Source of the DNA: Bdellovibrionales bacterium
Lineage (GTDB): Bacteria > Bdellovibrionota > Bdellovibrionia > Bdellovibrionales > UBA1609
Direction of reading: 5' to 3'
NCBI GenBank assembly: GCA_965243065.1
Contig: CBDETO010000005.1
Span: forward strand, 1,883,520 to 1,947,519
Length of the DNA: 64,000 nt
Position 1 is the first letter of the stretch. Every line of letters starts with the position of its first letter. Under the pieces are notes generated by a model, which saw only the letters and a program-made list of their open reading frames with translations, was not told the DNA's origin and did not search any database. The position numbers and the translations under genes were made by a program. Below are positions 1 through 64,000 of this stretch, piece after piece.

Positions 1-633
1 ACCATGAGTAGTGATAGCATGAGCTACCGCTAAAGAACCATCTACAGATGTCATAATCCCTGATGTTGTCATACGACCTGAAAGAGCTATATCAGTTGTT
101 TTTCCCAATTTTTTATGAAAATCCACATTGTTCCTCAGATAATCTTTTATCTCATTCTCTAGTTTTCTTCTCTTTTTCTTATCTGTTATTTTCTCTAATT
201 TTTCAAAATTTTTCTTTAATTGTTTTTCCTCCTCATTAGAAGAATTTTCATAAATATCTTTTATTTTTTCACAGATATATTGACATTCTGTTATAGACCA
301 TACAGATGTAGCTTCATCAGTTTCTTCAACTTTATTACCACTCAGGACTTCTATAGTTTTTTTAATCCATTTATCTTCTACTTTTCCTTTTAGCTCTTCC
401 TGCATCTTCTCAAAAAGTTTTGGTAATTCCTTTGTTCGTATGGATATTTCTCCTAATTGCTTTTTATAATAATCTGACTTTCTAATAGCACGCTTTAAAC
501 TCTGGCTGGAGATTCTTGTTCTTTTTACTCCTCCAAATATAGCTGTTTTTTGCATCCCCATATCATCACGATTAAGATTGGAAGGACTATGAGAAACCAG
601 GATATGAAAATTCATAAAATTTTTATCACTCAT
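1..633 (-). CDS. casC: Type I-E Cascade backbone subunit Cas7e (CasC/Cse4), 5' part only; gene runs off the left edge
   Basis: Own reverse-strand translation from ATG 633-631: MSDKNFMNFHILVSHSPSNLNRDDMGMQKTAIFGGVKRTRISSQSLKRAIRKS...ALSGRMTTSG...AVAHAITTHG. NLNRDD and R-ISSQ-LKRAIR are the CasC N-terminal signature. GGAG RBS at 641-644 (rc). Canonical position after cse2. Not in the ORF track because no stop lies in the window. Confidence 0.8.
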   Translation of the reverse strand, partial: MSDKNFMNFHILVSHSPSNLNRDDMGMQKTAIFGGVKRTRISSQSLKRAIRKSDYYKKQLGEISIRTKELPKLFEKMQEELKGKVEDKWIKKTIEVLSGNKVEETDEATSVWSITECQYICEKIKDIYENSSNEEEKQLKKNFEKLEKITDKKKRRKLENEIKDYLRNNVDFHKKLGKTTDIALSGRMTTSGIMTSVDGSLAVAHAITTHG

Positions 634-671
634 TATATTTCTCCTTTTTTTATTTTTGGTTTTTTATTATT

Positions 672-1217
672 TTAATCTTCACTAGTTTCAGCTATAAAAT
701 AATCTTTTAAAATTTGTTTTTTTGAATTTTCACCCCAATACCAAAGCCGTTCTGCAAATTTCCTAAAATCAACTTTGGGTTTGGCTTGAATAACAAGCCT
801 TCTTAATTGGATCAAATCATTGGGGCTTTCTGATCGCTTAACTTGAAAAATACGTGCTTCCTTAATTCCAAATTGTCTTAAAGCCGCTCCCATACTAAGA
901 TATTTTTGTGGGGCTTGTTTTTTGGAGTGTTCAACTTTATTCCGATTTATACTGTTTTCCTCTGGTACACTCTTTCCAGACTGTTCCTTACCGGATTCAC
1001 TGTGCTTTAAATTTTTTACAAGAAAGAACACTACTCTTTGCCATTGTTTTTCATTGTTCTTGTTTAATTTGTTTTCCAATAATTTGTAAAAAGCAGGTAA
1101 AGTTTCCAGATCTGATGGTTCTGTTACTCTTCTAATCTGTGCTCGATCACCATTGCTGAAATGGTCTTTATTATGAAATTTATTATATACACTTACAAAG
1201 TCAGGTGAATTATTCAT
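672..1217 (-). CDS. casB: Type I-E Cascade small subunit Cse2/CasB (by position and size)
   Basis: 181 aa, basic and helical-looking, no motif I can name. Call rests on its place between cse1 and cas7 in an otherwise canonical I-E order. Confidence 0.6.
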   Translation of the reverse strand: MNNSPDFVSVYNKFHNKDHFSNGDRAQIRRVTEPSDLETLPAFYKLLENKLNKNNEKQWQRVVFFLVKNLKHSESGKEQSGKSVPEENSINRNKVEHSKKQAPQKYLSMGAALRQFGIKEARIFQVKRSESPNDLIQLRRLVIQAKPKVDFRKFAERLWYWGENSKKQILKDYFIAETSED

Positions 1218-1301
1218 TCTATAAAAAGCCCTTTCCGAGAGATAAACATTGTTACTTAAGTGAAGTAAATCTTAAAAAGATAAGATGGTTTATTTAAAAT
1301 T

Positions 1302-2792
1302 TTATGCAGCATTTCTTCTTCCTTCCACCAATAATGTATTTAATTTCCTATTGAGATATTTACGACCGTATTCAATAGCTTTTAAGAGTTTTGGATCATG
1401 TTCATAAGATTGAGTAGTTTCTTTAAAAGTATTTTTAGCAAGACTACAAAATTGTTTTTTGTATGCTTGTATTTTATTAAAATCCAGGTTCCTTAAGGTT
1501 TCATGTATAAGACTTTCTGAGTTATTGAAATATATTTGTTTAGTTAGCGGCTGAAGTTGTTTTTTTATGAAATTAGATCCTTCCTTCCCTTGATTACTGT
1601 ATTCTGATTTTAAGTTTTTACCTATTGAATATATTGAATCATTCAAAAGTTTTCCTGCTTTTAAAGCACATTTCACAAGTTCTATTATTTCACCTTGTTT
1701 TTCACTCCAACCTGACTTCAAACTATATATCTCATGTTTTCTACCTGCAAGACTTTCAGTAGATTTGCCTTTGATATAGCCTCCGACAGAAAGATTGATG
1801 CTTTTTCCCCTGCCTATTCCATTCACATAATGATCCACAACTAAAGCTCGGCTATATCCTTCCTGATCGGAGACAGTATATAATAGAGATAACATTTGTT
1901 TCCATAAATACTTTTCATTAACAGATATATAATAATGTTTGTTCTCGTTTTTCTTCCAACCTATAGGAGTATGAGGGTGTCTCCAAAATCCTTCAATATA
2001 AGATAAACCAGGTTCCTTAAAAAATCCTGTAGCTTTTCTTTGTTCATTAACTTCCAATTTAACTTTAGCAGGTTGATAAAAAAGGCCCCTCAACAATCCA
2101 ATTTTATGAGCATACTCCGGTCGATTTTTATTAAAAGCTATAGGCTTCACCCAACTTGGTTTATTTTCTACATCTTGGTTTCCAATATGCTGTTCTAACA
2201 ACTTTTTATCCAAAATATTGCACCAAACTGTTTTTCTTAAATTTTGAGATTCATCATAAATAAGTGTTGTTATAGGCATAGAGCCTTTAAGCCCTTTAGT
2301 AAAAGCTCTTCCTCCGAGACTAAATCCATTTGTAGCCTGTTGAAATAAAGCTATAGTGGCTCGCCCCAAATCTATTTCCTTCAATTCATCAACTCTATTG
2401 AAATGTGCATTTGAAGATCCCGATGTGCTAGATTTCTCCGGCAAGCCTATAAATAGTTTTTGTAAACTCGTCTCTTTTTTTTTATTTATAGTTTGCATGA
2501 AAGGATATTTAGGATGAAGAACATCAAACCAATCTTGAAAATGAGACACACCTTTATCATAGTTTTCTCCATCCATGGGATTATTATAAAAGGCTTCCAA
2601 TAGATTAAAATTGTTAGGCATAAAAATAACCTGAACCATACAAATAATCATTTGTAAGCAGGCCAACTCCATATCATCTCTATTCAATGCCAATGAATAT
2701 TTACCCTGACTGCAAAGCAATGTCCTCAGAGTGATTTTCTGATTATCCTGCACGGGTATCCATTTTTCAGTCAAAAGATTGTATTCGGGCAT
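1302..2792 (-). CDS. casA: Type I-E Cascade large subunit Cse1/CasA (Cas8e)
   Basis: 496 aa. N-terminus MPEYNLLTEKWIPVQ resembles the conserved NLL-x-W-IPV start of Cse1. Directly downstream of cas3. Confidence 0.7.
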   Translation of the reverse strand: MPEYNLLTEKWIPVQDNQKITLRTLLCSQGKYSLALNRDDMELACLQMIICMVQVIFMPNNFNLLEAFYNNPMDGENYDKGVSHFQDWFDVLHPKYPFMQTINKKKETSLQKLFIGLPEKSSTSGSSNAHFNRVDELKEIDLGRATIALFQQATNGFSLGGRAFTKGLKGSMPITTLIYDESQNLRKTVWCNILDKKLLEQHIGNQDVENKPSWVKPIAFNKNRPEYAHKIGLLRGLFYQPAKVKLEVNEQRKATGFFKEPGLSYIEGFWRHPHTPIGWKKNENKHYYISVNEKYLWKQMLSLLYTVSDQEGYSRALVVDHYVNGIGRGKSINLSVGGYIKGKSTESLAGRKHEIYSLKSGWSEKQGEIIELVKCALKAGKLLNDSIYSIGKNLKSEYSNQGKEGSNFIKKQLQPLTKQIYFNNSESLIHETLRNLDFNKIQAYKKQFCSLAKNTFKETTQSYEHDPKLLKAIEYGRKYLNRKLNTLLVEGRRNAA

Positions 2793-2896
2793 CGTTTGTC
2801 CAATTTTTTAGTGGAATTTAAAAATTATTTCTGATTTTTCTATTTTTTTCAAGTGTTAAGTTAACTTTTTCTATTTTGTCCTGAAGTTAAATAGAA

Positions 2897-5524
2897 TTAG
2901 CATAGGTTTTCTTTTTTTAATCCATATTTAAGAGTATAGGAAAATCTATACCCTTTACAAGTTTCCGATTGCCATTCTTCTCTATCAGGTATTTTAGTGA
3001 ACCGCAAATAGTAGAAACCTTGAATTATCTTTGCTGAAATATAACATTCCCAAGATTTAGGAACAGGGATAGTATTTTGATATAATTCTTCCCATTTTCT
3101 TTTATCTTTTGTTTCAACATTAGGAACTGCTTCACCTTCAAGGAAATAGTAAGCTCCATTTTTTTCGATAACAGGCACAACACTTAAATTCATCTCTCCC
3201 TCTCTTGTTAAAATTGCTGCATTTTCATCTGTGTCATTGAAAAAAGTATTTACGGATGTTAAAAGTCTCGCATTGGATTGGCTAGCATCACTTTCTCTTT
3301 TATACTTTCGAAAAGCCTCTATAATGTTTTCTGGTTCTTCTGTCCATCTCTCTCTTTGATACACTTTTTCTATCCACTCTCTGTAAGCTTTGGGAAATAT
3401 AATGTAACCAAGGGATTCTTTTCCATAAAGTAATTGCTGAGTCCGCCAGAGTGCCCGCTTATTTTTATATATATATTCATGGGTTTTATAGTCCCATTTG
3501 TCTTTTTCTGGAACAACAATAGAGCAAAAAGCTTTTTCAAAACCTTCAGGCCGTTGTTTCTCATGTCTGTGCAATCTGCCTATACGTTGAAATAATAAAT
3601 CCATAGGACATAAGTAAGTAATAAGCCAATCAAAATCAATATCCAAAGATTGCTCCAAAACTTGTGTGCCAACTAAAATACAAGCATCTTTCTTACTATC
3701 TTTGCCATATTTTTGTATCACAGATTTTTCTTTTTTCATTCTATCTTTATAACGATATCGAGAGTGAAAAATATCAACGGAAATCTCTCTCTCCATAAGT
3801 CTTTCCGCTATAACCTGAGCATCATTTACCAAATTGCAGATAATACCAACTTTAGCTGATTTTTGCTTTACCGTATTTGCAATTTTTTCCAATTCGTTTT
3901 CATCAAGAGACATGTTATTGTTTCTCCACAATTCAAAGAAAGTTTTTTTATGTCTTTCATCCTGGTCTAAAGAAAATGCTCTTAAACTTGAGTATTCTTT
4001 TTTGTCTTTATTAGTTTCTCTAACAGACTGTAAGATTAGGGGGTACTTATTCATGTGATCTTCATTCATAGAAATGCTTGAATCCCAAGTTTTTAAAAGC
4101 TGTTCCTTTTGAAACCAAGGCAAAGTTGCAGATAAAAGAATAACACTGCCACCAATTTGCTTCTGTGATTTAATAACTTTTTTTAAAAGACCATACATAT
4201 AGGCATCATAAGCGTGAACTTCATCAATAATAAGAACACTTTTACCGATACCAAAAGAACGAATAAAGTAATGTTTTAACGATGTTATTGTAGATAAAAG
4301 AACCTGATCTACAGTGGTAACAGCGATTTGTCCTAAAAAAGCTCTTTTTCTGGAAACAGCTAACCATTCATTACATTGAACTATAGCTTTATTTCCTTCA
4401 GCACCTGTTTGTTCAAAACTGTTTTTAATCAATTTTTTAAAGTCTTGATTATAAGGACTTTTTCCGTGAGCCAATATAACATTTTGGCCAGAGGAAAATA
4501 TTTTTTCTGAAACAATTCTCAGACGAGGAAGAATAGCATTAGCAGTTGCTTGTGAGGGCAACGCAAAGCTGATGCTGTCTGCAAAACCTTTTGCCAAAAG
4601 CTTAGACGCAAAAGCTATTGCTGCTTCTGTTTTTCCGCTCCCTGTGCTGGCTTCCATAATGATTAAACTAGGAATGATTTTCAATTTAGGAATCAATGTT
4701 TGAACATTTCTTGATCGTAATTCTGGATAAATCTGATTCATTCCTCCTTGAGTAATAATTTCTGTTAACAAGCCAAATTTTTTTAATACTTCTTGAGCTT
4801 TTTCTCTTCTTTTATTAAACCATAAAGATAAATCATGTTGAGATTCTGTAATTTCCTTTTGAGTTGCATATTTAAAATAATCTGTATTAGAACCAAGCCA
4901 ATCACAAACAGCACAAAAACCAGCCAACAAAACAGGAGGTTGCTCTTGTATATTCATATTTTCTAAACTAATGCATTGAGGTTTTAAAAATAATTTTTCC
5001 ATGTCTTTGACAAAATATTCTCTCACTATCTGGTCTCGTCTCCTTTCTTCTTTTGGCACATAAGATGGTAAGAAATTAGGCTCTGCATTATTAGGTATTG
5101 TCCCGTGGTGACCAGCAGTGTGAGCTAGCCAGTTTTGTAAATACCTTTTTTGATTACAGTTTTCAAAAAGAATATCACTTTCATGGACAAACCATTTATA
5201 ACCTCCTTCACCATGATCATAATTTGTATTTACCTCATTAGTATTATAAGGAGCTATTTCAGGAACCTTGTTTTGAAACCGCATATCCAGTTTACCATAA
5301 TCGTGTAAAGCAATAAAAAACAGAACCAACGCTTGTATCTGATTTTCTAAAAAACCAGTCTCTTGCATAAAACTGTTCCGTATGGCAGAGCTATGATTCC
5401 ACCACTCATGAGCTACTGCTACCACATCTAAAGAATGCAAATACAAAGGATGAGACTCAATATCTCCATCTTCTTTTTTTCTAGCTTTACCCCAATATTT
5501 GAAATAAGATTTGGATTGATTCAT
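2897..5524 (-). CDS. cas3: CRISPR-associated helicase/nuclease Cas3 (HD + DEAD/DEAH helicase)
   Basis: 875 aa. N-terminal HD domain (HSLDVVAVAHEWW ... ALHDYGKLDMRFQ), helicase motif I EASTGSGKTEAA, motif II DEVHAYD, later motifs VGTQVLEQSLDIDFD and QRIGRLHRH. Confidence 0.9.
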   Translation of the reverse strand: MNQSKSYFKYWGKARKKEDGDIESHPLYLHSLDVVAVAHEWWNHSSAIRNSFMQETGFLENQIQALVLFFIALHDYGKLDMRFQNKVPEIAPYNTNEVNTNYDHGEGGYKWFVHESDILFENCNQKRYLQNWLAHTAGHHGTIPNNAEPNFLPSYVPKEERRRDQIVREYFVKDMEKLFLKPQCISLENMNIQEQPPVLLAGFCAVCDWLGSNTDYFKYATQKEITESQHDLSLWFNKRREKAQEVLKKFGLLTEIITQGGMNQIYPELRSRNVQTLIPKLKIIPSLIIMEASTGSGKTEAAIAFASKLLAKGFADSISFALPSQATANAILPRLRIVSEKIFSSGQNVILAHGKSPYNQDFKKLIKNSFEQTGAEGNKAIVQCNEWLAVSRKRAFLGQIAVTTVDQVLLSTITSLKHYFIRSFGIGKSVLIIDEVHAYDAYMYGLLKKVIKSQKQIGGSVILLSATLPWFQKEQLLKTWDSSISMNEDHMNKYPLILQSVRETNKDKKEYSSLRAFSLDQDERHKKTFFELWRNNNMSLDENELEKIANTVKQKSAKVGIICNLVNDAQVIAERLMEREISVDIFHSRYRYKDRMKKEKSVIQKYGKDSKKDACILVGTQVLEQSLDIDFDWLITYLCPMDLLFQRIGRLHRHEKQRPEGFEKAFCSIVVPEKDKWDYKTHEYIYKNKRALWRTQQLLYGKESLGYIIFPKAYREWIEKVYQRERWTEEPENIIEAFRKYKRESDASQSNARLLTSVNTFFNDTDENAAILTREGEMNLSVVPVIEKNGAYYFLEGEAVPNVETKDKRKWEELYQNTIPVPKSWECYISAKIIQGFYYLRFTKIPDREEWQSETCKGYRFSYTLKYGLKKENLC

Positions 5525-5576
5525 TTATTAAAAATAAGGTTCATGGTGACTTAAGCGGTTTATTTCTAACAATTTT

Positions 5577-5696
5577 TCACAACAACATATACAGATTATC
5601 TTTCCTATAATTAAATCTAAACTCACACTCTTTGAGATGCAAGTAAAAAGTATCCTTATTCATTCCTCTAAATTTAGATAATCTCACTTTAGCTAA
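5577..5696 (-). pseudogene. C-terminal fragment of an IS1595-family (ISXO2-like) transposase
   Basis: Own translation: ...AKVRLSKFRGMNKDTFYLHLKECEFRFNYRKDNLYMLL*. The LHLKECEFRFN-R tail is the characteristic C-terminus of IS1595-family transposases. No upstream catalytic part is present. Confidence 0.5.
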
Positions 5697-5738
5697 TGGA
5701 ATGTCCCTGAAAAACGGACAGTGAGTAAGCATCATTTT

Positions 5739-5981
5739 TTATGGCGGCCAATAAAATCCTTTTTTTCCAGGTATTTGTTTCAACTTTCCCTGTTTTTTTA
5801 ATTCAGCTAAAAGAGCATGAGCAAAACCACAATTATACGCTTGTATAAAACCGACTTCTTTACTTAATATTTGTGCTCCAAAACACTTCTTTGGCTTTAT
5901 ATTTTTATAATACTCCAATACCACATCTAAAAGCTCTTTCTGTGCTCTTTTCACTTTTTCTTTTATCTGCTCTTTTGTCAT
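5739..5981 (-). CDS. Hypothetical 80-aa protein, possibly a small winged-helix DNA-binding protein
   Basis: ORF track. C-terminal half ALLAELKKQGKLKQIPGKKGFYW looks wHTH-like. Lies just upstream of cas3 on the same strand. Weak RBS. Confidence 0.4.
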   Translation of the reverse strand: MTKEQIKEKVKRAQKELLDVVLEYYKNIKPKKCFGAQILSKEVGFIQAYNCGFAHALLAELKKQGKLKQIPGKKGFYWPP

Positions 5982-6007
5982 AATTTAATTCCCATATTTA
6001 AAAAGTA

Positions 6008-6027
6008 GTGGGGACTGAAGTCTCCAC
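6008..6027 (-). terminator. Intrinsic terminator hairpin (copy 1 of a duplicated module)
   Basis: On the minus strand: GTGGAGAC-TTCA-GTCCCCAC followed by TACTTTTT. Flanks (attgatgtgg...ccccactactttt) are shared with the copy at 6218-6240. Confidence 0.6.
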
Positions 6028-6039
6028 ATCAATACAGCC

Positions 6040-6180
6040 CTAGCCCTTTTTTTTCTTTTCTTTTCTGTAAAGCTCACTTCTTTTATTACTTACTTTTCTT
6101 TCTACATCTAAAATATGTGATACATCCTGTAAAATCTTTATTGCTTTATCAATCTCTTCTTTTATAAGCACTTTAGACAT
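6040..6180 (-). CDS. Possible 46-aa ORF (MSKVLIKEEIDKAIKILQDVSHILDVERKVSNKRSELYRKEKKKKG)
   Basis: Own translation. Sits exactly between the two duplicated terminators. Below the ORF-track length cutoff. No homolog recognised. Confidence 0.25.
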   Translation of the reverse strand: MSKVLIKEEIDKAIKILQDVSHILDVERKVSNKRSELYRKEKKKKG

Positions 6181-6217
6181 TGTTCACCTTTCTTTTTATG
6201 TTGCAATCTCAAAAGTA

Positions 6218-6240
6218 GTGGGGACCTACTAAGTCCCCAC
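6218..6240 (-). terminator. Intrinsic terminator hairpin downstream of the pilin gene (copy 2)
   Basis: Minus strand: GTGGGGAC-TTAGTAG-GTCCCCAC followed by TACTTTTG. Confidence 0.6.
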
Positions 6241-6307
6241 ATCAATCAGCCAGAACAATAAAGGATTTTAAAGAAAACTGACTGACTGTTTTCTGTACAA
6301 ATATTCA

Positions 6308-6904
6308 CTAAAACTTAGAGTCATCACAATCTTTTACCGCAGGTATCTCAACTACCTGGCCTTTCTCATTAGCTTGTATTATAGTATCAAGACTTGATAC
6401 ATCTGAATAAGCCCCAATTATAAATGTGTTTGTACCTAATAGACAAGCCGGTGCATTGACACCCTCTGTCCCCGAGTGGGCAGTCCATGTTCCAGCAGGC
6501 GAAGCACCAGTACATAAGGCTCTAGTGGTATGTGCAGCGATGCTACATTTCCCCTCACCATCAGATATAAACTGAAGTGCACTTATACCACCAATAGCAC
6601 TTACAGTACACAAATCAGGAGCGGCTTTACCCGCACCAAAACCAAAAAAACCTTTATTCTTAAAAATAGGGCTGGTACTTCTATCTGTATCCATTCCCAC
6701 TTCTTCCAGATTATGACAATAACTAGAATCCACAGCATACTTAGCACCATAGGCTTTTTGACCATTTCCGACCTCTGCCCTCATTGCCATAACAATAGTA
6801 TTTTTTTTATAATTCCTATAAGAGGGAACAGCTATACTAACGAGCACTCCAATAAGGCCCACAGTGACCAAAATTTCAATAAGTGAAAAACCTTTATTAT
6901 TCAT
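6308..6904 (-). CDS. Type IV pilin / pseudopilin (prepilin-type N-terminal cleavage/methylation domain)
   Basis: N-terminus MNNKG|FSLIEILVTVGLIGVLVSIAVPSY is the class III signal (G-FSLIE with Glu+5). Cysteines occur in the C-terminal half. AAGGAG RBS upstream. Confidence 0.8.
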   Translation of the reverse strand: MNNKGFSLIEILVTVGLIGVLVSIAVPSYRNYKKNTIVMAMRAEVGNGQKAYGAKYAVDSSYCHNLEEVGMDTDRSTSPIFKNKGFFGFGAGKAAPDLCTVSAIGGISALQFISDGEGKCSIAAHTTRALCTGASPAGTWTAHSGTEGVNAPACLLGTNTFIIGAYSDVSSLDTIIQANEKGQVVEIPAVKDCDDSKF

Positions 6905-6928
6905 TATTATATCTCCTTTTTTATTTGT

Positions 6929-7171
6929 TTATTCCTCAACTCCGATACCTGTTGATTCAAACTGCTTTTTTATGCTTTCAACTTTATGTTTTGAATCAAA
7001 CTTATTGTTCTCTCCATTTACCCAGTCTCTTAATTCAGCTAGAGCGGCCAGCTTCTTACATTCCTCTGTACTTTTAGACCAGAAGTAACCAGACAGTGAT
7101 ATGGTCGCAATGAGTACACCGGTAGAGAACAAATTGACTGCTATTATTAGGTTTCTATCTTGTTTGTTCAT
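6929..7171 (-). CDS. Small single-pass membrane protein, co-oriented with the pilin gene
   Basis: 80 aa, one hydrophobic span (LIIAVNLFSTGVLIATISL). G-rich RBS (AAAGGGGGG) just before the ATG. 24-nt gap to the pilin gene. Confidence 0.5.
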   Translation of the reverse strand: MNKQDRNLIIAVNLFSTGVLIATISLSGYFWSKSTEECKKLAALAELRDWVNGENNKFDSKHKVESIKKQFESTGIGVEE

Positions 7172-7364
7172 ATCCCCCCTTTCCCTTTCTTTTTGTTTCT
7201 TTTGTTTGTTCTTCTTTTGTGTTTTCCTGTTTTGTTTTTGTTCTCCTAAACTGACTTTTTCAGAACCGACTAACTAACTTAAAAACCCTTTTCCTTGTTT
7301 TAAGGACGATCCCTACTCCCCGCTCATGTAGGGTTCTGCATCAGATTCCCGCTTCCGCGGGAAT

Positions 7365-8476
7365 TGTAAATGTTCACAAATTCGCTGACAAAATTGAGTT
7401 TATAAGGGAGCGTTAGAAAGCTCTAAATAACCCAAGATAAGGAGGCGAGTTATGAGGGATAACACACAAGATAAGACCCTATACAGGAACTATATTAGTA
7501 AGTGGCAGTATATGATAAAAGACTATGAGTTAGTAAAGAGGAAGAAACATCCAAAGTTTCGATTTGTAAGTGATTTTTACAAATTCCATAAAACTAATCG
7601 TCAGACTTTTTTAAAATACTATCATCGCTATTTAAGTCATCCTACAGAGGGGAGTCTTGTTCCTCGTAAGAGAGGTCCTAGATGGAGGTTAAGAAGGGGG
7701 GATAATAATAGCTATATTGAGCAGGAGGTGCTAAAACACAGGGAAAATGGTGTTAATAGATACGAGATGTGTCATATACTAAACCCTCTTCTTAAGCAAA
7801 GGGGAGAGGTTCCGATATCGGCTAGTACGGTATATCGTATATTCAGGAGGAAGGGGGTAAATAAGTTGAAGCCGAAGATGATAGAGAATAAGCGCAAGAT
7901 AATAAAGGAGAAGGCGGGGGAGTTAGGTCACATAGACTGCCATCATTTGGGTAAGGACATGATAGTGAAGTCAGGGGGTAAGAGGTACTATTTGGTGTGT
8001 GTTATAGATGATTGCACGAGGATAGCTTGGGCTGAAGTGGTGGAGGATATAAAGAGTCTTACGGTGATGTTTTCGTGTTTAAAGATTTTTAATGTATTGA
8101 GCAAGAAGTATAAGATGGAGTTTAAGGAGGTTATGAGTGATAATGGTTCAGAGTTTTCTTCTCGTAATAATCAGTTATCGCATCCGTTTGAGAGGATGTT
8201 GTTGGAGTTGGGGGTAAGGCATAGATATACAAGGCCGTATAGGCCACAGACGAATGGGAAGGTGGAGAGATTTTGGAGGAGTTTAAATGAGGATTTAATA
8301 GAGGGGAGTGTATTTGAGACGATAGAGGAGTTCAAGGATGAATTGGAGCAGTATTTGATATACTATAATGAGTTTAGACCTCATCAGGGTTTGAATCAGA
8401 AAACACCTCGGCAAATGAATAACTCTTGTGAAAGAGTGAAGAAGTGATTTTGTCAGCGAATTAGTGAACACGTACA
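7365..8476 (+). mobile_element. IS481-family insertion sequence, copy 1 (1112 bp)
   Basis: Terminal inverted repeats TGTAAATGTTCACAAATTCGCTGACAAAAT (7365-7394) vs rc of 8447-8476 TGTACGTGTTCACTAATTCGCTGACAAAAT (27/30). Single DDE/rve ORF. GGAAT on both flanks (7360-7364, 8477-8481). Near-identical copy at 35949-37060. Confidence 0.85.
7452..8447 (+). CDS. IS481-family DDE transposase (rve integrase core)
   Basis: 331 aa: HIDCHHLG...VIDDCTRIAWAEV...SDNGSEFSS...RPYRPQTNGKVERFWRSL...YNEFRPHQGLNQKTP. Identical protein at 36036-37031. Confidence 0.9.
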   Translation: MRDNTQDKTLYRNYISKWQYMIKDYELVKRKKHPKFRFVSDFYKFHKTNRQTFLKYYHRYLSHPTEGSLVPRKRGPRWRLRRGDNNSYIEQEVLKHRENGVNRYEMCHILNPLLKQRGEVPISASTVYRIFRRKGVNKLKPKMIENKRKIIKEKAGELGHIDCHHLGKDMIVKSGGKRYYLVCVIDDCTRIAWAEVVEDIKSLTVMFSCLKIFNVLSKKYKMEFKEVMSDNGSEFSSRNNQLSHPFERMLLELGVRHRYTRPYRPQTNGKVERFWRSLNEDLIEGSVFETIEEFKDELEQYLIYYNEFRPHQGLNQKTPRQMNNSCERVKK

Positions 8477-8611
8477 GGAATGACAGTGCTTTCGCGAGGA
8501 CAAGCTCCACGAGGACAAGTTTCGCGAGATCTATGTCCTTTGCCCTGTGTTTCTTCGCTCCCAAACCTCTGGTTATGTGGCTCACCCACGAAATGACGCT
8601 CCTTGTCCTGG

Positions 8612-8643
8612 AAATGGCGTTTCCTACCAGGAAACGCCATTTT
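8612..8643. repeat. 13-bp-stem hairpin AAATGGCGTTTCC-TACCA-GGAAACGCCATTT flanked by T/A runs
   Basis: Read directly. An inverted (mirror) copy lies at 8941-8971. Confidence 0.7.
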
Positions 8644-8940
8644 TTTATACTCACATAAATTATGTCTTACTTATCGTATAGAACCAAAATATTTTTAAAT
8701 TTTTTTTATTATTTGATGTTTATAAAAAACCTTTTTCAAAAAATAACCAAGTTATATTAAGCATTTACTCACTGTATTTTTTTTAGTCTCTTGTCTTATT
8801 TTAAGACACTTAGGCTGCCTTTCTGGCTTCATTTTTCATGTTTGTGGGTAAGTCTTTTCTCTTTTCGTTCTTAAAAACATCTACCTCAAAACTGCTTTCC
8901 TACTCTCAAAACCCCGTTTTTGTGCACTTTTTGCCTCTAA

Positions 8941-8971
8941 AAATGGCGTTTCCTGGTAGGAAACGCCATTT
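8941..8971. repeat. Mirror copy of the 8612 hairpin (loop TGGTA = rc of TACCA)
   Basis: AAATGGCGTTTCC-TGGTA-GGAAACGCCATTT read directly. Confidence 0.7.
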
Positions 8972-9301
8972 TTGTCTAAGTACCTGTAATCACAAATATT
9001 TTTCATCCTCTCAAATGCATCTTGCGTGAATTTTGCATAATTTTCTAAAACTTTTTCACAAATTCTCGATGTGTTTATCTAATCAAAGATAAATAAAAAA
9101 GTTTATTTTTATACCCAATAGGGTATTATTTTTTCGTAACTTTTCGGTTCTTTTCTCCAGGGAAACCAAGCCTTCCTCTCGACCCCTTATATAGTCGTTT
9201 CTGAAAATCCAGGAAAGTTTATTTCACAAGGGGTCTTACCAACCAAGATGAAGTGATAAATTGAATAAAAAGTTTTTAAAATAGTCAGCCTTTTAGACAA
9301 A

Positions 9302-11911
9302 CTAACTTTCTAAATTATCTTTTAATTTTAAACAATGCTGATTTTGCGAATCAAGCTTCAATCCTTGAACTACATATTCTTTAGCTTTAATATGTTGTTG
9401 GATATGAAGAGCAAGCCACGCCATTCTAGAAAAATCATCCGCTTTAGCTTCAGATTTTCTTTTTTCCAATATATCAAGAATTGGTTGTATCAAGTGAAGT
9501 TTTTTAGTTGTACTTATATCAAGTTGAGGGTTTCGTAGTAGCATATTTATCTCATTTGCTGCATTAGAAATTTTCCAAAAATATGTAGTATCGAATTGTG
9601 ACACTTTATTAAGTGTATGAATATAATTAAAGTGATCTTTCCTTTGTTTATATATTTTTGATAACATTATCCAAGCTTGTATTGCATCGCCTTCATTGGA
9701 ATTATCTTGAAGAAATAGATTGAGAGTGTTCTCTGCTTTTTTTAGATTTGAATCAGTACTATCTTGTTCCATGTAAAATCTAGCTAAGAGAATTCTACCA
9801 GGGTTATAGATTTGACAAATTACATCCAGAATAGACTCATACTTTTCAAAAGATTCTCCGTTATCAATGTAGTTAGACACATTTTTAATAAACTCCTCTA
9901 ATCGGTTATAAAGATTCAAAGACATATCATTTTGTCCAACAGAACCAAACATTTGCAATAATTTAACATCTTCTTTGACTTTTGATTTAAGTGGATGGAT
10001 TTTTAATTTTTTTTCTCCAAAGACTTTAGCTGTAAATGGTAACTCGATAAATTCTTGTTGATCCTCTGTTTTAATTTTCTGTATTAAGGAATAACGATAC
10101 AATGATTCAATAGCGTTACCTATATCCTCTATTTCCTCTTTCTCTTTAGATGAAGAAGCCATTAATACAGCTTCTAACGCAGTTTTTGGAACTTTAGAAT
10201 TCCAGCAGGCCAACACCATAAAAGTATATTGTGCACAGGGAGTTAAATTAGCATATGTTCGTTCAAACAAAGCTGTGAGAGCTCTGTCTTGTGTTGAAAG
10301 TGCTTTTGTTATATCTTTTGTTAGTTTCAACTCCCCCATTAGAATTTTTATAATATAAGGATGTCCTTGAGATAAAGAAATAATTTTTTGAGTTTTATTA
10401 CACACAAGTGACTTATCAATATCAAGATGTCCGGCTGTTTGATTTATTAATTGTTTTGATTCTTCTTCTGTCATTCCAGAAACCTCTAAAGGGTAGTCAC
10501 CTCTAAAATCACTAAGTCTTGTAGTTATTAAAATTTTGTTTGGAGATCGAATAAAGGAATCAATCCATTCAAACATTTCTGAAGGGTTTTGTATTGTTTC
10601 AAAGTTATCAAAAATAAAAAGACAGTTTTTAAATTCTTTTGAATCTTTTAATTCATTTTCAAAAAAAACCTTGCAATTGAATTTTTTGTCATTCAATTTA
10701 TCTTCTGAAAAAATGAGCTTTGTATAATATTTAGCTATATCTTTCTGTGAAAAGACATCTGGTTGCACTTGCTTGATTTTAATGCTGTCAGAAAGTAAAT
10801 CAATATCTCTTGCACTAAACCATACTATCCCCACGTATCGCTTTTCATCATATAACTTCTTAACCACCTGAAGAGTTAATGATGTTTTGCCTATACCCCC
10901 AGCACCATGTAATGTTACAACTTCTCGCCGCTTGTCCATCAATAGATCAAATAATTTTTTTTCTAAATCTGGTCTGTCAATGTAATCTATTGCTGGTTCA
11001 GGTACATTAGAAAAACAGTTTCCCTTTAATTCAAATTCATTACGACCCTGGGTTTCACTTTCCGGCAAAGCTCCTGGAGGAGGCAAATATTTTGAAGAAT
11101 CCCCTTGTTCTCTATCACCTGTATTATATGAAAGTAGCTCATATCGCTTGTCATTAAAGCTTCCATTTGCAACAAAAAAGTCGTTTAATTCAGGATCACT
11201 TAAAATAAAAGGAATATACTTTGGTTTTCCAAACCAAATATAAATTCCATTTTCAAATGTATAGATTTTTTCTTTTTTTAAATAGTCAAATACTTTAGTT
11301 TGATTTCCTAAAAAAGAAACTCGATATTTCCCCGATAAATTTCTATATAAGTATGCCCAAGTTCTCTGGAATAAATGAAAATTTGTATAAATCATACGAA
11401 TACTCTCAGAAAGAGGGATTGCCGCCTTTCCTGCAATATCTGATTGAGGAGCACCATGCCCACGAGTCTTATTTCTAAGTGTTGCAAATAAACGTATCCA
11501 ACGATTTAAATTCACTTTAGCAGGCAAAGACTCTGATTGAATGTTGAAATAGCCAAAAGCCTCCTTTAACTTAAGTACTGAATCACATTGCCAATCACCA
11601 GTTTGATGATATTTTGTTAGTTCTGTTTGTTCTACTCTTGCTTCCTGAAGTAGGTGTTGGGAAGCAGGACCTGTTAGTATATCATCAAGAACTTTACCAC
11701 AATCCCCTGGGCTATTGTTACGAACAAGATCATATTCTAATCGATAACGATTTCTGTCTTTATCATCTGTGATAGCAGCCAACATCCCAAAAGTAATTGT
11801 TTTAATTAATGCCTCTCCAGCATTAAGTAATGTAAAAAAGTAAGAAAAATCTGAATCCTCTTTTGCTTTTTCTGTTCTCTCAAGTACTTGTTCTATAAGC
11901 TTATGTCCCAT
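9302..11911 (-). CDS. STAND-class P-loop NTPase (NB-ARC-like) with unknown ~330-aa N-terminal domain and helical-repeat (TPR-like) C-terminus; candidate defence sensor
   Basis: Walker A TLHGAGGIGKTSL, Walker B CLFIFDNFE, long C-terminal helical region. N-domain contains LRNKTRGHG (fits the HEPN Rx4-6H pattern). Track start 11935 is TTG. ATG at 11911 has an AGGGGA RBS, so that start is preferred. Confidence 0.7.
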   Translation of the reverse strand: MGHKLIEQVLERTEKAKEDSDFSYFFTLLNAGEALIKTITFGMLAAITDDKDRNRYRLEYDLVRNNSPGDCGKVLDDILTGPASQHLLQEARVEQTELTKYHQTGDWQCDSVLKLKEAFGYFNIQSESLPAKVNLNRWIRLFATLRNKTRGHGAPQSDIAGKAAIPLSESIRMIYTNFHLFQRTWAYLYRNLSGKYRVSFLGNQTKVFDYLKKEKIYTFENGIYIWFGKPKYIPFILSDPELNDFFVANGSFNDKRYELLSYNTGDREQGDSSKYLPPPGALPESETQGRNEFELKGNCFSNVPEPAIDYIDRPDLEKKLFDLLMDKRREVVTLHGAGGIGKTSLTLQVVKKLYDEKRYVGIVWFSARDIDLLSDSIKIKQVQPDVFSQKDIAKYYTKLIFSEDKLNDKKFNCKVFFENELKDSKEFKNCLFIFDNFETIQNPSEMFEWIDSFIRSPNKILITTRLSDFRGDYPLEVSGMTEEESKQLINQTAGHLDIDKSLVCNKTQKIISLSQGHPYIIKILMGELKLTKDITKALSTQDRALTALFERTYANLTPCAQYTFMVLACWNSKVPKTALEAVLMASSSKEKEEIEDIGNAIESLYRYSLIQKIKTEDQQEFIELPFTAKVFGEKKLKIHPLKSKVKEDVKLLQMFGSVGQNDMSLNLYNRLEEFIKNVSNYIDNGESFEKYESILDVICQIYNPGRILLARFYMEQDSTDSNLKKAENTLNLFLQDNSNEGDAIQAWIMLSKIYKQRKDHFNYIHTLNKVSQFDTTYFWKISNAANEINMLLRNPQLDISTTKKLHLIQPILDILEKRKSEAKADDFSRMAWLALHIQQHIKAKEYVVQGLKLDSQNQHCLKLKDNLES

Positions 11912-12384
11912 AAAAGTCCCCTGACAGAAATTCAAGAATCTACCTGCCTAATATTTAGACTAGGTAAGAAAAAAATGTTTCACTTTTAACCTTTTGATTC
12001 CATTAATAGTGTGAAAAAAAGTGCAATCGTATTGTAGTAATCAGATTATCGGAAATTTTGCCAAAATCCTTGAATCTCCTTTTTTTAATCTTTTTAGTGT
12101 TCAGAACCTCTGTTTATATCATCCGTCAAATTAGAGCTTGCAGAGATTTAAAAAGCCGCTTAGAATTAAAATTATGTTGTTTTTTCTTGAAATAACTTGA
12201 AATTAAGAGACTTTTGACCGATAAATATTACTCTTATAAGATGACATGGCTATCTGAGTGGGTTAGGAAATTAAGTGTATGCCATTTAAAATTTACGGGT
12301 TTTATCAAATATCGTATTTTCTGAAGTGTATGGTCTTTTATAATCGATTTTTTAAGCAAATAATTTGCATCTAAAGGAGGAATT

Positions 12385-12588
12385 ATGGAGGATATAAAAA
12401 AAATAGAACAAAATTTAGATAAAGAAACCAAGGAACTAATAGAACTTTCAAGGGAAATGTTACGTATCTCTCGTAAGATGAGAGAAGAAAAAGTAGAAAA
12501 AATCAAACAAAGCACTTCTACTCCTTATGAAGAAGCTATAAGGATAAACCCATACCTATCTAAATATAGTGTCATTTCTTATTACTAA
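12385..12588 (+). CDS. 67-aa charged/coiled-coil protein, first gene of a 3-gene cassette
   Basis: AAGGAGG RBS ends 4 nt before the ATG. Sequence is K/E-rich (KETKELIELSREMLRISRKMREEKVEKIK). Confidence 0.55.
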   Translation: MEDIKKIEQNLDKETKELIELSREMLRISRKMREEKVEKIKQSTSTPYEEAIRINPYLSKYSVISYY

Positions 12589-12602
12589 TTCAAGAGCTTC
12601 GA

Positions 12603-13595
12603 ATGTCAGAACAAAACACACATCGCAGAAATAAACCAGAAAAACTTGAACTTCCAGAGCTTCCGAAAAACAATCAAGGGAAAAGAACACTAAAAAATCC
12701 ACAACCTCCATTTAGTTGGACTCTGCAACAAATGAAAGCTGATGCTGAAAACCAGATATTCCAGAGGCTAATTGATAATAGAAGAAATCTTATAGGACAG
12801 ATCGAAAAACTCAGATCATCAAAAGTTATTGTTTATTATTCTGTTCATCTTCTTGATTCTGAAGATTTTGAAACAATCTTTGACCTTTTAAATACTCTAG
12901 GAAAACAAAAAAATCTTGATTTATATATTTTAAGCCCAGGAGGTTTTGCTCACCCAGCTTATAAAATTTCTCGCCTTTTTCAAAGTTATAGTGAAGATAA
13001 ATTCTCAGTTTTAATTCCTTACTATGCTAAAAGTGCTGCAACTATTTTGTCCTTAGGTGCTGATGAAATTGTCATGGGTCCTGCATCAGAATTAGGTCCC
13101 ATTGATCCTCAATTTAGGATTTCTAATAATTCTCCTTCTATATCAGCTTTAGCTCTTAAAGAAGCTCTTGATTATATTACTAAAGCGATAAAAGAAGATT
13201 CAAAAATAGCTCCCCTCTATGTCCCTTTATTGGATAAAGTAGATTTAATAACATTAGGTCATTTTGAACGGGAAATAGAAAGTGCAAAGCAATACGGAGA
13301 AATTCTGTTAACTTCCAAAAAAAAGAACCCATTAACAGAAGAGAAAGCAAAAACAGTTGCTAATGACTTTGTCCAACAATATAAGACACATGGTTTTGTA
13401 ATTGATGGGCAAGCTGCCTCTTCTTTGTTAGGTAAAAATACTATCAAGTTAATTAGTGCGGATGATCCTACTTGGCAATGTATGTGGCAATTACATAATA
13501 CATATAATCAATATATAAAAGATAAAAAAACAACTGTTAAGCTCATTGAAACTCTTAGTGCATCATATGAAAAAGGGAATCAGAAAGTAAAATGA
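12603..13595 (+). CDS. ClpP/SppA-fold serine protease of the SDH (serine dehydrogenase proteinase) type
   Basis: 330 aa. LDLYILSPGGFAHPAYKISRLF and IPYYAKSAATILSLGADEIVMGPASELGPIDPQ match the Clp-fold peptidase core as I remember it (Ser in KSAAT as nucleophile). Confidence 0.65.
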   Translation: MSEQNTHRRNKPEKLELPELPKNNQGKRTLKNPQPPFSWTLQQMKADAENQIFQRLIDNRRNLIGQIEKLRSSKVIVYYSVHLLDSEDFETIFDLLNTLGKQKNLDLYILSPGGFAHPAYKISRLFQSYSEDKFSVLIPYYAKSAATILSLGADEIVMGPASELGPIDPQFRISNNSPSISALALKEALDYITKAIKEDSKIAPLYVPLLDKVDLITLGHFEREIESAKQYGEILLTSKKKNPLTEEKAKTVANDFVQQYKTHGFVIDGQAASSLLGKNTIKLISADDPTWQCMWQLHNTYNQYIKDKKTTVKLIETLSASYEKGNQKVK

Positions 13596-13984
13596 CTGAA
13601 CTAAAAAAGATAGAACCTATTCTTCAATATATAATCCTGTGTGATGCTGTAGCTAAAGACCAATCTGGAAAGCCAGTTTATATTGGAGTGTTTGATAGAC
13701 TGAATAAACATACAGTTCTTCCACAATTTGTCGTTGCACTAAAATGGATTTGTGGTTTAGGTTCTCATGCGTTTAAGTTGAAAATACTAGATCCTAATCT
13801 CGATACCCTACAAATAATTGGTGATTTTCCAATACAATTCAAAGCAAAAACAGATGTAATTCATGCTGATTTTCCGATTATCAATTTTAATTTTGATAAA
13901 GTAGGAGTTTATTGGATAGAAATCATATTGAATGATATTAGCCATCTATCTATTCCTTTACCAGTTCATCAGTTACAATCTTAA
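13592..13984 (+). CDS. 130-aa hypothetical protein, translationally coupled to the protease
   Basis: ATG overlaps the protease stop (ATGA at 13592-13595). Beta-rich looking, no motif recognised. Confidence 0.55.
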   Translation: MTELKKIEPILQYIILCDAVAKDQSGKPVYIGVFDRLNKHTVLPQFVVALKWICGLGSHAFKLKILDPNLDTLQIIGDFPIQFKAKTDVIHADFPIINFNFDKVGVYWIEIILNDISHLSIPLPVHQLQS

Positions 13985-13991
13985 GAATTAT

Positions 13992-14008
13992 CTTTTCAGG
14001 GACGATCC
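13992..14008 (+). repeat. 17-bp direct repeat CTTTTCAGGGACGATCC (left copy)
   Basis: Exact copy at 14827-14843. Diverged inverted copy at 5698-5722. Confidence 0.8.
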
Positions 14009-14189
14009 AATCCACTCAAAGATACAAGTCCAATAAAAACTAATGAAAGTTCAAGCTAAATGGACCTATCTTTGTCGTGGCCCCGTTTCGACTGGATGGG
14101 TGTGAACAGGCAAAAACCTGCTTTCACATTTTTAGAGCCTGAAAAACAACTATTTTAATGTAAAAGTCCCAACTAAAAAACAATAGCTA

Positions 14190-14217
14190 TTGACAAATAA
14201 TTCAAAAGACCGATAAT
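14190..14217 (+). promoter_or_regulatory. Sigma70-like promoter (TTGACA-16 nt-GATAAT) in front of module copy B
   Basis: TTGACA 14190-14195, GATAAT 14212-14217. Confidence 0.5.
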
Positions 14218-14320
14218 AAGAAGTGACATCCCCACTCGTTTCGACTGGTGGGTGCGAGCAGGCGAGAGCCTGCTTTTGCTTTTTTAGAACATGAAAAAAA
14301 TTATTATTTATATTGATGGC

Positions 14321-14348
14321 TTGACTTATCCAAAAAAATACACATAAT
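14321..14348 (+). promoter_or_regulatory. Sigma70-like promoter (TTGACT-16 nt-CATAAT) in front of module copy C
   Basis: TTGACT 14321-14326, CATAAT 14343-14348. Same architecture as the 14190 promoter. Confidence 0.5.
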
Positions 14349-14421
14349 AACAGGTAACATCCCCACTTGTTTCGGTGAGTGGGTGCGAGCAGGCGAGAGC
14401 CTGCTTTCGCGTTTTTAGAGC

Positions 14422-14589
14422 ATGAAAAAAACCATTGTTTATATTGACGGATTCAATCTTTACTATCGCATAAAATATACCCCTTATAGGTGGTTAAGCC
14501 TCCAAAAGCTGTCTCAATATTATTTGGATTTAAAACAAAATCAGATAATTAACATTAAATATTTTACGGCAAAGGTAAAAAGGAAATCA
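14422..14589 (+). pseudogene. N-terminal ~56-codon stub of an NYN-domain (PIN-like RNase fold) gene, truncated by IS debris
   Basis: MKKTIVYIDGFNLYYRIKYTPYRWLSLQKLSQYY...IKYFTAKV is the typical start of bacterial NYN-domain proteins. The reading frame then runs into IS3-like sequence. Confidence 0.6.
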
Positions 14590-14812
14590 GTAGATTCCTC
14601 TTTTAGTGGGGAAGAGGTTGAAGTAAAGAAGTTGCGGGCGACAGTGAAGCGTCTCCAAGATGAGAGAGACATTTAAAAAAAAGCCGTGAGTTTCTTTGTC
14701 AAACACGACGGGTAAAGTATGAGTTTATTTTTGCTTACAAAAAAAAGATGGAGTATCTCTTTGATGTGTGAAGTTTTAGAAGTTTCCAGAAGTGGATATT
14801 GCCATTGGCTTC
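14590..14812 (+). pseudogene. Fragment of an IS3-family transposase (orfA end / frameshift region / orfB start), multiply frameshifted
   Basis: KKLRATVKRLQDERDI*KKAVSFFVK (orfA C-terminus pattern ERDILKKA-FA), KYEFIF in another frame, and SLMCEVLEVSRSGYCHWL (orfB start pattern VSRSGYY-W). Confidence 0.6.
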
Positions 14813-14826
14813 CTTCCAACTGTCCC

Positions 14827-14843
14827 CTTTTCAGGGACGATCC
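14827..14843 (+). repeat. 17-bp direct repeat CTTTTCAGGGACGATCC (right copy)
   Basis: Exact match to 13992-14008. The extended 25-nt version 14819-14843 matches rc of 5698-5722 at 21/25. Confidence 0.8.
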
Positions 14844-14864
14844 TTTGTGTTATGTTGAGTTGAA

Positions 14865-15323
14865 ATGAAAAAGATCCACAAATGCTTTTTCTTCTTAACT
14901 ACTTTTGTTTTTTTAGCTGTGTTTTCCAGTTTATGTTATTCTGCCGCTAAGAAAAGATATTCTACTTGCCCTAAAGGGTTTGAAGATTTGTTTCCGCTGG
15001 AGGATTTTGTTCAGCTGATGGTAGATATGAAAATTTATTCAAACCGGGATTTGGTTAAAGCAAAAAGAGAGGGTGATTTTCCTGAAGAGGTTCCTGATAA
15101 GCCTCTTCGGGCTTATCCTGAACTGGGAGGAAAATGGGATGTATTATGGGATGCAGTGCATGCTCGTCGTGTGTCACAAGGGGAAAATGTAGTTGAGCGA
15201 AGAAAGTTGACAGATGGGGAGCTTCGAACCCTTATGTCAGAGGCTTCTGAGGGTTTAAACAGAAAAGTGGCACTAGAGCTAGAGGAAGACTCTTTGATAG
15301 AACAGAAAGAAGGGGGGCATTGA
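14865..15323 (+). CDS. Secreted hypothetical protein (152 aa)
   Basis: Signal-peptide-like N-terminus MKKIHKCFFFLTTFVFLAVFSSLCYSA. No motif recognised. Confidence 0.5.
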   Translation: MKKIHKCFFFLTTFVFLAVFSSLCYSAAKKRYSTCPKGFEDLFPLEDFVQLMVDMKIYSNRDLVKAKREGDFPEEVPDKPLRAYPELGGKWDVLWDAVHARRVSQGENVVERRKLTDGELRTLMSEASEGLNRKVALELEEDSLIEQKEGGH

Positions 15324-15502
15324 TGATCAAAAAGAGATCACCCTGGGGGCAAAAAATCGAAGTAACAATAAAAAAGAAATAGGCCGGTGAGGGAGCGGTA
15401 AATATGGGTACTGGGAGGTTGCAAATTCCTGACCTGTTCGGTTATAAAAGTGGGAAGCTCTAAAAAGAGGGTTCTTTATTTTATTTTTTAGGAATAGATA
15501 TA

Positions 15503-15578
15503 GCGGGAGTAGCTCAATTGGTAGAGTATCAGCCTTCCAAGCTGAGGGTTGCGGGTTCGAGGCCCGTCTCCCGCTCCA
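15503..15578 (+). tRNA. tRNA-Gly (anticodon TCC), CCA encoded
   Basis: Hand-folded cloverleaf: acceptor GCGGGAG/CTCCCGC, anticodon stem TCAGC/GCTGA, loop CTTCCAA. Confidence 0.9.
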
Positions 15579-15585
15579 ACTTAAA

Positions 15586-15660
15586 GCCCATGTGGCTCAG
15601 TGGTAGAGCACACCCTTGGTAAGGGTGAGACCGTGGGTTCGATTCCCGCCATGGGCTCCA
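15586..15660 (+). tRNA. tRNA-Thr (anticodon GGT), CCA encoded
   Basis: Acceptor GCCCATG/CATGGGC, anticodon stem CACCC/GGGTG, loop TTGGTAA, T-arm GTGGG-TTCGATT-CCCGC. Confidence 0.9.
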
Positions 15661-15916
15661 AAGAAAGAAAGAAAGAAAGATGTGGTTCAGCGGGTCCGGG
15701 CCCACCCTTGTTAAGGGTATGGCCCGTGGGTTCGATTCCCGCCATGGGCTCCAAAGAAAAGATGTAGCTCAGCGGGTCCGGGCACCCCCGTTGTTAAGGG
15801 TATGGCCCGTGGGTTCGATTCCCGCCATGGGCTCCAAAGAAAGAAAGAAAGATGTGGTTCAGCGGATCCGGGCCCACCCTTGTTAAGGGTATGTCCCGTG
15901 GGTTCGATTCCCGCCA
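15661..15916 (+). repeat. Three tandem tRNA-Thr-derived pseudo-tRNA units separated by (AAAG)n spacers
   Basis: Units share the exact tRNA-Thr 3' half CCGTGGGTTCGATTCCCGCCATGGGCTCCA. The 5' acceptor strand is replaced (AAAGATG vs GCCCATG), the D-arm is altered, and the anticodon loop is TTGTTAA. ORFs 15680-15886 and 15852-16061 are artefacts of this repeat. Confidence 0.8.
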
Positions 15917-16204
15917 GGAAGTTACGGATTTTGTATTAGAGTTCCGGTTTTATGGTTTTTTAAAGGTAAAAATGGGGTTCAGTAGCTCCGAGGGGTCTTT
16001 GATTGGCAAAAGGTGTGTCTGTATGAAAGTAAAAAATGAGTGTTATATCCATATAAAATAATAATTTAGGTGATTTTTAAAAAAAAAGGGTTTTATTTTT
16101 CTCTAATATTGGCTATTAGTAAAGATTGATCCTTTATTCAATAATAAAATGGATTAGATAAAGTTTATTAAAAACTAAAAATGGAAAAAGGGAGGAACAA
16201 CTCA

Positions 16205-17389
16205 ATGGCAAAAGAAAAGTTTCAGAGAAATAAAGAGCATGTCAATGTAGGTACTATTGGTCATGTGGATCATGGAAAAACCACCTTAACAGCGGCTATT
16301 ACAACTGTATTGGCAAAAACAGGTGGGGCAGAAGTGATGAAATATGATCAAATTGATAAAGCTCCAGAAGAAAAAACTCGTGGGATTACTATTTCTACAA
16401 CTCATGTGGAATACGAAACGGAAAAGCGTCACTATGCTCATGTGGACTGTCCTGGTCATGCGGATTATGTAAAAAATATGATTACCGGGGCGGCTCAGAT
16501 GGATGGAGCTATTTTGGTTGTTTCCGCGGCGGATGGACCTATGCCTCAGACCCGTGAACATATTTTGTTGGCCCGGCAGGTGGGTGTTCCCGCTATTGTG
16601 GTTTATATGAATAAATGTGATCAGGTGAATGATACGGAACTGTTGGATTTGGTAGAAATGGAGATACGCGAGCGTTTGAATGAATATAAATTTCCTGGCG
16701 ATGATACCCCTATTATTAAAGGTTCTGCTTTAAAAGCCCTAGAAGGGGATGCCAAGGCGGAAGAGTCTATAATGGAATTGATGAAGGCCATTGATACGAA
16801 TATTCCCTCGCCGGTTAGAGATAAAGATAAGCCTTTTCTTATGCCTATTGAGGATGTGTTTTCCATTTCTGGTCGAGGCACAGTCGTTACAGGACGAATC
16901 GAAAGAGGTGTGGTGAAAGTGAGTAACGAAATAGAAATTGTGGGTATCCGTGACACGAAAAAAACAGTGGTTACAGGTATTGAAATGTTTAGAAAAGAAT
17001 TGGATCAGGGGGAAGCCGGGGATAATGCCGGTTGTTTGCTTAGAGGTGTGGATAAGACCGATGTGGAAAGAGGACAGGTTTTGGCTGCGCCAGGTACCAT
17101 CACTCCGCATAAGAAATTTAAGTGTGAATGTTATATTTTGACAAAAGATGAAGGGGGTCGTCATACGGCTTTTCTAAATGGTTATCGTCCTCAGTTTTAC
17201 TTTCGTACAACGGATGTGACAGGAGCTATTGCTTTGCCAAAAGGCACGGAAATGGTGATGCCAGGGGATAATGCTACAATGGAAGTGGAGCTTATTTCTC
17301 CTATTGCGATGGAAAAGGGAAGTAAGTTTGCGGTTCGTGAAGGTGGTAGAACGGTAGGAGCTGGTGTAGTAACTGAGGTGCTGGAATAA
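16205..17389 (+). CDS. tuf: Elongation factor Tu
   Basis: [28 protein letters not shown]..., [21 protein letters not shown] precedes the ATG at 16205 (the track start 16181 is an upstream in-frame ATG). Confidence 0.97.
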
Positions 17390-17560
17390 GGATTTATCCT
17401 TCATCGTGTTTGATCCTAGTCTCTCCTGAAGAGGATCATTCCCTTATTTATATGAAAAACCGTAAATCTTTTATTAAATGCGACTAGCGAGAGCATTTGA
17501 GACAGGGGGTAAAATTTTAAAGGATTTTACGAGCGAATAAAAAGGAGTTGTTGATAAACT

Positions 17561-17633
17561 AGGGCAGTAGCTCTAATGGTAGAGCGGCGGACTCCAAATT
17601 CGTAGGTTGGGGGTTCGAATCCCTCCTGCCCTG
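17561..17633 (+). tRNA. tRNA-Trp (anticodon CCA)
   Basis: Acceptor AGGGCAG/CTGCCCT, anticodon loop CTCCAAA, T-loop TTCGAAT. Conserved position between tuf and secE. Confidence 0.9.
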
Positions 17634-17842
17634 TATTTATTCTCAGTTAGGAGATATTAAAATAGGAAAAATAGGGAGAATAGTGGCAATTTATGGAAGA
17701 GGGATTCGAAGCGAGCGAGCGACCTGTGTTGTCTGCGACCAGAGGGAGCAGAGAACACAGGGCAGAAAATCGTGGAGGATTTTCTGAGCAAGCGAGGTGG
17801 GCCTGCGCAGAGAGCGAGCGTGATGCGAGTGAACGAAGTAGG

Positions 17843-17865
17843 CGAATCCCTCCTGCTCTGTATTT
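17843..17865 (+). repeat. Duplicate of the tRNA-Trp 3' end (CGAATCCCTCCTGCTCTGTATTT; 22/23 match to 17616-17638)
   Basis: Read directly. It brackets a ~204-bp GC-richer segment (17639-17842). Confidence 0.8.
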
Positions 17866-17940
17866 TTACAAATAGGTAAAAGTATTATGTTGAAGACATG
17901 GTGAGATTTTTGTAAAGCCAAAAAACCATTAGGATAAAAA

Positions 17941-18321
17941 ATGATAAAAGAAGAAAATGTAAAAATTATTACCTTGTCTTTTGTGGCTGCTGGTTTCCTG
18001 ACGGCTTTTGTTGTGCGGATTTTATTTGAGTTTATAGCTGTGTATTCAGGAATGGTGGCATTGGCCTACGGGCAAGAGTGGGTTCGTCATGGAATCCCTG
18101 TTCTGGCCGGTTTAGCTCTGTTTTTATTCTTACAGCTAAGGGAAAAAACGCGTATATGGGCACATGAAGTGGTGGTGGAAGTGCGTAAGGTGGTGTGGCC
18201 GTCTCGTCAAGCTACTTTAGGTATGACTGTTTTGGTGTGTATTATTTTAATGATTTCCGGTTTTGTTCTGGGTTTGTTTGATCTAGCTAGTAGTGCTGTT
18301 GTTAACTTTATTATTAACTAA
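17941..18321 (+). CDS. secE: Preprotein translocase subunit SecE
   Basis: 126 aa, 3 TM. C-terminal EVRKVVWPSRQATLGMTVLV motif. Conserved position before nusG. Confidence 0.85.
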   Translation: MIKEENVKIITLSFVAAGFLTAFVVRILFEFIAVYSGMVALAYGQEWVRHGIPVLAGLALFLFLQLREKTRIWAHEVVVEVRKVVWPSRQATLGMTVLVCIILMISGFVLGLFDLASSAVVNFIIN

Positions 18322-18389
18322 AAGGTACAGGGTAAAAATCAAACCACTAAACAAGGATAGTGGTGCAATTACTAACAAAAAGGATAGAA

Positions 18390-18947
18390 ATGGCCGAATC
18401 TGAATTAGTAACAAAAGATGAATTTAAGTGGTATATCATCAAAACAAAGACCAACTGTGAGATGAAAGCCAAGGAAGCTATTAAGCGTTTGGTAAAAGAC
18501 CAGAGTCTGGACTCTCAGTTAAAAGAAATTTTAATTCCTGAAAAAGAAGTGGTAGAAGTGGTAAAAGGTAAAAAAGTGACCCGATCTAAGAAATTTTACC
18601 CAGGTTATGTTTTTATTCAAATGCGCTTGACAGATCACTTATGGCATTTAATAAAGAATGTTTCCAATGTGGTTAATTTTGTGGGAAAACAGGGAGCTCC
18701 TACAGAGGTTCCCCTTCAGCAGATTTTTGCCATTACTCAGGTAAAGGATTCTGCTGTTCATTCCCATGCTAAAGTGTCTTTTACAACGGGAGAATATGTA
18801 AAAGTAATAGATGGTCCTTTTAAATCCTTTAGCGGAGTGGTGGAAGAAGTAAATCAGGAAAAAGGAAGAGTGAAGGTTTCTGTGAGCATTTTCGGACGCC
18901 CTACCCCGGTGGAGTTGGATTTTGCTCAAGTTTATAGGGAAGAATAG
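18390..18947 (+). CDS. nusG: Transcription termination/antitermination factor NusG
   Basis: KWYIIKT..., [11 protein letters not shown]-like C-terminus [24 protein letters not shown] 18390 has an AAGGA RBS (the track start 18360 is GTG). Confidence 0.9.
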
Positions 18948-18952
18948 AAAAT

Positions 18953-19381
18953 ATGGCTAAAAAAAAGATGATTTCTCAGATAAAACTCCAGATTCCGGCA
19001 GGAAAAGCGAATCCTGCTCCTCCGGTTGGTCCTGCTTTAGGCCAACATGGGATTAATATCATGGATTTTTGCAAGCAATTTAATGCCAGAACCCAAAAGA
19101 TGGGGGATACAGTTGTACCTGTTATTATTGATGTTTTTCAGGATCGTTCTTTTGATTTTATTACCAAAACACCACCCGTGGCGGTGTTGTTAAAGAAGGC
19201 GGCTGACATTAAGAGTGGTTCTAAGATGCCTCAAAAGGACAAAGTAGGAAAAATAGGGATAGATAAAGTGAATGAAATTGCCCGGCTTAAGTTGCCCGAT
19301 CTCAATGGCTTGGAGTTAAAATCAGCTGTTTCTCAGGTCATCGGCACGGCCAGAAGCATGGGATTGGAAGTAGAAAATTAA
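18953..19381 (+). CDS. rplK: 50S ribosomal protein L11
   Basis: [35 protein letters not shown]. Confidence 0.95.
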
Positions 19382-19441
19382 ACCAGTTTGAAGGATCATT
19401 GAGTAATTTGAAATAAACAATAAATTAATCTTTAGTAAAAA

Positions 19442-20137
19442 ATGATGAGTGGAAAAAAATATAAAGCGGTTCGAGATAAAATAAAATCAGAGGGAGTTTA
19501 TCCTTTGGATAAGGCTTTACAGATGGTGATAGAAAACCCTGTAGCGCGTTTTGATGAATCTGTGGATGCCGCTCTCGTACTGGGTGTAGATACGCGTAAG
19601 AACGATCAGCAGGTGCGGGGTTCTGTAGCCCTTCCTCATGGTTTAGGTCGGAAAGTGCGTATTTTGGTGTTTGCCAAAGGAGCTTTAGAGGAAGACGCTA
19701 AAAAAGCCGGAGCTGATTTTGTAGGGGGGGAGGATATGGTGGAGAAGATAAAACAAGGTTGGTTGGATTTTGATTGCGCCATATCCACTCCTGATATGAT
19801 GCCTGTGGTTTCAAAAGTGGCTAAAACTTTAGGTCCCAAAGGCTTAATGCCCAATCCAAAGTTAGGTACAGTGACTATAAAGGTAGCTCAGGCGGTAGAG
19901 AGAGAAAAAAAAGGTACGGCTTCTTTTCGTGCGGATAAAAATGGCATCATTCACAGTTCTGTTGGCCGTCGTTCAATGGGTCTGGATGGGGTAAAGGAAA
20001 ACCTGTTGGCTTTTTTAAGAGTGGTTATCAAATCTAAACCGGCTGGTAGCAAAGGTGTTTACTTAAAGAAGATAGCTTTATCTTCCACAATGGGGCCTTC
20101 TGTTTTGGTGGATACAAATGACCGTGCTCTTGCTTAG
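19442..20137 (+). CDS. rplA: 50S ribosomal protein L1
   Basis: 231 aa. FDESVDAALVLGVDTRKNDQQVRGSVALPHG. Conserved order after rplK. Confidence 0.95.
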   Translation: MMSGKKYKAVRDKIKSEGVYPLDKALQMVIENPVARFDESVDAALVLGVDTRKNDQQVRGSVALPHGLGRKVRILVFAKGALEEDAKKAGADFVGGEDMVEKIKQGWLDFDCAISTPDMMPVVSKVAKTLGPKGLMPNPKLGTVTIKVAQAVEREKKGTASFRADKNGIIHSSVGRRSMGLDGVKENLLAFLRVVIKSKPAGSKGVYLKKIALSSTMGPSVLVDTNDRALA

Positions 20138-20275
20138 TTGTTTTGAATGCGGATATAGATGTGTGCAGGACTAGATTCTCGCTCCCCGTTTTCATGGGGA
20201 CAAGCTTCGCGGGAATGACGAACTTACGGGAATGATGAACGGGAGTAACAGTTTAGAAGAAAAGGAAAAATCATA

Positions 20276-20806
20276 ATGATTACAAAAAGGAAAAAAGAAG
20301 AGCAGGTTAAAAGCTTATCCGAGGGTATGCAGAAAGCCAAGGCAGGTTTTCTTGTGAATTTTCAAGGTTTAAATGTGCAACAGATAACAGAAATGAGAAA
20401 AGATTTAAGAAACAAGGGACTAGCTGATATGAAAGTATGTCGAAACACTTTAATACGAAAAGCTCTATCTGCCTGGCCGGAGGCAAAAGAACATGTAGGC
20501 TCTCATTTGACAGGCTCTAATGCTTTTATCCTGGCTTTTGAGGACCCTTCCCGAGTGGCTAAAATTCTTTATGATTATGTAAAAAAAACAGAAGTTCTGC
20601 AAATCAAAGCAGGGGTATTGGAAGGAAAGGGGATCGGTGCACAAGATGTAAAAACACTGGCTACATTACCTTCTATAGAAGTTCTAAGAGCTAGGCTTTT
20701 ATCTATGCTTTCCGCTCCTATGTCTCAGTTGTTGTCTGTTCTTTCCGCCGCCCCTAAAGGCTTACTAAGGGTGTTTGATGCTTACACAGAAAAAGAAAAA
20801 GAGTAA
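20276..20806 (+). CDS. rplJ: 50S ribosomal protein L10
   Basis: 176 aa. Typical L10 N-terminus (KEEQVKSL...GFLVNFQGLNVQQITEMRKDLR). Follows rplA. Confidence 0.9.
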   Translation: MITKRKKEEQVKSLSEGMQKAKAGFLVNFQGLNVQQITEMRKDLRNKGLADMKVCRNTLIRKALSAWPEAKEHVGSHLTGSNAFILAFEDPSRVAKILYDYVKKTEVLQIKAGVLEGKGIGAQDVKTLATLPSIEVLRARLLSMLSAPMSQLLSVLSAAPKGLLRVFDAYTEKEKE

Positions 20807-20862
20807 AGAGTCAGTGGATTATATTTATTAAAAGGGAAGGGCTGGCCTGTGGATGTGGTACT

Positions 20863-20911
20863 TTACTGAGGCTTCATTAAGCCTTTGGATTTATAAAAGT
20901 ATGTTAAAAAA
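20863..20911 (+). repeat. 49-bp direct repeat, left copy (TTACTGAGGCTTCATTAAGCCTTTGGATTTATAAAAGTATGTTAAAAAA)
   Basis: Identical to 22043-22091. Contains hairpin AGGCTT-CATT-AAGCCT. Confidence 0.9.
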
Positions 20912-20942
20912 CACAAGGAATGAAAAAATCAAAATGATATTT

Positions 20943-21777
20943 ATGAAAAGAATAATTATTTTACTTTTCTTTTTTAGTAACGGAGCTTTTAGTGCTTTTT
21001 ATACAAAGTACAGTTATGAGAAGTTAAGTAAAAATAAAGAAGGTTTTAAAGAAGTCGTTTTATTTGAATGGCCATCGAGTGAGTTCCCTTTAAAGGTGTG
21101 TGTTGATAGGAATCTACCTTCCGGTTGGTTTGAAGTAATAAAAGAAGCTGCTGATATGTGGGAGGTAGCAGTTAAAAGTTTCTATAGAAAATATATATAT
21201 CCATATACTGATCGGGAAGGGAGAAGAAACTTTGCTTCTTTATTCTTTAATTTATTTAATGTTTATAGTAATTGTAAAAGCAGAGGAATAGAACCTGATG
21301 TCTATGTCAGTAGGAACCGTTTGAATAGTGCAGACTATGAGCATTCTCTTTTTTATGCTTCAAATAAAAAAAGAGTAGGAATCACTAATTATAAAGAACT
21401 CTTTGATTGGCTACGCTTGTCTTATGATATAGATTATATGGTAATAGATTTTGATAAAGAGACTCCTTTCAGTACATCTTTAGGACCTTATCACAATAGA
21501 GGGGCAGTTGTTACTTAATACAGCTATGCACGAGTTGGGACATGTTATAGGTATAGCGCATTCTAAAGAGAGGAAATTAATGTATTATTATAATACTTAT
21601 TGTTTAGGTAAAACATGTCCTCCTACGGAGAGAAATATTTATGATTTTTTAGCCTATTATTTTATTAGGACAGGTGTAAATCCCTTGATTATTTATGTTG
21701 CAGATGTACAAATAAAGAAAAAGTTAAGAGGGGAAGTTTTGGATGAGTGGGCAGTGGAATTACTTTCACCTGAGTAA
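20943..21777 (+). pseudogene. Secreted metzincin-type zinc metalloprotease, interrupted by a 1-nt frameshift near the G-run at 21501-21504
   Basis: Signal peptide MKRIIILLFFFSNGAFSA. The second frame carries HELGHVIGIAHS (HExxHxxGxxH). Frames 20853-21518 and 21508-21777 overlap. The downstream frame is open only from 21484, so the shift lies in 21484-21518. Confidence 0.6.
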
Positions 21778-22033
21778 GTACTTTATATTTATTTTGTTTA
21801 TTCTGTTAGTTGGGTGTGGGAAAAGGCCTGGATGTATTCCTCCTTGGTATATTGGAGACCCATTAAAACCCTGTGAGGAGAAGTGTAATAGAGTACAAAA
21901 ATGTGATACTGAAGAATGTAGAGAAAATTGCTCGGAACGATGTTTTAAAGAGTTAAAAGAAGAGGAAGAAAACATCTGCCGTCTTGTTAAGAAGAGGGAG
22001 AAGGAGCGTCGAGAACGGGAGGGTTGGCCCTAA
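21743..22033 (+). CDS. Small Cys-rich lipoprotein (96 aa)
   Basis: Lipobox LLVGC, then CEEKCNRVQKCDTEECRENCSERC cysteine ladder and a K/E/R-rich tail. Confidence 0.5.
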   Translation: MSGQWNYFHLSKYFIFILFILLVGCGKRPGCIPPWYIGDPLKPCEEKCNRVQKCDTEECRENCSERCFKELKEEEENICRLVKKREKERREREGWP

Positions 22034-22042
22034 TGATGGGGC

Positions 22043-22091
22043 TTACTGAGGCTTCATTAAGCCTTTGGATTTATAAAAGTATGTTAAAAAA
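22043..22091 (+). repeat. 49-bp direct repeat, right copy
   Basis: Identical to 20863-20911. Confidence 0.9.
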
Positions 22092-22165
22092 ACATTATAT
22101 CGGAAGAAATAAAATGACAATAACAAGAGAAATAGTTATGACAACAGAAACGGGGAGGAAATAAA

Positions 22166-22546
22166 ATGACAATAACAAAAGAACAATTGATTGACCACTT
22201 ATCTCAAATGCCGGTTATTGAGGTGGCAGGCTTAATTAAAGAGCTTGAGGAAAAATGGGGTGTCAGTGCTTCGGCACCGGTCGTGGCGGCAGCAGCCGCC
22301 CCCGTCGCGGGAGCCGCAGCGGCAGAAGAGGAAAAAACCGAGTTTAATGTCACTTTAGCGGGTGTAGGCAGCAATAAAATTGCGGTTATTAAAGAAGTGC
22401 GTAGTTTAACAGGTCTGGGGTTAAAAGAGGCAAAAGATCTGGTGGATGGAGCTCCTAAGTTGATAAAAGAGCAAGTTTCCAAAGAAGAAGCGGATAAAAT
22501 GAAAGCGGCTTTGGAAAAAGCAGGGGCTAAGGTAGAAGTGCAGTAA
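22166..22546 (+). CDS. rplL: 50S ribosomal protein L7/L12
   Basis: [12 protein letters not shown]..., Ala-rich hinge, [16 protein letters not shown]. Confidence 0.95.
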
Positions 22547-22547
22547 G

Positions 22548-25500
22548 ATGTCTAAAATTTCTATAACAGCATCTAATATTCGATTGAGGAAAAGTTTTGG
22601 TCGTGTTGCCAATGCTGTAGATGTTCCCAATTTAATAGAACTGCAAAAATATTCTTATGAAAATTTTTTACAAAAAGATGTAGATCCCGATAAAAGACAA
22701 AATAGGGGCCTTCAGGCGGTTTTTAAATCTATATTCCCCATTGAGGACTATAAGGGTGTCGTCCGCATGGAATTTGTTAAATATACCTTACAATATCCTG
22801 TCTATGATATTGATGAATGCCGCCAAAGAAAAATAAGCTATGCCGCTCCGTTAAGGGTTTTACTTCGGTTAATTGTATTTGATGTTCAGGAAGGTACAGG
22901 TGAGAAGACCATTAGAGATGTTAAGGAACAAGAGGTGTTTTTAGGAGAAGTCCCTCTAATGACGGACAGTGGATCTTTTATTATCAATGGAACAGAGAGA
23001 GTGATTGTTTCTCAGCTGCATCGTTCTCCAGGGGTCTTTTTTGATCACGATGGAGGCCGGTCCAATACCACGGGAAAACTCATTTACTCGGCACGGATTA
23101 TTCCTTATCGTGGTTCCTGGTTGGACTTTGAGTTTGATCATAAGGATTTAATCTATGCGCGTATTGATCGCCGTCGTAAATTTCCCGCTACTACTTTTTT
23201 AAAAGCTTTAAATTACACGGAAGAAGAAATTCTAGAATATTTCTATGATCTTTCTTTGGTCTCTGTATCACCTGATGGAAAAATCTTTCGCCCGATTGAT
23301 ATTGAAAAAATGGCCGGCCAGAAAGCCCCTTCTGATATTAAAGACCCTAAAGGAGATATTATTGTTAAAGCAGGTCGTAGAATTACCCGTCTGGTGATTA
23401 AAAAAGTATTATCTGCCCATGTGAAAAAAGTGGAACTCACCCCGGCGGATTTGAATGGGACAGTGATAGCTAAACCCATTTTTAATGCTAAAACAGGGGA
23501 GATTATTGCGGATACCAATCAAGCTATGACGGAGGAAATTTTTGAAAAAGCCAGAGCTAATGGCCTCTCCCAATTTCATCTGATCTTTTTTGATGGTTTT
23601 GCCGTGGGTGCGTACCTTTGTAATACTCTATTATTGGACAAAGTTTCCAATAAAGAAGAGGCTTTATTGGATATTTATAAACGGATGCGGCCAGGAGAAC
23701 CTCCCACTATGGAAGCGGCGGAAAACTTCTTTAGTCGTCTCTTTTTTGATCCTGAAACTTATGATTTAGGAGAAGTAGGTAGATTGAAGATGAATCATCG
23801 GTTTTACATGTCGGCATCGGAGAAAAAAAATAATTCAGGTATTTTAAATAATGCGGATATTTTAAATGTTGTTCACACTTTAATTGATTTGAAAAATGGC
23901 AAAGGGCAGGTGGATGATATTGACCATCTAGGAAATCGTCGTGTGCGTTCTGTTGGGGAGTTAGTGGAAAATCAATATCGTATTGGCCTGGTCAGAATGG
24001 AAAGAGTGATTCGGGAAAGAATGAGCATGAAGGACCTGGATACAATGATGCCTCATGATCTCATTAATGCTAAGTCGGTTTCCGCCGTTATAAAGGAGTT
24101 TTTTGGTTCCAGTCAGCTTTCTCAATTTATGGATCAGACCAACCCTTTATCTGAAATTACACATAAGCGTCGTTTATCTGCTTTAGGCCCTGGTGGTTTA
24201 ACTCGTGATCGTGCTGGCTTTGAAGTGAGAGATGTACACCCTACTCACTATGGCCGGATATGTCCTATTGAAACACCCGAAGGCCCCAATATAGGTTTAA
24301 TTGCCTCATTGGCTACCTTTGCCAGAATTAACAAATATGGTTTTATTGAAACTCCCTACTGTGAGGTCAAAGGGAATAAAGTTACTGATAAAGTAAATTA
24401 TGTTTCTGCCCTGGAAGAACAAAAGCATTGTATAGCCCAAGCGGATCCTTATTTTAATGAGGTGCCCAAGGGGCAAAATGTGACGGTTCGTATGGATGGG
24501 GAGTATAAAGTAGTAAAGAAAGAAGAAGTGTCTTTAATGGATGTTTCTCCCAGTCAGCTAGTATCCATTGCCTCTTCTTTAATTCCTTTCTTGGAGCATG
24601 ATGATGCCAATAGAGCTTTAATGGGATCTAATATGCAAAGGCAGGCGGTTCCTTTAATGAGGGCAAGTGCTCCTTTGGTGGGGACCGGTGTGGAAGGTTT
24701 AGTGGCCAGGGATTCCGTAACTAGTGTGGTTTGTAAAGCCGATGGGGTGGTGGAAGAAGTGGATGCCAGCCAGATTGTTGTGCGTCTTTTTCATAAAAGA
24801 GGAAAATTGGGTGCCTCGGTGGATATTTATAACTTGGTTAAATATCAAAAAACAAATCAAAACACCTGTTTTAATCAAAAGCCGATTGTTCAATTAGGGG
24901 ATCATGTTCGAAAAGGAGATGTCATTGCCGATGGTCCTTCCACCGATAAAGGGGAGTTAGCTTTAGGTCAAAATATTCTAGTCGCCTTTACACCTTGGGC
25001 GGGATATAATTTTGAGGATTCTATTCTCATATCCGAACGACTGATAAAGGAAGATGTATATACCTCTATTCATATTGAGGAATTTGAATGTGTGGCCAGA
25101 GACACTAAGTTGGGACAGGAGGAAATCACTTCTGATATTGCTAATGTGGGGGGAGAGGCTTTAAAGGACTTGGATAGTTCGGGCATTATTCGTATTGGAG
25201 CTAAGGTCAAACCAGGAGATATTTTAGTTGGAAAGATTACCCCTAAGGGGGAATCACAGGTTTCCCCTGAAAAAAAACTCCTGTTAGCTATTTTTGGTGA
25301 AAAAGCAGGAGAAGTGCGTGACACCTCTCTTCGGGCCCCATCCGGTGTGTATGGAACGGTTATCAATACACAAATTTATAGTCGGGACCCTATGGATAAA
25401 AATGAACGACTAGCTGAAATTCTTCATGAAAAAAGGGAAAAACTGAAAAAAGATTTTGAAATTGAGAAAAATGTTATTCAAAACAACACCATTGATCAGA

Positions 25501-26717
25501 TCAGAGAGATCTTGGTTGGGGCTAAGACAGTGGATGTTCTGCTGAGTGATGATGGTTCAGAGGAACTGCTCCCTAAAGGGCATATTATTGAAAGTCAGGA
25601 TGTGGATAAAATTCCTTTCCCTCTGTTGGCTTATATACCTTTGAAGGAGGATGCGGTTGCAGAGGCTGTTTCCCAATTAGTGGAGGCAGCTAGAAATCGG
25701 TTATCGGCGGTGGAAATGGTTTTTCAAGATAGAGTGGAGCGTCTTTCCAAGGGAGATGAGATGCCCCCTGGTGTGATTAAAATGGTAAAGGTGTATGTGG
25801 CTGTTAAGAGAAAACTACAAGTGGGAGATAAATTTGCCGGTCGTCATGGAAACAAAGGGGTTATATCTCATGTTTTGCCAGAGGAGAGCATGCCTTACAT
25901 GGCCGATGGCACTCCGGTTGATATGGTGCTCAATCCTTTGGGAGTGCCTTCTCGTATGAATATAGGACAAATTTTGGAAACGCACTTGGGTTGGGCGGCT
26001 TATGCTTTAGGTCGGCAACTTCAGGATTATATTGATCAGTTTAATGCTGATCACACTAAAACCGCTTTGTTGGATTTTTACAAAGGGAATAAGGATATTA
26101 CAAATAGAATAAAAAAAGGAGATGAAACCTCTTTAAAAAAGATGGTTCAGGGAATGAGAGAGGGTGTTTTTATTGCCACTCCTGTTTTTGATGGAGCAAA
26201 GGAAAAAGATGTTAAGGATCTATTAACGGCCACCGATCTGCCTCGTTCCGGCCAGACAGTGTTGTTTGATGGTAGAACAGGAGAGCCTTTTCAGAGACCG
26301 GTTACTGTGGGAGTGATGTATATGCTAAAATTACATCACCTGGTGGAAGAAAAAATTCATGCTCGTTCTATTGGACCGTACTCGTTGGTATCTCAGCAGC
26401 CCTTAGGAGGGAAGGCGCAGTTCGGAGGCCAACGTTTAGGGGAAATGGAGGTATGGGCTATCGAAGCTTACGGAGCGGCTTATTGTCTTCAGGAGTTTTT
26501 AACAGTGAAATCGGATGATGTGGCCGGGCGAAGAAGAATGTACGAAAGTATTGTTAAAGGAGAAAATATTTTAGAACCAGGGATTCCAGAGTCTTTTAAT
26601 GTTTTAATTAAGGAGTTACAGGGTCTAGGTTTAAATGTGGAGATGATAGAATCAGAGTTTTTGACAGAAGCTCCAAAAACTGGCGGCAAACCAGAACTAG
26701 AATCAATAAAGAACTAA
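22548..26717 (+). CDS. rpoB: DNA-directed RNA polymerase subunit beta
   Basis: 1389 aa. Classical motifs ([51 protein letters not shown]). Starts 1 nt after the rplL stop. Confidence 0.98.
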
Positions 26718-26765
26718 AAAGTGACAGAAAAATCAGATCCAATGGATCTAAAAAGGGAGTGAAAA

Positions 26766-29700
26766 GTGAGAGATTTACTAAATTTTTTTGATAAGCCAAA
26801 AGATCCATTAGCTTTTAATAGTGTTAGAGTTTCTTTGGCTTCGCCGGAAGTTATACAGTCCTGGAGTTATGGAGAAGTCAGAAAACCGGAAACTATAAAC
26901 TATCGGACTTTTAAACCGGAGCGGGAAGGCTTATTTTGCGCTAAAATTTTTGGACCAGTTAGGGACTATGAGTGTTTATGTGGAAAATACAAAGGAATGA
27001 AGTATCGTGGCGTTGTGTGTGAAAAATGTGGTGTGGAGGTGACCAGGTCTAAAGTGAGAAGGGAGCGTATGGGGCATATTCAACTGGCTGCTCCTGTGGC
27101 TCATGTATGGATGCTGCGTTCTCTACCCAGCCGGATTGGGATATTGTTGGATATGAATTTTAAAGAAGTGGAGCGGGTTCTTTATTGTGAATCTTATGTG
27201 GTCTTAGACCCTAAAGAAACAGACTTACATAAAGGTCAGCTTTTATCTGAAGCGGAATATCAAGCAGCTCAATTAAAGTACGGTCCTCATTTTACAGCTT
27301 CTATAGGGGGTGAGGCTATTCGTGATTTGTTAAAAGATCTGGATTTGGCATTTTTATCCAGAAAAATTCGTCGGGAATTAAAAGAAACGCAATTAATCAC
27401 TCTCAGTAAAAAACTGACAAAGCAATTAAAAGTGGTGGAAACTTTTTTACATTCCAAGAACAGACCGGAATGGATGATGATGTCTGTCCTTCCTGTGATT
27501 CCTCCTGATCTTCGGCCTTTGGTTCCTTTAGATGGCGGGCGATTTGCCGCTTCCGACTTAAACGATCTCTATCGTCGTGTGATTAACCGGAATAATCGTT
27601 TAAAAAAGCTTCAAGAATTAAATGCTCCGGAAGTTATTATTCGAAATGAAAAAAGAATGCTTCAAGAGGCTGTGGATTCTCTTTTAGATAATGGCCGAGG
27701 AGGCAAAACATTTACCAGTGCTAATAAAAGACCTTTGCGTTCTTTAAGTGATATGCTGAAGGGAAAACAAGGTCGTTTCCGACAAAATCTCCTTGGGAAA
27801 AGGGTGGATTACTCGGGACGATCGGTGATCGTGGTGGGGCCAGAGCTACGATTGCACCAATGTGGCTTACCTAAAAAGATGGCTTTGGAATTGTTTAAAC
27901 CTTTTGTCTATAACAGATTACACGAAAAGGGTTTAACAGTCGTAAAACAAGCAAAAAAAATGGTGGATCAGGAAAGTGTAGAGGTATGGGATATTTTGTC
28001 TGAGGTGGTGAAAGAGCATCCTGTTTTACTCAACCGGGCTCCCACTTTGCATCGTCTTGGTATTCAAGCTTTTGAACCTGTTTTGCATGAAGGTAACGCG
28101 ATTCAACTCCATCCTTTGGTGTGTACCGCTTTTAATGCGGATTTTGATGGAGACCAGATGGCAGCCCATGTTCCTTTGTCTGTGGAGGCCCAGGTGGAGG
28201 TCCGTGTTTTAATTATGTCCACCAATAATATTTTAAGTCCTGCCAATGGTAAGCCCATTATTAATCCCACTCAGGATATTGTATTAGGTATTTATTGGAT
28301 GACCCGTATTCGCCCGGGGGCTAAGGGAGAAGGTAAGATTTTTGGCAGTGTGCAAGATGTGATCTATGCTTATGAAAATGGGTATGTGGATCTACAAGCG
28401 GCTATTAAATGCCGTATAAAAAATAAGCTGGTGGATATTTCCGTAGGGCGTGCTCTACTAAGTGATGCTATTCCTCATCAAGTGCCACTTGAGGATTACA
28501 ATAAGTTGATGAATAAGAAAGCTTTAGCGGATTTGATTGATAAAACTTTTCGTTTATGTGGCGGGAAGAAAACGGTTTTGCTGGCGGATGCCTTAAAGAA
28601 CTATGGTTTTAAATATTCTACTATAGCCGGTATTTCTATCTGTTTAGATGATTTGGTGATTCCTAAGTCTAAAGACACTTTGTTGAAGCAAGCTCGTCAG
28701 AAAGTAGAGGAGATTCGGGCGCAGTACGATGAAGGTCTTATTACGGATAGTGAAAGGTATAATAAAGTTGTGGATATATGGACTCATTGTGGAGATCGGG
28801 TAGCTAAGGAGATGATGGGCAATTTGGAAAAGGAAACATTTACTTTAAAAGATGGAACAAAAGTGGAGTCGGATAGTTTTAACTCTATTTTTATTATGGC
28901 GGACTCCGGGGCAAGAGGTTCAGCGGCTCAGATTCGCCAGTTGGCTGGTATGCGGGGTTTAATGGCAAAGCCTTCTCAGGAGATTATTGAAACACCTATT
29001 ACGGCTAACTTTCGTGAAGGATTAACAGTTTTACAATATTTTATTTCCACTCATGGAGCGCGTAAGGGCTTAGCGGATACAGCATTAAAGACGGCTAACT
29101 CTGGTTACTTAACTCGTAAGTTAGTGGATGTGGCTCAGGATGTGGTGATTACAGAAGTGGATTGTAGGTCTGATGAGTATGTGGAAGTGCGTGCCCCTGT
29201 AGAGGCAGGAGGTATGGAGCAATCTCTAGGAGATCGTATATTAGGTAGAATCTCATTTGAGAATATCAGAAACCACGATAGTGGAGAGATGTTAGTGGAA
29301 GCGGGTCAGGAAATAGATGAAAATGTTTTATCCCGAATGGAAAAGGCTGGTATTACCAGTATCAAAATTCGTTCCGCTTTAACCTGCCAGGCTCATAGAG
29401 GAATTTGTATCAAATGTTATGGCCGTGATCTGGCTCGTGGTAAAACAGTTAACTTAGGTGAGCCGGTTGGAGTGATCGCCGCTCAATCTATTGGTGAGCC
29501 TGGTACTCAACTTACTATGAAAACCTTCCACACAGGAGGGACCGCCTCCCGTTCGGTAGAGCAGTCCGTGCATACAGCCCATCATGATGGAAGGGCTAAG
29601 TTTAACAATATTATTTTTGTTGAGAATAAAAATAAAAAATGGGCAGTGATGAATCGAGGTGGAGAGTTAATTATTGAAGATGAGGCGGGTCGTGAAAAAG

Positions 29701-30923
29701 AAAAATTAACTGTGCCCTATGGTTCTGTTTTAAGCGTAAAAGAAGGGGATCAGGTTAAGAAAGGGAACTTACTTGCGGAGTGGGATCCTTACTCTGATAT
29801 TATTGTGGCGGATGGATCTGGTCAGGTTAAGTTTATTGCTATTGAAGAAGGGGTATCTATGAGTGAGCAGATAGATCCCGTGACCGGTTTTGCTACCAAG
29901 GTGATTATCAAAAGCAAGTCTTCGGATCAAAAACCAACTGTGGCTATTGTGGATAAAGATGGAAGCCCTATCTTTGTTCCTGGTCGTAATACTCCTGTGT
30001 CCTATACTATACCTGTGGGGGCTCATTTGCTTGTGGCCGATGGGGATACGATTCAAGCGGGGGATATGATTGCAAAAATTCATAAAAAATCCACAAAAAC
30101 GAAAGATATTACAGGTGGTTTGCCTCGGGTGGCTGAATTGTTTGAAGCTAGAAAACCAAAAGAAGCGGCTATTATTTGTGAGGTCAATGGAACAGTGAGT
30201 TTTGGAAAAGATTTAAAAGGAAAACAAAGAGTGATCGTCACATCTAAAGATGATGAACAAAAAGAATATTTAATTCCAAAAGGGAAGCATATAGCCGTTC
30301 GGGAAGGGGAGTATATTAAAGCGGGAGAAACCATCATGGATGGTCCCAGTGACCCTCATGATATTTTACACATCTCTGGTAGTCAGGCTCTTTCTTCTTA
30401 TTTAGTAGATGAGATACAATCTGTGTATCGTTTGCAGGGTGTGGTCATTAACGACAAACATATTGAAGTGATTGTCAGTCAGATGCTCAGAAAAGTGGAG
30501 ATAGTGGATTCAGGAGACACAAAATACCTCGTTGGAGAACATGTGGAAAAAGTGGAAGTACGGCATGTGAACGAACAGATAGTAAAAGCCGGAGGAAAAC
30601 CAGCTCAGTTTAAGCGTCTTCTTATGGGTATTACCCGTATGTCTCTTAGTACGGACAGCTGGATTTCAGCTGCTTCTTTCCAAGAAACAACAAAAGTGCT
30701 TACCGAGGCGGCGGTTCAATCCAAGAGAGATAATTTAGCGGGCTTAAAAGAAAATATTGTTATGGGTCGTCTTATACCAGCCGGTACGGGACTTAGTGCT
30801 TATAGAAAATGGAAGTTGGTTTTTGAAGAAGAAGAGGAAGAAGAAAAAGTGGCTTTACCTGGTATGGGATTTTCTAATAAAGTAGAACAAAAAGAATCAG
30901 ATAGCCCATCCGTTAACCGATAA
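26766..30923 (+). CDS. rpoC: DNA-directed RNA polymerase subunit beta'
   Basis: 1385 aa. Zn-finger CLCGKYKG...CEKCGVEV, catalytic [13 protein letters not shown] start with AAGGGAG RBS. Confidence 0.98.
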
Positions 30924-30996
30924 TATAGCCTATAGTTTTTTGAATATTAAGCCGATCTAGTAAGAAAGCATTTTATAATTAAAAAAGGAGTAGAAA

Positions 30997-31242
30997 ATGA
31001 CAGCATTTATACTTACGGGCTTAGTGGCCACTACAGGAAGCCTTGGAACTTTAGCTATTCAAGGTGTGAACAGGGTTAATGAGGTAAAAGCTAATAAAAA
31101 AATATCCTGTACAGCAAAAACCCAGATTCAGATGAACCAGTACAATCAATGCTTGAGAAGGCAGAAAGAACAGTTAGCTTTTGGTAGTGCAGAAGTTGTG
31201 GATTGTGAAAAGCCTAAGGCTAAAGAGTGTGATACTCCTTAA
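30997..31242 (+). CDS. Small hypothetical protein (81 aa, 4 Cys, hydrophobic N-terminus)
   Basis: AAGGAG RBS. 3' end overlaps the convergent ung stop by 4 nt. Confidence 0.4.
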   Translation: MTAFILTGLVATTGSLGTLAIQGVNRVNEVKANKKISCTAKTQIQMNQYNQCLRRQKEQLAFGSAEVVDCEKPKAKECDTP

Positions 31243-31934
31243 TTCGGCAGACTCCAGTCAATTACCTCTTTCCCATGCTCTTTTAAATAAGTATTGGCTT
31301 TGGAAAAATGAGCGCAGCCAAAAAAACCCCGATCAGCGGAAAAAGGAGAAGGGTGTGGGGCTTTTAATACCAGATGCTTTTCTTGATTAATGAAATAGCC
31401 TTTTTTTTGAGCAAAACTGCCCCATAGCATGAATACCAAATGCTCCCTTTCTTCGTTTAATAAGTGTATAACTTTGTCTGTAAAAAACTCCCACCCTTTA
31501 TTTTGATGAGAACCGGCTTTGCCCGCCTCCACTGTCAAAGTGGAATTGAGAAGTAAAACTCCTTGTTTTGCCCAATAATTTAAACACCCGTGCGGGGGTT
31601 TAACAATACCTATGTCGGACTGTAATTCTTTGAAAATGTTGACTAAAGAGGGAGGGGCGGGAACAGAAGGTCGAACAGAAAAGCAAAGGCCATGCGCCTG
31701 ACGAGGACCGTGGTAGGGATCCTGGCCTAAAATAACCACTTTGACATCTTCAAAAGCAACTGCATCAAAAGCGGAAAAATACTCTTCTGGTCGAGGATAA
31801 ATACATTTTTTTAGTTTTATTTCTTGCACTAAAAAGGCTTTTAAATCCTGCATATAAGGTTGTTGAAATTCGGACAATAAACGGGTTTTCCAACTCTCTG
31901 ATAAACACACCTGGTTTTCGGTAATCATAGCCAT
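31239..31934 (-). CDS. ung: Uracil-DNA glycosylase (family 1)
   Basis: VVILGQDPYHGPRQAHGLCFSV and APHPSPFSA motifs. Confidence 0.92.
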   Translation of the reverse strand: MAMITENQVCLSESWKTRLLSEFQQPYMQDLKAFLVQEIKLKKCIYPRPEEYFSAFDAVAFEDVKVVILGQDPYHGPRQAHGLCFSVRPSVPAPPSLVNIFKELQSDIGIVKPPHGCLNYWAKQGVLLLNSTLTVEAGKAGSHQNKGWEFFTDKVIHLLNEEREHLVFMLWGSFAQKKGYFINQEKHLVLKAPHPSPFSADRGFFGCAHFSKANTYLKEHGKEVIDWSLPN

Positions 31935-32200
31935 TTTGTTATCCCTTGGGTATTATTTTCCTTAACTTTTCAGTTCTTTCCACCGGGGCAGCCAAGCCTT
32001 TAAATTCAGAATTTTCAAGCAGGATTGGTATAACTCCGGTATATTCACTTACACTATGTATATAAGATTTGTTTTTTTGTATAATTTTTATATAGTACCT
32101 TATCAAAAATAGAGGATATTGTCACTTTGATTTCTGTTTCTCGGTTTAAAATAAAGGGGAGCTTGACAAAATGGGGCTAAGTAACCACATTTAATATAGG

Positions 32201-32548
32201 ATGAAAGATAAAAAGAAAACGGTTTTATTAGAACCCTCTGGCGAGGAAAAAGCTTTTGTATATCAACAAGCTTTGGAACTAAGCCCTTTATTAGATAAAA
32301 GCGCACCGATTGCTGTGATCTTAGAAAAAAATGAATTTCAAAACCGATCTAAGTACTCTGTTACTTTTATTTTAATTCCCGATAAACTCAATATTAAAAT
32401 TACATCCGAAGGGGATAATTTGTTTGATGTTTGTATTACCGCTAAAAACAAAGCTAAAAAAACAATTAGTTATTTAATAAATCAGATGGACTCTCCTGCA
32501 AGAACCATTAAGATGGAGCACTTTAAAAAATTTCCCTATCCTCAATAA
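32201..32548 (+). CDS. Hypothetical; weak resemblance to HPF/RaiA ribosome-associated factor
   Basis: 115 aa. ITSEGDNLFDVCITAKNKAKKTISYL resembles the E-x-DMY-AID-x-DKL-RQL helix of the S30AE family. Tentative. Confidence 0.3.
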   Translation: MKDKKKTVLLEPSGEEKAFVYQQALELSPLLDKSAPIAVILEKNEFQNRSKYSVTFILIPDKLNIKITSEGDNLFDVCITAKNKAKKTISYLINQMDSPARTIKMEHFKKFPYPQ

Positions 32549-32549
32549 T

Positions 32550-32912
32550 TTAATATAACCCCCTAGTGATAGGTGTTTTTCCTGTTTCTTCACTTTCCGT
32601 ACCTGTAAATTCCGGTCCTTTTGGTTTTTTATTATCATCTCCATCGTCGTCATCTCCTCCGTCACCATCGCTTCCTCCGTCGTTGTCATTTCCTCCGTCA
32701 CCGTCACCATCGCTTCCTCCGTCGTCGTCATTTCCTCCATTGCTAGTAGTGCTCCCATCTCCATTTGTACTGGCTTTGGGTGTTTCAGAATTAGATATGT
32801 TTATACTGGGATTTTGAAAACTGCCTGATTCAGCCATAGGGGCGCAGTTATGAAACATAACAGCTAGGATAAAACCTATAACAGAAGATGTAAAAGTTTT
32901 TAAGTTCTTCAT
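32550..32912 (-). CDS. Secreted acidic Gly/Asp-repeat protein (120 aa)
   Basis: Signal peptide, then GGNDDDGGSDGDGDGGNDNDGGSDGDGGDDDDGDDN. Two other-frame ORFs in the track (32474-32764, 32566-32817) are shadows of this repeat. Confidence 0.5.
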   Translation of the reverse strand: MKNLKTFTSSVIGFILAVMFHNCAPMAESGSFQNPSINISNSETPKASTNGDGSTTSNGGNDDDGGSDGDGDGGNDNDGGSDGDGGDDDDGDDNKKPKGPEFTGTESEETGKTPITRGLY

Positions 32913-33161
32913 TTTTTATCATCCTTTATACCGAACCGGTTAGGAAAAAAGGGAGAACCTTCATAGCCCCCTTTTTCTCTCTTTTTCCTGGGAAAAGAGA
33001 GGATCGGAAAACATAAACAAGAATTTGGTATAAAAAAAGGTTTTCCACTTTTATTTAATCGGATTAATGTTGAGAAAAATTAAATCTTTAAGGAATTTTT
33101 ATTGCCGATTTAAAGCTTTTTTGATGTATATCGAACAGATTAGTATAGGAGTGAAGGAAAA

Positions 33162-34004
33162 ATGGACACCTGTCAAAAAATAATATGGACTAAAATGAGT
33201 GGAGCTGGAAACAGTTTTTGGATTACTTATTTGTCTCCTTCTTTTTTTCCTGACTTTGTGGATAAAGATTGGCCCGAGGTGGCTCGAAAAATTTGTCAAA
33301 GAGAAGATACCTCTGATACAGGGGATGGTTTAGTGGTTTTGGTCCCTTCCCGCACCTGTGACCTTAAGTGGTTATTTTATAATGCTGATGGTTCTTCTGC
33401 TGAAATGTGTGGCAATGCTGCTTGTTGTGTGACAGAGTATGCTTTTAAAAAAGGGGTAGTGCCGGCGGATCGTTCCTCAGTTACATTTGAAACTTTGGCT
33501 CAGAAAATAAAAGGGGATTTAGTGCGGGAAAAGGCCCGTATTTTTCTTAAACAAAATGAGAGTATTGAGGGGCCTTTTAAGATGGATTTTAATAGTAAAA
33601 CTATATCTTATATGTTTATAAATAGCTCTGTGCCTCATGCTGTAATTAAGCTGACAAAATGGTCAGAAGCAAAAGAGTGGACGGTGAGAAAAGAGTTGGC
33701 AAGAGTTTTAAGAAGAAAAACCACCCACCACAAAAATGGAATGAATGTTTCTTTTTACTGCTGTTCAGAGGAGGAAGGTCGGTTATTTGCTCGTACTTTT
33801 GAAAGGGGTGTGGAAGATTTTACTTCCGCTTGTGGAACGGGTGCTTTAGCCGTGGCACAGATACACAGACAGGCTTTTTCCCTTATGGATTTTATGCTTG
33901 TGGAAATGCCGGGAGGGCAGCTAAAAGTGGGGTTTCATTCTGATAAAACCGTTTCTCTTATGTCGCCCGTAAAATGGTTAAAAGAAATGGAGTGGCACTT
34001 TTAA
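33162..34004 (+). CDS. dapF: Diaminopimelate epimerase
   Basis: KMSGAGNSF, NADGSSAEMCGNAACC, ERGVEDFTSACGTGALA (both catalytic Cys contexts). Confidence 0.85.
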   Translation: MDTCQKIIWTKMSGAGNSFWITYLSPSFFPDFVDKDWPEVARKICQREDTSDTGDGLVVLVPSRTCDLKWLFYNADGSSAEMCGNAACCVTEYAFKKGVVPADRSSVTFETLAQKIKGDLVREKARIFLKQNESIEGPFKMDFNSKTISYMFINSSVPHAVIKLTKWSEAKEWTVRKELARVLRRKTTHHKNGMNVSFYCCSEEEGRLFARTFERGVEDFTSACGTGALAVAQIHRQAFSLMDFMLVEMPGGQLKVGFHSDKTVSLMSPVKWLKEMEWHF

Positions 34005-34044
34005 GTTCTATTGATACGAACCTGTATAGAAATGGTGTGAAATT

Positions 34045-35307
34045 ATGAAAAAAAAAGCTCTCTTACTAAGGCCATCTTTGCGATTTTATCCTATAAAGAT
34101 AAAGCAAAGAATACAAGAGACAACAGATAGTGTTTCTTTTGTATTTGAAGTTCCCAAAGAGCACAAAGAGTTATTTTATTACACTCCCGCTCAATTTCTT
34201 ACTTTTGAATTTCAAATTAAAGAAGAAAAATTTTTAAGAAGTTATTCTCTATCGTCTTGTCCGCTTTTAAATGAGGATTTAAAAACAACAGTTAAAAGGG
34301 TCAAAGACGGAGTGGTTTCTAACTATATGATAGATTTTTTAAAAACAGGAGACACTCTTCTTTCCCGGAAACCCGCCGGTCGCTTTTTTAAACCTCCAAC
34401 AGATCTAAAACCAAAACACTATTTTCTTTTTGCAGGAGGAAGCGGCATTACTCCTTTGTTCTCTATTATCAAAACCACTCTTCTTAGTGATCCTCATAAT
34501 AAGGTCAGCTTGTTTTATGCCAATAAAGAGGAGACTTGCATTATTTATTATAAGGAACTTCAGGATTTAGTGTCTCGTTACCAGGAGAGATTTAATATTA
34601 TCCATGTTTTAAGCCAGTCAAAAACCGCGGGCGGCGATATTTATGGCAGACTTAAAACAGAACATTTGGAAAAATATTTTGCTGATAAGGAAATAACCAA
34701 CCCTCACTATCTCTATTATTTATGTGGCCCTTTGGGTTTTATGCAAACAGTGCAGGATTTTTTAATACATAAGCAAGTAAAACGAGTCAATATTCGAAAA
34801 GAAAGTTTTTTTTCCACTTCTTCCCAAATATCAGGCACTTTGAGAAAGGATCATATAATAAAACCTCTGAAAGAGGGGTCTTTAAAAGAAGAATCGGAGA
34901 GGGCATCTATAAAACCACTTTCTACAGAAGAAGACAAACCAAAACAGGAAAATGATTTTACGAATGATTCCATAACGGAACCAGAAGTGTTGCTTTCGGG
35001 AAAAAAAGGAGAGAGTGAAAAAGCAAAGCCGCAAGTCATTAGAGCCTGTATTAATGAAGAGCTTATTGAAATTTCGGCTCAAGCAGATATTCCTATATTG
35101 GAACAACTACTATCTGCTGGATATTCTCCTCCTTTTTCTTGTCTTTCCGGTTCTTGTATGTCCTGTCTAGCTGTTTTAAATACAGGCCGGATCCGTCAGG
35201 AAGAAAGAGGTATTTTAGAAGACGAAAACCTGAAAAATCATGAAATTCTCACTTGTCAGGCTAAACCGGAGTCCCTATTAGTGGAAGTGGACTATGATAA
35301 TATGTGA
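34045..35307 (+). CDS. FNR-type flavin reductase fused to a plant-type 2Fe-2S ferredoxin domain (PaaE-like), with a ~75-aa S/E/K-rich linker
   Basis: RSYSLSS (FAD), GGSGITP (NAD(P)H), C-terminal CLSGSCMSC...C (Cx4Cx2C...C). Confidence 0.7.
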   Translation: MKKKALLLRPSLRFYPIKIKQRIQETTDSVSFVFEVPKEHKELFYYTPAQFLTFEFQIKEEKFLRSYSLSSCPLLNEDLKTTVKRVKDGVVSNYMIDFLKTGDTLLSRKPAGRFFKPPTDLKPKHYFLFAGGSGITPLFSIIKTTLLSDPHNKVSLFYANKEETCIIYYKELQDLVSRYQERFNIIHVLSQSKTAGGDIYGRLKTEHLEKYFADKEITNPHYLYYLCGPLGFMQTVQDFLIHKQVKRVNIRKESFFSTSSQISGTLRKDHIIKPLKEGSLKEESERASIKPLSTEEDKPKQENDFTNDSITEPEVLLSGKKGESEKAKPQVIRACINEELIEISAQADIPILEQLLSAGYSPPFSCLSGSCMSCLAVLNTGRIRQEERGILEDENLKNHEILTCQAKPESLLVEVDYDNM

Positions 35308-35440
35308 TTTGTAAATTATGGATTTATACCGGTTCGGTATAGAATTATGTTATAATATCGTTATGGCTAGCCGGAATATAATCATGGTCAGGCTAAACTT
35401 ATAGAGTTGTGTTAATCTCATCATGGAGAGGCTTGGGTAT

Positions 35441-35920
35441 ATGAAACTTTTATTTGTCTGTTTTGGAAATATTTGTCGCTCCCCTACTGCAGAAGCTATT
35501 ATGAATAAAATGGTTGAACAGGCTGGCCGGTCGGATCAGATCATTTGTGATTCTGCGGGTACTTCTCGACATCATGCCGGTCGTCCGGCTGACCCCAGAA
35601 TGAAAAAACAAGCGGAAACAAAGGGTTACAGTATCACCAGCATCAGCCGCTCTTTTGAGGTGGAGGACTTTGAACAGTGGGATTGGATTATTACAATGGA
35701 TAACTCTAATTACGAAGATGTTATGTCTTTAGCAACAACAGAAGAGTATAAGAAGAAAATTATTAAAATGGCGGACTTTTGCACATTAAAAAATGGTGAT
35801 TTTATTCCCGATCCCTATTATGGGGAATCCCGAAGTTTTGCTCATGTTATTTCTTTACTGGAGAATGCTTGTTCTCATCTTTTAAAACACTTAGTAAAGA
35901 CAAAAGACAGCGCTTCCTGA
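35441..35920 (+). CDS. Low-molecular-weight protein-tyrosine phosphatase
   Basis: MKLLFVCFGNICRSPTAEA (CX5R-S P-loop) and a DPYY motif near the C-terminus. Track start 35423 lacks an RBS. Confidence 0.85.
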   Translation: MKLLFVCFGNICRSPTAEAIMNKMVEQAGRSDQIICDSAGTSRHHAGRPADPRMKKQAETKGYSITSISRSFEVEDFEQWDWIITMDNSNYEDVMSLATTEEYKKKIIKMADFCTLKNGDFIPDPYYGESRSFAHVISLLENACSHLLKHLVKTKDSAS

Positions 35921-35948
35921 GTTATTAGATTCCTGCTTTTACGGGAAT

Positions 35949-37060
35949 TGTAAATGTTCACAAATTCGCTGACAAAATTGAGTTTATAAGGGAGCGTTAG
36001 AAAGCTCTAAATAACCCAAGATAAGGAGGCGAGTTATGAGGGATAACACACAAGATAAGACCCTATACAGGAACTATATTAGTAAGTGGCAGTATATGAT
36101 AAAAGACTATGAGTTAGTAAAGAGGAAGAAACATCCAAAGTTTCGATTTGTAAGTGATTTTTACAAATTCCATAAAACTAATCGTCAGACTTTTTTAAAA
36201 TACTATCATCGCTATTTAAGTCATCCTACAGAGGGGAGTCTTGTTCCTCGTAAGAGAGGTCCTAGATGGAGGTTAAGAAGGGGGGATAATAATAGCTATA
36301 TTGAGCAGGAGGTGCTAAAACACAGGGAAAATGGTGTTAATAGATACGAGATGTGTCATATACTAAACCCTCTTCTTAAGCAAAGGGGAGAGGTTCCGAT
36401 ATCGGCTAGTACGGTATATCGTATATTCAGGAGGAAGGGGGTAAATAAGTTGAAGCCGAAGATGATAGAGAATAAGCGCAAGATAATAAAGGAGAAGGCG
36501 GGGGAGTTAGGTCACATAGACTGCCATCATTTGGGTAAGGACATGATAGTGAAGTCAGGGGGTAAGAGGTACTATTTGGTGTGTGTTATAGATGATTGCA
36601 CGAGGATAGCTTGGGCTGAAGTGGTGGAGGATATAAAGAGTCTTACGGTGATGTTTTCGTGTTTAAAGATTTTTAATGTATTGAGCAAGAAGTATAAGAT
36701 GGAGTTTAAGGAGGTTATGAGTGATAATGGTTCAGAGTTTTCTTCTCGTAATAATCAGTTATCGCATCCGTTTGAGAGGATGTTGTTGGAGTTGGGGGTA
36801 AGGCATAGATATACAAGGCCGTATAGGCCACAGACGAATGGGAAGGTGGAGAGATTTTGGAGGAGTTTAAATGAGGATTTAATAGAGGGGAGTGTATTTG
36901 AGACGATAGAGGAGTTCAAGGATGAATTGGAGCAGTATTTGATATACTATAATGAGTTTAGACCTCATCAGGGTTTGAATCAGAAAACACCTCGGCAAAT
37001 GAATAACTCTTGTGAAAGAGTGAAGAAGTGATTCTGTCAGCGAATTAGTGAACACGTACA
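35949..37060 (+). mobile_element. IS481-family insertion sequence, copy 2
   Basis: Co-linear with copy 1 (offset 28584). One difference noticed in the right end (gattCtgtcag). Flanked by GGAAT at 35944-35948 and 37061-37065. Confidence 0.85.
36036..37031 (+). CDS. IS481-family DDE transposase (copy 2)
   Basis: Protein identical to 7452-8447. Confidence 0.9.
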   Translation: MRDNTQDKTLYRNYISKWQYMIKDYELVKRKKHPKFRFVSDFYKFHKTNRQTFLKYYHRYLSHPTEGSLVPRKRGPRWRLRRGDNNSYIEQEVLKHRENGVNRYEMCHILNPLLKQRGEVPISASTVYRIFRRKGVNKLKPKMIENKRKIIKEKAGELGHIDCHHLGKDMIVKSGGKRYYLVCVIDDCTRIAWAEVVEDIKSLTVMFSCLKIFNVLSKKYKMEFKEVMSDNGSEFSSRNNQLSHPFERMLLELGVRHRYTRPYRPQTNGKVERFWRSLNEDLIEGSVFETIEEFKDELEQYLIYYNEFRPHQGLNQKTPRQMNNSCERVKK

Positions 37061-37113
37061 GGAATGACAGATCTTTCGAGGGTTAGGACTATTTCAATGG
37101 CCGACTAATAACT

Positions 37114-38100
37114 CTATAGAACATGTAAGTTGTTTCGTTGTAAAAAAGAATGTTCATTATAGGACTCGTAGTGGCCTTTTTGGTTTTTTCTGATCCTTGC
37201 ACAAGCTGTTTCTTTGTCATGTGTGAAAAAAATAAGCCAGTTTTCCTCTTCTGCCTTCTGATATATAGCTTGTTTTTCCTCTATCAGTTTTTCCGGCCAG
37301 CGGTCATAACCCATAGTGATGGGGAGATGCACCCAAGCTCTGCCGGGAATAAGGTCCCCGGCAAAAAAAATTTTTTGCCCTTTTTCGTTCTGGAATATAG
37401 TGTGCATTTGCCCGGGAGTGTGACCATCGGTGAATATAAAAGATAGACCGAACCGGTCAAGAATTGGCATCCTTCGGATTTGTTCTTCCCTTGGGAGGGA
37501 AGAAAAACGATCGGAAAATTCAAAACCCGATGGGTGTAAATGGTTTTCTAAAATACCAGATGGTTTATTAGTTTCAACAATTATCAACCGACCACTTTGT
37601 TTAAGCTTATCTGTTAAGCCAGGGATAAAAGAAGCCCGGTCTCTTAAATGAGGTTGGCAAGCCCGGTCAAAAGCTTGTTTTCCTACGATGTAAAGAGCTT
37701 TAGGAAAACAAAGATCTGTGTTCCCTTTTTTTATTTCCGAGTAAGCGGGGAGTAGTCCTCCTGCATGATCAAAATGTAAATGTGATAAAATCACATAATC
37801 AATATCTTCCTCTGTCATTCCCAGAGTGGATAGATTTTTCAGTAACTCGTGGCTGTCTTTATTTTGTACGCCATATCGTTCAGCTAGTTTTGGTTCAAAA
37901 AAGGCCCCTATACCTGTTTCACATAAAATTTTAATTTCTCCCATTTCAATAAGAAGGCTGCGACAGGAGAGTTGAATACGGCCCTCGGAATCCGGGTTTT
38001 GCCAACGAGACCAAAGAACCCGTGGAGCATTGCCAAACATAGCTCCCCCATCCAAACATTGACCGTTACCTTCAATAGAAGAAAATAAAAATGGGTTCAT
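37114..38100 (-). CDS. MBL-fold metallo-hydrolase
   Basis: SHLHFDHAGG zinc motif. 328 aa. Confidence 0.75.
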   Translation of the reverse strand: MNPFLFSSIEGNGQCLDGGAMFGNAPRVLWSRWQNPDSEGRIQLSCRSLLIEMGEIKILCETGIGAFFEPKLAERYGVQNKDSHELLKNLSTLGMTEEDIDYVILSHLHFDHAGGLLPAYSEIKKGNTDLCFPKALYIVGKQAFDRACQPHLRDRASFIPGLTDKLKQSGRLIIVETNKPSGILENHLHPSGFEFSDRFSSLPREEQIRRMPILDRFGLSFIFTDGHTPGQMHTIFQNEKGQKIFFAGDLIPGRAWVHLPITMGYDRWPEKLIEEKQAIYQKAEEENWLIFFTHDKETACARIRKNQKGHYESYNEHSFLQRNNLHVL

Positions 38101-38363
38101 ATTTTAATATCTCCACTTTATATCTAGCGGGTATTATCCTCTTTTCCACCAGGACAAGTTTTTCCGTCCCTTTTCGGTTTTTTTCCTTCCTGGGTACAGG
38201 GGCCAGTTTAACACTGGAATTTTCAAACAGGATCGGTTATCTTTTTTACGATTTGACTTTTCCTCTTATTCAAGATGAAATGTTTGCTCTTCGTGCTCAT
38301 TTATAAATAAGTCTTTCAAAGTTAAGATCAGTATAACAAGAAAAATAACATAGTGACAGAGTT

Positions 38364-39056
38364 ATGTTTGAAAATATTGAACAATCTTTATTAAGTTTTC
38401 TAACCACCTTTGCGTATGATCCCTGGGTTTTTTACAGTATTATTATTCTTTTAATGACCTTAACGACTTTTGGTGTGCCTATTTCAGAAGAGGTGGTGAT
38501 TATTTCGGCGGCCCTGGTGACCTATATGGGAGCCCATCCGGAGTTGTACCCTCCCCCTCCTTTCGCTGTGGAGAGTGGGCAAAGTCCTGTTCAGCCTTTT
38601 ACTACAGCTTTAGTATGTTTTCTTGCTGTATTTTTAAGTGATTTGTTGGTTTATATGCTGGGTTTTATTTTTAGGGATAACATCATTAACCATCCTATAA
38701 TTAAAAGATTTTTTTCCAAAAAAAGAAAAGAAAAAATAGATATATGGGTATCCCGGTATGGGGCTTTTGTTTTAGGTATATTGCGTTTTACTCCTGGGTT
38801 GCGGTTTATCGGTTATCTCACCTGTGGGGTGGTCCGTATTCCCATTCATAAATTTGTTCTTATTAATGGAGGAGTGGCTTTACTGGTAGTTCCTTCTCAA
38901 GTATTTATTATTTCTATTTATGGCGAAGCTATTGTCGCTAATTTGAAATTGGTTTCTGTCGTTTTACTGGTTTTATGTGTCTTTTTTATTTTGACCATGT
39001 TGTTCACTCAATTATATAAATTTTTAAAGAAAATGAAAGGGGCCCATCTAGTTTGA
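38364..39056 (+). CDS. DedA/VTT-domain family membrane protein
   Basis: 230 aa, multi-TM, LRFTPGLRFIGYLTCG motif. Confidence 0.55.
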   Translation: MFENIEQSLLSFLTTFAYDPWVFYSIIILLMTLTTFGVPISEEVVIISAALVTYMGAHPELYPPPPFAVESGQSPVQPFTTALVCFLAVFLSDLLVYMLGFIFRDNIINHPIIKRFFSKKRKEKIDIWVSRYGAFVLGILRFTPGLRFIGYLTCGVVRIPIHKFVLINGGVALLVVPSQVFIISIYGEAIVANLKLVSVVLLVLCVFFILTMLFTQLYKFLKKMKGAHLV

Positions 39057-39219
39057 TTCCCGCGGAAGCGAGAATTTAGTTGCATTGTGGCCCTAGAAGG
39101 CTAATACAACTGAAAGCTACTTTGGTGGCTTTCAGTCCCGCGAAAGCGGGAATTTAGTTAGCTGACTTCCTTGGAAGAATTTCAAAATTTATAAAAATCA
39201 AAAGAGGAATGATGAAACA

Positions 39220-40185
39220 ATGAAATTCAGATGTGTTTCTCTTAATAAAGCTTGTTGTATTATCCAGGAAAGGGGAGTGGTCGCTATCCCTACAGAAACA
39301 GTATATGGTTTAGCTGGTTCTGTATTTAGTGAGGTGGCTTTAAAAAAAATCTTTCGTATAAAAAAACGTCCTCTTTTTAATCCCTTAATTGTTCATTGTA
39401 AAGACACAAGACAAATGAGAGAATTTCATAATGTGAGTCATCCTTTGTTGGATAAAATGATGGCCTATTTTTCTCCAGGGCCTCTTACTTTTATTTTGAG
39501 TAAAACTAAAAAAGTGCATCCCCTTATTACGGCGGGACATAAAGTGGGTTTAAGGGTGCCTCAGCATCCTATCACCTTGGAGTTAATAAAAAAAACCACA
39601 GCCCTTTGTGCTCCTAGTGCTAATTTATTTGGTCGGCTAAGTCCCACTAGAGCGGAGCATGTTCAGGACATATTTAAAGGAGCTGTTCCTGTTTTGGATG
39701 GAGGGGAATGCAAAGGTGGAATTGAATCTACCGTGTTGGAACCTGATTTTAATAATAAAGTTCTAAATATTTTAAGGCCAGGGCTTATTTCTAAAGAGGA
39801 TTTACAGAAGTGGTTACAAAACTTAGACCAAAAAGATTGGACTGTGCGCTTTTCTTCTTCTTCGCTCAGTCCTGGACAGTTAAAAAAACATTATAGGCCA
39901 AAGGTTCCTTTAGTGATTATGGAAACTCACAAAACACCCCCTCCCACAAAGAGGAAAATAGAACAATATCTTTCTTCGTTTTTTCCTGGAAAAATTTTTA
40001 AGAAATTAGCATTAAAAAACTCAGCCATCTTAAGTGCTCGGGTGCTCTACCATGAAATGAATGTTTTATCTCAAAACCCCTCACAGGTTATTTATGTTGT
40101 TAAAGATAATAAAAATATAGGCCCTTCTTGGAAGGCTATATGGGATCGTCTGGATAAAGCTTGTTCTCGAAGGCTTGTTTTATAA
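39220..40185 (+). CDS. tsaC: L-threonylcarbamoyladenylate synthase (Sua5/YwlC long form)
   Basis: VVAIPTETVYGLAG, APSANLFGRLSPT, ESTVLE. 321 aa implies a C-terminal Sua5 domain. Confidence 0.85.
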   Translation: MKFRCVSLNKACCIIQERGVVAIPTETVYGLAGSVFSEVALKKIFRIKKRPLFNPLIVHCKDTRQMREFHNVSHPLLDKMMAYFSPGPLTFILSKTKKVHPLITAGHKVGLRVPQHPITLELIKKTTALCAPSANLFGRLSPTRAEHVQDIFKGAVPVLDGGECKGGIESTVLEPDFNNKVLNILRPGLISKEDLQKWLQNLDQKDWTVRFSSSSLSPGQLKKHYRPKVPLVIMETHKTPPPTKRKIEQYLSSFFPGKIFKKLALKNSAILSARVLYHEMNVLSQNPSQVIYVVKDNKNIGPSWKAIWDRLDKACSRRLVL

Positions 40186-40213
40186 AGTAGCATCTATATA
40201 AATCGGCAAACTG

Positions 40214-40580
40214 TTTTCCTGAAGTTCGCCAAATAAAACCCTTTGGGTTTAAAAGAGTGGTAAATTTATCATAGTTTTCCTGAAGTTCGCCAAATAAAAC
40301 CCTTTGGGTTAATGATGAACCTTTCGGAAGAGAATAGGATTTAAAAGGCTCGGACATGCGGTTTGCCACAAATTTGTCATTCCCGCGAAAGCGGGAATCT
40401 AGTTGCTCATGTGTCAAATCCGAACTCGCTTTTAAGCCCTATTCTCTTCCGAAAGAAGCTTTTTTCTTTATGTGAGAGATTTTACCAAAGTTTATCAAAT
40501 AAAACCCTTTGGGTTTAAAAGAGTGGTAAATTTATCATAGTTTTCCTGAAGTTCGCCAAATAAAACCCTTTGGGTTTAAA
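40214..40580. repeat. 61-bp tandem repeat (TTTTCCTGAAGTTCGCCAAATAAAACCCTTTGGGTTTAAAAGAGTGGTAAATTTATCATAG), ~1.6 + ~1.6 copies split by a 183-bp insert containing a MITE-like element
   Basis: Units at 40214, 40275 (truncated at 40310) and 40494-40580. Each has hairpin AAACCC-TTT-GGGTTT. Confidence 0.75.
40321..40455. mobile_element. MITE-like element M1 (135 bp) with perfect 18-bp terminal inverted repeats CTTTCGGAAGAGAATAGG
   Basis: TIRs at 40321-40338 and 40438-40455. The core contains CATGCGGTTTGCCACA, a REP hairpin ATTCCCGCGAAAGCGGGAAT and TCCGAACTCGCTTTT. Confidence 0.65.
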
Positions 40581-40639
40581 TCTGGTATGGATTTTGCATA
40601 GCTTATTTTTAAAAAACTATGATACTATAAAGAAAGGAG

Positions 40640-41314
40640 ATGAAGATGAGTAAATCCATAATATCACCAGCAGATGAGATTTGGGCACTTATAAAAGAGA
40701 CTCAAAGAAATTTAGAGCGGTTTTCGGCAGAAGCAGAGAAGCGGCAAGCAGAAGCAGAGAAGCAAAGGGCAGAGGAAAAGAAGCAAAGGGCAGAAGAAAA
40801 GAAGCAGCAGGCTAAGCGATGGGCTGAAGCAGAGAAACGTAGTGCTGAAATAGATCGGCAGATACAAAAAATAGGGGGCCGGTTTAATGAACGATGGGGA
40901 GCTTTAGTGGAGTCTTTAGTTGAGGGAAAGCTGGTAAAGATTTTTCAAGGTCATGGGATAGATATAACACAAACTCATACTCGTTCTAAATCAGAGTGGA
41001 GAAAACCGGATGGTCGTATTGAAAGACGGGAGTTTGATATTATTGTGGCTAATGGAACAGAGGTTGTGGTTGTAGAAGTAAAAACCACTTTAGTTCCCAA
41101 AGATGTCACTGTTTTTTTAGAAACCCTTAGGGATTTTAGAAATTACTTTCGAAGATATAAGACGGAAACGATCTACGGGGCGGTAGCCTATCTAGCCAGT
41201 GAGAGTAGGGCGCATTTGCTTGCGGAGGAAGAGGGTTTATTTCTTATCCGAGCTACAGGGGACAGTGCCAGTCTGGTTAATAGAAAAGACTTTAAACCCA
41301 AAGCTTTTAGCTGA
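40640..41314 (+). CDS. Coiled-coil + PD-(D/E)XK nuclease-fold protein
   Basis: N-terminal AEAEKRQAEAEKQRAEEKKQRAEEKK repeats. C-terminal EFDIIVANGTEVVVVEVKTTL fits the D...E-x-K motif. Confidence 0.55.
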   Translation: MKMSKSIISPADEIWALIKETQRNLERFSAEAEKRQAEAEKQRAEEKKQRAEEKKQQAKRWAEAEKRSAEIDRQIQKIGGRFNERWGALVESLVEGKLVKIFQGHGIDITQTHTRSKSEWRKPDGRIERREFDIIVANGTEVVVVEVKTTLVPKDVTVFLETLRDFRNYFRRYKTETIYGAVAYLASESRAHLLAEEEGLFLIRATGDSASLVNRKDFKPKAFS

Positions 41315-41456
41315 AGAATCATTTTTCAGTGTGGAGCTAATCTCCATAGATCTGTCATTCCCGTGAAGCTTGAACTTTGTCATGCCCACGCAAGCCCTGT
41401 CATTCCCGCGCAAGCCCTGTCATTCCCGCGAAAGCGGGAATCTCATTGCTCTTGCT

Positions 41457-41571
41457 CTTCAGTAGAGAATAGAGAGCAAAAAACTCAAACATGCGGTTTG
41501 CCACAGTAGCAACCTTTGGTTGCTCTGTGCTCAAATCCGAACTCGCTTTTGCTCTCTATTCTCTCCTGAAG
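41457..41571. mobile_element. MITE-like element M2 (115 bp), 25-bp TIR (1 mismatch)
   Basis: CTTCAGTAGAGAATAGAGAGCAAAA ... TTTTGCTCTCTATTCTCTCCTGAAG. Same conserved core ends as M1, but with inner hairpin AGCAACC-TTTG-GGTTGCT. Confidence 0.65.
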
Positions 41572-41622
41572 AGTCTATCTCTATCCTGCTTTGTATGTCA
41601 TCCTCATAGCTAACGGGAAGCC

Positions 41623-41652
41623 ATTTTGTCAGTGAATTAGTGAACATTTACA
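41623..41652. mobile_element. Orphan terminal inverted repeat of the IS481-family element
   Basis: ATTTTGTCAGTGAATTAGTGAACATTTACA vs IS right end ATTTTGTCAGCGAATTAGTGAACACGTACA (27/30). No transposase adjacent. Confidence 0.6.
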
Positions 41653-41749
41653 ATCGTGAAGTTTGAACTTTGTCATGCCCTCGGAAGCGGGCATCTCATT
41701 GGCTACGAGGAATAATGATCTATAAGTAAATACATCCTTCAAGAAAACA

Positions 41750-41839
41750 GCTTTGCTTCTATACGAGGCTTTGCTTCTATACGAGGCTTTGCTTCTATAC
41801 GAGGCTTTGCTTCTATACGAGGCTTTGCCTCCTATTCTC
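41750..41839. repeat. 18-bp tandem repeat GCTTTGCTTCTATACGAG x4 + 1 degenerate
   Basis: Read directly. ORFs 41629-41841 and 41753-42019 are repeat artefacts. Confidence 0.85.
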
Positions 41840-42334
41840 AATATTTGTTTGTTTCAATTTGATACAAATAAGAATCCTTTTATTGAGGAAGATTTATTTT
41901 TATTTACCTTTCTAGAATTTCTATTTTCATTAAAGATTAAAAGAACTTACTTATATATCTTGTTTTTAAAAATGAGGGTAGCTCAGCCTATTGAGCTTCA
42001 TAAACTAAATATGGACTAAATATTTTATTTGTTAATTAATTTTTTTATGATAGCCTTAATTATAAGGTCATGCTTTTAAGGGTTTTCTTGTTTTAATGAT
42101 GATGGGCTTTTGTGTATCTTTTTGGAGGCCAAGGACACTTTTCAGTGGAAAAGAGGAGTCAAAAAATTTAGATTGCTATAGATCTGTCATTTCTGCGGAA
42201 GATTGTCATTCCCGCGAAAGCGGGAATCCAGATCTGCTAAACTGAAAGCCCCTAGCTTATTCATCTCAAAAAATGGGAAAAATTTTTATAAAATAGAGTT
42301 GACAAGGATGTTTAAAATATGAATATTGTTTTTA

Positions 42335-42446
42335 ACATACATACATACATACATACATACATACATACATACATACATACATACATACATACATACATAC
42401 ATACATACATACATACATACATACATACATACATACATACATACAT
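42335..42446. repeat. Tetranucleotide microsatellite (ACAT)28
   Basis: 112 bp, perfect. ORFs 42286-42486 and 42319-42963 (YIHT / MYVC repeats) are artefacts. Confidence 0.95.
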
Positions 42447-42489
42447 AAAGTATATTCATTTCTTCTTCTCCCGTTTTTTTCAACATGTC

Positions 42490-42637
42490 CTTTTCAAGAG
42501 AAAAGAAGAGTCAAAAACTCAGACATGCGTTTTGCCACAAATATGTCATTCCCGCGAAAGCGGGAATCTAGTTGCTCTTGTGCTCAAGCTTGTCCTCGTG
42601 AAAACGGGGATCCGACTCGCTTTTTCCTCTTATTCTC
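42490..42637. mobile_element. MITE-like element M3 (148 bp)
   Basis: CTTTTCAAGAGAAAAGAAGAGTCAAAAACTCAGACATGCGTTTTGCCACA ... TCCGACTCGCTTTTTCCTCTTATTCTCTTCTGAAAAG. Carries two inner hairpins. Confidence 0.6.
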
Positions 42638-43123
42638 TTCTGAAAAGATGTTGTTTTCTATATACGATCGTCAGGCAGAGTACTGTGGCTTTATACCGAA
42701 CGGGTATAGCTGTGGAAACCTATCTTTTCAACAGAGTTGATATAGTGAAGAAGCTCTGTTTCCATTTTTTATGTCATTTCACAAAACAAATTATACCGGT
42801 TCGGTACGGGATTCCTGTTCTTTGTTTTTACGAGGACAAGCTTCACGGGAAGGACAAACATTTACAGGAATATTGTCATTTCTACAAAGTATGTCATGCC
42901 CGCGGAAGCGGGCATCTCATAAGCTACGGCTTTGTCACCTCCGCGAAAGCGAGGGTCTTATAGCTACGAGGAATAATGATCTATGAGTAAAAATATGTTC
43001 TTCAGGAAAACAGTGTTACCTTTCTGGATTCCCGCTTTCGCGGGAATGACAGTGCTTTCGCGGGAATATTGTCACCCCCGTGAAAACGGGGGTCTTGTTC
43101 ATTTACTGGATTCCCGCTTTCGC

Positions 43124-43178
43124 GGGAATGACAGTGCTTTTACAGGAATGACAGTGCTTTTACGGGAATGACAGTGCT
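43124..43178. repeat. ~20-bp tandem repeat GGGAATGACAGTGCTTTTAC x~3
   Basis: Read directly. Second array at 43374-43447. Confidence 0.75.
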
Positions 43179-43204
43179 GGCGCAGGCAATGATAGATGGA
43201 TAAG

Positions 43205-43344
43205 CTTTTCAGGAGAGAAGTAGGGGGCAAAAGCGAGTTCGGATCCCCGCTTTCGCGGGGACAAGCTTGATACAGAGCAACCGAAGGTTGCTTCTGTGGC
43301 AAAACGCATGTCTGAGCCTTTTGACTCCTACTTCTCTCCTGAAG
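43205..43344. mobile_element. MITE-like element M4 (140 bp), inverted orientation relative to M1-M3
   Basis: Its rc reads CTTCAGGAGAGAAGTAGGAGTCAAAAGGCTCAGACATGCGTTTTGCCACA...TCCGAACTCGCTTTTGCCCCCTACTTCTCTCCTGAAAAG. Confidence 0.6.
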
Positions 43345-43373
43345 AACAAGAGCGACTGGATTCCCGCTTTCGC

Positions 43374-43447
43374 GGGAATGACAATGCTTTTACGGGAATG
43401 ACAGTGCTTTTACGGGAATGACAATGCTTTTACGGGAATGACAGGGG
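43374..43447. repeat. 20-bp tandem repeat GGGAATGACA(A/G)TGCTTTTAC x3.5
   Basis: Read directly. Confidence 0.8.
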
Positions 43448-43644
43448 AAGAGGGAAGGAATGCAATTAAACAGGAAGTAATTTAGTTAAGGGATGTAAGT
43501 AATAAATTAACTAAAAAAGGGTATTAAACTGATCGTGTTTGAAAATTTCAGATTTAGAAGCTTGGTTAACAAGGGGAAAAAATCCTGAAAGGTACGAAAA
43601 AATAATACCCTTTGGGTATTAAACAAAACCAAGGAGGATGTTAA

Positions 43645-45405
43645 GTGTCTATATACAAGAATGTAAGAAAGTTTTTGGTCAAAGTATTTAGTAAAAACAA
43701 AGAAGGATCAGCGGCCATTATTTTATCTTTGATGGTTTCGGCAGGGGTGCTCAGCACCATTTACTTTACTCAAAAAATGACAGGGGGTTTTTTATCTGAG
43801 CATTCACAGTCTATAGAGGAATGGGAAAAGCATTTGGTAACGGAGTCGGCTCAAACCCTGGCAGCTTACCTGGTGGCCAATAATCTTATTCTTTGTCGTC
43901 AAGATGGTTGGACGGGCAAGCAATCTAATTGTAAGTGGACTCTGGCCCCTAAGACAGAGAGTCCTGCTGATTTTCATTTATCGGATGAAGGGGACTCAGC
44001 AGAGGGGCTATCCTATAAAGGTAAATACACTTTGGATGATGTGGAGAAGGAATATAAAGTGACTTTTCAGTTGGTGGATTGGCGGAGCACCTCTATAGAG
44101 AATTTGATTGGTGATGTGCCGGAGGCGGTTTGCAGAGATAAGAACACTTTGGAAGTGATTAGTGATGCGTCTTGTTTAAAGTATGAGGATTCTACTGACC
44201 CGATTAATCAGGTTTGTCAGGTGAGCGGCAGTGATGACAGTGATACACTCTGTGAATATATAAAACCGGTAGATGGGGACTATTGGATTGTTTTAACAAA
44301 AGTGGAGGTGGATTATAAAGACCCTGTCTCCAAGGCGGATTTAAAACATGTAGCTTTGTCAGGGATAAGGCGTCCTTTAAGTTCTATTAAATTCGGTATG
44401 ATTGTTTCTGGAAGGAAGTGCTCTTTAAGTTGTCCAGGGGGTGTGCAGGCCAATTCGTTCACTCAGTGTCGAGGTTCGTTCCTACCTACAGAGGCAGGAG
44501 AATATACAGGTACAGCCTCTAATATAGTATCTATAAAAAACGAAGGGCCAGGAGCCATCTACTCTCTTTCTTTATTGAGGGAGTCTGTTGGGTTGACGGG
44601 AATTCAAGATTCTTACGAGGAAGATGTGACATCGGATATAGTTAAAGAAGCCAAATCCACAGAGCAGGTGTTTTTGCCTAATGAAACCATAACATTTGAG
44701 TATTTTTATGATTGCCCTGTAGAAGTAAGAAGATCCATTGTATATAAGACCGGGGACCAGGATCGTGTGGAGGTAACAAGTACCACTAAAGATGTTCCTT
44801 TTGAGCAGTTTTCATACTCGCTTAGTTTTGATGCCGATGATCCAGCGGGAGTTTGTTACAAAACTGAGGCATCCCCTGATTTGCCAGACAAAACGCACGA
44901 AGATGTCGATTTTGTAACTATGAGCAGTCCGCGTTTGGCTTCGGCTTCTTGTACTTTAGGGGACACGGCTTGTAGTGCAGGAGGAAGTACCGGAAGCTGT
45001 AAGTTTGCAGGTTTAGAGCCAGCCAGAACATTTATAATTCCTTTAGAAGTGACTGCCCAACATTTAGGTCTTGTTAAAGAAATTGTGACTACGATTACAA
45101 AAAAAGAAGTACCGATGATTATTACTAACGTTACAGATGGTGGAAGTTGTTGTAGTGGTTGTAGCGGCAACCCACACAACGGTAGCTTCAGAGACAGATG
45201 CGATGGTAGAAATGGCCCCGGCTACAGCGGCGGCGGAAGTAGCGGCGGCGGAAGTAGCGGCGGCGGAAGTAGCGGCGGCGGAAGTAGCGGCGGCGGAAGT
45301 AGCGGCGGCGGAAGTAGCGGCGGCGGAAGTAGCGGCGGCGGAAGTAGCGGCGGCGGAAGTAGCGGCGGCGGAAGTAGCGGCGGCGGCTATGGAGGACCAT
45401 GGTGA
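43645..45405 (+). CDS. Large Cys-rich exported protein (586 aa) with TadG-like hydrophobic N-terminus and C-terminal (SGGGS)10 repeat
   Basis: GTG start with AAGGAGG RBS. N-terminus KNKEGSAAIILSLMVSAGVLSTIYF resembles the TadE/TadG-like N-terminal segment. Many Cys. No enzymatic motif recognised. Confidence 0.6.
   Translation: MSIYKNVRKFLVKVFSKNKEGSAAIILSLMVSAGVLSTIYFTQKMTGGFLSEHSQSIEEWEKHLVTESAQTLAAYLVANNLILCRQDGWTGKQSNCKWTLAPKTESPADFHLSDEGDSAEGLSYKGKYTLDDVEKEYKVTFQLVDWRSTSIENLIGDVPEAVCRDKNTLEVISDASCLKYEDSTDPINQVCQVSGSDDSDTLCEYIKPVDGDYWIVLTKVEVDYKDPVSKADLKHVALSGIRRPLSSIKFGMIVSGRKCSLSCPGGVQANSFTQCRGSFLPTEAGEYTGTASNIVSIKNEGPGAIYSLSLLRESVGLTGIQDSYEEDVTSDIVKEAKSTEQVFLPNETITFEYFYDCPVEVRRSIVYKTGDQDRVEVTSTTKDVPFEQFSYSLSFDADDPAGVCYKTEASPDLPDKTHEDVDFVTMSSPRLASASCTLGDTACSAGGSTGSCKFAGLEPARTFIIPLEVTAQHLGLVKEIVTTITKKEVPMIITNVTDGGSCCSGCSGNPHNGSFRDRCDGRNGPGYSGGGSSGGGSSGGGSSGGGSSGGGSSGGGSSGGGSSGGGSSGGGSSGGGSSGGGYGGPW
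45226..45387 (+). repeat. Perfect 15-bp tandem repeat AGCGGCGGCGGAAGT x10 (+12 nt), in-frame (SGGGS)n
   Basis: Read directly. Other-frame ORFs 45137-45430 and 45188-45424 are shadows. Confidence 0.95.
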
Positions 45406-45429
45406 TTCTGGAGGGAGTCCTCATAGGTA

Positions 45430-48400
45430 ATGAATAACCTTTTAGAAGAACTGTTATTAGTTAGTATATTAGGAGATATTTTTTGTAAGTTTAAAGTGAG
45501 AGGTACTTTGAAAAAAAGAACAAAAAATCAAGATATGCCAATCCGGTATAGAAAGAAGGAGGATCTTCAAAACTTCTCATTTCCTTTTGGAAAAAACAAA
45601 GAGACGATTGGAAAAATCAAACTTTGGTATAACAATTTAAGTGGAATATTTTTTATAAACAATAAAGGTTCCTTCGTAGTCTCCCAACTTGTGGCGGCAT
45701 TTATAATGGGCATTAGTGGAGTGGCCTTGGTGGCCTATATGCAGGGGCAGTCCAGACAAACCCATGAAGTTGAGCAAGAGCAGGACTTATCTTTTAATAT
45801 TCACTCCAATATTATATCCGATCTACGTGCCCTATTGGTAGAGGCCAATATAGATAACACCGGGGAGAAGCAAGCCCAGAGTAAAGAAGGTGTATGTTCT
45901 TTTTTAGAGCCACCCACTAAAATGGCAGGTGTAGAGTTAATCCAATTCAACATAGGCTCTAATTTAAGTGCGGAGGCTAGGGCCAGTTTTTCAGAAAGCC
46001 GTTGGGAGGCTTTTTTTGACAAGAGTGAGTATGAGCTGTCTTCCGATGATACACCTTGTGAGGCTATGGATCCTGATTTTACGGATAGTCTGTTTAGCCG
46101 CTGTTTTAAGTATATAGGTAAGCAAAATGAGACGGCCAATGAGGTTTATGTGATAGCCCGTATTATACCGAAGAAATTTCCAGAGCAAACCGATATTGAT
46201 TTAAGCCAGTCTAACACCTTAGATGCGAAGGCAGTGCTATTTGAGCTTCAGTCCTTGGTATCTGTTTTTAAGGGGGATGATTATGATGAGAAGGGACTTT
46301 ATGTGAGCAAGCAATATAGCCTGATATGGGCTAATGCGGTGTCGGAATGTCATGCTGAGTCTGCCAATAGTGCCAGGACAGTGGCTGTTCAGTTTTCCGG
46401 TTCGGGCACGGGTAGGTTAAGCCGTAAGACTATAATCAATACTCCAGAGTATGATGCATCAGCATGTAGTGAGTTGGAGTTTCAAGATATCACCCCTGAG
46501 ATGCGTATGTCTCATAGTATTGATAGTGACGGCAATGTGGGTGTGGATTCTATACGGGCACGGACAGCCTGTAGAAGAAATGTGTTTCGCTGTAAGGGAG
46601 AGAGCAGTGATAGTTCGAAAGATTATGAGCCTGTGATTTTTACAATGGGGCTTTCTAATGATAGTGGAGGGCCTTTTGATCTTAAGAAGGTAGGACTTAC
46701 TTTTAAGGATGAAAGCAATGTGGAAGTGGCCTCGGGTAGTCCGGGAAAACTCACCGTAGAGGTATATAACGAGGTTTGGGATTTTGATGCTAATAAAGTT
46801 TTTAAAAAAAACCATCCCGCGGCCATTCTTAATCCCGGTCACGCTGTTTATAAATTTACTTTAAAAGATAAAAGCGATGGGGATAACTCTTTAAAAGGTT
46901 TTTGTGATGATGTTTGTGATTCAGGGAAAAAGATATTCCCTTTCGTTACAATGGACTTATATAAAGCCCCTGGGGCCACCTGTACCTCTTATTCCAGCGA
47001 ATATGAGAAGGAGGAGAAAAACCGTTTTCGCTGTATCGTATGCCATTCTAAAATATGCACTAAAATAGGAATGGGCACTTTTGGTACTATTGAAGATGAG
47101 CTAGATAAAGATGGTAATCTACTGGTGCAGGGTTTGGTGGATGAGCCTTTGGATGGGACTTTGCCGGAATGCGCTTTACCTAAAAATAACAGTGGAGGTA
47201 AGTATGATTTACCGGACTTTAAAAGTAGTAGCTCTGTGGGTGGTTCTGGGGACTGTATAGCGATAAAGCTTCCTAATTTAGAATCTTTTAAAAGTTTTGA
47301 TAGCGCTCAGTATGAGTTTAAAAACTGTAGTAATTCGCTTCCTATTTTATGTTTTGCCAGCGGGCACTATGTACCGGCTGTAGATCTTTCTTCTCCTACT
47401 TCTAAGCCTGCTATATTCACCGGAAGTTTTAATAAAGCTCAAGAAGCTTGTTATAAAATGGGTAGGGAAATAGTCAAGAAAACGGACTTAGCAGGTTTTT
47501 TTATGTATTTTTGGCTTACTATTTCTGGCGATGTTGACTCTGTTGCAGGGGGTTTAGGACTTCCCTCTTTTTCAGATGCCAATTACTTTGATTATGTTAA
47601 TAATGCTACTCGTGGAATATTTATAGCTCCTTCTTATAAAATAGAAGAACTATCAAATTTTTTAAAAGAGGGTGAGGGTTATTTAAAAAAATTTACAGAT
47701 GGGGGACACACCTCTGCCTGGGTGGCCATGAGAAAAGACGGAGGAGGCCAGGTCATAGGCTCCATTCCCTGGGCAAAGGTGGCTGACTCCAAAGTGGCGA
47801 TTTTCAGAAGGAAGGCACTTTTATCCACTGATCCACCTACTAGACCTAGCCCTATCTTACTAAAAAACACCTACTCGGTTCCCTCTTCCGACACAGACAC
47901 TATCTTAACTCACAATATTCAATACAAAGGGGTTTATAATTTACCAGGTGGCAGTGGTATCACAGGAAAAGCCCTTTGCCGAAAAGGCCCTGGAGATTTT
48001 GTTTTAAGCAGCAGTGCTGTTCGTGTACAACAAGCTCCTGGAGCTTGTACTGCAAAGGGAGCTAAATTCCTTCCTCCTTTAAGCTCTTTGGAGTGGGCTA
48101 AGGCCATGACCCTTATAAATCCCAATGATGAGTCTTATCCTTTTCCTGACCCGGGTGATTTATCATCAGGTACAAACCATATTTTTTCTATAAATATTCC
48201 GGCAACAGGGGCTTGGGTGGCCTTAAGCAAGTCAACAGGAAAGGATGGTAAAAATACAGAGAACTGGCGATTAAGTGACGCTTATTTTCCAGATGCAAAG
48301 TCTCTTTTTAATGCGGACAATGTAGATGAGCCTATGCCAGATAAAGGTTCCGACTATATCGGTGTAGTGGATTATGAAGGGACCCCTGTTGTGCCGACCA

Positions 48401-49014
48401 ATTTAACCATAAGTAATGTCCGTGATCGTAGTTTTATTAACACTTATAAGAAGATCTGTTATGAGGCGCATGATAATGATCAGGTCAGCCTTAAGCCCCC
48501 GGCAGGGGTGAATGGTGCTTGTGGAAGTGGAGTAGATGCGACAGATGAGGGATTTATAGATGAGAAGCGTAAGAGTGTGAAGTTTATGACGGAGTGGGTG
48601 GAGGAGCACACCTCTGGGGAGTTTGTGATAAACATGCAGGCAATAGATGAGTTACAGCAGCGAGCAGAGCATTTATACTGTGAGAAAGTGGGAGATGGGG
48701 AGTGTAGAGCTTGTGAGGCAGATTGTGATGCAAAGGCGGCCCAATGTGTAGATGCCTGTCCTGAGGATTGTTGTACCACGAGCAACAGTTGCACAGTGCC
48801 AGGTGACCTTAGCAGTTGCACATCCACAACAACCTGTTCTAAGTGTCCGGCCTGTTTGCAAGCCTGTGAAAATGAGAAGATTCGGTGTAAGAATGAGTGT
48901 CGTACATGTGGTGGCACGGTTTATCCGAGTTGTGATGATGAGGGTTTTTGTGAATGTAAGTGGCCTTTTGAAGCTTGGACCCCTTCTGTGTTACCAGATG
49001 GGGCTCCTTTATAA
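45430..49014 (+). CDS. Very large Cys-rich exported/surface protein (up to 1194 aa); true start uncertain (45430 or 45535)
   Basis: Hydrophobic segment FVVSQLVAAFIMGISGVALVAYM about 85 aa from the first ATG. Cysteines throughout. C-terminal ~130 aa is a dense Cys knot (CRACEADCDAKAAQCVDACPEDCC...CSKCPACLQACENEKIRCKNECRTCGG). 24 nt after the preceding ORF. Confidence 0.6.
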   Translation: MNNLLEELLLVSILGDIFCKFKVRGTLKKRTKNQDMPIRYRKKEDLQNFSFPFGKNKETIGKIKLWYNNLSGIFFINNKGSFVVSQLVAAFIMGISGVALVAYMQGQSRQTHEVEQEQDLSFNIHSNIISDLRALLVEANIDNTGEKQAQSKEGVCSFLEPPTKMAGVELIQFNIGSNLSAEARASFSESRWEAFFDKSEYELSSDDTPCEAMDPDFTDSLFSRCFKYIGKQNETANEVYVIARIIPKKFPEQTDIDLSQSNTLDAKAVLFELQSLVSVFKGDDYDEKGLYVSKQYSLIWANAVSECHAESANSARTVAVQFSGSGTGRLSRKTIINTPEYDASACSELEFQDITPEMRMSHSIDSDGNVGVDSIRARTACRRNVFRCKGESSDSSKDYEPVIFTMGLSNDSGGPFDLKKVGLTFKDESNVEVASGSPGKLTVEVYNEVWDFDANKVFKKNHPAAILNPGHAVYKFTLKDKSDGDNSLKGFCDDVCDSGKKIFPFVTMDLYKAPGATCTSYSSEYEKEEKNRFRCIVCHSKICTKIGMGTFGTIEDELDKDGNLLVQGLVDEPLDGTLPECALPKNNSGGKYDLPDFKSSSSVGGSGDCIAIKLPNLESFKSFDSAQYEFKNCSNSLPILCFASGHYVPAVDLSSPTSKPAIFTGSFNKAQEACYKMGREIVKKTDLAGFFMYFWLTISGDVDSVAGGLGLPSFSDANYFDYVNNATRGIFIAPSYKIEELSNFLKEGEGYLKKFTDGGHTSAWVAMRKDGGGQVIGSIPWAKVADSKVAIFRRKALLSTDPPTRPSPILLKNTYSVPSSDTDTILTHNIQYKGVYNLPGGSGITGKALCRKGPGDFVLSSSAVRVQQAPGACTAKGAKFLPPLSSLEWAKAMTLINPNDESYPFPDPGDLSSGTNHIFSINIPATGAWVALSKSTGKDGKNTENWRLSDAYFPDAKSLFNADNVDEPMPDKGSDYIGVVDYEGTPVVPTNLTISNVRDRSFINTYKKICYEAHDNDQVSLKPPAGVNGACGSGVDATDEGFIDEKRKSVKFMTEWVEEHTSGEFVINMQAIDELQQRAEHLYCEKVGDGECRACEADCDAKAAQCVDACPEDCCTTSNSCTVPGDLSSCTSTTTCSKCPACLQACENEKIRCKNECRTCGGTVYPSCDDEGFCECKWPFEAWTPSVLPDGAPL

Positions 49015-49147
49015 AGTGTGAGTCTTTTATTTTGGAAAAACATTTCGAAGATGAATAAATCAGAGAGGGAATTTGTCATTCCCGCGAAAGCCCTGTCATT
49101 CCCGCGCAAGCGGGAATCTAGTAAATGAACGAGACCCCCGCTTTCGC

Positions 49148-49265
49148 GGGGGTGACAGAAAAGGCGGGGGTGACAGAAAAGGCGGGGGTGACAGAAAAGG
49201 CGGGGGTGACAGAAAAGGCGGGGGTGACAGAAAAGGCGGGGGTGACAGAAAAGGCGGGGGTGACC
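49148..49265. repeat. 18-bp tandem repeat GGGGGTGACAGAAAAGGC x6.5
   Basis: Read directly. It abuts the stop of the convergent MFS gene. ORFs 49073-49291 and 49125-49589 are artefacts. Confidence 0.9.
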
Positions 49266-50545
49266 TATTTTCGCATGAAGGACATGGATAAATACCCAGT
49301 CACTATTAAATTCAGAACGGCCAAAAAAAGAAAAATCTCCGGTTCATTTAAACCCAAACTAAAAAGAAAAATTAAAGTAAAAGAGGCTAAAACCATAAAA
49401 ATAGCATCTATAATATTGCTGCCGGCAATCACTCTCGATAAATGTGGCTTAGAGGATGTGGTTTGTAAAAAAGTCATTAAAGGAACAAAAAATAAACCGC
49501 CTGAAAAAGCAATCATACTAAAATCAAATATAATTCTAAAACTACCCGGCTTTTTTATAAAATCCTTAAACATAACCAAGCTTTGGTGAGAGTTCGTTAC
49601 ATTAGGAAATTGAAAAAATAAATCAAACAAAAACACACTTAGCCCTAAAGCTCCAATAGGGATTAAACCCAGTTTTAATTGATGCCGAGAAACCATTTTA
49701 CAAGCTATACAGCCTAAGCCAATACCAATGGAAAATAAAGTGAGTAGAAAAATCACCACCTGTTCGTTACCTCCTAAAACTTTTTTTCCATACCCTGGTA
49801 TAAGAGAAAGCAAGGCCGCACCATAAAACCAAAACCAGGCCAGCCCTAAAATAGGCAAGCGAATATTTTTTTTTGTAAAAATGTAATGTATTAAATTACA
49901 AGTGGCGGTAAATGGATTATACTGAATAGATAACTTCGCATCTAAAGAAGAAGCCTTAGGAATGCCCACACTAAATAACAGCCCAATAACAGATAAACCC
50001 ATCACTCCTATACTCACATAAAATGTCCCTGACCCAGGAATAGCCACTACAATACCCCCAAAGATAGTGCCCATTAAAATAGCCAAAAAGGTGGAACTTT
50101 GAAGTAAAGCATTGGCCTCCACTAATTTATCGGAACTTACCTGTTGCGGAATGTAGCTATACTTTAAAGGGCTAAAAAGGGAAGACTGCAAACCCATAAA
50201 AAATAAAGCCGATAGAAGAACCGGTAAGCTTCCTATCATAAAACCCAATACAGCTAAAGACATTATAAAAAATTCCAATATTTTTACATAAACAATGAGG
50301 CGGGCTTTTTCGTATTTGTCCGCCATCTGCCCCGCTAGAGCGGAAAATAAGAAAAAAGGAAAAATAAAGATACCCCCGCATAAAGCAATCAGCTGTTCGG
50401 GACTAAAGCCTCCTAAACTCATAGATTGAAAGGTAATTAAAATGACAAGAGCGTTTTTAAAAAAGTTGTCGTTAAAGGCCCCAAAGAACTGAGTGCAACA
50501 AAGCGGCCAGAATTTTTTGTTGAAAATAAGAGAATGGGGACTCAT
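49265..50545 (-). CDS. MFS transporter, lysophospholipid-transporter (LplT)-like
   Basis: 426 aa, ~12 TM. N-terminal FWPLCCTQFFGAFNDNFFKNALVIL resembles the LplT/Aas-associated MFS family. Confidence 0.6.
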   Translation of the reverse strand: MSPHSLIFNKKFWPLCCTQFFGAFNDNFFKNALVILITFQSMSLGGFSPEQLIALCGGIFIFPFFLFSALAGQMADKYEKARLIVYVKILEFFIMSLAVLGFMIGSLPVLLSALFFMGLQSSLFSPLKYSYIPQQVSSDKLVEANALLQSSTFLAILMGTIFGGIVVAIPGSGTFYVSIGVMGLSVIGLLFSVGIPKASSLDAKLSIQYNPFTATCNLIHYIFTKKNIRLPILGLAWFWFYGAALLSLIPGYGKKVLGGNEQVVIFLLTLFSIGIGLGCIACKMVSRHQLKLGLIPIGALGLSVFLFDLFFQFPNVTNSHQSLVMFKDFIKKPGSFRIIFDFSMIAFSGGLFFVPLMTFLQTTSSKPHLSRVIAGSNIIDAIFMVLASFTLIFLFSLGLNEPEIFLFLAVLNLIVTGYLSMSFMRK

Positions 50546-50548
50546 TGT

Positions 50549-51223
50549 TTACTGCTGCCGCCCCGAATTTAAAGGGCTATCCGGTTGTTCATCCGGGTGG
50601 GATTTTTTAAAGGCAGGAAGCCTTTTGCATAACTCTTCTATGGCCAACAATCTAGGAAAGTCTTTTAAGTTTACACCAAATCTTCTGGCATTATAAAGTT
50701 GTGGAATAATAAAAAGTTCCGCTGCCGTTAAATGGTTTCCTACGGCAAAAAGACTCTCTTTATTTTTTGCCACTTTTTTCTCTAAAGATAAAAGACCTTC
50801 ATGAATCCAAAAACCAGGCCACCGGTTTTGATTTGATCCGCTGAGCATTCCATTTGCTTTTAAGTATTGGAGCACTTTTAAATTTTGTAAAGGTTGTATG
50901 CCGCTATTGATAATTTCGCAAATACTGATTATGGTCGCTTTTTTTACTGGATGATGAGAAAACAAGACAGGCAAGGGATAAATATCTTCCAGGTACTGTA
51001 AAATAGCCATAGACTGCGTTATCACCTTATTGCCATGAATAAGGCAGGGCACTTGTCCTTCCGGGTTCCACTTTTTATATTGTTTGCTTTTTTGCTCCCC
51101 ACCTTGTTTTAAAAGATTAATAGGCACATACTCAAAGGGAATGTTCTTTAAATAAAGAGCAATACGGACACGATAAGAACAGGAACTGCGATAATAACTA
51201 TAAAGTTTTATTTGTTGACTCAT
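50549..51223 (-). CDS. maiA: Maleylacetoacetate isomerase / GST zeta class
   Basis: LYSYYRSSCSYRVRIALYLKNIPFEYVPINL...NPEGQVPCL...QSMAILQYLEDIYP. Confidence 0.8.
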   Translation of the reverse strand: MSQQIKLYSYYRSSCSYRVRIALYLKNIPFEYVPINLLKQGGEQKSKQYKKWNPEGQVPCLIHGNKVITQSMAILQYLEDIYPLPVLFSHHPVKKATIISICEIINSGIQPLQNLKVLQYLKANGMLSGSNQNRWPGFWIHEGLLSLEKKVAKNKESLFAVGNHLTAAELFIIPQLYNARRFGVNLKDFPRLLAIEELCKRLPAFKKSHPDEQPDSPLNSGRQQ

Positions 51224-51471
51224 TTTTCAGAATATTTTTTCCAACGAGGGGCAAAACCAATCATAAAACAATAGAGCTTTGCCAGGTATTTATTAATACC
51301 CCTTTCTCGCATCCCTTGATAACATAATTGTTTAAATTCTTTCAGGGAATCTCCTTTGTATAACAGATCCCCGTTTTTAAAACAAAGACTACAATATATA
51401 TTAGATTCTCTCTTTCCTGGATCTTTATTAAATGGCATAAGACAACTATCACAACTGTTTTTTGTTTTCAA
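51220..51471 (-). CDS. Zinc-ribbon domain protein (83 aa)
   Basis: CDSC...CSLC pairs. 4-nt overlap with maiA. Confidence 0.5.
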   Translation of the reverse strand: MKTKNSCDSCLMPFNKDPGKRESNIYCSLCFKNGDLLYKGDSLKEFKQLCYQGMRERGINKYLAKLYCFMIGFAPRWKKYSEK

Positions 51472-51647
51472 AGTGAAGCCTTCTGTTTTGAGGTTTATGC
51501 TATTACATCGGTCCTAAAAAAGTTTAAATAAAATGAGCTTCTTTTCTCGCCAATATTATTCTTTTAAAATAACAAAACTATAAATAAAATCAAATGGTTA
51601 GGACTTTCTCTGGGTGGATTATTTACATTTTAATATAATAGTGTGTG

Positions 51648-52565
51648 TCATGATTGAATGGCAGAGTAAATCCAAAGGTCAAAAACAGGGGCCCAAAGGA
51701 ACAATAATACGCTAAAGTTCAACCATATAAAAAAAGGCTTCCATTTTAATTTTTTGGAAAACTTTATAAATTCCAAAAATACTTTTATACAAAAAGGAAC
51801 CAGGATCAAAATATAAATCACATTCATTTTAAAAAACAAAGGGGAAAGAAGAGCTAATCCCAGATAAGATAATAAATAAAAACCCATATAATAAAATGTT
51901 TTATTTAAGCCTAAGTTAAGAGGGAGAACAGGAATACCTGCTGACTGATAGTCTTTCTTATAGTGTAAAGCAAGGGACCAAAAATGGGGCATCTGCCATA
52001 AAAAAAGGATAAAGAATAAATAAAGACTTTCTATGGAGAAAATGGAGGAAGAGGGAACAGAATAACCAATCATTACAGGTAAAGCTCCTGGTAAGGCTCC
52101 TGGAACCGCAGCAAAAGCCCATTTTTTCTTCCAAAAAACAGTGTAAAAAAAATTATAAAGTAAAACCGCTAATAAAGCGAGACCGGCTGTTAAAGGTTTG
52201 AGTGCTAATAGTGTCAGCAAGCCTAAAATAACTTGGGTGACCCCTAGAGCAAAAGCTTGAAGAGCCGTTATTTTCCCACGAGGCACGGGCCGTTTTTGGG
52301 TGCGTTTCATTATGCAATCCAGACGCCACTCGTAAGATTGGTTGAGAGCAAAACTACCGCTGACCACCAGATATAAACCTGCTAACAACCAAAGAAAAGG
52401 CCAGGGAACAGCAGATATAGAAACCACATATTCCGCCTTCGAAGACAAGGCTAAGGTGTAGCCAGCCCCCGCACTCACTAAAGCAAAAAATACAATACCG
52501 GACTTGGTAAGCTTAAAGTAGTCTTTTAGAGAAAAATACATAATATTTTTACCCTTCGGTCTCAT
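51648..52565 (-). CDS. ctaB: Protoheme IX farnesyltransferase (heme O synthase)
   Basis: UbiA-family motif NQSYEWRLDCIMKRTQKRPVPRGKI, multi-TM. The ATG at 52541 (AAGGG RBS) is a likelier start than 52565. Confidence 0.85.
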   Translation of the reverse strand: MRPKGKNIMYFSLKDYFKLTKSGIVFFALVSAGAGYTLALSSKAEYVVSISAVPWPFLWLLAGLYLVVSGSFALNQSYEWRLDCIMKRTQKRPVPRGKITALQAFALGVTQVILGLLTLLALKPLTAGLALLAVLLYNFFYTVFWKKKWAFAAVPGALPGALPVMIGYSVPSSSIFSIESLYLFFILFLWQMPHFWSLALHYKKDYQSAGIPVLPLNLGLNKTFYYMGFYLLSYLGLALLSPLFFKMNVIYILILVPFCIKVFLEFIKFSKKLKWKPFFIWLNFSVLLFLWAPVFDLWIYSAIQS

Positions 52566-52639
52566 TTTTCCGTAATTATAGGTGTATAAAAGTATAGGTA
52601 GATGAATATTACAAGTGGAAAAGTCTTTAATTTTTGAAT

Positions 52640-52951
52640 TTATAGGACGGAAGATTCAGGAACACGGGTTATGATGTCCATTTCACAGAATAAGAAGAGA
52701 ACAACGAGTAAAAACACCCCAGTTAAAAAAATCACGGGAAATAATTTGTTATCGTATTTTAAGTGCATGAAAAAAAGTAAAACTAAAGCCGCTTTTACTG
52801 TAGCAATACCCATAGCTATAAAGGTATTTAACATGCCAAAATCCAGTTGAGCTACTACTACAGTTAAAAATGTTAAAACCAAAAGGCTCAATAACACTTT
52901 AATATAGAGGTTAAGAGGAACAATAGGGTGATGTATAGTGCTTGTATTCAT
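52640..52951 (-). CDS. Prokaryotic cytochrome oxidase subunit IV family protein
   Basis: 103 aa, 3 TM. KAALVLLFFMHLKYD motif typical of the CyoD/CtaF family. Confidence 0.7.
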   Translation of the reverse strand: MNTSTIHHPIVPLNLYIKVLLSLLVLTFLTVVVAQLDFGMLNTFIAMGIATVKAALVLLFFMHLKYDNKLFPVIFLTGVFLLVVLFLFCEMDIITRVPESSVL

Positions 52952-52964
52952 TGTCTTTATTTTT

Positions 52965-53969
52965 TTATAAGGTGTCTCTGTTACAATTTACTGTCTTGCA
53001 AAGAGTGTCACATACTGTTTCATTAATTTTTTCATTCCTTGTGAAGTGCGAATCGTAAAAGTCTCCATCTTCGTTTATTTTCCCCCAATGATTCCAAACA
53101 TTAGGGCCATGAACATAGCAATGTAGCGACCTACTAAACCGTTGATCACTGGCATAATGACACTTATTTCGCCTACTCAATTGGTTTTGATATTCCTTTC
53201 GAGAACAATACACTTTTAATTTACAATTTTTGGTTGAGCAAGTATTTTTTAATAAATTATGAAGGGCAATAAAGGCAAAGGGGTTGTCTTCATTGCTGGC
53301 GATGCTCAAGAAGGTATATCCTGATCCCTCCAGGTTTTCCCCAATTCCATATTCTATAGAACTATTTCCCTGACCCTCTCCTAGTTTTTTAAAACTGGCT
53401 TTTAAAATTTCACTTTCCTTATCGTGGTGCACGATAGCTAAAGCCACTGATTTTGTCTTAGCCACCCAAAACAAAAACTCCCCTACTTCCCGTTGAGACC
53501 AATCCTTTATAAGTTTTATAACCGGGGCCGTGTCAATATCAATCATAACACCAAAATTCCATTCATTTACTTCTCGGTCTAGATAATCTTCTCTGGCCTT
53601 AATATGGGTCATTTCTGAGAACAGCTGATCTAACTTAGATATGAGATCTATGGGTAGTTTTTCGCATTTACTCGATTCATTTCTATATACTTTTTCACAC
53701 TGATCTGTGCATTCTTTGTACTCTTCGCTTTTTTCGTCATCTTTCCTAAGATCTTTACAATAAGGACCTGTATAGTCGGAGAAAATAAAGCGACCATAGT
53801 AATCATCATCAGTCATGGATCGAATAGGTGAACCTTCTTTATCGCTGATGCGCTCACGAGCCGCGCGTTCTCTTGCTGTCTCTTCTGGGTTATTACAATA
53901 AAGTAGTAAGACAGAAACCAGCAGTAAAACCAATAATATTTTTATGTGTTTTAAAATCTGGATAACCAT
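52965..53969 (-). CDS. Cys-motif lipoprotein/secreted protein, paralog family member P1
   Basis: Signal/lipobox LLLYC. YCKD...CTDQCEKV...KCEKLPIDLISKL...REVGEFLFWVAK. Shared architecture with 54011-54952 and 58312-59406. Confidence 0.6.
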   Translation of the reverse strand: MVIQILKHIKILLVLLLVSVLLLYCNNPEETARERAARERISDKEGSPIRSMTDDDYYGRFIFSDYTGPYCKDLRKDDEKSEEYKECTDQCEKVYRNESSKCEKLPIDLISKLDQLFSEMTHIKAREDYLDREVNEWNFGVMIDIDTAPVIKLIKDWSQREVGEFLFWVAKTKSVALAIVHHDKESEILKASFKKLGEGQGNSSIEYGIGENLEGSGYTFLSIASNEDNPFAFIALHNLLKNTCSTKNCKLKVYCSRKEYQNQLSRRNKCHYASDQRFSRSLHCYVHGPNVWNHWGKINEDGDFYDSHFTRNEKINETVCDTLCKTVNCNRDTL

Positions 53970-54010
53970 ACATATATTCCTTATGTGTGCTTCTCATCGG
54001 AAATTAGGGT

Positions 54011-54952
54011 TTATTCACAACCTTTATTATCATCTTTACAAACAAAACCACAGACATCGTTATTCATGATGGGGTCTATTAAAATGGTCCCTAAACCCCC
54101 TGTGCGTAATATTTCTTTTTGTATATGATTAAAAAAGTCTTCATCTTTTATGTTTCTAGCTATTTCATTTCTTAAGTCTTCCGAGTGGATATAGTTATCA
54201 TCTTGTTGTTCTTTACAATAAATTCTTAGTATGCAAGTTTCTATGTGACGAGTTCCTACATAAGAAAAAGAGCAAAGGTCTGTTTTAATCATTTCATGGG
54301 TCATCTGTAGTAAGTCATAATTAGAGTGGAAAACAATAAGCTGAAAGAAGCTTTCGTCAAAAGAGATTTTTTTAGCAAGACCTTCTTCTACAGCAAAACC
54401 CGTATCTCCTTGCGGTCCACCATATCGGCTACGATCTCCCACAGAAGCTAACATTTCATAGATCATTTCATTTCTAACTGGTTCTTTAAATAGAAGCAGC
54501 TCATTTACAGGTGCTTTGTTTGTGGTGAACCATATTATAAGCTCTCTTGCTTCATCTATCGTATAAGCTTGAATGATTCTAACTAGAACCTTATAGTCCA
54601 AAGCTAACAGAAGACGAAATTCCTTTTGGGGATTAATAAATTCTAAAGACCGGAGAACGGGATTTTCCAGTAAGGGTATTAAATCTTCTAAATCAGCAAT
54701 AGTATCTTTGGGCAAAGAACGACATTGTTTCCTGACTTTCTCATTTGATTTATGGAAAATACGGTTACAAATTTGTTTGCACTCTCTATGTTCTGAACAA
54801 CAGTTATCCCCCCTGCAAAAAGAAGCCAAGGGTTTTCCGGCACGTACTCCATCTGCGATATCTTCGGTATCGCCCACTCCATTAATAGGAGGAGGGGAGC
54901 ATTGAGTGAAAAATAAAAAAGATATAACACAGGTAAAAAGCCATAATCTCAT
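54011..54952 (-). CDS. Cys-motif lipoprotein, paralog P2
   Basis: ATG 54952 preceded by AGGAG (track start 54970 is GTG). Lipobox FFTQC. FCRGDNCCSEHRECKQICNRI...QCRSLPKDTIADL...EARELIIWFTT. Confidence 0.6.
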   Translation of the reverse strand: MRLWLFTCVISFLFFTQCSPPPINGVGDTEDIADGVRAGKPLASFCRGDNCCSEHRECKQICNRIFHKSNEKVRKQCRSLPKDTIADLEDLIPLLENPVLRSLEFINPQKEFRLLLALDYKVLVRIIQAYTIDEARELIIWFTTNKAPVNELLLFKEPVRNEMIYEMLASVGDRSRYGGPQGDTGFAVEEGLAKKISFDESFFQLIVFHSNYDLLQMTHEMIKTDLCSFSYVGTRHIETCILRIYCKEQQDDNYIHSEDLRNEIARNIKDEDFFNHIQKEILRTGGLGTILIDPIMNNDVCGFVCKDDNKGCE

Positions 54953-55342
54953 AGTAAGTCTCCTAACCACTTTAGAAAAGTTTATTTTATTTTTTCATAG
55001 CCTTTAAAAACAGTCAAATATAAGTCTCTAGTTTTTTCGTTAGATTTTAAAGAGTATCTATCTGCTGCTGCCTGTTTCGCTTGTTTTTTACAGCCTTTAA
55101 TCCAGTAGAGATAAGGTGTTTCTTCTTTTTTATCGTAGGACATTATAAGGACCGGGGATTAAGAATTGGGTGTTGGGGAGCAAGGATCAAACCATAAAAG
55201 TATAAGTGAAAATTTTTCACTCTTTATATATATTGTCAGGCAGTATTGCCTGCGCACAAGTGGGGGTAGAGGGATTTCGTCCCCCGGAGCAAGCTTTACG
55301 AAAATGACAGTTCACCTACCCTCACTAGTGGGAACGGGGATT

Positions 55343-56605
55343 CTATACCGGTTTGGTATAAAAAAAGCTCAAAATCTTTTCTAAGGCGGATGCAATAGGC
55401 ACTTTTTCTCGCTTTCCCGTTGGGCGTGTTACTAATTCCACCAGGTTCTTTATTCTGTCTCTAGTGCCTAGATTAATCCGTAAAGGAAAACCTAAAAGGT
55501 CAGCATCTTTGAACTTCACTCCTGGTTTTTCATCTCTATCATCTAAAAAAGTATCTATTCCTTTTTTACATAGAGATTGATACAGGTGATTTGCTAAATC
55601 CCTTGTTTTTTGATCTTCTGGATCCAACAAACAAATATGCACCAAAAAAGGGGCTATGGCTTTGGGCCATATTATACCGTTTTTGTCATGGCTATGTTCC
55701 ACTACAGCTTGAATTGTGCGGGTAATACCAATGCCATAACAACCCATCTTTACTGTTTGTTTATTTCCTTGTTGATCTAAATAATGGAGCTTCATTTTTT
55801 TAGAATATTTATCTCCTAGATAAAAAATGTGTCCCACTTCAATCCCCCGGCAGGAACGAAGCACTTGGTTATCAGGTCCTTTATCCCCTGGTTTGACATC
55901 AGGACATATTTCCTTGTTAGCAGCAAAAGAATCTGTGAATAAAAGTTCATCTTCTCCATGCTCTGCTAAAATATGAAACTCCTCTGATAGATCTCCTCCT
56001 ATTTCTCCACTGTCTGCTTTTACCGCGCGAAAAGGTATATCTAATCTGGAAAAAATAGCCTGATATACGGACTCCATTTTTTTATAACTTTCCTTGGCTT
56101 GCTCTTCATTGAGATCAAAGCTATAAGCATCTTTCATAATAAATTCTCTAGCTCTCATAAGACCAAAGCGCGGACGGATTTCATCTCGAAATTTATTTTG
56201 AATTTGATAGAGACAAAAAGGAAGATCCCGATAACTGTTGATATTGTTTTTTATGTAATTTGAAATCACTTCCTCATGGGTGGGGCCTAAGCAAAACTCC
56301 TGACCCGTGCGGTTTTTCATTTTTTGTAGAAGATCCCCATATATGTGTAACCTTTCACTCTGTCTCCAGAGTTCTGTGGGCTGCACCATAGGCATAAGGA
56401 TTTCCACACAGTTCTTTTTGTTTAATTCTTCACGAACTATGTTTTCAAACTTGTGAATGGCCCTAACCATAAAAGGCCCATAAGTGAAAATACCGGAAGT
56501 GAGTTTTTTAATAAAACCTCCTCTTACCAATAAAGCATGGCTGGGTAGGGCTGTATCTGCCGGAACTTCTTTTAAAGTTTTTACTCCTGTTTTAGACCAT
56601 TTCAT
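55343..56605 (-). CDS. proS: Prolyl-tRNA synthetase, bacterial-type but lacking the INS editing domain
   Basis: LKEVPADTALPSHALLVRGGFIKKLTSGIFTY, GPTHEEVI, FRDEIRPRFGLMRAREF, RGIEVGHIF. 420 aa, with about 15 aa where the ~180-aa INS domain of E. coli ProRS lies. Confidence 0.9.
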   Translation of the reverse strand: MKWSKTGVKTLKEVPADTALPSHALLVRGGFIKKLTSGIFTYGPFMVRAIHKFENIVREELNKKNCVEILMPMVQPTELWRQSERLHIYGDLLQKMKNRTGQEFCLGPTHEEVISNYIKNNINSYRDLPFCLYQIQNKFRDEIRPRFGLMRAREFIMKDAYSFDLNEEQAKESYKKMESVYQAIFSRLDIPFRAVKADSGEIGGDLSEEFHILAEHGEDELLFTDSFAANKEICPDVKPGDKGPDNQVLRSCRGIEVGHIFYLGDKYSKKMKLHYLDQQGNKQTVKMGCYGIGITRTIQAVVEHSHDKNGIIWPKAIAPFLVHICLLDPEDQKTRDLANHLYQSLCKKGIDTFLDDRDEKPGVKFKDADLLGFPLRINLGTRDRIKNLVELVTRPTGKREKVPIASALEKILSFFYTKPV

Positions 56606-56611
56606 AATATA

Positions 56612-57061
56612 TTACTGCTCCTGTCTTTGTTCTTCTTCCAGAAAAGAAAGCATTTTTAAAGCAGTTTGAACAGATAAACGGGCTATATGTCCTTTTTCTC
56701 CCCCGGACCGCGCTAAGGCTTGTTCTTTACTTTCTGTCATAAGTATTCCAAAAATAATAGGGCGGTTCATTTTTAATTGCACCTGCATACACCCCTGCTC
56801 CACCATCCGACAGCAAGCATCGAAATGAGTTGTCTCTCCGCGAATCACAGCCCCCAGGGCAATAACAGCTTGATAGTTTTTTTGAAACAGCCATTGGGCT
56901 GATAAAGGGATTTCCACCACTCCCGGCACTTCTCTTATTTCAAAGTTATGGATACCGGTTTTTTTTAATTCATCTAATGCTCCTTCTTTTAATCGAGCAG
57001 AAATATCTAAGTTGAATAAAGATAGCACTAAACCTATTTTTTTTAGCTCTTTTTTTTTCAT
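56612..57061 (-). CDS. ribH: 6,7-dimethyl-8-ribityllumazine synthase
   Basis: VPGVVEIP, LGAVIRGETTHFD. Confidence 0.88.
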   Translation of the reverse strand: MKKKELKKIGLVLSLFNLDISARLKEGALDELKKTGIHNFEIREVPGVVEIPLSAQWLFQKNYQAVIALGAVIRGETTHFDACCRMVEQGCMQVQLKMNRPIIFGILMTESKEQALARSGGEKGHIARLSVQTALKMLSFLEEEQRQEQ

Positions 57062-57359
57062 ATCTATACTGATCTTGTTTAATCTCCGTTTTCAGGAAAA
57101 TGGGGAACAAAAATTCTATACCGGATCGGTATATTTGTATATGTTTTTTTAATGAGATAATATCGTTTTTTTGAAAAATTTATCAACTTCTTTGAAGATA
57201 ATACCGATCCTTAGAAGGAGGGGTGTGACATAGAAAGTAAGAGTATGTTATACCGAACCGGTCAGGAATGGGCGACACCTGCACTTCGTTCACTCTTGGG
57301 AAGGAGCTTCCCGTAGGAAGAAGTTTACAGAAATCATAAAATTCAAACAGGATCAGTAT

Positions 57360-58100
57360 ATGTCATTAATTCATAAAAATCACATAGAACACAAAACCAG
57401 CTTTTCAAGTGATAGGGAAAAAATGTGGCAGTTTTTTTTTCAATATCTTCGTCATAGAGGCATTTATGCCAGTCTCGTTTTTTCCTTTAATGCGTGCCGA
57501 GAGTGGCTGTGGTTTGCCTCCCATAGAAAAACGGCGGCTAATTTAATGAGCATGAATCTTATTGAAAAAGATCTGGAAAGCCATAAGCATGCTACCTATT
57601 ATGTTCCCACCCCGATTATTCCCTTTTTCAAGCTGATAAAAAGCTTAACTCTTTCTCCCTCTTCTGTGTTTGTGGATTATGGGGCTGGTAAAGGTCGGGC
57701 TATGATTTTAGCCGCAGAAAGTGGTGCTTTTTCTAAAATAAAAGGTTTAGAATTTAGTCCCTCTTTATTTGAGATAGCTCAGGAGAATATCCAGTCTTAC
57801 AAAAATAGGACCGGTCAAAACTGTTTTGAATTAATGCACGCTGATGTATTGACATATCAGGTTCAAAAGGAGGATAATTTCTTTTATTTTTTTCATCCCT
57901 TTAATGATGATATGTTAAGCGCGTGTTTGCAGAATATTTATCTTTCTTTGAAGGAGCATCCCAGAAAAGTTTTGTTAGTTTATCAAATTAACTCTCGAGA
58001 AAATACAAGTCATATCACAAAGGATGGAGTCTTTAAATTATTGAAAGCTTTTTTTTCTTATGGTGTGCGATTTTATATTTATGAACATTTCCCCGACTGA
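57360..58100 (+). CDS. Class I SAM-dependent methyltransferase
   Basis: Motif I VDYGAGKGRAMILAAE. 246 aa. Confidence 0.6.
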   Translation: MSLIHKNHIEHKTSFSSDREKMWQFFFQYLRHRGIYASLVFSFNACREWLWFASHRKTAANLMSMNLIEKDLESHKHATYYVPTPIIPFFKLIKSLTLSPSSVFVDYGAGKGRAMILAAESGAFSKIKGLEFSPSLFEIAQENIQSYKNRTGQNCFELMHADVLTYQVQKEDNFFYFFHPFNDDMLSACLQNIYLSLKEHPRKVLLVYQINSRENTSHITKDGVFKLLKAFFSYGVRFYIYEHFPD

Positions 58101-58311
58101 TATAGGAGATCACCGCTTTACTGCCATTTATCCTTATAGGTAGAATTTCAATACCTACATCAATAGTAACCAAACATTACCTGAGCTTTGTATTTTTCAA
58201 AAATAGGAGAGTTTAAAACTCCAAAAATGGAGTTTAATAGCTTGTAAAATAGAAAATTTGAACTTATACTTGATCGGATTGAACATATATCCGTTTGCTG
58301 AGGAAGATAAA

Positions 58312-59406
58312 ATGTGGAAATTAATATTATCTATTTTAATAGGTTTTGTTCTCCTATTAAGTTGTCATCAACACAATACAGATGGTCCTCCCGAAGGAAC
58401 TCCTGTTGGGTCTGATGAGGGCCAGATAGAAGGACCCACATTAAATGAGGGGGATAATCCGCTTTTTACTTCTTTTACTCTTCCAACCTGTTCAGAAAAT
58501 GATTGTTGTTATAAAAACACAGATTGTTTTTCACAGTGTGAGAGTCTATTTCCTTTAGGGGAGGATAAAAAAAGATGTTTAAAATTACCTATAGAGTGGG
58601 TAGATAAAATGCAGGAAACTGTAGATAGTAATTTAAAAGATCCAAAATGGGATCATCTAGTATATATGGAGTTATCTGTCTTTTGGTCTATATTAGCTAT
58701 TTCTGAAAAGCCCTGGTTAGATAAAATAAGTGATTATAATAATAGAGAAGCGCGCCAGGTCTTGTACTGGCTAGCCTCCCAACCAGATATAAATGAGAAA
58801 GTTTTAAGTCATCTGCCAGGTCATCGGATACGATCACTGTTTTTGGCTTTATTTAGAAAAAACACCCGCTCTACATTGTTGGATGATAACGCTTTACTTT
58901 CTAGCCTGAAAGAACCCATAGAAGAAGATCAAAATACTTTTTTTGAAATAGCTGATAAGGTTAATAATAGTCTTATATCTATAGTGCATGAGCAGATTGT
59001 GGCTAAACATCTTTGTGATTATTCTATCAATCATCCCCGGCCTGTCCATTATATCAGTGATAGCCGTTATCAGGCTTGTGTGTTAGCTGTTTATTGTTAC
59101 ATTACAGGGGTTTATACAGAGGATTCGTATATGGTCACCAAAGAAAATGGTCGAAACGGACAAGTGTTGAGGGAGCGTCTGGCTAATGAATGGGAGGAAG
59201 ATAGTAAAGAAATAACTGATTTTATCGAGGCCCCCAACGATAAAGGAGGACTGGGAATTATGGATAATGCGGATGATTGGCCTGATGCAGCTTGTGTAAA
59301 ACTGAAGCAACTATGGGATGATGGGAACCTCAAATTTGGATTGCAGCAAAGGGAAAGGCCCTCTTGGTGGTTTCCTGAGTTTGAAGACGCGTATTATTGG
59401 GAATAG
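58312..59406 (+). CDS. Cys-motif lipoprotein, paralog P3
   Basis: ATG 58312 with GAGGAAG RBS (track start 58258 is TTG). Lipobox LLLSC. TCSENDCCYKNTDCFSQCESL...RCLKLPIEWVDKM...REARQVLYWLAS. Confidence 0.6.
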   Translation: MWKLILSILIGFVLLLSCHQHNTDGPPEGTPVGSDEGQIEGPTLNEGDNPLFTSFTLPTCSENDCCYKNTDCFSQCESLFPLGEDKKRCLKLPIEWVDKMQETVDSNLKDPKWDHLVYMELSVFWSILAISEKPWLDKISDYNNREARQVLYWLASQPDINEKVLSHLPGHRIRSLFLALFRKNTRSTLLDDNALLSSLKEPIEEDQNTFFEIADKVNNSLISIVHEQIVAKHLCDYSINHPRPVHYISDSRYQACVLAVYCYITGVYTEDSYMVTKENGRNGQVLRERLANEWEEDSKEITDFIEAPNDKGGLGIMDNADDWPDAACVKLKQLWDDGNLKFGLQQRERPSWWFPEFEDAYYWE

Positions 59407-59436
59407 TTTCTTATGCCCATCCTTTGGTATTGGTAT

Positions 59437-59523
59437 GATGTCCACTCTTGCGAGGACGGGGTACTGATATTTCCAAACTTTCTAAGCCAGCTTTAACGAT
59501 GTCCACTCTTGCGAGGACGGGGT
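59437..59523. repeat. Two 26-bp direct repeats GATGTCCACTCTTGCGAGGACGGGGT separated by 35 bp
   Basis: Copies at 59437-59462 and 59498-59523, between convergent genes. Each can form a short bulged hairpin (GTC..CTC-TTGC-GAG-GAC). Confidence 0.8.
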
Positions 59524-59591
59524 TTTAAGTAAAAAGAGGCTCTGAAAGCCCCCCCTTCCATTTCCTTTCGGATCGGTGTAAAAAAGAGATA

Positions 59592-60785
59592 TTACTCTTC
59601 AGGGTTTGGATCTATTGGTTCGTCTATCGTTGTTGTTTCTTCTATTTTCTCTTCTTCTGTTTGCTCCCCCTCTTCTAAAGCTTGTTCGGCTGCTTGTTGG
59701 ATACGAGCATCTTCCATTGGATTTTCAAAAATATCATTTACAGATTCTACTTCTTCGATCATTTGAGGTTCAAAATGTTCTGTCGGCTCATTAAAAATTT
59801 CATCCACCTTTTTCTTCTTATGTCCACCTAGGGCTATAATTACAGAAGCTAAAAAAGTGTAGCCCCTGGAATAATTTGTGCCATTGATGTCAATATCTCC
59901 AGAAAGTCGTAAAGTGACATAAGGAAAATGCCAGCCTAACCATCCTGTAAAGCCAATTAAACCGGGGTTAGTTGAAAAAAATTTTAAGCTGCCAGCATTA
60001 ACGCGCTTGAGTAGATTAGTTCTATCTCCTAATACAGAAGAGGATTTATCCCTAGCTATAGACCAAAAACCATAAGAATAAAAGCCTATTTCAGCTATAT
60101 CCGACTTTAACATAGCCCCTGCTTTCCATTGTAAAATGGAGGATAAAGCCTGCGAGCGTATTTTAAAACCTCCATAAATAAAAGGATAAAACACCTCTCC
60201 AACGGCTCCATAAATCCATAAAGAAGGGGTAAAATGCAGACTTGCATCATCTGTAATGGGCTTTTCCGTTTGCGTTTTTATGGCAAAAAAAGGAAAAGAA
60301 AAACTAAACTCGGGTATAAAACCAAAGACTTTAGCTATTCTTTGTTGACTGCGAAAGGCTAAACCTGCCCTTTTTATTTGAGGTCCTGAAAAGCGCAAAC
60401 TTTCCCCATTTCCGCTTTGAGCAAACCAAAATCCGCTGGAAAACACCTCTACTTCAAACCAATTAGTGAGGCTATACCCTAAACTTAACTCCATATTCAT
60501 ATATTGAAAAAAAGGAGGGGAGGCATTGCTGTCAAGACCAAGGACCTGACGCAGAGGCTGAGAGGTAAAATTCTGTGTATAATTACTTTCTGTATAATAA
60601 TATCCTGTATTAAATTCTGTGTGAAATACGCCCCCACCACGGGAGAGAGGGAGAGTGAGGGAATCTTCTTGTGCTTTTAGTGAAAAAGGCGTGAAAACAA
60701 GAAAAAGGATGAAAAAGCAGGGATTTACTATCAAAAAATCAGGAATAGTACGAAGGATTATAAGAAATACATTTTTTAATTTCAT
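59592..60785 (-). CDS. Hypothetical exported protein, possibly an outer-membrane beta-barrel, with acidic C-terminal tail
   Basis: Start at ATG 60785 (MKLKNVFLII...FSLKAQ signal). Alternating aromatic/Gly-rich segments. C-terminal E/D-rich tail. No motif recognised. Confidence 0.45.
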   Translation of the reverse strand: MKLKNVFLIILRTIPDFLIVNPCFFILFLVFTPFSLKAQEDSLTLPLSRGGGVFHTEFNTGYYYTESNYTQNFTSQPLRQVLGLDSNASPPFFQYMNMELSLGYSLTNWFEVEVFSSGFWFAQSGNGESLRFSGPQIKRAGLAFRSQQRIAKVFGFIPEFSFSFPFFAIKTQTEKPITDDASLHFTPSLWIYGAVGEVFYPFIYGGFKIRSQALSSILQWKAGAMLKSDIAEIGFYSYGFWSIARDKSSSVLGDRTNLLKRVNAGSLKFFSTNPGLIGFTGWLGWHFPYVTLRLSGDIDINGTNYSRGYTFLASVIIALGGHKKKKVDEIFNEPTEHFEPQMIEEVESVNDIFENPMEDARIQQAAEQALEEGEQTEEEKIEETTTIDEPIDPNPEE

Positions 60786-61092
60786 ATTGATTTTTATGGG
60801 ACCTTTACCAAAATGCAATATTTTGGTGCTGTCACGAACTCCTATAAGGCCTGTCAATCAAACAAAAATCTGGCAAATACAATAATTATTTTAATATTAA
60901 GATGAAATAAGCCGAAAAATCAAGGTGAAAACAGGAGAATGAAAATAATACACTCATTAGCCGATAATAGGATCTTGATACTTCTGTGATTTAAAACTTC
61001 CTGGTTTTTACAGCTAATAAAAAATTTATATAGATAAGGGCTGAGAAATTTTAAAAGTGGGTGTTCTTTATTCAATATTTATTTGAGGGAAT

Positions 61093-63015
61093 ATGAGAAA
61101 AAATTATGAGAAAAAAGTTTTAATTGTTGAGGATGATAAAAACCTCGCTGAAAGCCTAGAGAATATTTTAAAAAAAAAAAAAATAGATACACAAGTGGTT
61201 CATTCTGCTCAAAAGGCAGAGCATTTTTGTTCTTTGAATAAATATGGATTACTTATAGTGGATGTGGTTCTTCCAAAAGTTAATGGAATTGATTTTTTAA
61301 AAAATATTATTGCTCAAGGTCTGTTAGACTCTCAATGTGCAGTATGGATTATCTCAGGTGTGTTAAATCAATATGTTGTATCCAAAGATATAAAAGATCA
61401 TGTAGATGGTTTTTTTAAAAAGCCTTTAAATCTCTCTTCCATTGAAGAAAAATTGGATACCTTATTTAATTCGTCTAACATCCTACTAAATAACATACCC
61501 TTTTTTTATATGGATTGGGATAATAATAAAAATGTTTTGAATAACAAAAAACATATTATCGCTGGCCATGAAATCATGTTTATTTGGTCTTATCTTTCCG
61601 CTATTCGTTTTAGTGGGTTATTAAATATAAGTTTCCATGATATGCGAGGGGAAGAAGATATTTTGTTCAAAGATGGAAATATTGTGAGTTTTGCAAATGG
61701 AGATGTGAATTCGTATCTAGGGGTTTTGTTAGTGAAAAATGACCTGGTGTCTAAGAAGGATATTAAAACATTACTCAATGAAGACACAGATGTTCCTTTA
61801 GGTGAGCGGCTGGTGAATGGTTGTTATATTAGTCCTCATCATTTGCATAAAATGCTCAAAGAACAACTCGCTATTCGTCTATTTCAAGTTATGGGGCATT
61901 CCTTGCTCTCTATTAAATGTGTGGATTTTACAGCTTCTACAAATTTTAATTATTCCACTTCTTTAGATAAAAGAGATCTTTTGTCTTTAGTAAGTAATTG
62001 GATAAAATCGAAGGTGAATAAAGAGTGGCTGAAAGATTTTTTTAATGAATGTAAAAATGTACGTATTAAACCTTTAAAAAAACCCTCTGTGACCAGGTAT
62101 TTTAGTGATTCCCGTAATTTAGCCTTTCTATCTTCTCCTGCTGTTACAGGTATAAAAACAGTATCAGAGGTCATTAAGGAAATGAATAAAGCAGAGGAGA
62201 CAGCTAGGCACGAGCTCTATTGTCGGATCTTAGTTAAAGAAAGTTGCTTGGAATATAATACTTCGAACAATGGTCATCTCCAGGCCCATGGAGATTATAA
62301 ATCCTTAATAAAGAAATATGCCAATTTTCTTAAAGCCGCAGACACAAAAAATTATTTTGAACTTATGAATGTGCCCCTCAATGCGTCTGTGAACGAAGTG
62401 GAGGCTAGCTATAAGAACCTGGTAAAAATCTTTCACCCGGATAGAAGAAATCGCAATATGCCAAAAGACCTGGAAGAAATAAGTGATAAGTGCTTTATTT
62501 TAGTGGGTGAAATGCATCAAACTTTGAGTAATCCAGAAAAAAAGGCACAATATCTTAAAAAGTTGGAAGTTAAAACTTATATGGATAGTTTTCAAGTTAA
62601 AGAGATGTATATGACAGGAAAGAACAATCTGAAATCAGGTCTTTACTCTTCCGCTTTAAAACAATTTGAGCTTATTTTTAATAATCGGTTGGCTCCTAAT
62701 GATACGATACTATACTATTTGTGGTCCAAGATAAAAAGTATGACTTTAGCTATGAATAAAGAAGAGCAAAATAAAATGAAAGAGCTTTTTGACAGTGTTG
62801 CTTTGGAGTGTCGTCAGACCGCTCTATTTTATTCTGTTAAAGGTTTGTTTATGAAAACGATAGGATATAAAAAACAGGCTTTTAGTTGTTTTTCAAAGGC
62901 TTTATTAATAGACCCTAAATTCACAATGGCTCGTGTAGAAAAATCTTCCTTGCAGAGAATGCAAAAAAAGAGTTTAAAATCATCTGTTATGGCTCTTTTT
63001 AAAAAGGGCGCGTGA
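61093..63015 (+). CDS. Response-regulator receiver domain protein fused to a J-domain (DnaJ-like) and TPR-like C-terminus
   Basis: REC: KVLIVEDDKNLAESL...LLIVDVVLPKVNGIDFLK...FFKKP. J-domain: NYFELMNVPLNASVNEVEASYKNLVKIFHPDRR (HPD). Confidence 0.7.
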   Translation: MRKNYEKKVLIVEDDKNLAESLENILKKKKIDTQVVHSAQKAEHFCSLNKYGLLIVDVVLPKVNGIDFLKNIIAQGLLDSQCAVWIISGVLNQYVVSKDIKDHVDGFFKKPLNLSSIEEKLDTLFNSSNILLNNIPFFYMDWDNNKNVLNNKKHIIAGHEIMFIWSYLSAIRFSGLLNISFHDMRGEEDILFKDGNIVSFANGDVNSYLGVLLVKNDLVSKKDIKTLLNEDTDVPLGERLVNGCYISPHHLHKMLKEQLAIRLFQVMGHSLLSIKCVDFTASTNFNYSTSLDKRDLLSLVSNWIKSKVNKEWLKDFFNECKNVRIKPLKKPSVTRYFSDSRNLAFLSSPAVTGIKTVSEVIKEMNKAEETARHELYCRILVKESCLEYNTSNNGHLQAHGDYKSLIKKYANFLKAADTKNYFELMNVPLNASVNEVEASYKNLVKIFHPDRRNRNMPKDLEEISDKCFILVGEMHQTLSNPEKKAQYLKKLEVKTYMDSFQVKEMYMTGKNNLKSGLYSSALKQFELIFNNRLAPNDTILYYLWSKIKSMTLAMNKEEQNKMKELFDSVALECRQTALFYSVKGLFMKTIGYKKQAFSCFSKALLIDPKFTMARVEKSSLQRMQKKSLKSSVMALFKKGA

Positions 63016-63021
63016 TTTTAT

Positions 63022-64000
63022 TTAAAATAAATATCGCCGATAGGAAACGGAGGAGATGACTCCTAATGCTGTCATCGTAGTTAATAGACTAGAACCTCCA
63101 TAAGAAAGGAGAGGAAGAGGGATCCCTACAACCGGTAAAATCCCCATAGTCATCCCAATATTGATAAACATGTGCCAGAACATATAAAAAGACATTCCTA
63201 CACAAAGGAATACTCCTACTTTGTCCTTGGATTGAAAAGCGGTGTGAAATCCAATGATAATTAAAAATAAAAATAATAAAATAGTGATCACACTGCCAAC
63301 AAACCCATGTTCTTCGCTTAAAACACTGAAGATAAAGTCTGTGTGACGCTCTGGTAGAAATTCCAATTGTGATTGGGTGCCTTTTTGAAATCCTTTACCT
63401 AAAAATTGTCCACTACCTATAGCAATTTTTGATTGAATTGTATTATAACCCGTTCCTCTAGGATCTCGTCCAGGAGAAATAAAAGTTAAAATTCTGTTTT
63501 TCTGATAATCTTTTAAAATAAACTGCCAGGCGATAGGGGAGATAGATAAAATAAAAAAAGTCAAAAAAAGTAAAATGTTTTTATGTACTTTTGCAAATAT
63601 GATGATAGAAATGGTGATAATGAGTATCATTAAAGCTGTCCCTAGATCGGGTTGAGCAATAATTAATAACACCGGAAGAAGAATAAGACATAGAGGTTTT
63701 ATCAGTTCTGTTAAGGTCATAGCTCTCCAGCTTCTCTTTGTTGATAGGAGACGAGCTAAAATAAAAATGAGAATGATTTTAAATGTCTCAGAGGGTTGAT
63801 AATTAAATAGCCCTAAATCCAACCATCTTCTGGAACCGCTGAGAACATTACCAAAAAAAGAAACCATAATTAAAAAAGTTAAATTTAATCCATAAAGGAT
63901 ATAGGCTACTCTTGTAAAGATGTGATAATTAATAAGCGAAATCAGAAGGAAAGTGCCTATACCCAGGGAGATCCAAATAAGTTGAAGATAAAATAAATGA
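63022..64000 (-). CDS. rodA: SEDS-family peptidoglycan polymerase RodA/FtsW, 3' part; N-terminus lies beyond the right edge
   Basis: RRWLDLGLFNYQPSETFKI, LPERHTDFIFSVLSEEHGF, GILPVVGIPLPLLSYGGSS. The frame stays open upstream of the track's Met to position 64000 (own translation ...LFYLQLIWISLGIGTFLLISLINYHIFTRVAYILYGLNLTFLIMVSFF). Confidence 0.85.
   Translation of the reverse strand, partial: HLFYLQLIWISLGIGTFLLISLINYHIFTRVAYILYGLNLTFLIMVSFFGNVLSGSRRWLDLGLFNYQPSETFKIILIFILARLLSTKRSWRAMTLTELIKPLCLILLPVLLIIAQPDLGTALMILIITISIIIFAKVHKNILLFLTFFILSISPIAWQFILKDYQKNRILTFISPGRDPRGTGYNTIQSKIAIGSGQFLGKGFQKGTQSQLEFLPERHTDFIFSVLSEEHGFVGSVITILLFLFLIIIGFHTAFQSKDKVGVFLCVGMSFYMFWHMFINIGMTMGILPVVGIPLPLLSYGGSSLLTTMTALGVISSVSYRRYLF

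Follow-up and report, generated by a model that had tools for sequence, protein, structure and literature searches.

Gene Pair and Its Surroundings

Two consecutive genes, ORF1 and ORF2, were found intact on the + strand of the analyzed stretch of 64,000 nucleotides (the window), at 43645-45405 and 45430-49014. Their predicted lengths (586 and up to 1194 amino acids) and the 24-nt spacer agreed with the first-pass annotation of this DNA. The features of the locus are listed below.

40186-43644, no strand: upstream repeat field with about 10 REP-like palindromes (TGTCATTCCCGCGAAAGCGGGAATC) in both orientations and 20-bp tandem units
40640-41314: plausible 224-aa ORF inside the upstream field
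41750-41828: 18-bp x 4.4 array of the upstream field
42335-42447: ACAT x 28 of the upstream field
43631-43637, +: Shine-Dalgarno sequence AAGGAGG, 7 nt 5' of the ORF1 GTG, as read from the sequence
43645-45405, +: ORF1, 586 aa, GTG start; basic leader, G21-S22, near-invariant helix without Glu5, Cys-containing all-beta ectodomain, low-complexity tail
43705-43773, +: ORF1 aa 21-43, G-S junction and hydrophobic helix (GSAAIILSLMVSAGVLSTIYFTQ); putative E5-less class III signal and alpha1N segment
43807-45129, +: ORF1 ectodomain, aa ~55-495; beta-sandwich domains preceded by helix 57-78; 14 conserved Cys
45226-45386, +: perfect 15-bp x 10.7 tandem repeat coding for (SGGGS)n of the ORF1 C-terminal tail
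45430-49014, +: ORF2, type IV pilin-like, giant and degenerate; start at ATG 45430 (1194 aa) or ATG 45535 (1159 aa)
45664-45840, +: K79-G80/S81 junction (slash, junction) and long N-terminal helix of ORF2, aa 81-137; G80 aligned with the -1 Gly of canonical prepilin relatives
46405-46842, +: hypervariable cassette of ORF2, aa 326-471; 31-59% identity among four in-genome paralogs, flanking blocks 90-100%
47473-47553, +: another, short variable block of ORF2 (aa 682-708), in which the paralogs are 43% identical
48679-48957, +: C-terminal Cys-rich module of ORF2, aa 1084-1176; 20 Cys, C-x2/3-C ... C-x3-C units, predicted mostly helical
49074-49264, no strand: downstream boundary; 2 REP-like units (49074-49111), then a perfect 18-bp x 6.6 tandem array (49146-49264)

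The pair is bracketed by repeats. A pattern search for the REP-like palindrome returned 13 copies in the window against 0.07 expected; 12 of them flank the two genes (40.3-43.4 kb and 49.07-49.11 kb), and the remaining copy lies at 20208. The arm 49140-49157 is complementary to the first downstream REP unit. The downstream 18-bp array and REP units reported earlier were thus recovered, as were the ~3.4 kb of repeats upstream, but the upstream field also holds the 224-aa ORF, which had no match in Pfam. Genes for type IV filament machinery were not found within the 64-kb window.

Each protein contains a single N-terminal hydrophobic or transmembrane segment (ORF1, aa 21-43; ORF2, aa 80-106). 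The two N-terminal stretches that the first-pass annotation had quoted are both present. The cysteine richness it had pointed out was likewise evident: 18 Cys in ORF1 (3.1%) and 43 in ORF2 (3.6%), compared with 0-2% in most other ORFs of the window. A small Cys-rich ORF, also mentioned there as secreted, is present at 21743-22033 and is lipoprotein-like. When ORF1 and ORF2 were compared with Pfam, NCBIfam, and PDB sequences, neither gave a family or motif match, nor was N_methyl or TIGR02532 matched at E <= 1, in keeping with the earlier statement that no enzymatic motif could be recognized.

ORF2 and a Family of Giant Type IV Pilin-like Proteins

The candidate start of ORF2 at ATG 45430 has GGAGGGAG 12 nt upstream, and the in-frame alternative at ATG 45535 corresponds to the start position of paralog P0004. 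The length of 1194 residues is an upper bound; none of the homologs shows conservation of the residues that precede the K-G-S motif. An exhaustive profile search placed ORF2 in a family of 168 clusters with proteins of 0.9-1.8 kaa, which is apparently centred on the Bdellovibrionota and apparently has not been described until now. A canonical prepilin signal (G/FxxxE, scored as G-[FMLIVY]-[STG]-x-x-E no more than ~25 residues from the start) was present in 60 of 142 full-length members, and intermediate signals such as RG/FTIVG and G/VSMVQ also occur. Among 44 members scanned, N_methyl (PF07963) matched 24 (best E, 6e-7), TIGR02532 matched 14, and PilV matched 9 (best, 2e-8); the ComGE, GspI, GspH, and GspJ models also matched some of these proteins. 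A search of PDB sequences with the family profile yielded nine matches, all of them type IV pilins aligned over the leader and alpha1 (best, 3e-5). BLASTP aligned ORF2 with WP_374077923.1 of cultured Bdellovibrio bacteriovorus over ~880 columns from the K-G junction onward (E, 6e-36).

At the level of sequence, the homology of ORF2 to type IV pilins is solid. It is confined to the N-terminal module, whereas the body of ~900 aa resembles no protein described so far. The search for homology to a characterized adhesin family, which the first-pass annotation had named as a possible refutation, retrieved only this N-terminal pilin relationship. As judged from the profile matches, the family belongs to the N_methyl/PilV/GspI class and not to the Tad class; TadE (PF07811) and TadG/Tad_N (PF13400) had no match in ORF1, ORF2, or 44 relatives. 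The PilY1 beta-propeller (PF05567) was not matched by ORF2 or 50 relatives.

ORF2 had been described as carrying a pilin-like helix without the canonical G-F-x-x-x-E site. This is correct, and the missing site is explained by divergence of ORF2 within its family, other branches of which have the canonical prepilin signal. Position +1 is Ser in place of Phe and position +5 is Ser in place of Glu (KG/SFVVSQ aligned on KG/FSIIES), and the -1 Gly is at least 90% conserved across the family. The basic leader of 44-79 residues is much longer than a usual class III signal. Fourteen Cys residues are invariant across the ORF2 family; together with the lone N-terminal transmembrane segment of each protein, this supports export of ORF1 and ORF2. 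The Cys-rich C-terminal end with CxxC and Cx3C spacings was also confirmed; it is restricted to the close clade and is missing from two related loci, L001 and L003.

The AlphaFold2 model of ORF2, with an overall pLDDT of only 59.6, showed a lone 57-residue N-terminal helix (model residues 46-102) and, after it, a beta domain whose pLDDT was ~80. The hypervariable cassette coincides in part with a stretch of low pLDDT. Foldseek searches with the full-length models of ORF1 and ORF2 did not retrieve any pilin or minor pilin, and no relative of either protein was found among PDB folds.

ORF1 and the Composition of the Cassette

ORF1 was modeled with a core pLDDT above 90. Helix 57-78 and the beta domains were confident and the transmembrane part was of low confidence; Foldseek with this model returned nothing from the PDB at E < 1e-3. 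Among 40 ORF1 homologs, G21, S22, L27, S32, L36, T38, I39, and Q43 are conserved at 90% or more, and the helix is nearly invariant. The leader and junction read E20-G21/S22, then S-A-A-I-I-L, with the Gly at least 90% conserved in the family. The (SGGGS)n tail is private to the copy in the window; the homologs carry other G/D/P-rich tails.

The first-pass annotation had regarded the N terminus of ORF1 as TadE/TadG-like. This assignment was not upheld: neither TadE, Tad_N, PilX_N, nor any other HMM matched ORF1 or its family, and the partner family falls into the N_methyl/PilV/GspI class. Four ORF1-family members, one of them from a canonical locus, had no match in Pfam or NCBIfam at E <= 1, T2SSK (PF03934) and PilX_N (PF14341) included. 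An hhalign comparison with the ORF2 family placed the ORF1 helix in register with the pilin N terminus, although not significantly (E, 0.044).

Each of the 11 loci examined (the window, L001-L005, L007, L008, and L012-L014) has an ORF1 homolog directly before the giant gene, and B. bacteriovorus has an ORF1 homolog as well (E, 2e-18). The canonical relatives L007, L008, and L014 contain three genes. The order in these ancestral-type relatives, among them B. bacteriovorus (CP169237.1, ~812-817 kb), is an E5-less ORF1-like protein, a giant canonical pilin, and a canonical pilin of 300-350 residues. Glu5 is missing from the ORF1-like protein in every locus (e.g. RNERG/VALGA, SSRG/VGVLP, and KEG/SAAII). 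The pilins GspK and PilX also lack Glu5 and are normal tip subunits. We infer that ORF1 is an E5-less pilin-type protein heading a minor-pilin cassette.

The third pilin gene is missing from all eight loci of the degenerate clade, i.e. the window and seven others. The window clade has thus lost the third pilin, and from its giant pilin Phe1 and Glu5; the long N-terminal helix and the -1 Gly of the giant pilin have been kept. The loss of the third pilin means that the complex may no longer be borne on a filament. In one relative, a gene for a PilT-size ATPase is located 6 kb from the pair. Taken together, ORF1 and ORF2 are probably transcribed together and encode exported proteins, rich in disulfides, that stem from the minor-pilin cassette of a type IV filament.

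Paralogous Copies

The small, Bdellovibrio-like genome of 2.08 Mb contains five ORF1-ORF2 pairs, four of them close and one divergent. The close pairs are mosaics in which identical blocks alternate with hypervariable blocks. The variable blocks are internal to ORF2 and not C-terminal. A hypervariable repertoire in several copies is more in line with exposure at the surface than with a function in the periplasm.

Proposed Function and Alternatives

A role as a surface fiber or adhesin, which the first-pass annotation had put forward as a candidate, is the best-supported function of the pair. By analogy with the Kil Tips of Myxococcus we favor, with reasonable though not high confidence, a model in which ORF1 and ORF2 are exported as minor-pilin-type tip complexes that serve as an interchangeable adhesin repertoire. 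The N-terminal helices would place both proteins in the inner membrane, and prepilin peptidase may cut both after the Gly. In B. bacteriovorus, which possesses T4aP, Tad, and T2SS, a single PilD is shared by more than one of these systems (preprint 10.64898/2026.07.08.737194). The helices of ORF1 and ORF2 would then bundle into a priming or tip complex of a type IV filament. The bodies of the two proteins, ~900 aa stapled by disulfides in ORF2 and beta-sandwiches in ORF1, could be displayed at its distal end as an adhesive, target-recognizing head. The five paralogous sets, with variable cassettes in constant frames, would provide a set of interchangeable tips suited to different surfaces of prey or host, or to evasion of immunity or phages. 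The function at the filament tip is deduced, and interchangeable sticky pilus tips that recognize the prey or host cell are the most likely form of it.

Alternatively, the decayed pilin signal might act as an uncleaved signal-anchor of a re-purposed membrane complex. ORF1 and ORF2 would then be bitopic in the inner membrane, away from any filament, and their disulfide-rich domains would work in the periplasm or arrive at the surface in some other way. We consider both the complex itself and these sites of action rather unlikely. The loss of Phe1 and Glu5 from ORF2, the lack of N_methyl matches to the window proteins, the very long and unconserved ORF2 leader, and the absence of the third pilin from the eight degenerate-clade loci all agree with such a complex. 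The retention of the -1 Gly at 90% or more across the ORF2 family and in ORF1 argues against it, as does the near-invariant sequence of the ORF1 helix, which is unexpected for a mere anchor. Furthermore, lack of Glu5 is compatible with an ordinary tip subunit, as in GspK and PilX, and the hypervariable repertoire favors the exposed surface over the periplasm. A pseudopilus tip of the T2SS (GspK/GspJ-like) that pushes substrates out is improbable. PGAP labels the B. bacteriovorus homolog "type II secretion system protein," and the GspI, GspH, and GspJ models are weakly matched by a few members; however, the label is generic for any prepilin-type N terminus, and the PilV and ComGE matches are stronger and more numerous. 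No gsp gene adjoins the cassette in any locus examined, and a hypervariable 1000-aa body in five paralogs would have no rationale in a periplasmic piston.

Large proteins, multiple copies, and variable regions in a predatory lineage would also be expected if neighboring cells received the pair as polymorphic, contact-dependent toxins or effectors. We regard this as highly improbable: toxin, protease, nuclease, or immunity domains were not detected with Pfam, NCBIfam, or PHROGs, features of T5SS, T6SS, or Rhs/YD proteins were absent, the N terminus is pilin-derived, and the variable blocks do not form C-terminal toxin tips. Equally improbable is a horizontally acquired island or a phage-derived fiber module between repeats. 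The first-pass annotation had taken the repeats on both sides to suggest an island, and the GC content of the pair is raised, if only slightly (0.41-0.44 versus 0.37-0.42 nearby). The best Foldseek matches of ORF2 were phage tail fibers, but they were non-significant (E > 1e-3, TM <= 0.2), and PHROGs gave no phage signal. A further copy of the REP element, at 20208, lies away from the pair. The island interpretation was not supported, as related Bdellovibrionales genomes carry the pair by vertical descent, with chromosomal synteny conserved in part.

A more far-reaching version of the tip-complex model is that, in a small-genome and probably host-associated clade of Bdellovibrionales, a pilus-tip cassette became a recombining, REP-flanked repertoire of giant two-protein heads with a degenerate signal. 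We put this forward as a speculation that is more likely wrong than right. If true, it would amount to pilE/pilS-style variation acting on tip adhesins. The degenerate signal and the lost third pilin would mark a new mode of assembly, with a two-subunit cap that is either carried by a type IV filament or displayed without one. What determines the prey or host specificity of Bdellovibrio-like organisms has long been sought, and this repertoire could then be it.

Comparison with Known Systems

Minor-pilin-type tip complexes as such are known; the giant pilin family and the multi-copy two-gene set would, on the comparison made here, be new. In PilV-PilW-PilX (with PilY1) and GspI-GspJ-GspK, a pilin-like cassette likewise contains one Glu5-less subunit, PilX or GspK there and the ORF1-like protein here. 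PilX and GspK cap the filament and the known sets form a priming or tip complex, as is proposed for ORF1 and ORF2. The PilV and GspI models match the N terminus of canonical ORF2-family members. The known T4aP and T2SS minor pilins measure 130-330 aa and are single-copy, whereas here five paralogous sets exist. PilY1 is not a pilin; the PilY1/PilC adhesins combine a Sec-type signal peptide with the PF05567 beta-propeller, whereas ORF2 has a pilin-type N terminus, lacks PF05567, and has its adhesin-sized body fused to the pilin module itself. PF03934 and PF14341 were unmatched in the present case as well.

Modular or tip-located minor pilins include CofB of enterotoxigenic Escherichia coli, TcpB of Vibrio cholerae, and ComZ of Thermus. 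In PilB and PilC of Streptococcus sanguinis, one or more adhesive modules are grafted onto a pilin module (PMC8179133, PMC9934059). ORF2 shares this plan of a pilin module followed by extra globular modules, which confer adhesion in the known, low-abundance proteins. Those proteins have ~400-550 aa, recognizable modules (vWA, lectin, beta-solenoid), and canonical signals, whereas ORF2 is two to three times larger, contains no recognizable module, and has a degenerate signal.

The tips of the Tad-type Kil pilus of Myxococcus xanthus are trimers of the minor pilins KilL, KilM, and KilN, including a large pilin with a distal domain of unknown fold (Herrou et al. 2025, PMC12075869). They are encoded in four paralogous clusters, have many predicted disulfides, and specify prey range (PMC12075869). 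The tip predicted there for Bdellovibrio (PMC12075869), Bd0114/0115/0148, is encoded at another locus than the present cassette. Like the Kil Tips, the cassette consists of adjacent minor-pilin genes, one for a large pilin with a distal domain that lacks homologs in the PDB, and occurs in several paralogous clusters per genome of a predatory lineage, with variable exposed domains rich in Cys or predicted disulfides (here from sequence). The proposed role, an interchangeable tip for target recognition, is also the same. Sequence homology to the Kil Tips was not detected, however. The Kil Tips are TadE/F/G homologs linked to the Tad/Kil system, whereas the present family matches N_methyl, PilV, GspI, and ComGE. 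It further differs by the giant subunit of ~1000-1800 aa and, in the window clade, by the degenerate signal, and the window and seven other degenerate-clade loci have two genes instead of three.

The verrucomicrobial "Verru_Chthon cassette" proteins (TIGR02596-02600) also form multi-gene prepilin-type cassettes of unknown function with one very large member. They belong to another phylum, and their likeness to the ORF2 family is limited to the N-terminal motif, over which a few ORF2-family members weakly matched Verru_Chthon cassette proteins B and C (E, 0.02-0.04).

The ORF1/ORF2 gene pair and its chromosomal setting

The two genes under study lie on the same strand and are surrounded by tandem repeats.

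43645-45405, + strand: ORF1, the partner gene (GTG start, 586 aa)
45430-49014, + strand: ORF2, the giant gene (1194 aa maximum)
41750-41828: 18-bp tandem array, 4.4 copies
42335-42447: ACAT tandem array, 28 copies
49146-49264: 18-bp tandem array, 6.6 copies
ORF1 tail: perfect 15-bp array, 10.7 copies, encoding (SGGGS)n

The first-pass annotation had described two adjacent, cysteine-rich ORFs bracketed by repeats, and the positions, the 24-nt gap, the cysteine richness, and the flanking repeats were all recovered. A strong AAGGAGG lies 7 nt 5' of the ORF1 start. For ORF2, two starts are candidates: ATG 45430, with GGAGGGAG 12 nt upstream, and the in-frame ATG 45535, the start position of paralog P0004; upstream of its K-G-S motif, ORF2 was not conserved in any homolog. 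Each protein contains exactly one hydrophobic segment, near the N terminus (aa 21-43 in ORF1 and aa 80-106 in ORF2). The share of cysteine is 3.1% in ORF1 and 3.6% in ORF2, compared with 0-2% in most other ORFs of the window, and aa 1084-1176 of ORF2 alone contain 20 cysteines. Searches of Pfam, NCBIfam, PHROGs, and PDB sequences returned no real match for either protein, the sole PHROG match falling on the Gly/Ser tail of ORF1.

The window contains 13 copies of a REP-like palindrome, TGTCATTCCCGCGAAAGCGGGAATC (0.07 expected), and 12 of them bracket the pair. The proposal that the locus forms an island was not upheld, because related genomes share synteny around the pair, GC content is only slightly raised, and a phage signal is absent. 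The setting is chromosomal, with tuf-secE-nusG-rplKAJL-rpoBC, three tRNAs, type I-E cas genes, and IS copies. No genes for filament machinery were found within the 64-kb window. An Rfam search of 38-52 kb gave nothing, and scans for promoters and terminators told little: 10 promoter-like sites were expected and 8 were seen.

A 224-aa ORF (40640-41314) sits among the upstream repeats. Its sequence includes a coiled-coil-like repeat, AEAEK/QRAEEKK (21-bp tandem repeat, 40748-40806), and its C-terminal part resembles a PD-(D/E)XK nuclease core (DIIVANGTEVVVVEVKTT); it had no Pfam match. Three more Cys-rich proteins (52965-53969, 54011-54970, and 58258-59406; 2.9-4.4% Cys), with signal- or lipoprotein-like N termini and likewise no Pfam match, are probably the secreted family called P1-P3 in the first-pass annotation.

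ORF2 belongs to a family of giant pilin-like proteins

A word-indexed search of 5.8 billion proteins detected only 21 relatives of ORF2 and 40 of ORF1, none with a precomputed Pfam domain, and a word-indexed profile search added no new members to the ORF2 family. When the ORF2 alignment was used for an exhaustive HMM search of 1.84 billion cluster representatives, 168 clusters emerged, mostly of 900-1200 aa, with some of 1400-1850 aa. A canonical class III (prepilin) signal was present within ~25 residues of the start in 60 of 142 full-length members, for example NKKG|FSLVEVLV, QRG|FSLVEIIM, and APG|FTLVEVAV (the bar follows the -1 Gly). Together with intermediates such as RG|FTIVG and G|VSMVQ, the N termini form a graded series; the branch containing the window's ORF2 reads K-G|S-x-x-x-x-L. 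Among 44 representative members, 24 matched Pfam N_methyl (best 6e-7), 14 matched TIGR02532, and nine matched PilV (best 2e-8), with ComGE, GspI, GspH, or GspJ matching others. ORF2 of the window itself matched none of the pilin models that its relatives match. When the family profile was searched against PDB sequences, all nine matches were type IV pilins aligned on leader and alpha1 (Geobacter PilA at 3e-5 and 7.5e-5, followed by PilA, PilE1, TcpA, and MshA).

One canonical cluster holds a protein of cultured Bdellovibrio bacteriovorus (WP_374077923.1, 959 aa) and one of Bdellovibrio sp. HCB-110, both named "type II secretion system protein" by PGAP, a generic name for prepilin-type N termini. 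BLASTP aligned ORF2 with WP_374077923.1 over ~880 columns (E 6e-36), beginning with NNKG|SFVVSQ on SNKG|FSIIES. Because the alignment starts there, G80 of ORF2 was identified as the former -1 Gly, with Phe1 and Glu5 replaced by Ser. The first-pass view of a pilin-like but non-canonical helix was thus correct: relatives carry the canonical signal, and ORF2 has kept the -1 Gly and lost Phe1 and Glu5. As a statement of homology, ORF2 almost certainly descends from prepilin-type proteins. The family as a whole shares 14 invariant cysteines, an argument for an oxidising, extracytoplasmic location.

The AlphaFold2 model of ORF2 was modest (mean pLDDT 59.6) and placed a single 57-residue N-terminal helix ahead of a beta domain, a predicted arrangement that fits a pilin alpha1. 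The ORF1 core was modeled confidently (residues ~55-495 mostly at pLDDT >90, pTM 0.69), with a helix at 57-78 followed by beta-sandwich domains. In Foldseek, neither model had a PDB match at E < 1e-3, nor did ORF1 in BFVD; the top, non-significant matches (phage fibres, generic beta-sandwiches) had TM <= 0.2. The bodies of ORF1 and ORF2 comprise ~1400 residues of confidently conserved sequence without known fold relatives. By eye, aa ~665-790 and ~865-950 of ORF2 had seemed C-type-lectin/DUF1566-like; this candidate assignment was dropped, as none of the 44 members gave a lectin-family vote and the family profile matched no PDB lectin.

The pair is obligate, and canonical cassettes contain a third pilin

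All five reference-genome loci encoding relatives belong to "Bdellovibrionales bacterium" MAGs, all small (1.3-1.8 Mb); a metagenome scan yielded five further loci, of which two were informative (L007 and L008). Related MAGs include OZ241911, OZ250145, OZ251448, OZ245336, and CBDBBW01. The giant gene has an ORF1 homolog immediately next to it, in the same orientation, in every locus examined (the window, L001-L005, L007, L008, L012, L013, and the B. bacteriovorus locus L014). Thus, ORF1 and ORF2 form an obligate pair and not a chance juxtaposition.

The canonical-motif loci L007, L008, and L014 encode three pilin-type proteins per cassette: an ORF1-like protein of 381-438 aa that never has Glu5 (RNERG|VALGA, SSRG|VGVLP), the giant canonical pilin, and a canonical pilin of 300-346 aa (CEKG|FSLSEVLV, KANG|FTLIEVMV; N_methyl 3e-5). 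The B. bacteriovorus trio occupies 8655-13890 of L014, and in CP169237.1 the cassette spans ~812.0-817.3 kb. In minor-pilin cassettes of the PilV/W/X or GspI/J/K type, a subunit lacking Glu5 caps the filament, and the ORF1-like protein, the giant, and the third pilin follow the same logic. HMMs for PilX, GspK, and TadG did not match ORF1 relatives, so that the label "TadE/TadG-like" previously given to ORF1 lacks HMM support. In an hhalign comparison of the ORF1 and ORF2 families, the N termini were in register, but the match was not significant. None of the eight loci in the degenerate KG|S clade has the third pilin; its loss thus correlates with that of Phe1 and Glu5 in the giant subunit.

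Genes flanking the cassettes are mostly housekeeping and variable. Recurring neighbours of the cassette are a pentapeptide-repeat gene and a gene pair, one gene for an uncharacterised 406-aa protein and the other for a PQQ-like beta-propeller protein.

L012 4878-7986: pentapeptide-repeat/406-aa/propeller linkage
L013 5236-8322: same linkage
L014 15766-18060, - strand: same linkage
L001 7037-8210: same linkage

In B. bacteriovorus, a single 764-aa gene combines the 406-aa and propeller genes; L001 retains no more than remnants of them. The propeller could be either BamB-like housekeeping synteny or a PilY1-like accessory. In L014, an FHA-GGDEF diguanylate cyclase gene (1213-2148), which we take to be DgcB-like, lies ~7 kb upstream of the cassette, with a PilZ-domain gene another 7 kb along. 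Predation requires DgcB; the proximity of these genes to the cassette may be coincidental. Directly 3' of the three-pilin cassette in the divergent metagenomic loci L007 (14008-15813) and L008 (5384-7186) is a di-haem CCP/MauG gene (CCP_MauG, E 1e-30), absent beside the window pair. It brings to mind TfcP, a cytochrome c whose gene lies in a minor-pilin/PilY1 cluster of Myxococcus (PMC8833165). One relative encodes a PilT-size ATPase 6 kb from the pair.

One genome holds five pairs, and the four close ones are mosaics

In the window's genome (2,076,434 bp), ORF2 is present in four copies with 83-100% identity, and ORF1 in four close copies. The fifth ORF1 paralog, P0051, is divergent; after it, an ORF2-type gene begins (locus L006). 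Hence the genome holds five pairs, roughly 1% of its DNA. Mean pairwise identity among the four close copies of each gene was profiled along the sequence. In ORF2, it was high at aa 86-325 (78-100%, mostly >90%), aa 562-681 (89-94%), and aa 818-1176 (80-100%, mostly >92%). The two low stretches were aa 326-471, mostly at 31-59%, and aa 682-708, at 43%. The main variable cassette is also the least confidently modeled stretch of ORF2. ORF1 copies were identical at aa 31-150, mostly ~50% identical at aa 240-475, and lower still in the tail. Such a mosaic, read from sequence, would be typical of exposed, diversifying recognition surfaces set in a recombination-homogenised frame.

Immediately upstream of the fifth pair, L006 12-2114 encodes a 700-aa fibre-like protein with phage tail-spike/virion-structural repeats (PHROG down to 3e-24) and a C-terminal tail-fibre-chaperone-like region followed by a coiled coil; it is reminiscent of Bdellovibrio fibre adhesins.

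A candidate filament-tip adhesin

These results invoked the idea that the pair acts at the tip of a type IV filament. ORF1 and ORF2 would each be inserted in the inner membrane by the N-terminal helix and possibly be cut after Gly by a prepilin peptidase. Their helices would bundle into a priming or tip complex, the large disulfide-stapled bodies would form a distal head binding the prey or host surface, and the five sets would serve as interchangeable tips. B. bacteriovorus uses a single PilD for its T4aP and its Tad pilins alike (preprint 10.64898/2026.07.08.737194). Among precedents, the Kil pilus of Myxococcus comes closest: its minor pilins KilL/M/N make up "Tips" that include a large subunit whose fold is unknown; the Tips occur in four paralogous clusters, with many predicted disulfides and prey-specific function (PMC12075869). 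The Kil system is Tad-class and has no HMM relation to the ORF2 family, and its predicted Bdellovibrio counterpart (Bd0114/0115/0148) is another locus than the present cassette.

Under the main alternative, in the window's clade, where Phe1, Glu5, and the third pilin are gone, the signal would have decayed to a plain membrane anchor, and the complex would no longer ride on a filament. The -1 Gly has been retained there, and we consider this course rather improbable. The filament-tip adhesin is the reading we favor, with reasonable though by no means full confidence, and the adhesin or fibre idea of the first-pass annotation stands.

Minor-pilin tip complexes, modular pilins, and interchangeable tips are already known kinds. 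In the databases and literature searched, four features appear to be new: a family of ~170 clusters in which pilin modules are fused to 900-1700-aa bodies of no recognisable domain or fold, an obligate ORF1-type partner family, class III signal decay correlated with third-pilin loss, and expansion to five sets, of which four are close mosaics, within a genome of 2 Mb. According to the 2026 Tad preprint (10.64898/2026.07.08.737194), the machinery for first prey contact is unknown, with T4aP and T2SS as candidates; the giant pilin family may bear on what determines the choice of cell by Bdellovibrio-like predators or symbionts at attachment. As the giant and its partner also occur in the tractable model B. 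bacteriovorus, the interchangeable-tip hypothesis is directly testable, and the canonical-to-degenerate series is useful for asking about the roles of Phe1, Glu5, and the third minor pilin.

Other features of the window

Type I-E CRISPR-Cas genes are notable for a 2 Mb Bdellovibrionales genome.

672-1217, - strand: Cse2
1302-2792, - strand: Cse1
2897-5524, - strand: Cas3, HD and helicase domains

Two 331-aa ORFs (7452-8447 and 36036-37031) start with the same N-terminal residues, and rve integrase-core domains are present in the first; from these traits, they were assigned to two IS copies, one on either side of the ribosomal/rpoBC region and ~28 kb from each other. An 877-aa protein with an NB-ARC/STAND NTPase domain (E 1.5e-13), a possible defence or signalling NTPase, is encoded at 9302-11935 (- strand), flanked by an IS copy and a gene for a ClpP-like SDH protease (12603-13595). 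Three extra ORFs separate the presumed rplJ (20276-20806), near which a REP unit lies at 20208, from rplL (22166-22546), genes that are normally adjacent. Two of them, 20853-21518 and 21508-21777, overlap, jointly carry a zinc-metalloprotease-like HELGHVIGIAH motif, and are possibly one frameshifted gene; the third, 21743-22033, is the 96-aa Cys-rich lipoprotein-like ORF listed in the first-pass annotation.

Follow-up and report, generated by a model that had tools for sequence, protein, structure and literature searches.

The window analyzed here, a 64,000-nt stretch of DNA from a Bdellovibrionales bacterium, carries three genes (P1, P2 and P3) for cysteine-rich proteins that an initial annotation had taken for paralogous lipoproteins, placed immediately upstream of genes for a cytochrome oxidase subunit and heme O synthase. 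The locus raises the question of what kind of family these proteins form, and of whether their neighbors are a guide to their role. The relevant features are as follows.

51648-52565, minus strand: heme O synthase gene ctaB (Pfam and NCBIfam); not a family member
52640-52951, minus strand: caa3-type oxidase subunit IV gene coxIV (Pfam and NCBIfam); not a family member
52965-53969, minus strand: P1, open reading frame of 334 aa; second gene of the P2-P1 pair, 41 nt 3' of P2
54011-54952, minus strand: P2, open reading frame of 313 aa; leads the conserved P2-P1 pair
54953-55017, minus strand: possible promoter and leader for P2-P1 (TTGACT-17-AAAAAT plus an upstream TG, followed by AGGAG), read from a consensus scan and the sequence only
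58312-59406, plus strand: P3, open reading frame of 364 aa; the final array gene in relatives
59592-60857, minus strand: OMP-like secreted protein of 421 aa with an acidic C-terminal tail; open reading frame convergent with P3
61093-63015, plus strand: response-regulator-DnaJ (RR-DnaJ) protein (Pfam), in the synteny block conserved at the ancestral array end
63022-63867, minus strand: RodA/FtsW-family protein (Pfam), in the same block

P2 starts with an ATG at 54952, with the Shine-Dalgarno sequence AGGAG 7 nt on its 5' side; P3 starts with an ATG at 58312, 8 nt from a GAGGA motif; and P1 starts with an ATG at 53969, with AAGGA on the 5' side. The promoter-like site upstream of P2 is putative, a resemblance to the consensus and not proof of function.

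P1, P2 and P3 are ancient paralogues without a known relative

In BLASTP comparisons the three proteins matched one another with E values of 2e-9 (P1-P2), 2e-11 (P1-P3) and 2e-13 (P2-P3), at 18-23% identity over 256-295 columns. Alignment of the P2-orthologue profile to the P1-orthologue profile with hhalign gave a probability of 98.75% (E 1.4e-16, 224 columns), and an HMM made from the three proteins retrieved P1, P2 and P3 only from the window's 244 six-frame ORFs (next best E 0.17). These comparisons confirm that the three are true and ancient paralogues, as had been proposed, with a likeness far above chance. The alignment is significant, and the motifs by which the proteins had been grouped make up the family's conserved core, which in P2 numbering comprises C51, C58-x3-C62, C77 followed by LP, W141, N211, H219, C227, C240-x4-Y245-C246 and C301. 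Two details of those motifs had been misread: the late pair reads C-x4-Y-C, with four residues rather than three between the first Cys and the Tyr, and P2 has DEARELIIW where a motif opening with RE had been described. Residues C58, C62, C77 and C246 are invariant across the family. Among polar residues, N211 is conserved in 97% of members, Y245 in 92%, H219 in 89% and R261 in 82%; these four could flag a catalytic or ligand site that a purely structural reading would miss. The P2 group counts 37 orthologues (39-90% identity), P1 orthologues are 45-85% identical, and P3 orthologues are P0001, P0003, P0004 and P0006.

The annotators had recognized no function in these proteins, and this judgment stood in every collection searched. 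Neither P1, P2 and P3 (at E≤0.1) nor 32 other family members matched a family in Pfam or NCBIfam. An HMM scan of 22 diverse members found no weak match common to more than one of them, and sub-threshold LRR_8 and AtDEF-like matches in P0156 were the sole weak signals among 10 distant members. Profile searches against PDB sequences gave no significant match (best E 0.67 for A2 and 0.021 for A4). Foldseek searches with the predicted structures described below were likewise negative, the best E values being 0.15 in PDB (TM at most 0.27) and 0.46 in BFVD for P2, and 2.2 in PDB for P1. Thus, Pfam, NCBIfam and PDB offered no known domain of defined function to which the family maps; beyond PDB and BFVD, a structural relative among cellular proteins may exist. 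Having neither a name nor a detectable relative, and with a confident P2 model that matches nothing in PDB, the family is therefore a clean structural-genomics target and a new domain family to define.

Probably exported, predicted all-alpha domains with paired cysteines

Each protein begins with a signal peptide in which a basic n-region and a hydrophobic h-region lead up to a conserved Cys: MVIQILKHIKILLVLLLVSVLLLY/C in P1, MRLWLFTCVISFLFFTQ/C in P2 and MWKLILSILIGFVLLLS/C in P3. The claim that each has a signal peptide with a lipobox held for the signal peptide ending at a Cys, found in all three, but a strict lipobox was present in P3 only. The signal peptides end in FTQ/C18-SP (P2), LLY/C25-NN (P1) and LLS/C18 (P3); P3 conforms to the canonical [LVI][ASTVI][GAS]-C, and P1 (Tyr) and P2 (Gln) deviate at position -1. 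The P1 and P2 orthologue groups retain Y or Q/N/H/R at this position. More widely, a Cys occupies the lipobox column in 94% of 148 near-full-length members, and the signal Cys of P1 and P2 aligns with the canonical lipobox Cys of other members. Of the 168 members with a Cys in this column, about half have S, G or A at -1, whereas the P2/P1 groups have Q, Y or N. From these features we infer export and lipidation of all three proteins; lipidation of P1 and P2 by the canonical rule is doubtful, since Lgt/LspA substrates do not usually have Tyr or Gln at -1.

Structure prediction with AF2 gave an all-alpha model for P2, with 18 helices (pLDDT 86.4, pTM 0.83), and an all-alpha model for P1 (pLDDT 74.5, pTM 0.72) collinear with that of P2. 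Residues 16-30 of P2 and 21-61 of P1 had low pLDDT values, below 50-65. The predicted tether that precedes the all-alpha domain is about 28 residues long in P2 and about 45 in P1; in the wider family the lipobox Cys and the C58 column are separated by a median of 53 residues.

The mature proteins contain 13 (P1), 13 (P2) and 11 (P3) cysteines; beyond the lipobox Cys an even number remains in each (12, 12 and 10, respectively), and 13 is the modal count of the family. An insertion in P1 adds exactly two (C270 and C284, a P1-specific pair). Presence or absence also covaries between positions, most tightly for C305/C312 (r 0.85) and C46/C52 (r 0.72), less so for C227/C240 (r 0.40) and C51/C301 (r 0.38). 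The 10-12 extra cysteines come and go two at a time, a pattern that suggests five or six disulfides per protein. A domain stapled in this manner would therefore mark a resident of the oxidising cell envelope and would not be a redox or metal centre.

The cytochrome oxidase neighborhood is not conserved

Only part of the gene arrangement first described was borne out. P2 and P1 are in tandem on the strand of the cox/ctaB genes, but P3 is encoded on the other strand, 3.4 kb away from P2. The start of coxIV is 13 nt past the P1 stop codon, and a terminator scan found no terminator-like site between them, so that read-through from P2-P1 into coxIV is likely in the window genome. This head-to-tail order (P2-P1-coxIV-ctaB) could suggest that the proteins are accessory factors of cytochrome c oxidase, acting in copper or heme delivery or in thiol-redox assembly, and their richness in Cys, along with conserved His and Tyr residues, would suit such a task. 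However, coxIV and ctaB adjoin P1 only in the window and at locus L003, whose P2 is 90% identical; cox, ctaB, proS and ribH were absent within 10 kb at all of the other 12 distinct loci. That the linkage is not conserved largely refutes the idea. In addition, no match was found to the Sco, PCuAC, CtaG/Cox11, Surf1 or CtaA models of Pfam and NCBIfam, no coxI, coxII or coxIII gene is present within the window, the even number and pairwise gain and loss of cysteines lead one to expect disulfides rather than metal ligands, and the predicted fold is all-alpha, neither thioredoxin-like nor cupredoxin-like. We regard a function in oxidase assembly as scarcely tenable: a connection with respiration is not borne out, and the position of P2-P1 beside the cox genes is a local accident. 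What the family has in common with Sco, PCuAC, CtaG/Cox11 and the mitochondrial twin-CX9C/CX3C proteins is the possession of Cys motifs, including a helical C-x3-C, and, in the window, a site upstream of coxIV/ctaB; it differs in its Cys pattern, which indicates structural disulfides, its lineage-specific adjacency and the lack of any model match, and at about 250 residues its domain is far larger than CHCH-type hairpins.

A fixed-order array under purifying selection

A full HMMER scan yielded 697 cluster representatives at E≤1e-3, 497 of them at E≤1e-10. No family name was attached to any; the sole label was 'hypothetical protein', from Oligoflexia or Bdellovibrionales. The genome loci were all (12 of 12) from entries named 'MAG: Bdellovibrionales bacterium', with chromosomes of 1.4-2.3 Mb. 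The family is so far limited to small-genome bacteria of the Bdellovibrionales/Oligoflexia type known from metagenomes.

In relatives as many as nine ancient paralogues are arrayed together, in the conserved order g11-g9-g8-g10-P2-P1-g6-P3. At each of the 14 distinct loci P1 comes directly after P2, the gap ranging from -16 to +84 nt, and start and stop codons apparently overlap at L004, L011, L012 and L013. P3-group genes close the arrays at L002, L004 and L010, where an orthologue of the 421-aa protein comes directly after. Two family domains occur in a single chain in the natural fusions P0086, P0091, P0100, P0177 and P0179, which fits domains that work in pairs. Some members are also extended by an extra C-terminal module, LRR-like in P0156 and Cys-rich or beta-rich in P0179 and P0122.

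The family had been described as old and diversifying. Its age was upheld; diversification was not. Compared with its closest relative, the window gave dN/dS values of 0.20 for P1 and 0.13 for P2, within the 0.10-0.21 spanned by ten neighboring housekeeping genes, and each of the three proteins constitutes a separate orthologue group that keeps a fixed gene order in about 13 genomes. The orthologues are under purifying selection. A signature of antigenic variation (raised dN/dS, fast copy turnover) was absent, the genes showing neighbor-like dN/dS, one-to-one orthologues and fixed order. Up to nine ancient copies are thus kept in fixed order under purifying selection in genomes of 1.4-2.3 Mb, which makes the family probably important to the way of life of these bacteria, which are uncultured, related to predators and associated with sponges or invertebrates. 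It may also serve as a marker of the clade's envelope biology.

These data bear on the notion that each protein acts independently at the surface or in the periplasm, as an adhesin or receptor that binds a host or prey ligand of its own, the proteins forming no complex and retaining their order as a matter of history. Confinement to reduced, probably host-associated or predatory Bdellovibrionota (for background on sponge MAGs of this kind, see PMC9944714) would agree with it, as would the long flexible tethers, the added modules of P0156, P0179 and P0122, and the presence of up to nine paralogues per locus. Yet purifying selection and strict one-to-one orthology are unusual for variable surface adhesins, and the universal P2-P1 adjacency with start/stop overlap, together with the two-domain fusions, favors joint action; we hold this notion to be possible but rather unlikely. 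Close counterparts are the lineage-specific paralogous lipoproteins of spirochaetes (for instance, the all-helical Borrelia PFam54/CspA type, along with other multi-copy families). Those families are also clade-restricted, clustered, exported, lipobox-bearing, largely alpha-helical and devoid of an enzymatic signature, with lipoboxes relaxed relative to the E. coli consensus. However, they are plasmid-borne, variable and diversifying, whereas the present family is chromosomal, of fixed order and under purifying selection; they are Cys-poor, whereas P1, P2 and P3 carry 10-12 structural cysteines; and no sequence or fold match between the two was obtained with Pfam, NCBIfam or Foldseek.

The ends of the array point to another set of neighbors. 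Gene g11 lies directly 3' of divIVA at L002, L004, L008 and L010, and in the window, L002 and L004 the P3 end adjoins the OMP-like gene, RR-DnaJ, rodA and pbp2; the order RR-DnaJ to RodA/FtsW (61093-63867) is repeated after the array at L002 and L004. Were the proteins regulators of envelope growth of the LpoA/LpoB kind, long-tethered lipoproteins reaching peptidoglycan synthases or division proteins, the array's site between divIVA and rodA-pbp2 would be explained. The resemblance extends to architecture, a long disordered tether (25-45 residues) on a lipoprotein with a compact domain. Against this, Pfam, NCBIfam and Foldseek revealed no likeness to LpoA, LpoB or LpoP; rodA, RR-DnaJ and the OMP gene are absent within 10 kb of P2-P1 in the deeper-branching L011-L014 and at L001, L006 and L008, so that the peptidoglycan-gene linkage does not extend to deeper relatives, rodA-pbp2 being near the array at the window, L002 and L004 only; nine paralogues far exceed the number in known activator systems; and the disulfide-rich all-alpha fold has no PDB match. 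An Lpo-like role thus seems improbable. Juxtaposition of the all-alpha P3 and the 421-aa OMP-like gene also recalls SusD/RagB-like all-alpha lipoproteins and their outer membrane barrel. Unlike that system, P1, P2 and P3 have no SusD, RagB or TPR match, there is one OMP-like gene for the whole array, and its product lacks a TonB-dependent-receptor signature in Pfam, having no match in Pfam, NCBIfam or PDB.

Tandem arrays of paralogous periplasmic immunity genes occur in other bacteria, and predatory relatives of this lineage secrete wall hydrolases. An array of small, paralogous, periplasm-directed proteins in such a lineage might accordingly be composed of immunity or inhibitor lipoproteins that guard the producer's envelope against secreted hydrolases or effectors (see PMC9944714 for the predator-lineage context). 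This is very unlikely, as effector, toxin and hydrolase genes are neither interspersed in the array nor consistently beside it, and fixed orthologue order under purifying selection is not the turnover of immunity islands.

A model for the P2-P1 pair

On balance we favor an explanation in which P1, P2 and P3 represent three anciently diverged orthologue groups of one unannotated protein family. Each protein would be exported by way of its lipoprotein-type signal peptide and, anchored at its N-terminal Cys, would carry at the end of a disordered tether (some 25-45 residues) a compact all-alpha domain of about 250 residues held by five or six disulfide bonds. The ancestral locus would have been a fixed-order array of up to nine paralogues lying between divIVA and the OMP-like gene, RR-DnaJ and rodA-pbp2; in the window lineage a rearrangement may have inverted the P2-P1 unit, parted it from P3 and set it before coxIV-ctaB. 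P2-P1 would be an obligate pair, putatively co-transcribed and often translationally coupled. In view of gene adjacency, coupling and the fusion proteins, P2 and P1 most likely act jointly, plausibly as a heterodimer, in an envelope module with a structural or binding role. Taken further, the products of the array could be subunits of an undescribed hetero-oligomeric envelope structure of reduced-genome Bdellovibrionota, built of tethered, disulfide-stapled helical modules around a P2-P1 core, and their domain would then be a new protein fold; we put this forward as a speculation with a small chance of being correct.

The residues around the lipid-bearing Cys differ between the two partners, the P2 group having Q/C-S-P and the P1 group Y/C-[D/E/N/Q]-[D/N]. 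On this speculative view, and by analogy with the '+2 Asp' rule of E. coli, P1 would be retained in the inner membrane and P2 sent on to the outer membrane. With sorting residues that differ in this way, P2-P1 could therefore span the periplasm, or else make up a surface coat or a device for attachment; any of these, if real, would serve a host- or prey-associated life.

Three related genes and their conserved core

The three paralogous genes P1, P2 and P3 proposed by the initial annotation are all present as open reading frames exactly where it had placed them:

52965-53969, minus strand: P1, 334 aa
54011-54952, minus strand: P2, 313 aa; ATG at 54952 with AGGAG 7 nt upstream
58312-59406, plus strand: P3, 364 aa; GAGGA 8 nt upstream

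The sequence also allows a GTG start for P2 at 54970. All three had been described as lying on the same strand, which fails for P3. Alignment and HMM construction, the check then suggested, showed the relationship to be significant: pairwise BLASTP gave E values of 2e-9 (P1-P2), 2e-13 (P2-P3) and 2e-11 (P1-P3), with 18-23% of residues identical across most of each protein, and an HMM built from the three proteins picks out only these three among the 244 six-frame ORFs of the window. Profiles of P2 and P1 orthologues align with an hhalign probability of 98.75% (E 1.4e-16). Judged by these comparisons, the similarity is well above chance.

Residue conservation was counted over 148 near-full-length members among 213 aligned sequences. 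The shared motifs originally described turned out to be the conserved core of the family, with two corrections of detail: the late Cys pair reads C-x4-Y-C, and P2 has DEAR, not REAR.

Conservation of residues among 148 near-full-length family members (P2 numbering)
Lipobox Cys: 94%
C58, C62, C77, C246: 100%
C240: 99%
C227: 98%
C301: 95%
C51: 91%
C305: 65%
C46, C52: 61% each
C312: 57%
N211: 97%
W141: 96%
Y245: 92%
H219: 89%
R261: 82%

The facultative Cys residues are present or absent in pairs (C46/C52, r 0.72; C305/C312, r 0.85), and weaker covariation links C51 to C301 (0.38) and C227 to C240 (0.40). The commonest total in the family is 13 Cys. Counted from the lipobox Cys on, P1 and P2 have 13 and P3 has 11, each one more than an even number, and an insertion private to P1 brings exactly two. 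The even count together with the pairwise gain and loss argues for five or six structural disulfides rather than a metal or redox site. As read from the sequences, such bonds would tie the Cys-rich N-terminal part to the C-terminus as well as to the central helices. The predicted pairing is 46-52, 305-312, 51-301 and 227-240, with 58, 62, 77 and 246 forming two further pairs among themselves. Export and disulfide bonding of the family proteins are, in our judgment, highly probable.

A lipobox had been claimed for each protein. That of P3 is a textbook one, with LLS before the Cys; the corresponding residues are LLY in P1 and FTQ in P2. Within the orthologue groups, the Cys is preceded by [F/L][V/I][Q/N/H/R/K] and followed by S-[P/A] in the P2 group, stands between L-L-Y and [N/D/E/Q]-[N/D] in the P1 group, and follows L-L-[S/A/G] in the P3 group. 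In E. coli, positions +2 and +3 decide between inner- and outer-membrane sorting, a rule that may not be that of this phylum. Between the lipobox Cys and the C58 column, P2-group members have a spacing of 39 residues, those of the P1 group 58 and those of the P3 group 54; for the remaining family the median is 53. The segment that leads up to the domain is long and is predicted to be disordered, which would hold the domain well away from the membrane anchor.

The initial annotation called the family old and diversifying. The first part holds, whereas the second does not describe its present state: between the window and its closest relative (locus L003), dN/dS comes to 0.128 (P2) and 0.202 (P1), in a neighborhood where ctaB, coxIV, ribH, proS, the GST, MFS and methyltransferase genes and a zinc-ribbon gene range from 0.096 to 0.213. 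By this measure the P1 and P2 genes are real and constrained.

An ancient array with an invariant P2-P1 pair

To define orthologue groups, the family HMM was run on all fetched loci and the matches were clustered. Mean identity is 0.44, 0.50 and 0.39 within the P1, P2 and P3 groups and 0.17-0.21 between groups; this sequence clustering shows P1, P2 and P3 to be three separate orthologue groups. In its full form the array runs g11-g9-g8-g10-P2-P1-g6(-g6)-P3, where the g numbers denote further groups, with nine consecutive members at locus L002 and eight at L004. P1 directly follows P2 on the same strand in 14 of 14 distinct loci, at distances of -16 to +84 nt and with an apparent overlap of stop and start codons at four of them (L004, L011, L012 and L013). 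When these loci were compared, no non-family gene was found linked to P2-P1 in every genome. Furthermore, five single chains (P0086, P0091, P0100, P0177 and P0179) carry two family domains, an arrangement that fits with family domains working in pairs.

Some family proteins depart from the common plan. A sub-threshold LRR_8 match and a Cys-rich tail form extra C-terminal modules in P0156 and P0179, respectively, and the leaders of P0086 and P0091 seem to be of the signal-peptidase-I type, not the lipoprotein type.

We slightly favor an explanation in which P1, P2 and P3 would be all-alpha envelope modules outside the cytoplasm, tethered to the membrane and stapled by disulfides, derived from an ancient paralogue array, with P2 and P1 acting together as an obligate pair, plausibly a heterodimer, in a structural or binding role. 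Taken by itself, the claim that P2 and P1 act jointly is put more tentatively, at a little short of an even chance. The alternative that the proteins are independent adhesins or receptors has to be set against the unbroken P2-P1 adjacency and the two-domain chains, and we consider it unlikely, though worth keeping in mind.

The array margins bear on a further alternative. The g11 gene lies directly downstream of divIVA in the same orientation at L002, L004, L008 and L010, and wherever a gene for an OMP-like protein was found here (window, L002, L004 and L010), it comes after the P3-group gene and is convergent with it:

59592-60857, minus strand: OMP-like secreted protein, 421 aa, rich in aromatic residues, Gly and Ser

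Beyond this gene, RR-DnaJ and rodA come next in three of the four cases (the window, L002 and L004), and pbp2 was observed after rodA at L002, where the flanking genes have Pfam labels. Such neighbors could suggest Lpo-like regulators of wall synthesis; none of them accompanies P2-P1 in every genome, and we regard this reading as improbable.

The g11 product is a short member of about 240-260 aa; the stretches concerned are 2548-3848 in L002, 864-2421 in L004, 18650-20094 in L008 and 8412-9873 in L010. The last 80 or so residues of the 421-aa OMP-like protein form an acidic tail. Its L002 and L004 counterparts share 68-72% identity with it, and it gave no Pfam, NCBIfam or PDB match.

In the convergent gap between the stops of P3 and the OMP-like gene, a 26-nt sequence, GATGTCCACTCTTGCGAGGACGGGGT, occurs twice without mismatch (59437-59462 and 59498-59523, plus strand), the copies lying 61 nt apart. 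Each could fold into a short hairpin. The window has no further copy, zero being expected by chance, and the sequence pair may be a REP-like or terminator element. Rfam and tRNA scans of the 51-60 kb region returned nothing.

A clade-restricted family without a recognizable domain

Word-indexed searches retrieved 20 and 37 relatives, unnamed or "hypothetical protein" entries of Oligoflexia/Bdellovibrionales MAGs; one entry, identical to P1, comes from an Oligoflexia MAG. When 1.84 billion cluster representatives were scanned in full by HMMER with a 58-sequence profile, 697 proteins passed E<=1e-3, and of these 497 passed E<=1e-10. Scanning GTDB species genomes yielded 12 loci, every one labelled "MAG: Bdellovibrionales bacterium", eight of them on complete chromosomes of 1.41-2.31 Mb. 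GC content is 33-46% across loci and 37.6% in the window, which also carries CRISPR-Cas genes:

672-5524, minus strand: type I-E CRISPR-Cas genes cse2, cse1 and cas3

The window showed no CRISPR array. Small genomes, low GC and CRISPR-Cas are traits of sponge Bdellovibrionota MAGs that match those found here (PMC9944714).

The statement that the proteins have no recognizable function was borne out by every search for a known family or fold. Pfam-A and NCBIfam gave no match at E<=0.1 for P1, P2 or P3 and nothing consistent for 32 other members (10 long or distant, 22 diverse), and sequence-profile searches of the PDB with two family alignments (A2 and A4) gave no match. AlphaFold2 produced a confident all-alpha model of P2 from 38 orthologues (18 helices; pLDDT 86.4, pTM 0.83), of low confidence at residues 16-30 after the signal peptide. 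The P1 model, from 16 orthologues, is all-alpha and collinear with P2 (pLDDT 74.5, pTM 0.72), with residues 21-61 disordered. Foldseek found nothing significant for P2 (best E 0.15 in PDB and 0.46 in BFVD) or for P1 in PDB (best E 2.2); the weak matches are generic helical repeat proteins, ARM/HEAT/PUF-like noise with TM of about 0.1-0.3. Nor is a solenoid detectable, since hhalign self-comparison with alternative alignments showed no internal repeat (probability 0.6%). The models thus represent possibly a fold without known relative, as far as PDB and BFVD are concerned. A role as immunity or inhibitor proteins appears very improbable.

An all-alpha protein in which Asn, His, Tyr, Arg and Trp are conserved is reminiscent of alpha/alpha-toroid lyases. 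A polysaccharide lyase-like catalytic set was dropped as no PDB lyase appeared among the Foldseek results, and heme binding through His219 and Tyr245 was set aside as pure speculation.

In their working, the proteins most resemble lineage-specific multigene lipoprotein families, and they showed none of the features that define a named family. At the family level they are new and unannotated, and as a fold possibly new; as a kind of system they are a variant of a common theme, the clade-restricted family of envelope lipoproteins. What sets them apart is that up to nine constrained copies are kept in genomes of 1.4-2.3 Mb, and that their fold is an orphan.

The cytochrome-oxidase neighborhood is a local rearrangement

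The initial annotation suggested a link to cytochrome oxidase and heme O synthase from the genes that adjoin P1 and P2:

51648-52951, minus strand: caa3-type oxidase subunit IV (coxIV) and heme O synthase (ctaB)
55343-56605, minus strand: proS, 420 aa

The link did not survive comparison: coxIV, ctaB, proS, ribH and the methyltransferase gene are neighbors of P2-P1 at just two loci, the window and L003, the latter a close relative whose P2 is 90% identical and whose P3 no longer adjoins the methyltransferase gene. The window arrangement is therefore a recent rearrangement, in which, by gene order, P2-P1 as a unit has been flipped with respect to P3 and moved in front of coxIV-ctaB. A gap of 13 nt, in which no terminator-like site is seen, lies between the stop of P1 and the start of coxIV, and read-through from P2-P1 into coxIV-ctaB is likely in this genome; it is not evidence of shared function. 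No coxI, coxII or coxIII gene occurs anywhere in the 64-kb window. Because linkage to cox/ctaB is not conserved, a Cox, heme or copper connection was rejected, and a function as oxidase assembly factors has a very slim chance of being correct.

A 1155-bp IS element encoding an rve-type transposase occurs twice (7340-8494 and 35924-37078, plus strand), in direct orientation, on either side of about 27 kb including tuf-nusG-rplKAJL-rpoBC; the two copies, 99.3% identical, show that mobile DNA is present in this genome. The window proS lacks a 156-residue block that its approximately 91%-identical L003 orthologue holds between residues 235 and 236. This block is probably the insertion/editing domain, and its absence looks like a recent in-frame loss.

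Other features of the window

An 877-aa NB-ARC/STAND NTPase (9302-11935, minus strand) is encoded near an SDH-type ClpP-like serine protease (12603-13595, plus strand); lying beside the cas genes and an IS element, the two may form a defence island. A tRNA-Thr gene (15586-15660, plus strand) is followed by about three degenerate 83-nt tRNA-like units extending to 15916, which match at 82-87% and are not called as tRNA by ARAGORN or Rfam.

The region 40600-49300 is dense in perfect tandem repeats. These include (ACAT)28 at 42335-42447, at the 5' end of an ORF (42319-42963); 18-mers repeated 4.4 times at 41750-41828 and, with another unit, 6.6 times at 49146-49264; a 15-mer repeated 10.7 times at 45226-45386, within the ORF 43645-45405; and a 20-nt unit, TGTCATTCCCGCG(C/A)AAGCCC, repeated in both orientations. 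Two large ORFs of this region (586 and 1194 aa) have no Pfam match. Finally, most of the first 14 kb has a GC content of 0.31-0.34 and negative GC skew, and between 14000 and 50000 GC is 0.36-0.44 with strongly positive skew, up to 0.30; the shift occurs where the highly expressed genes for translation and transcription are clustered.
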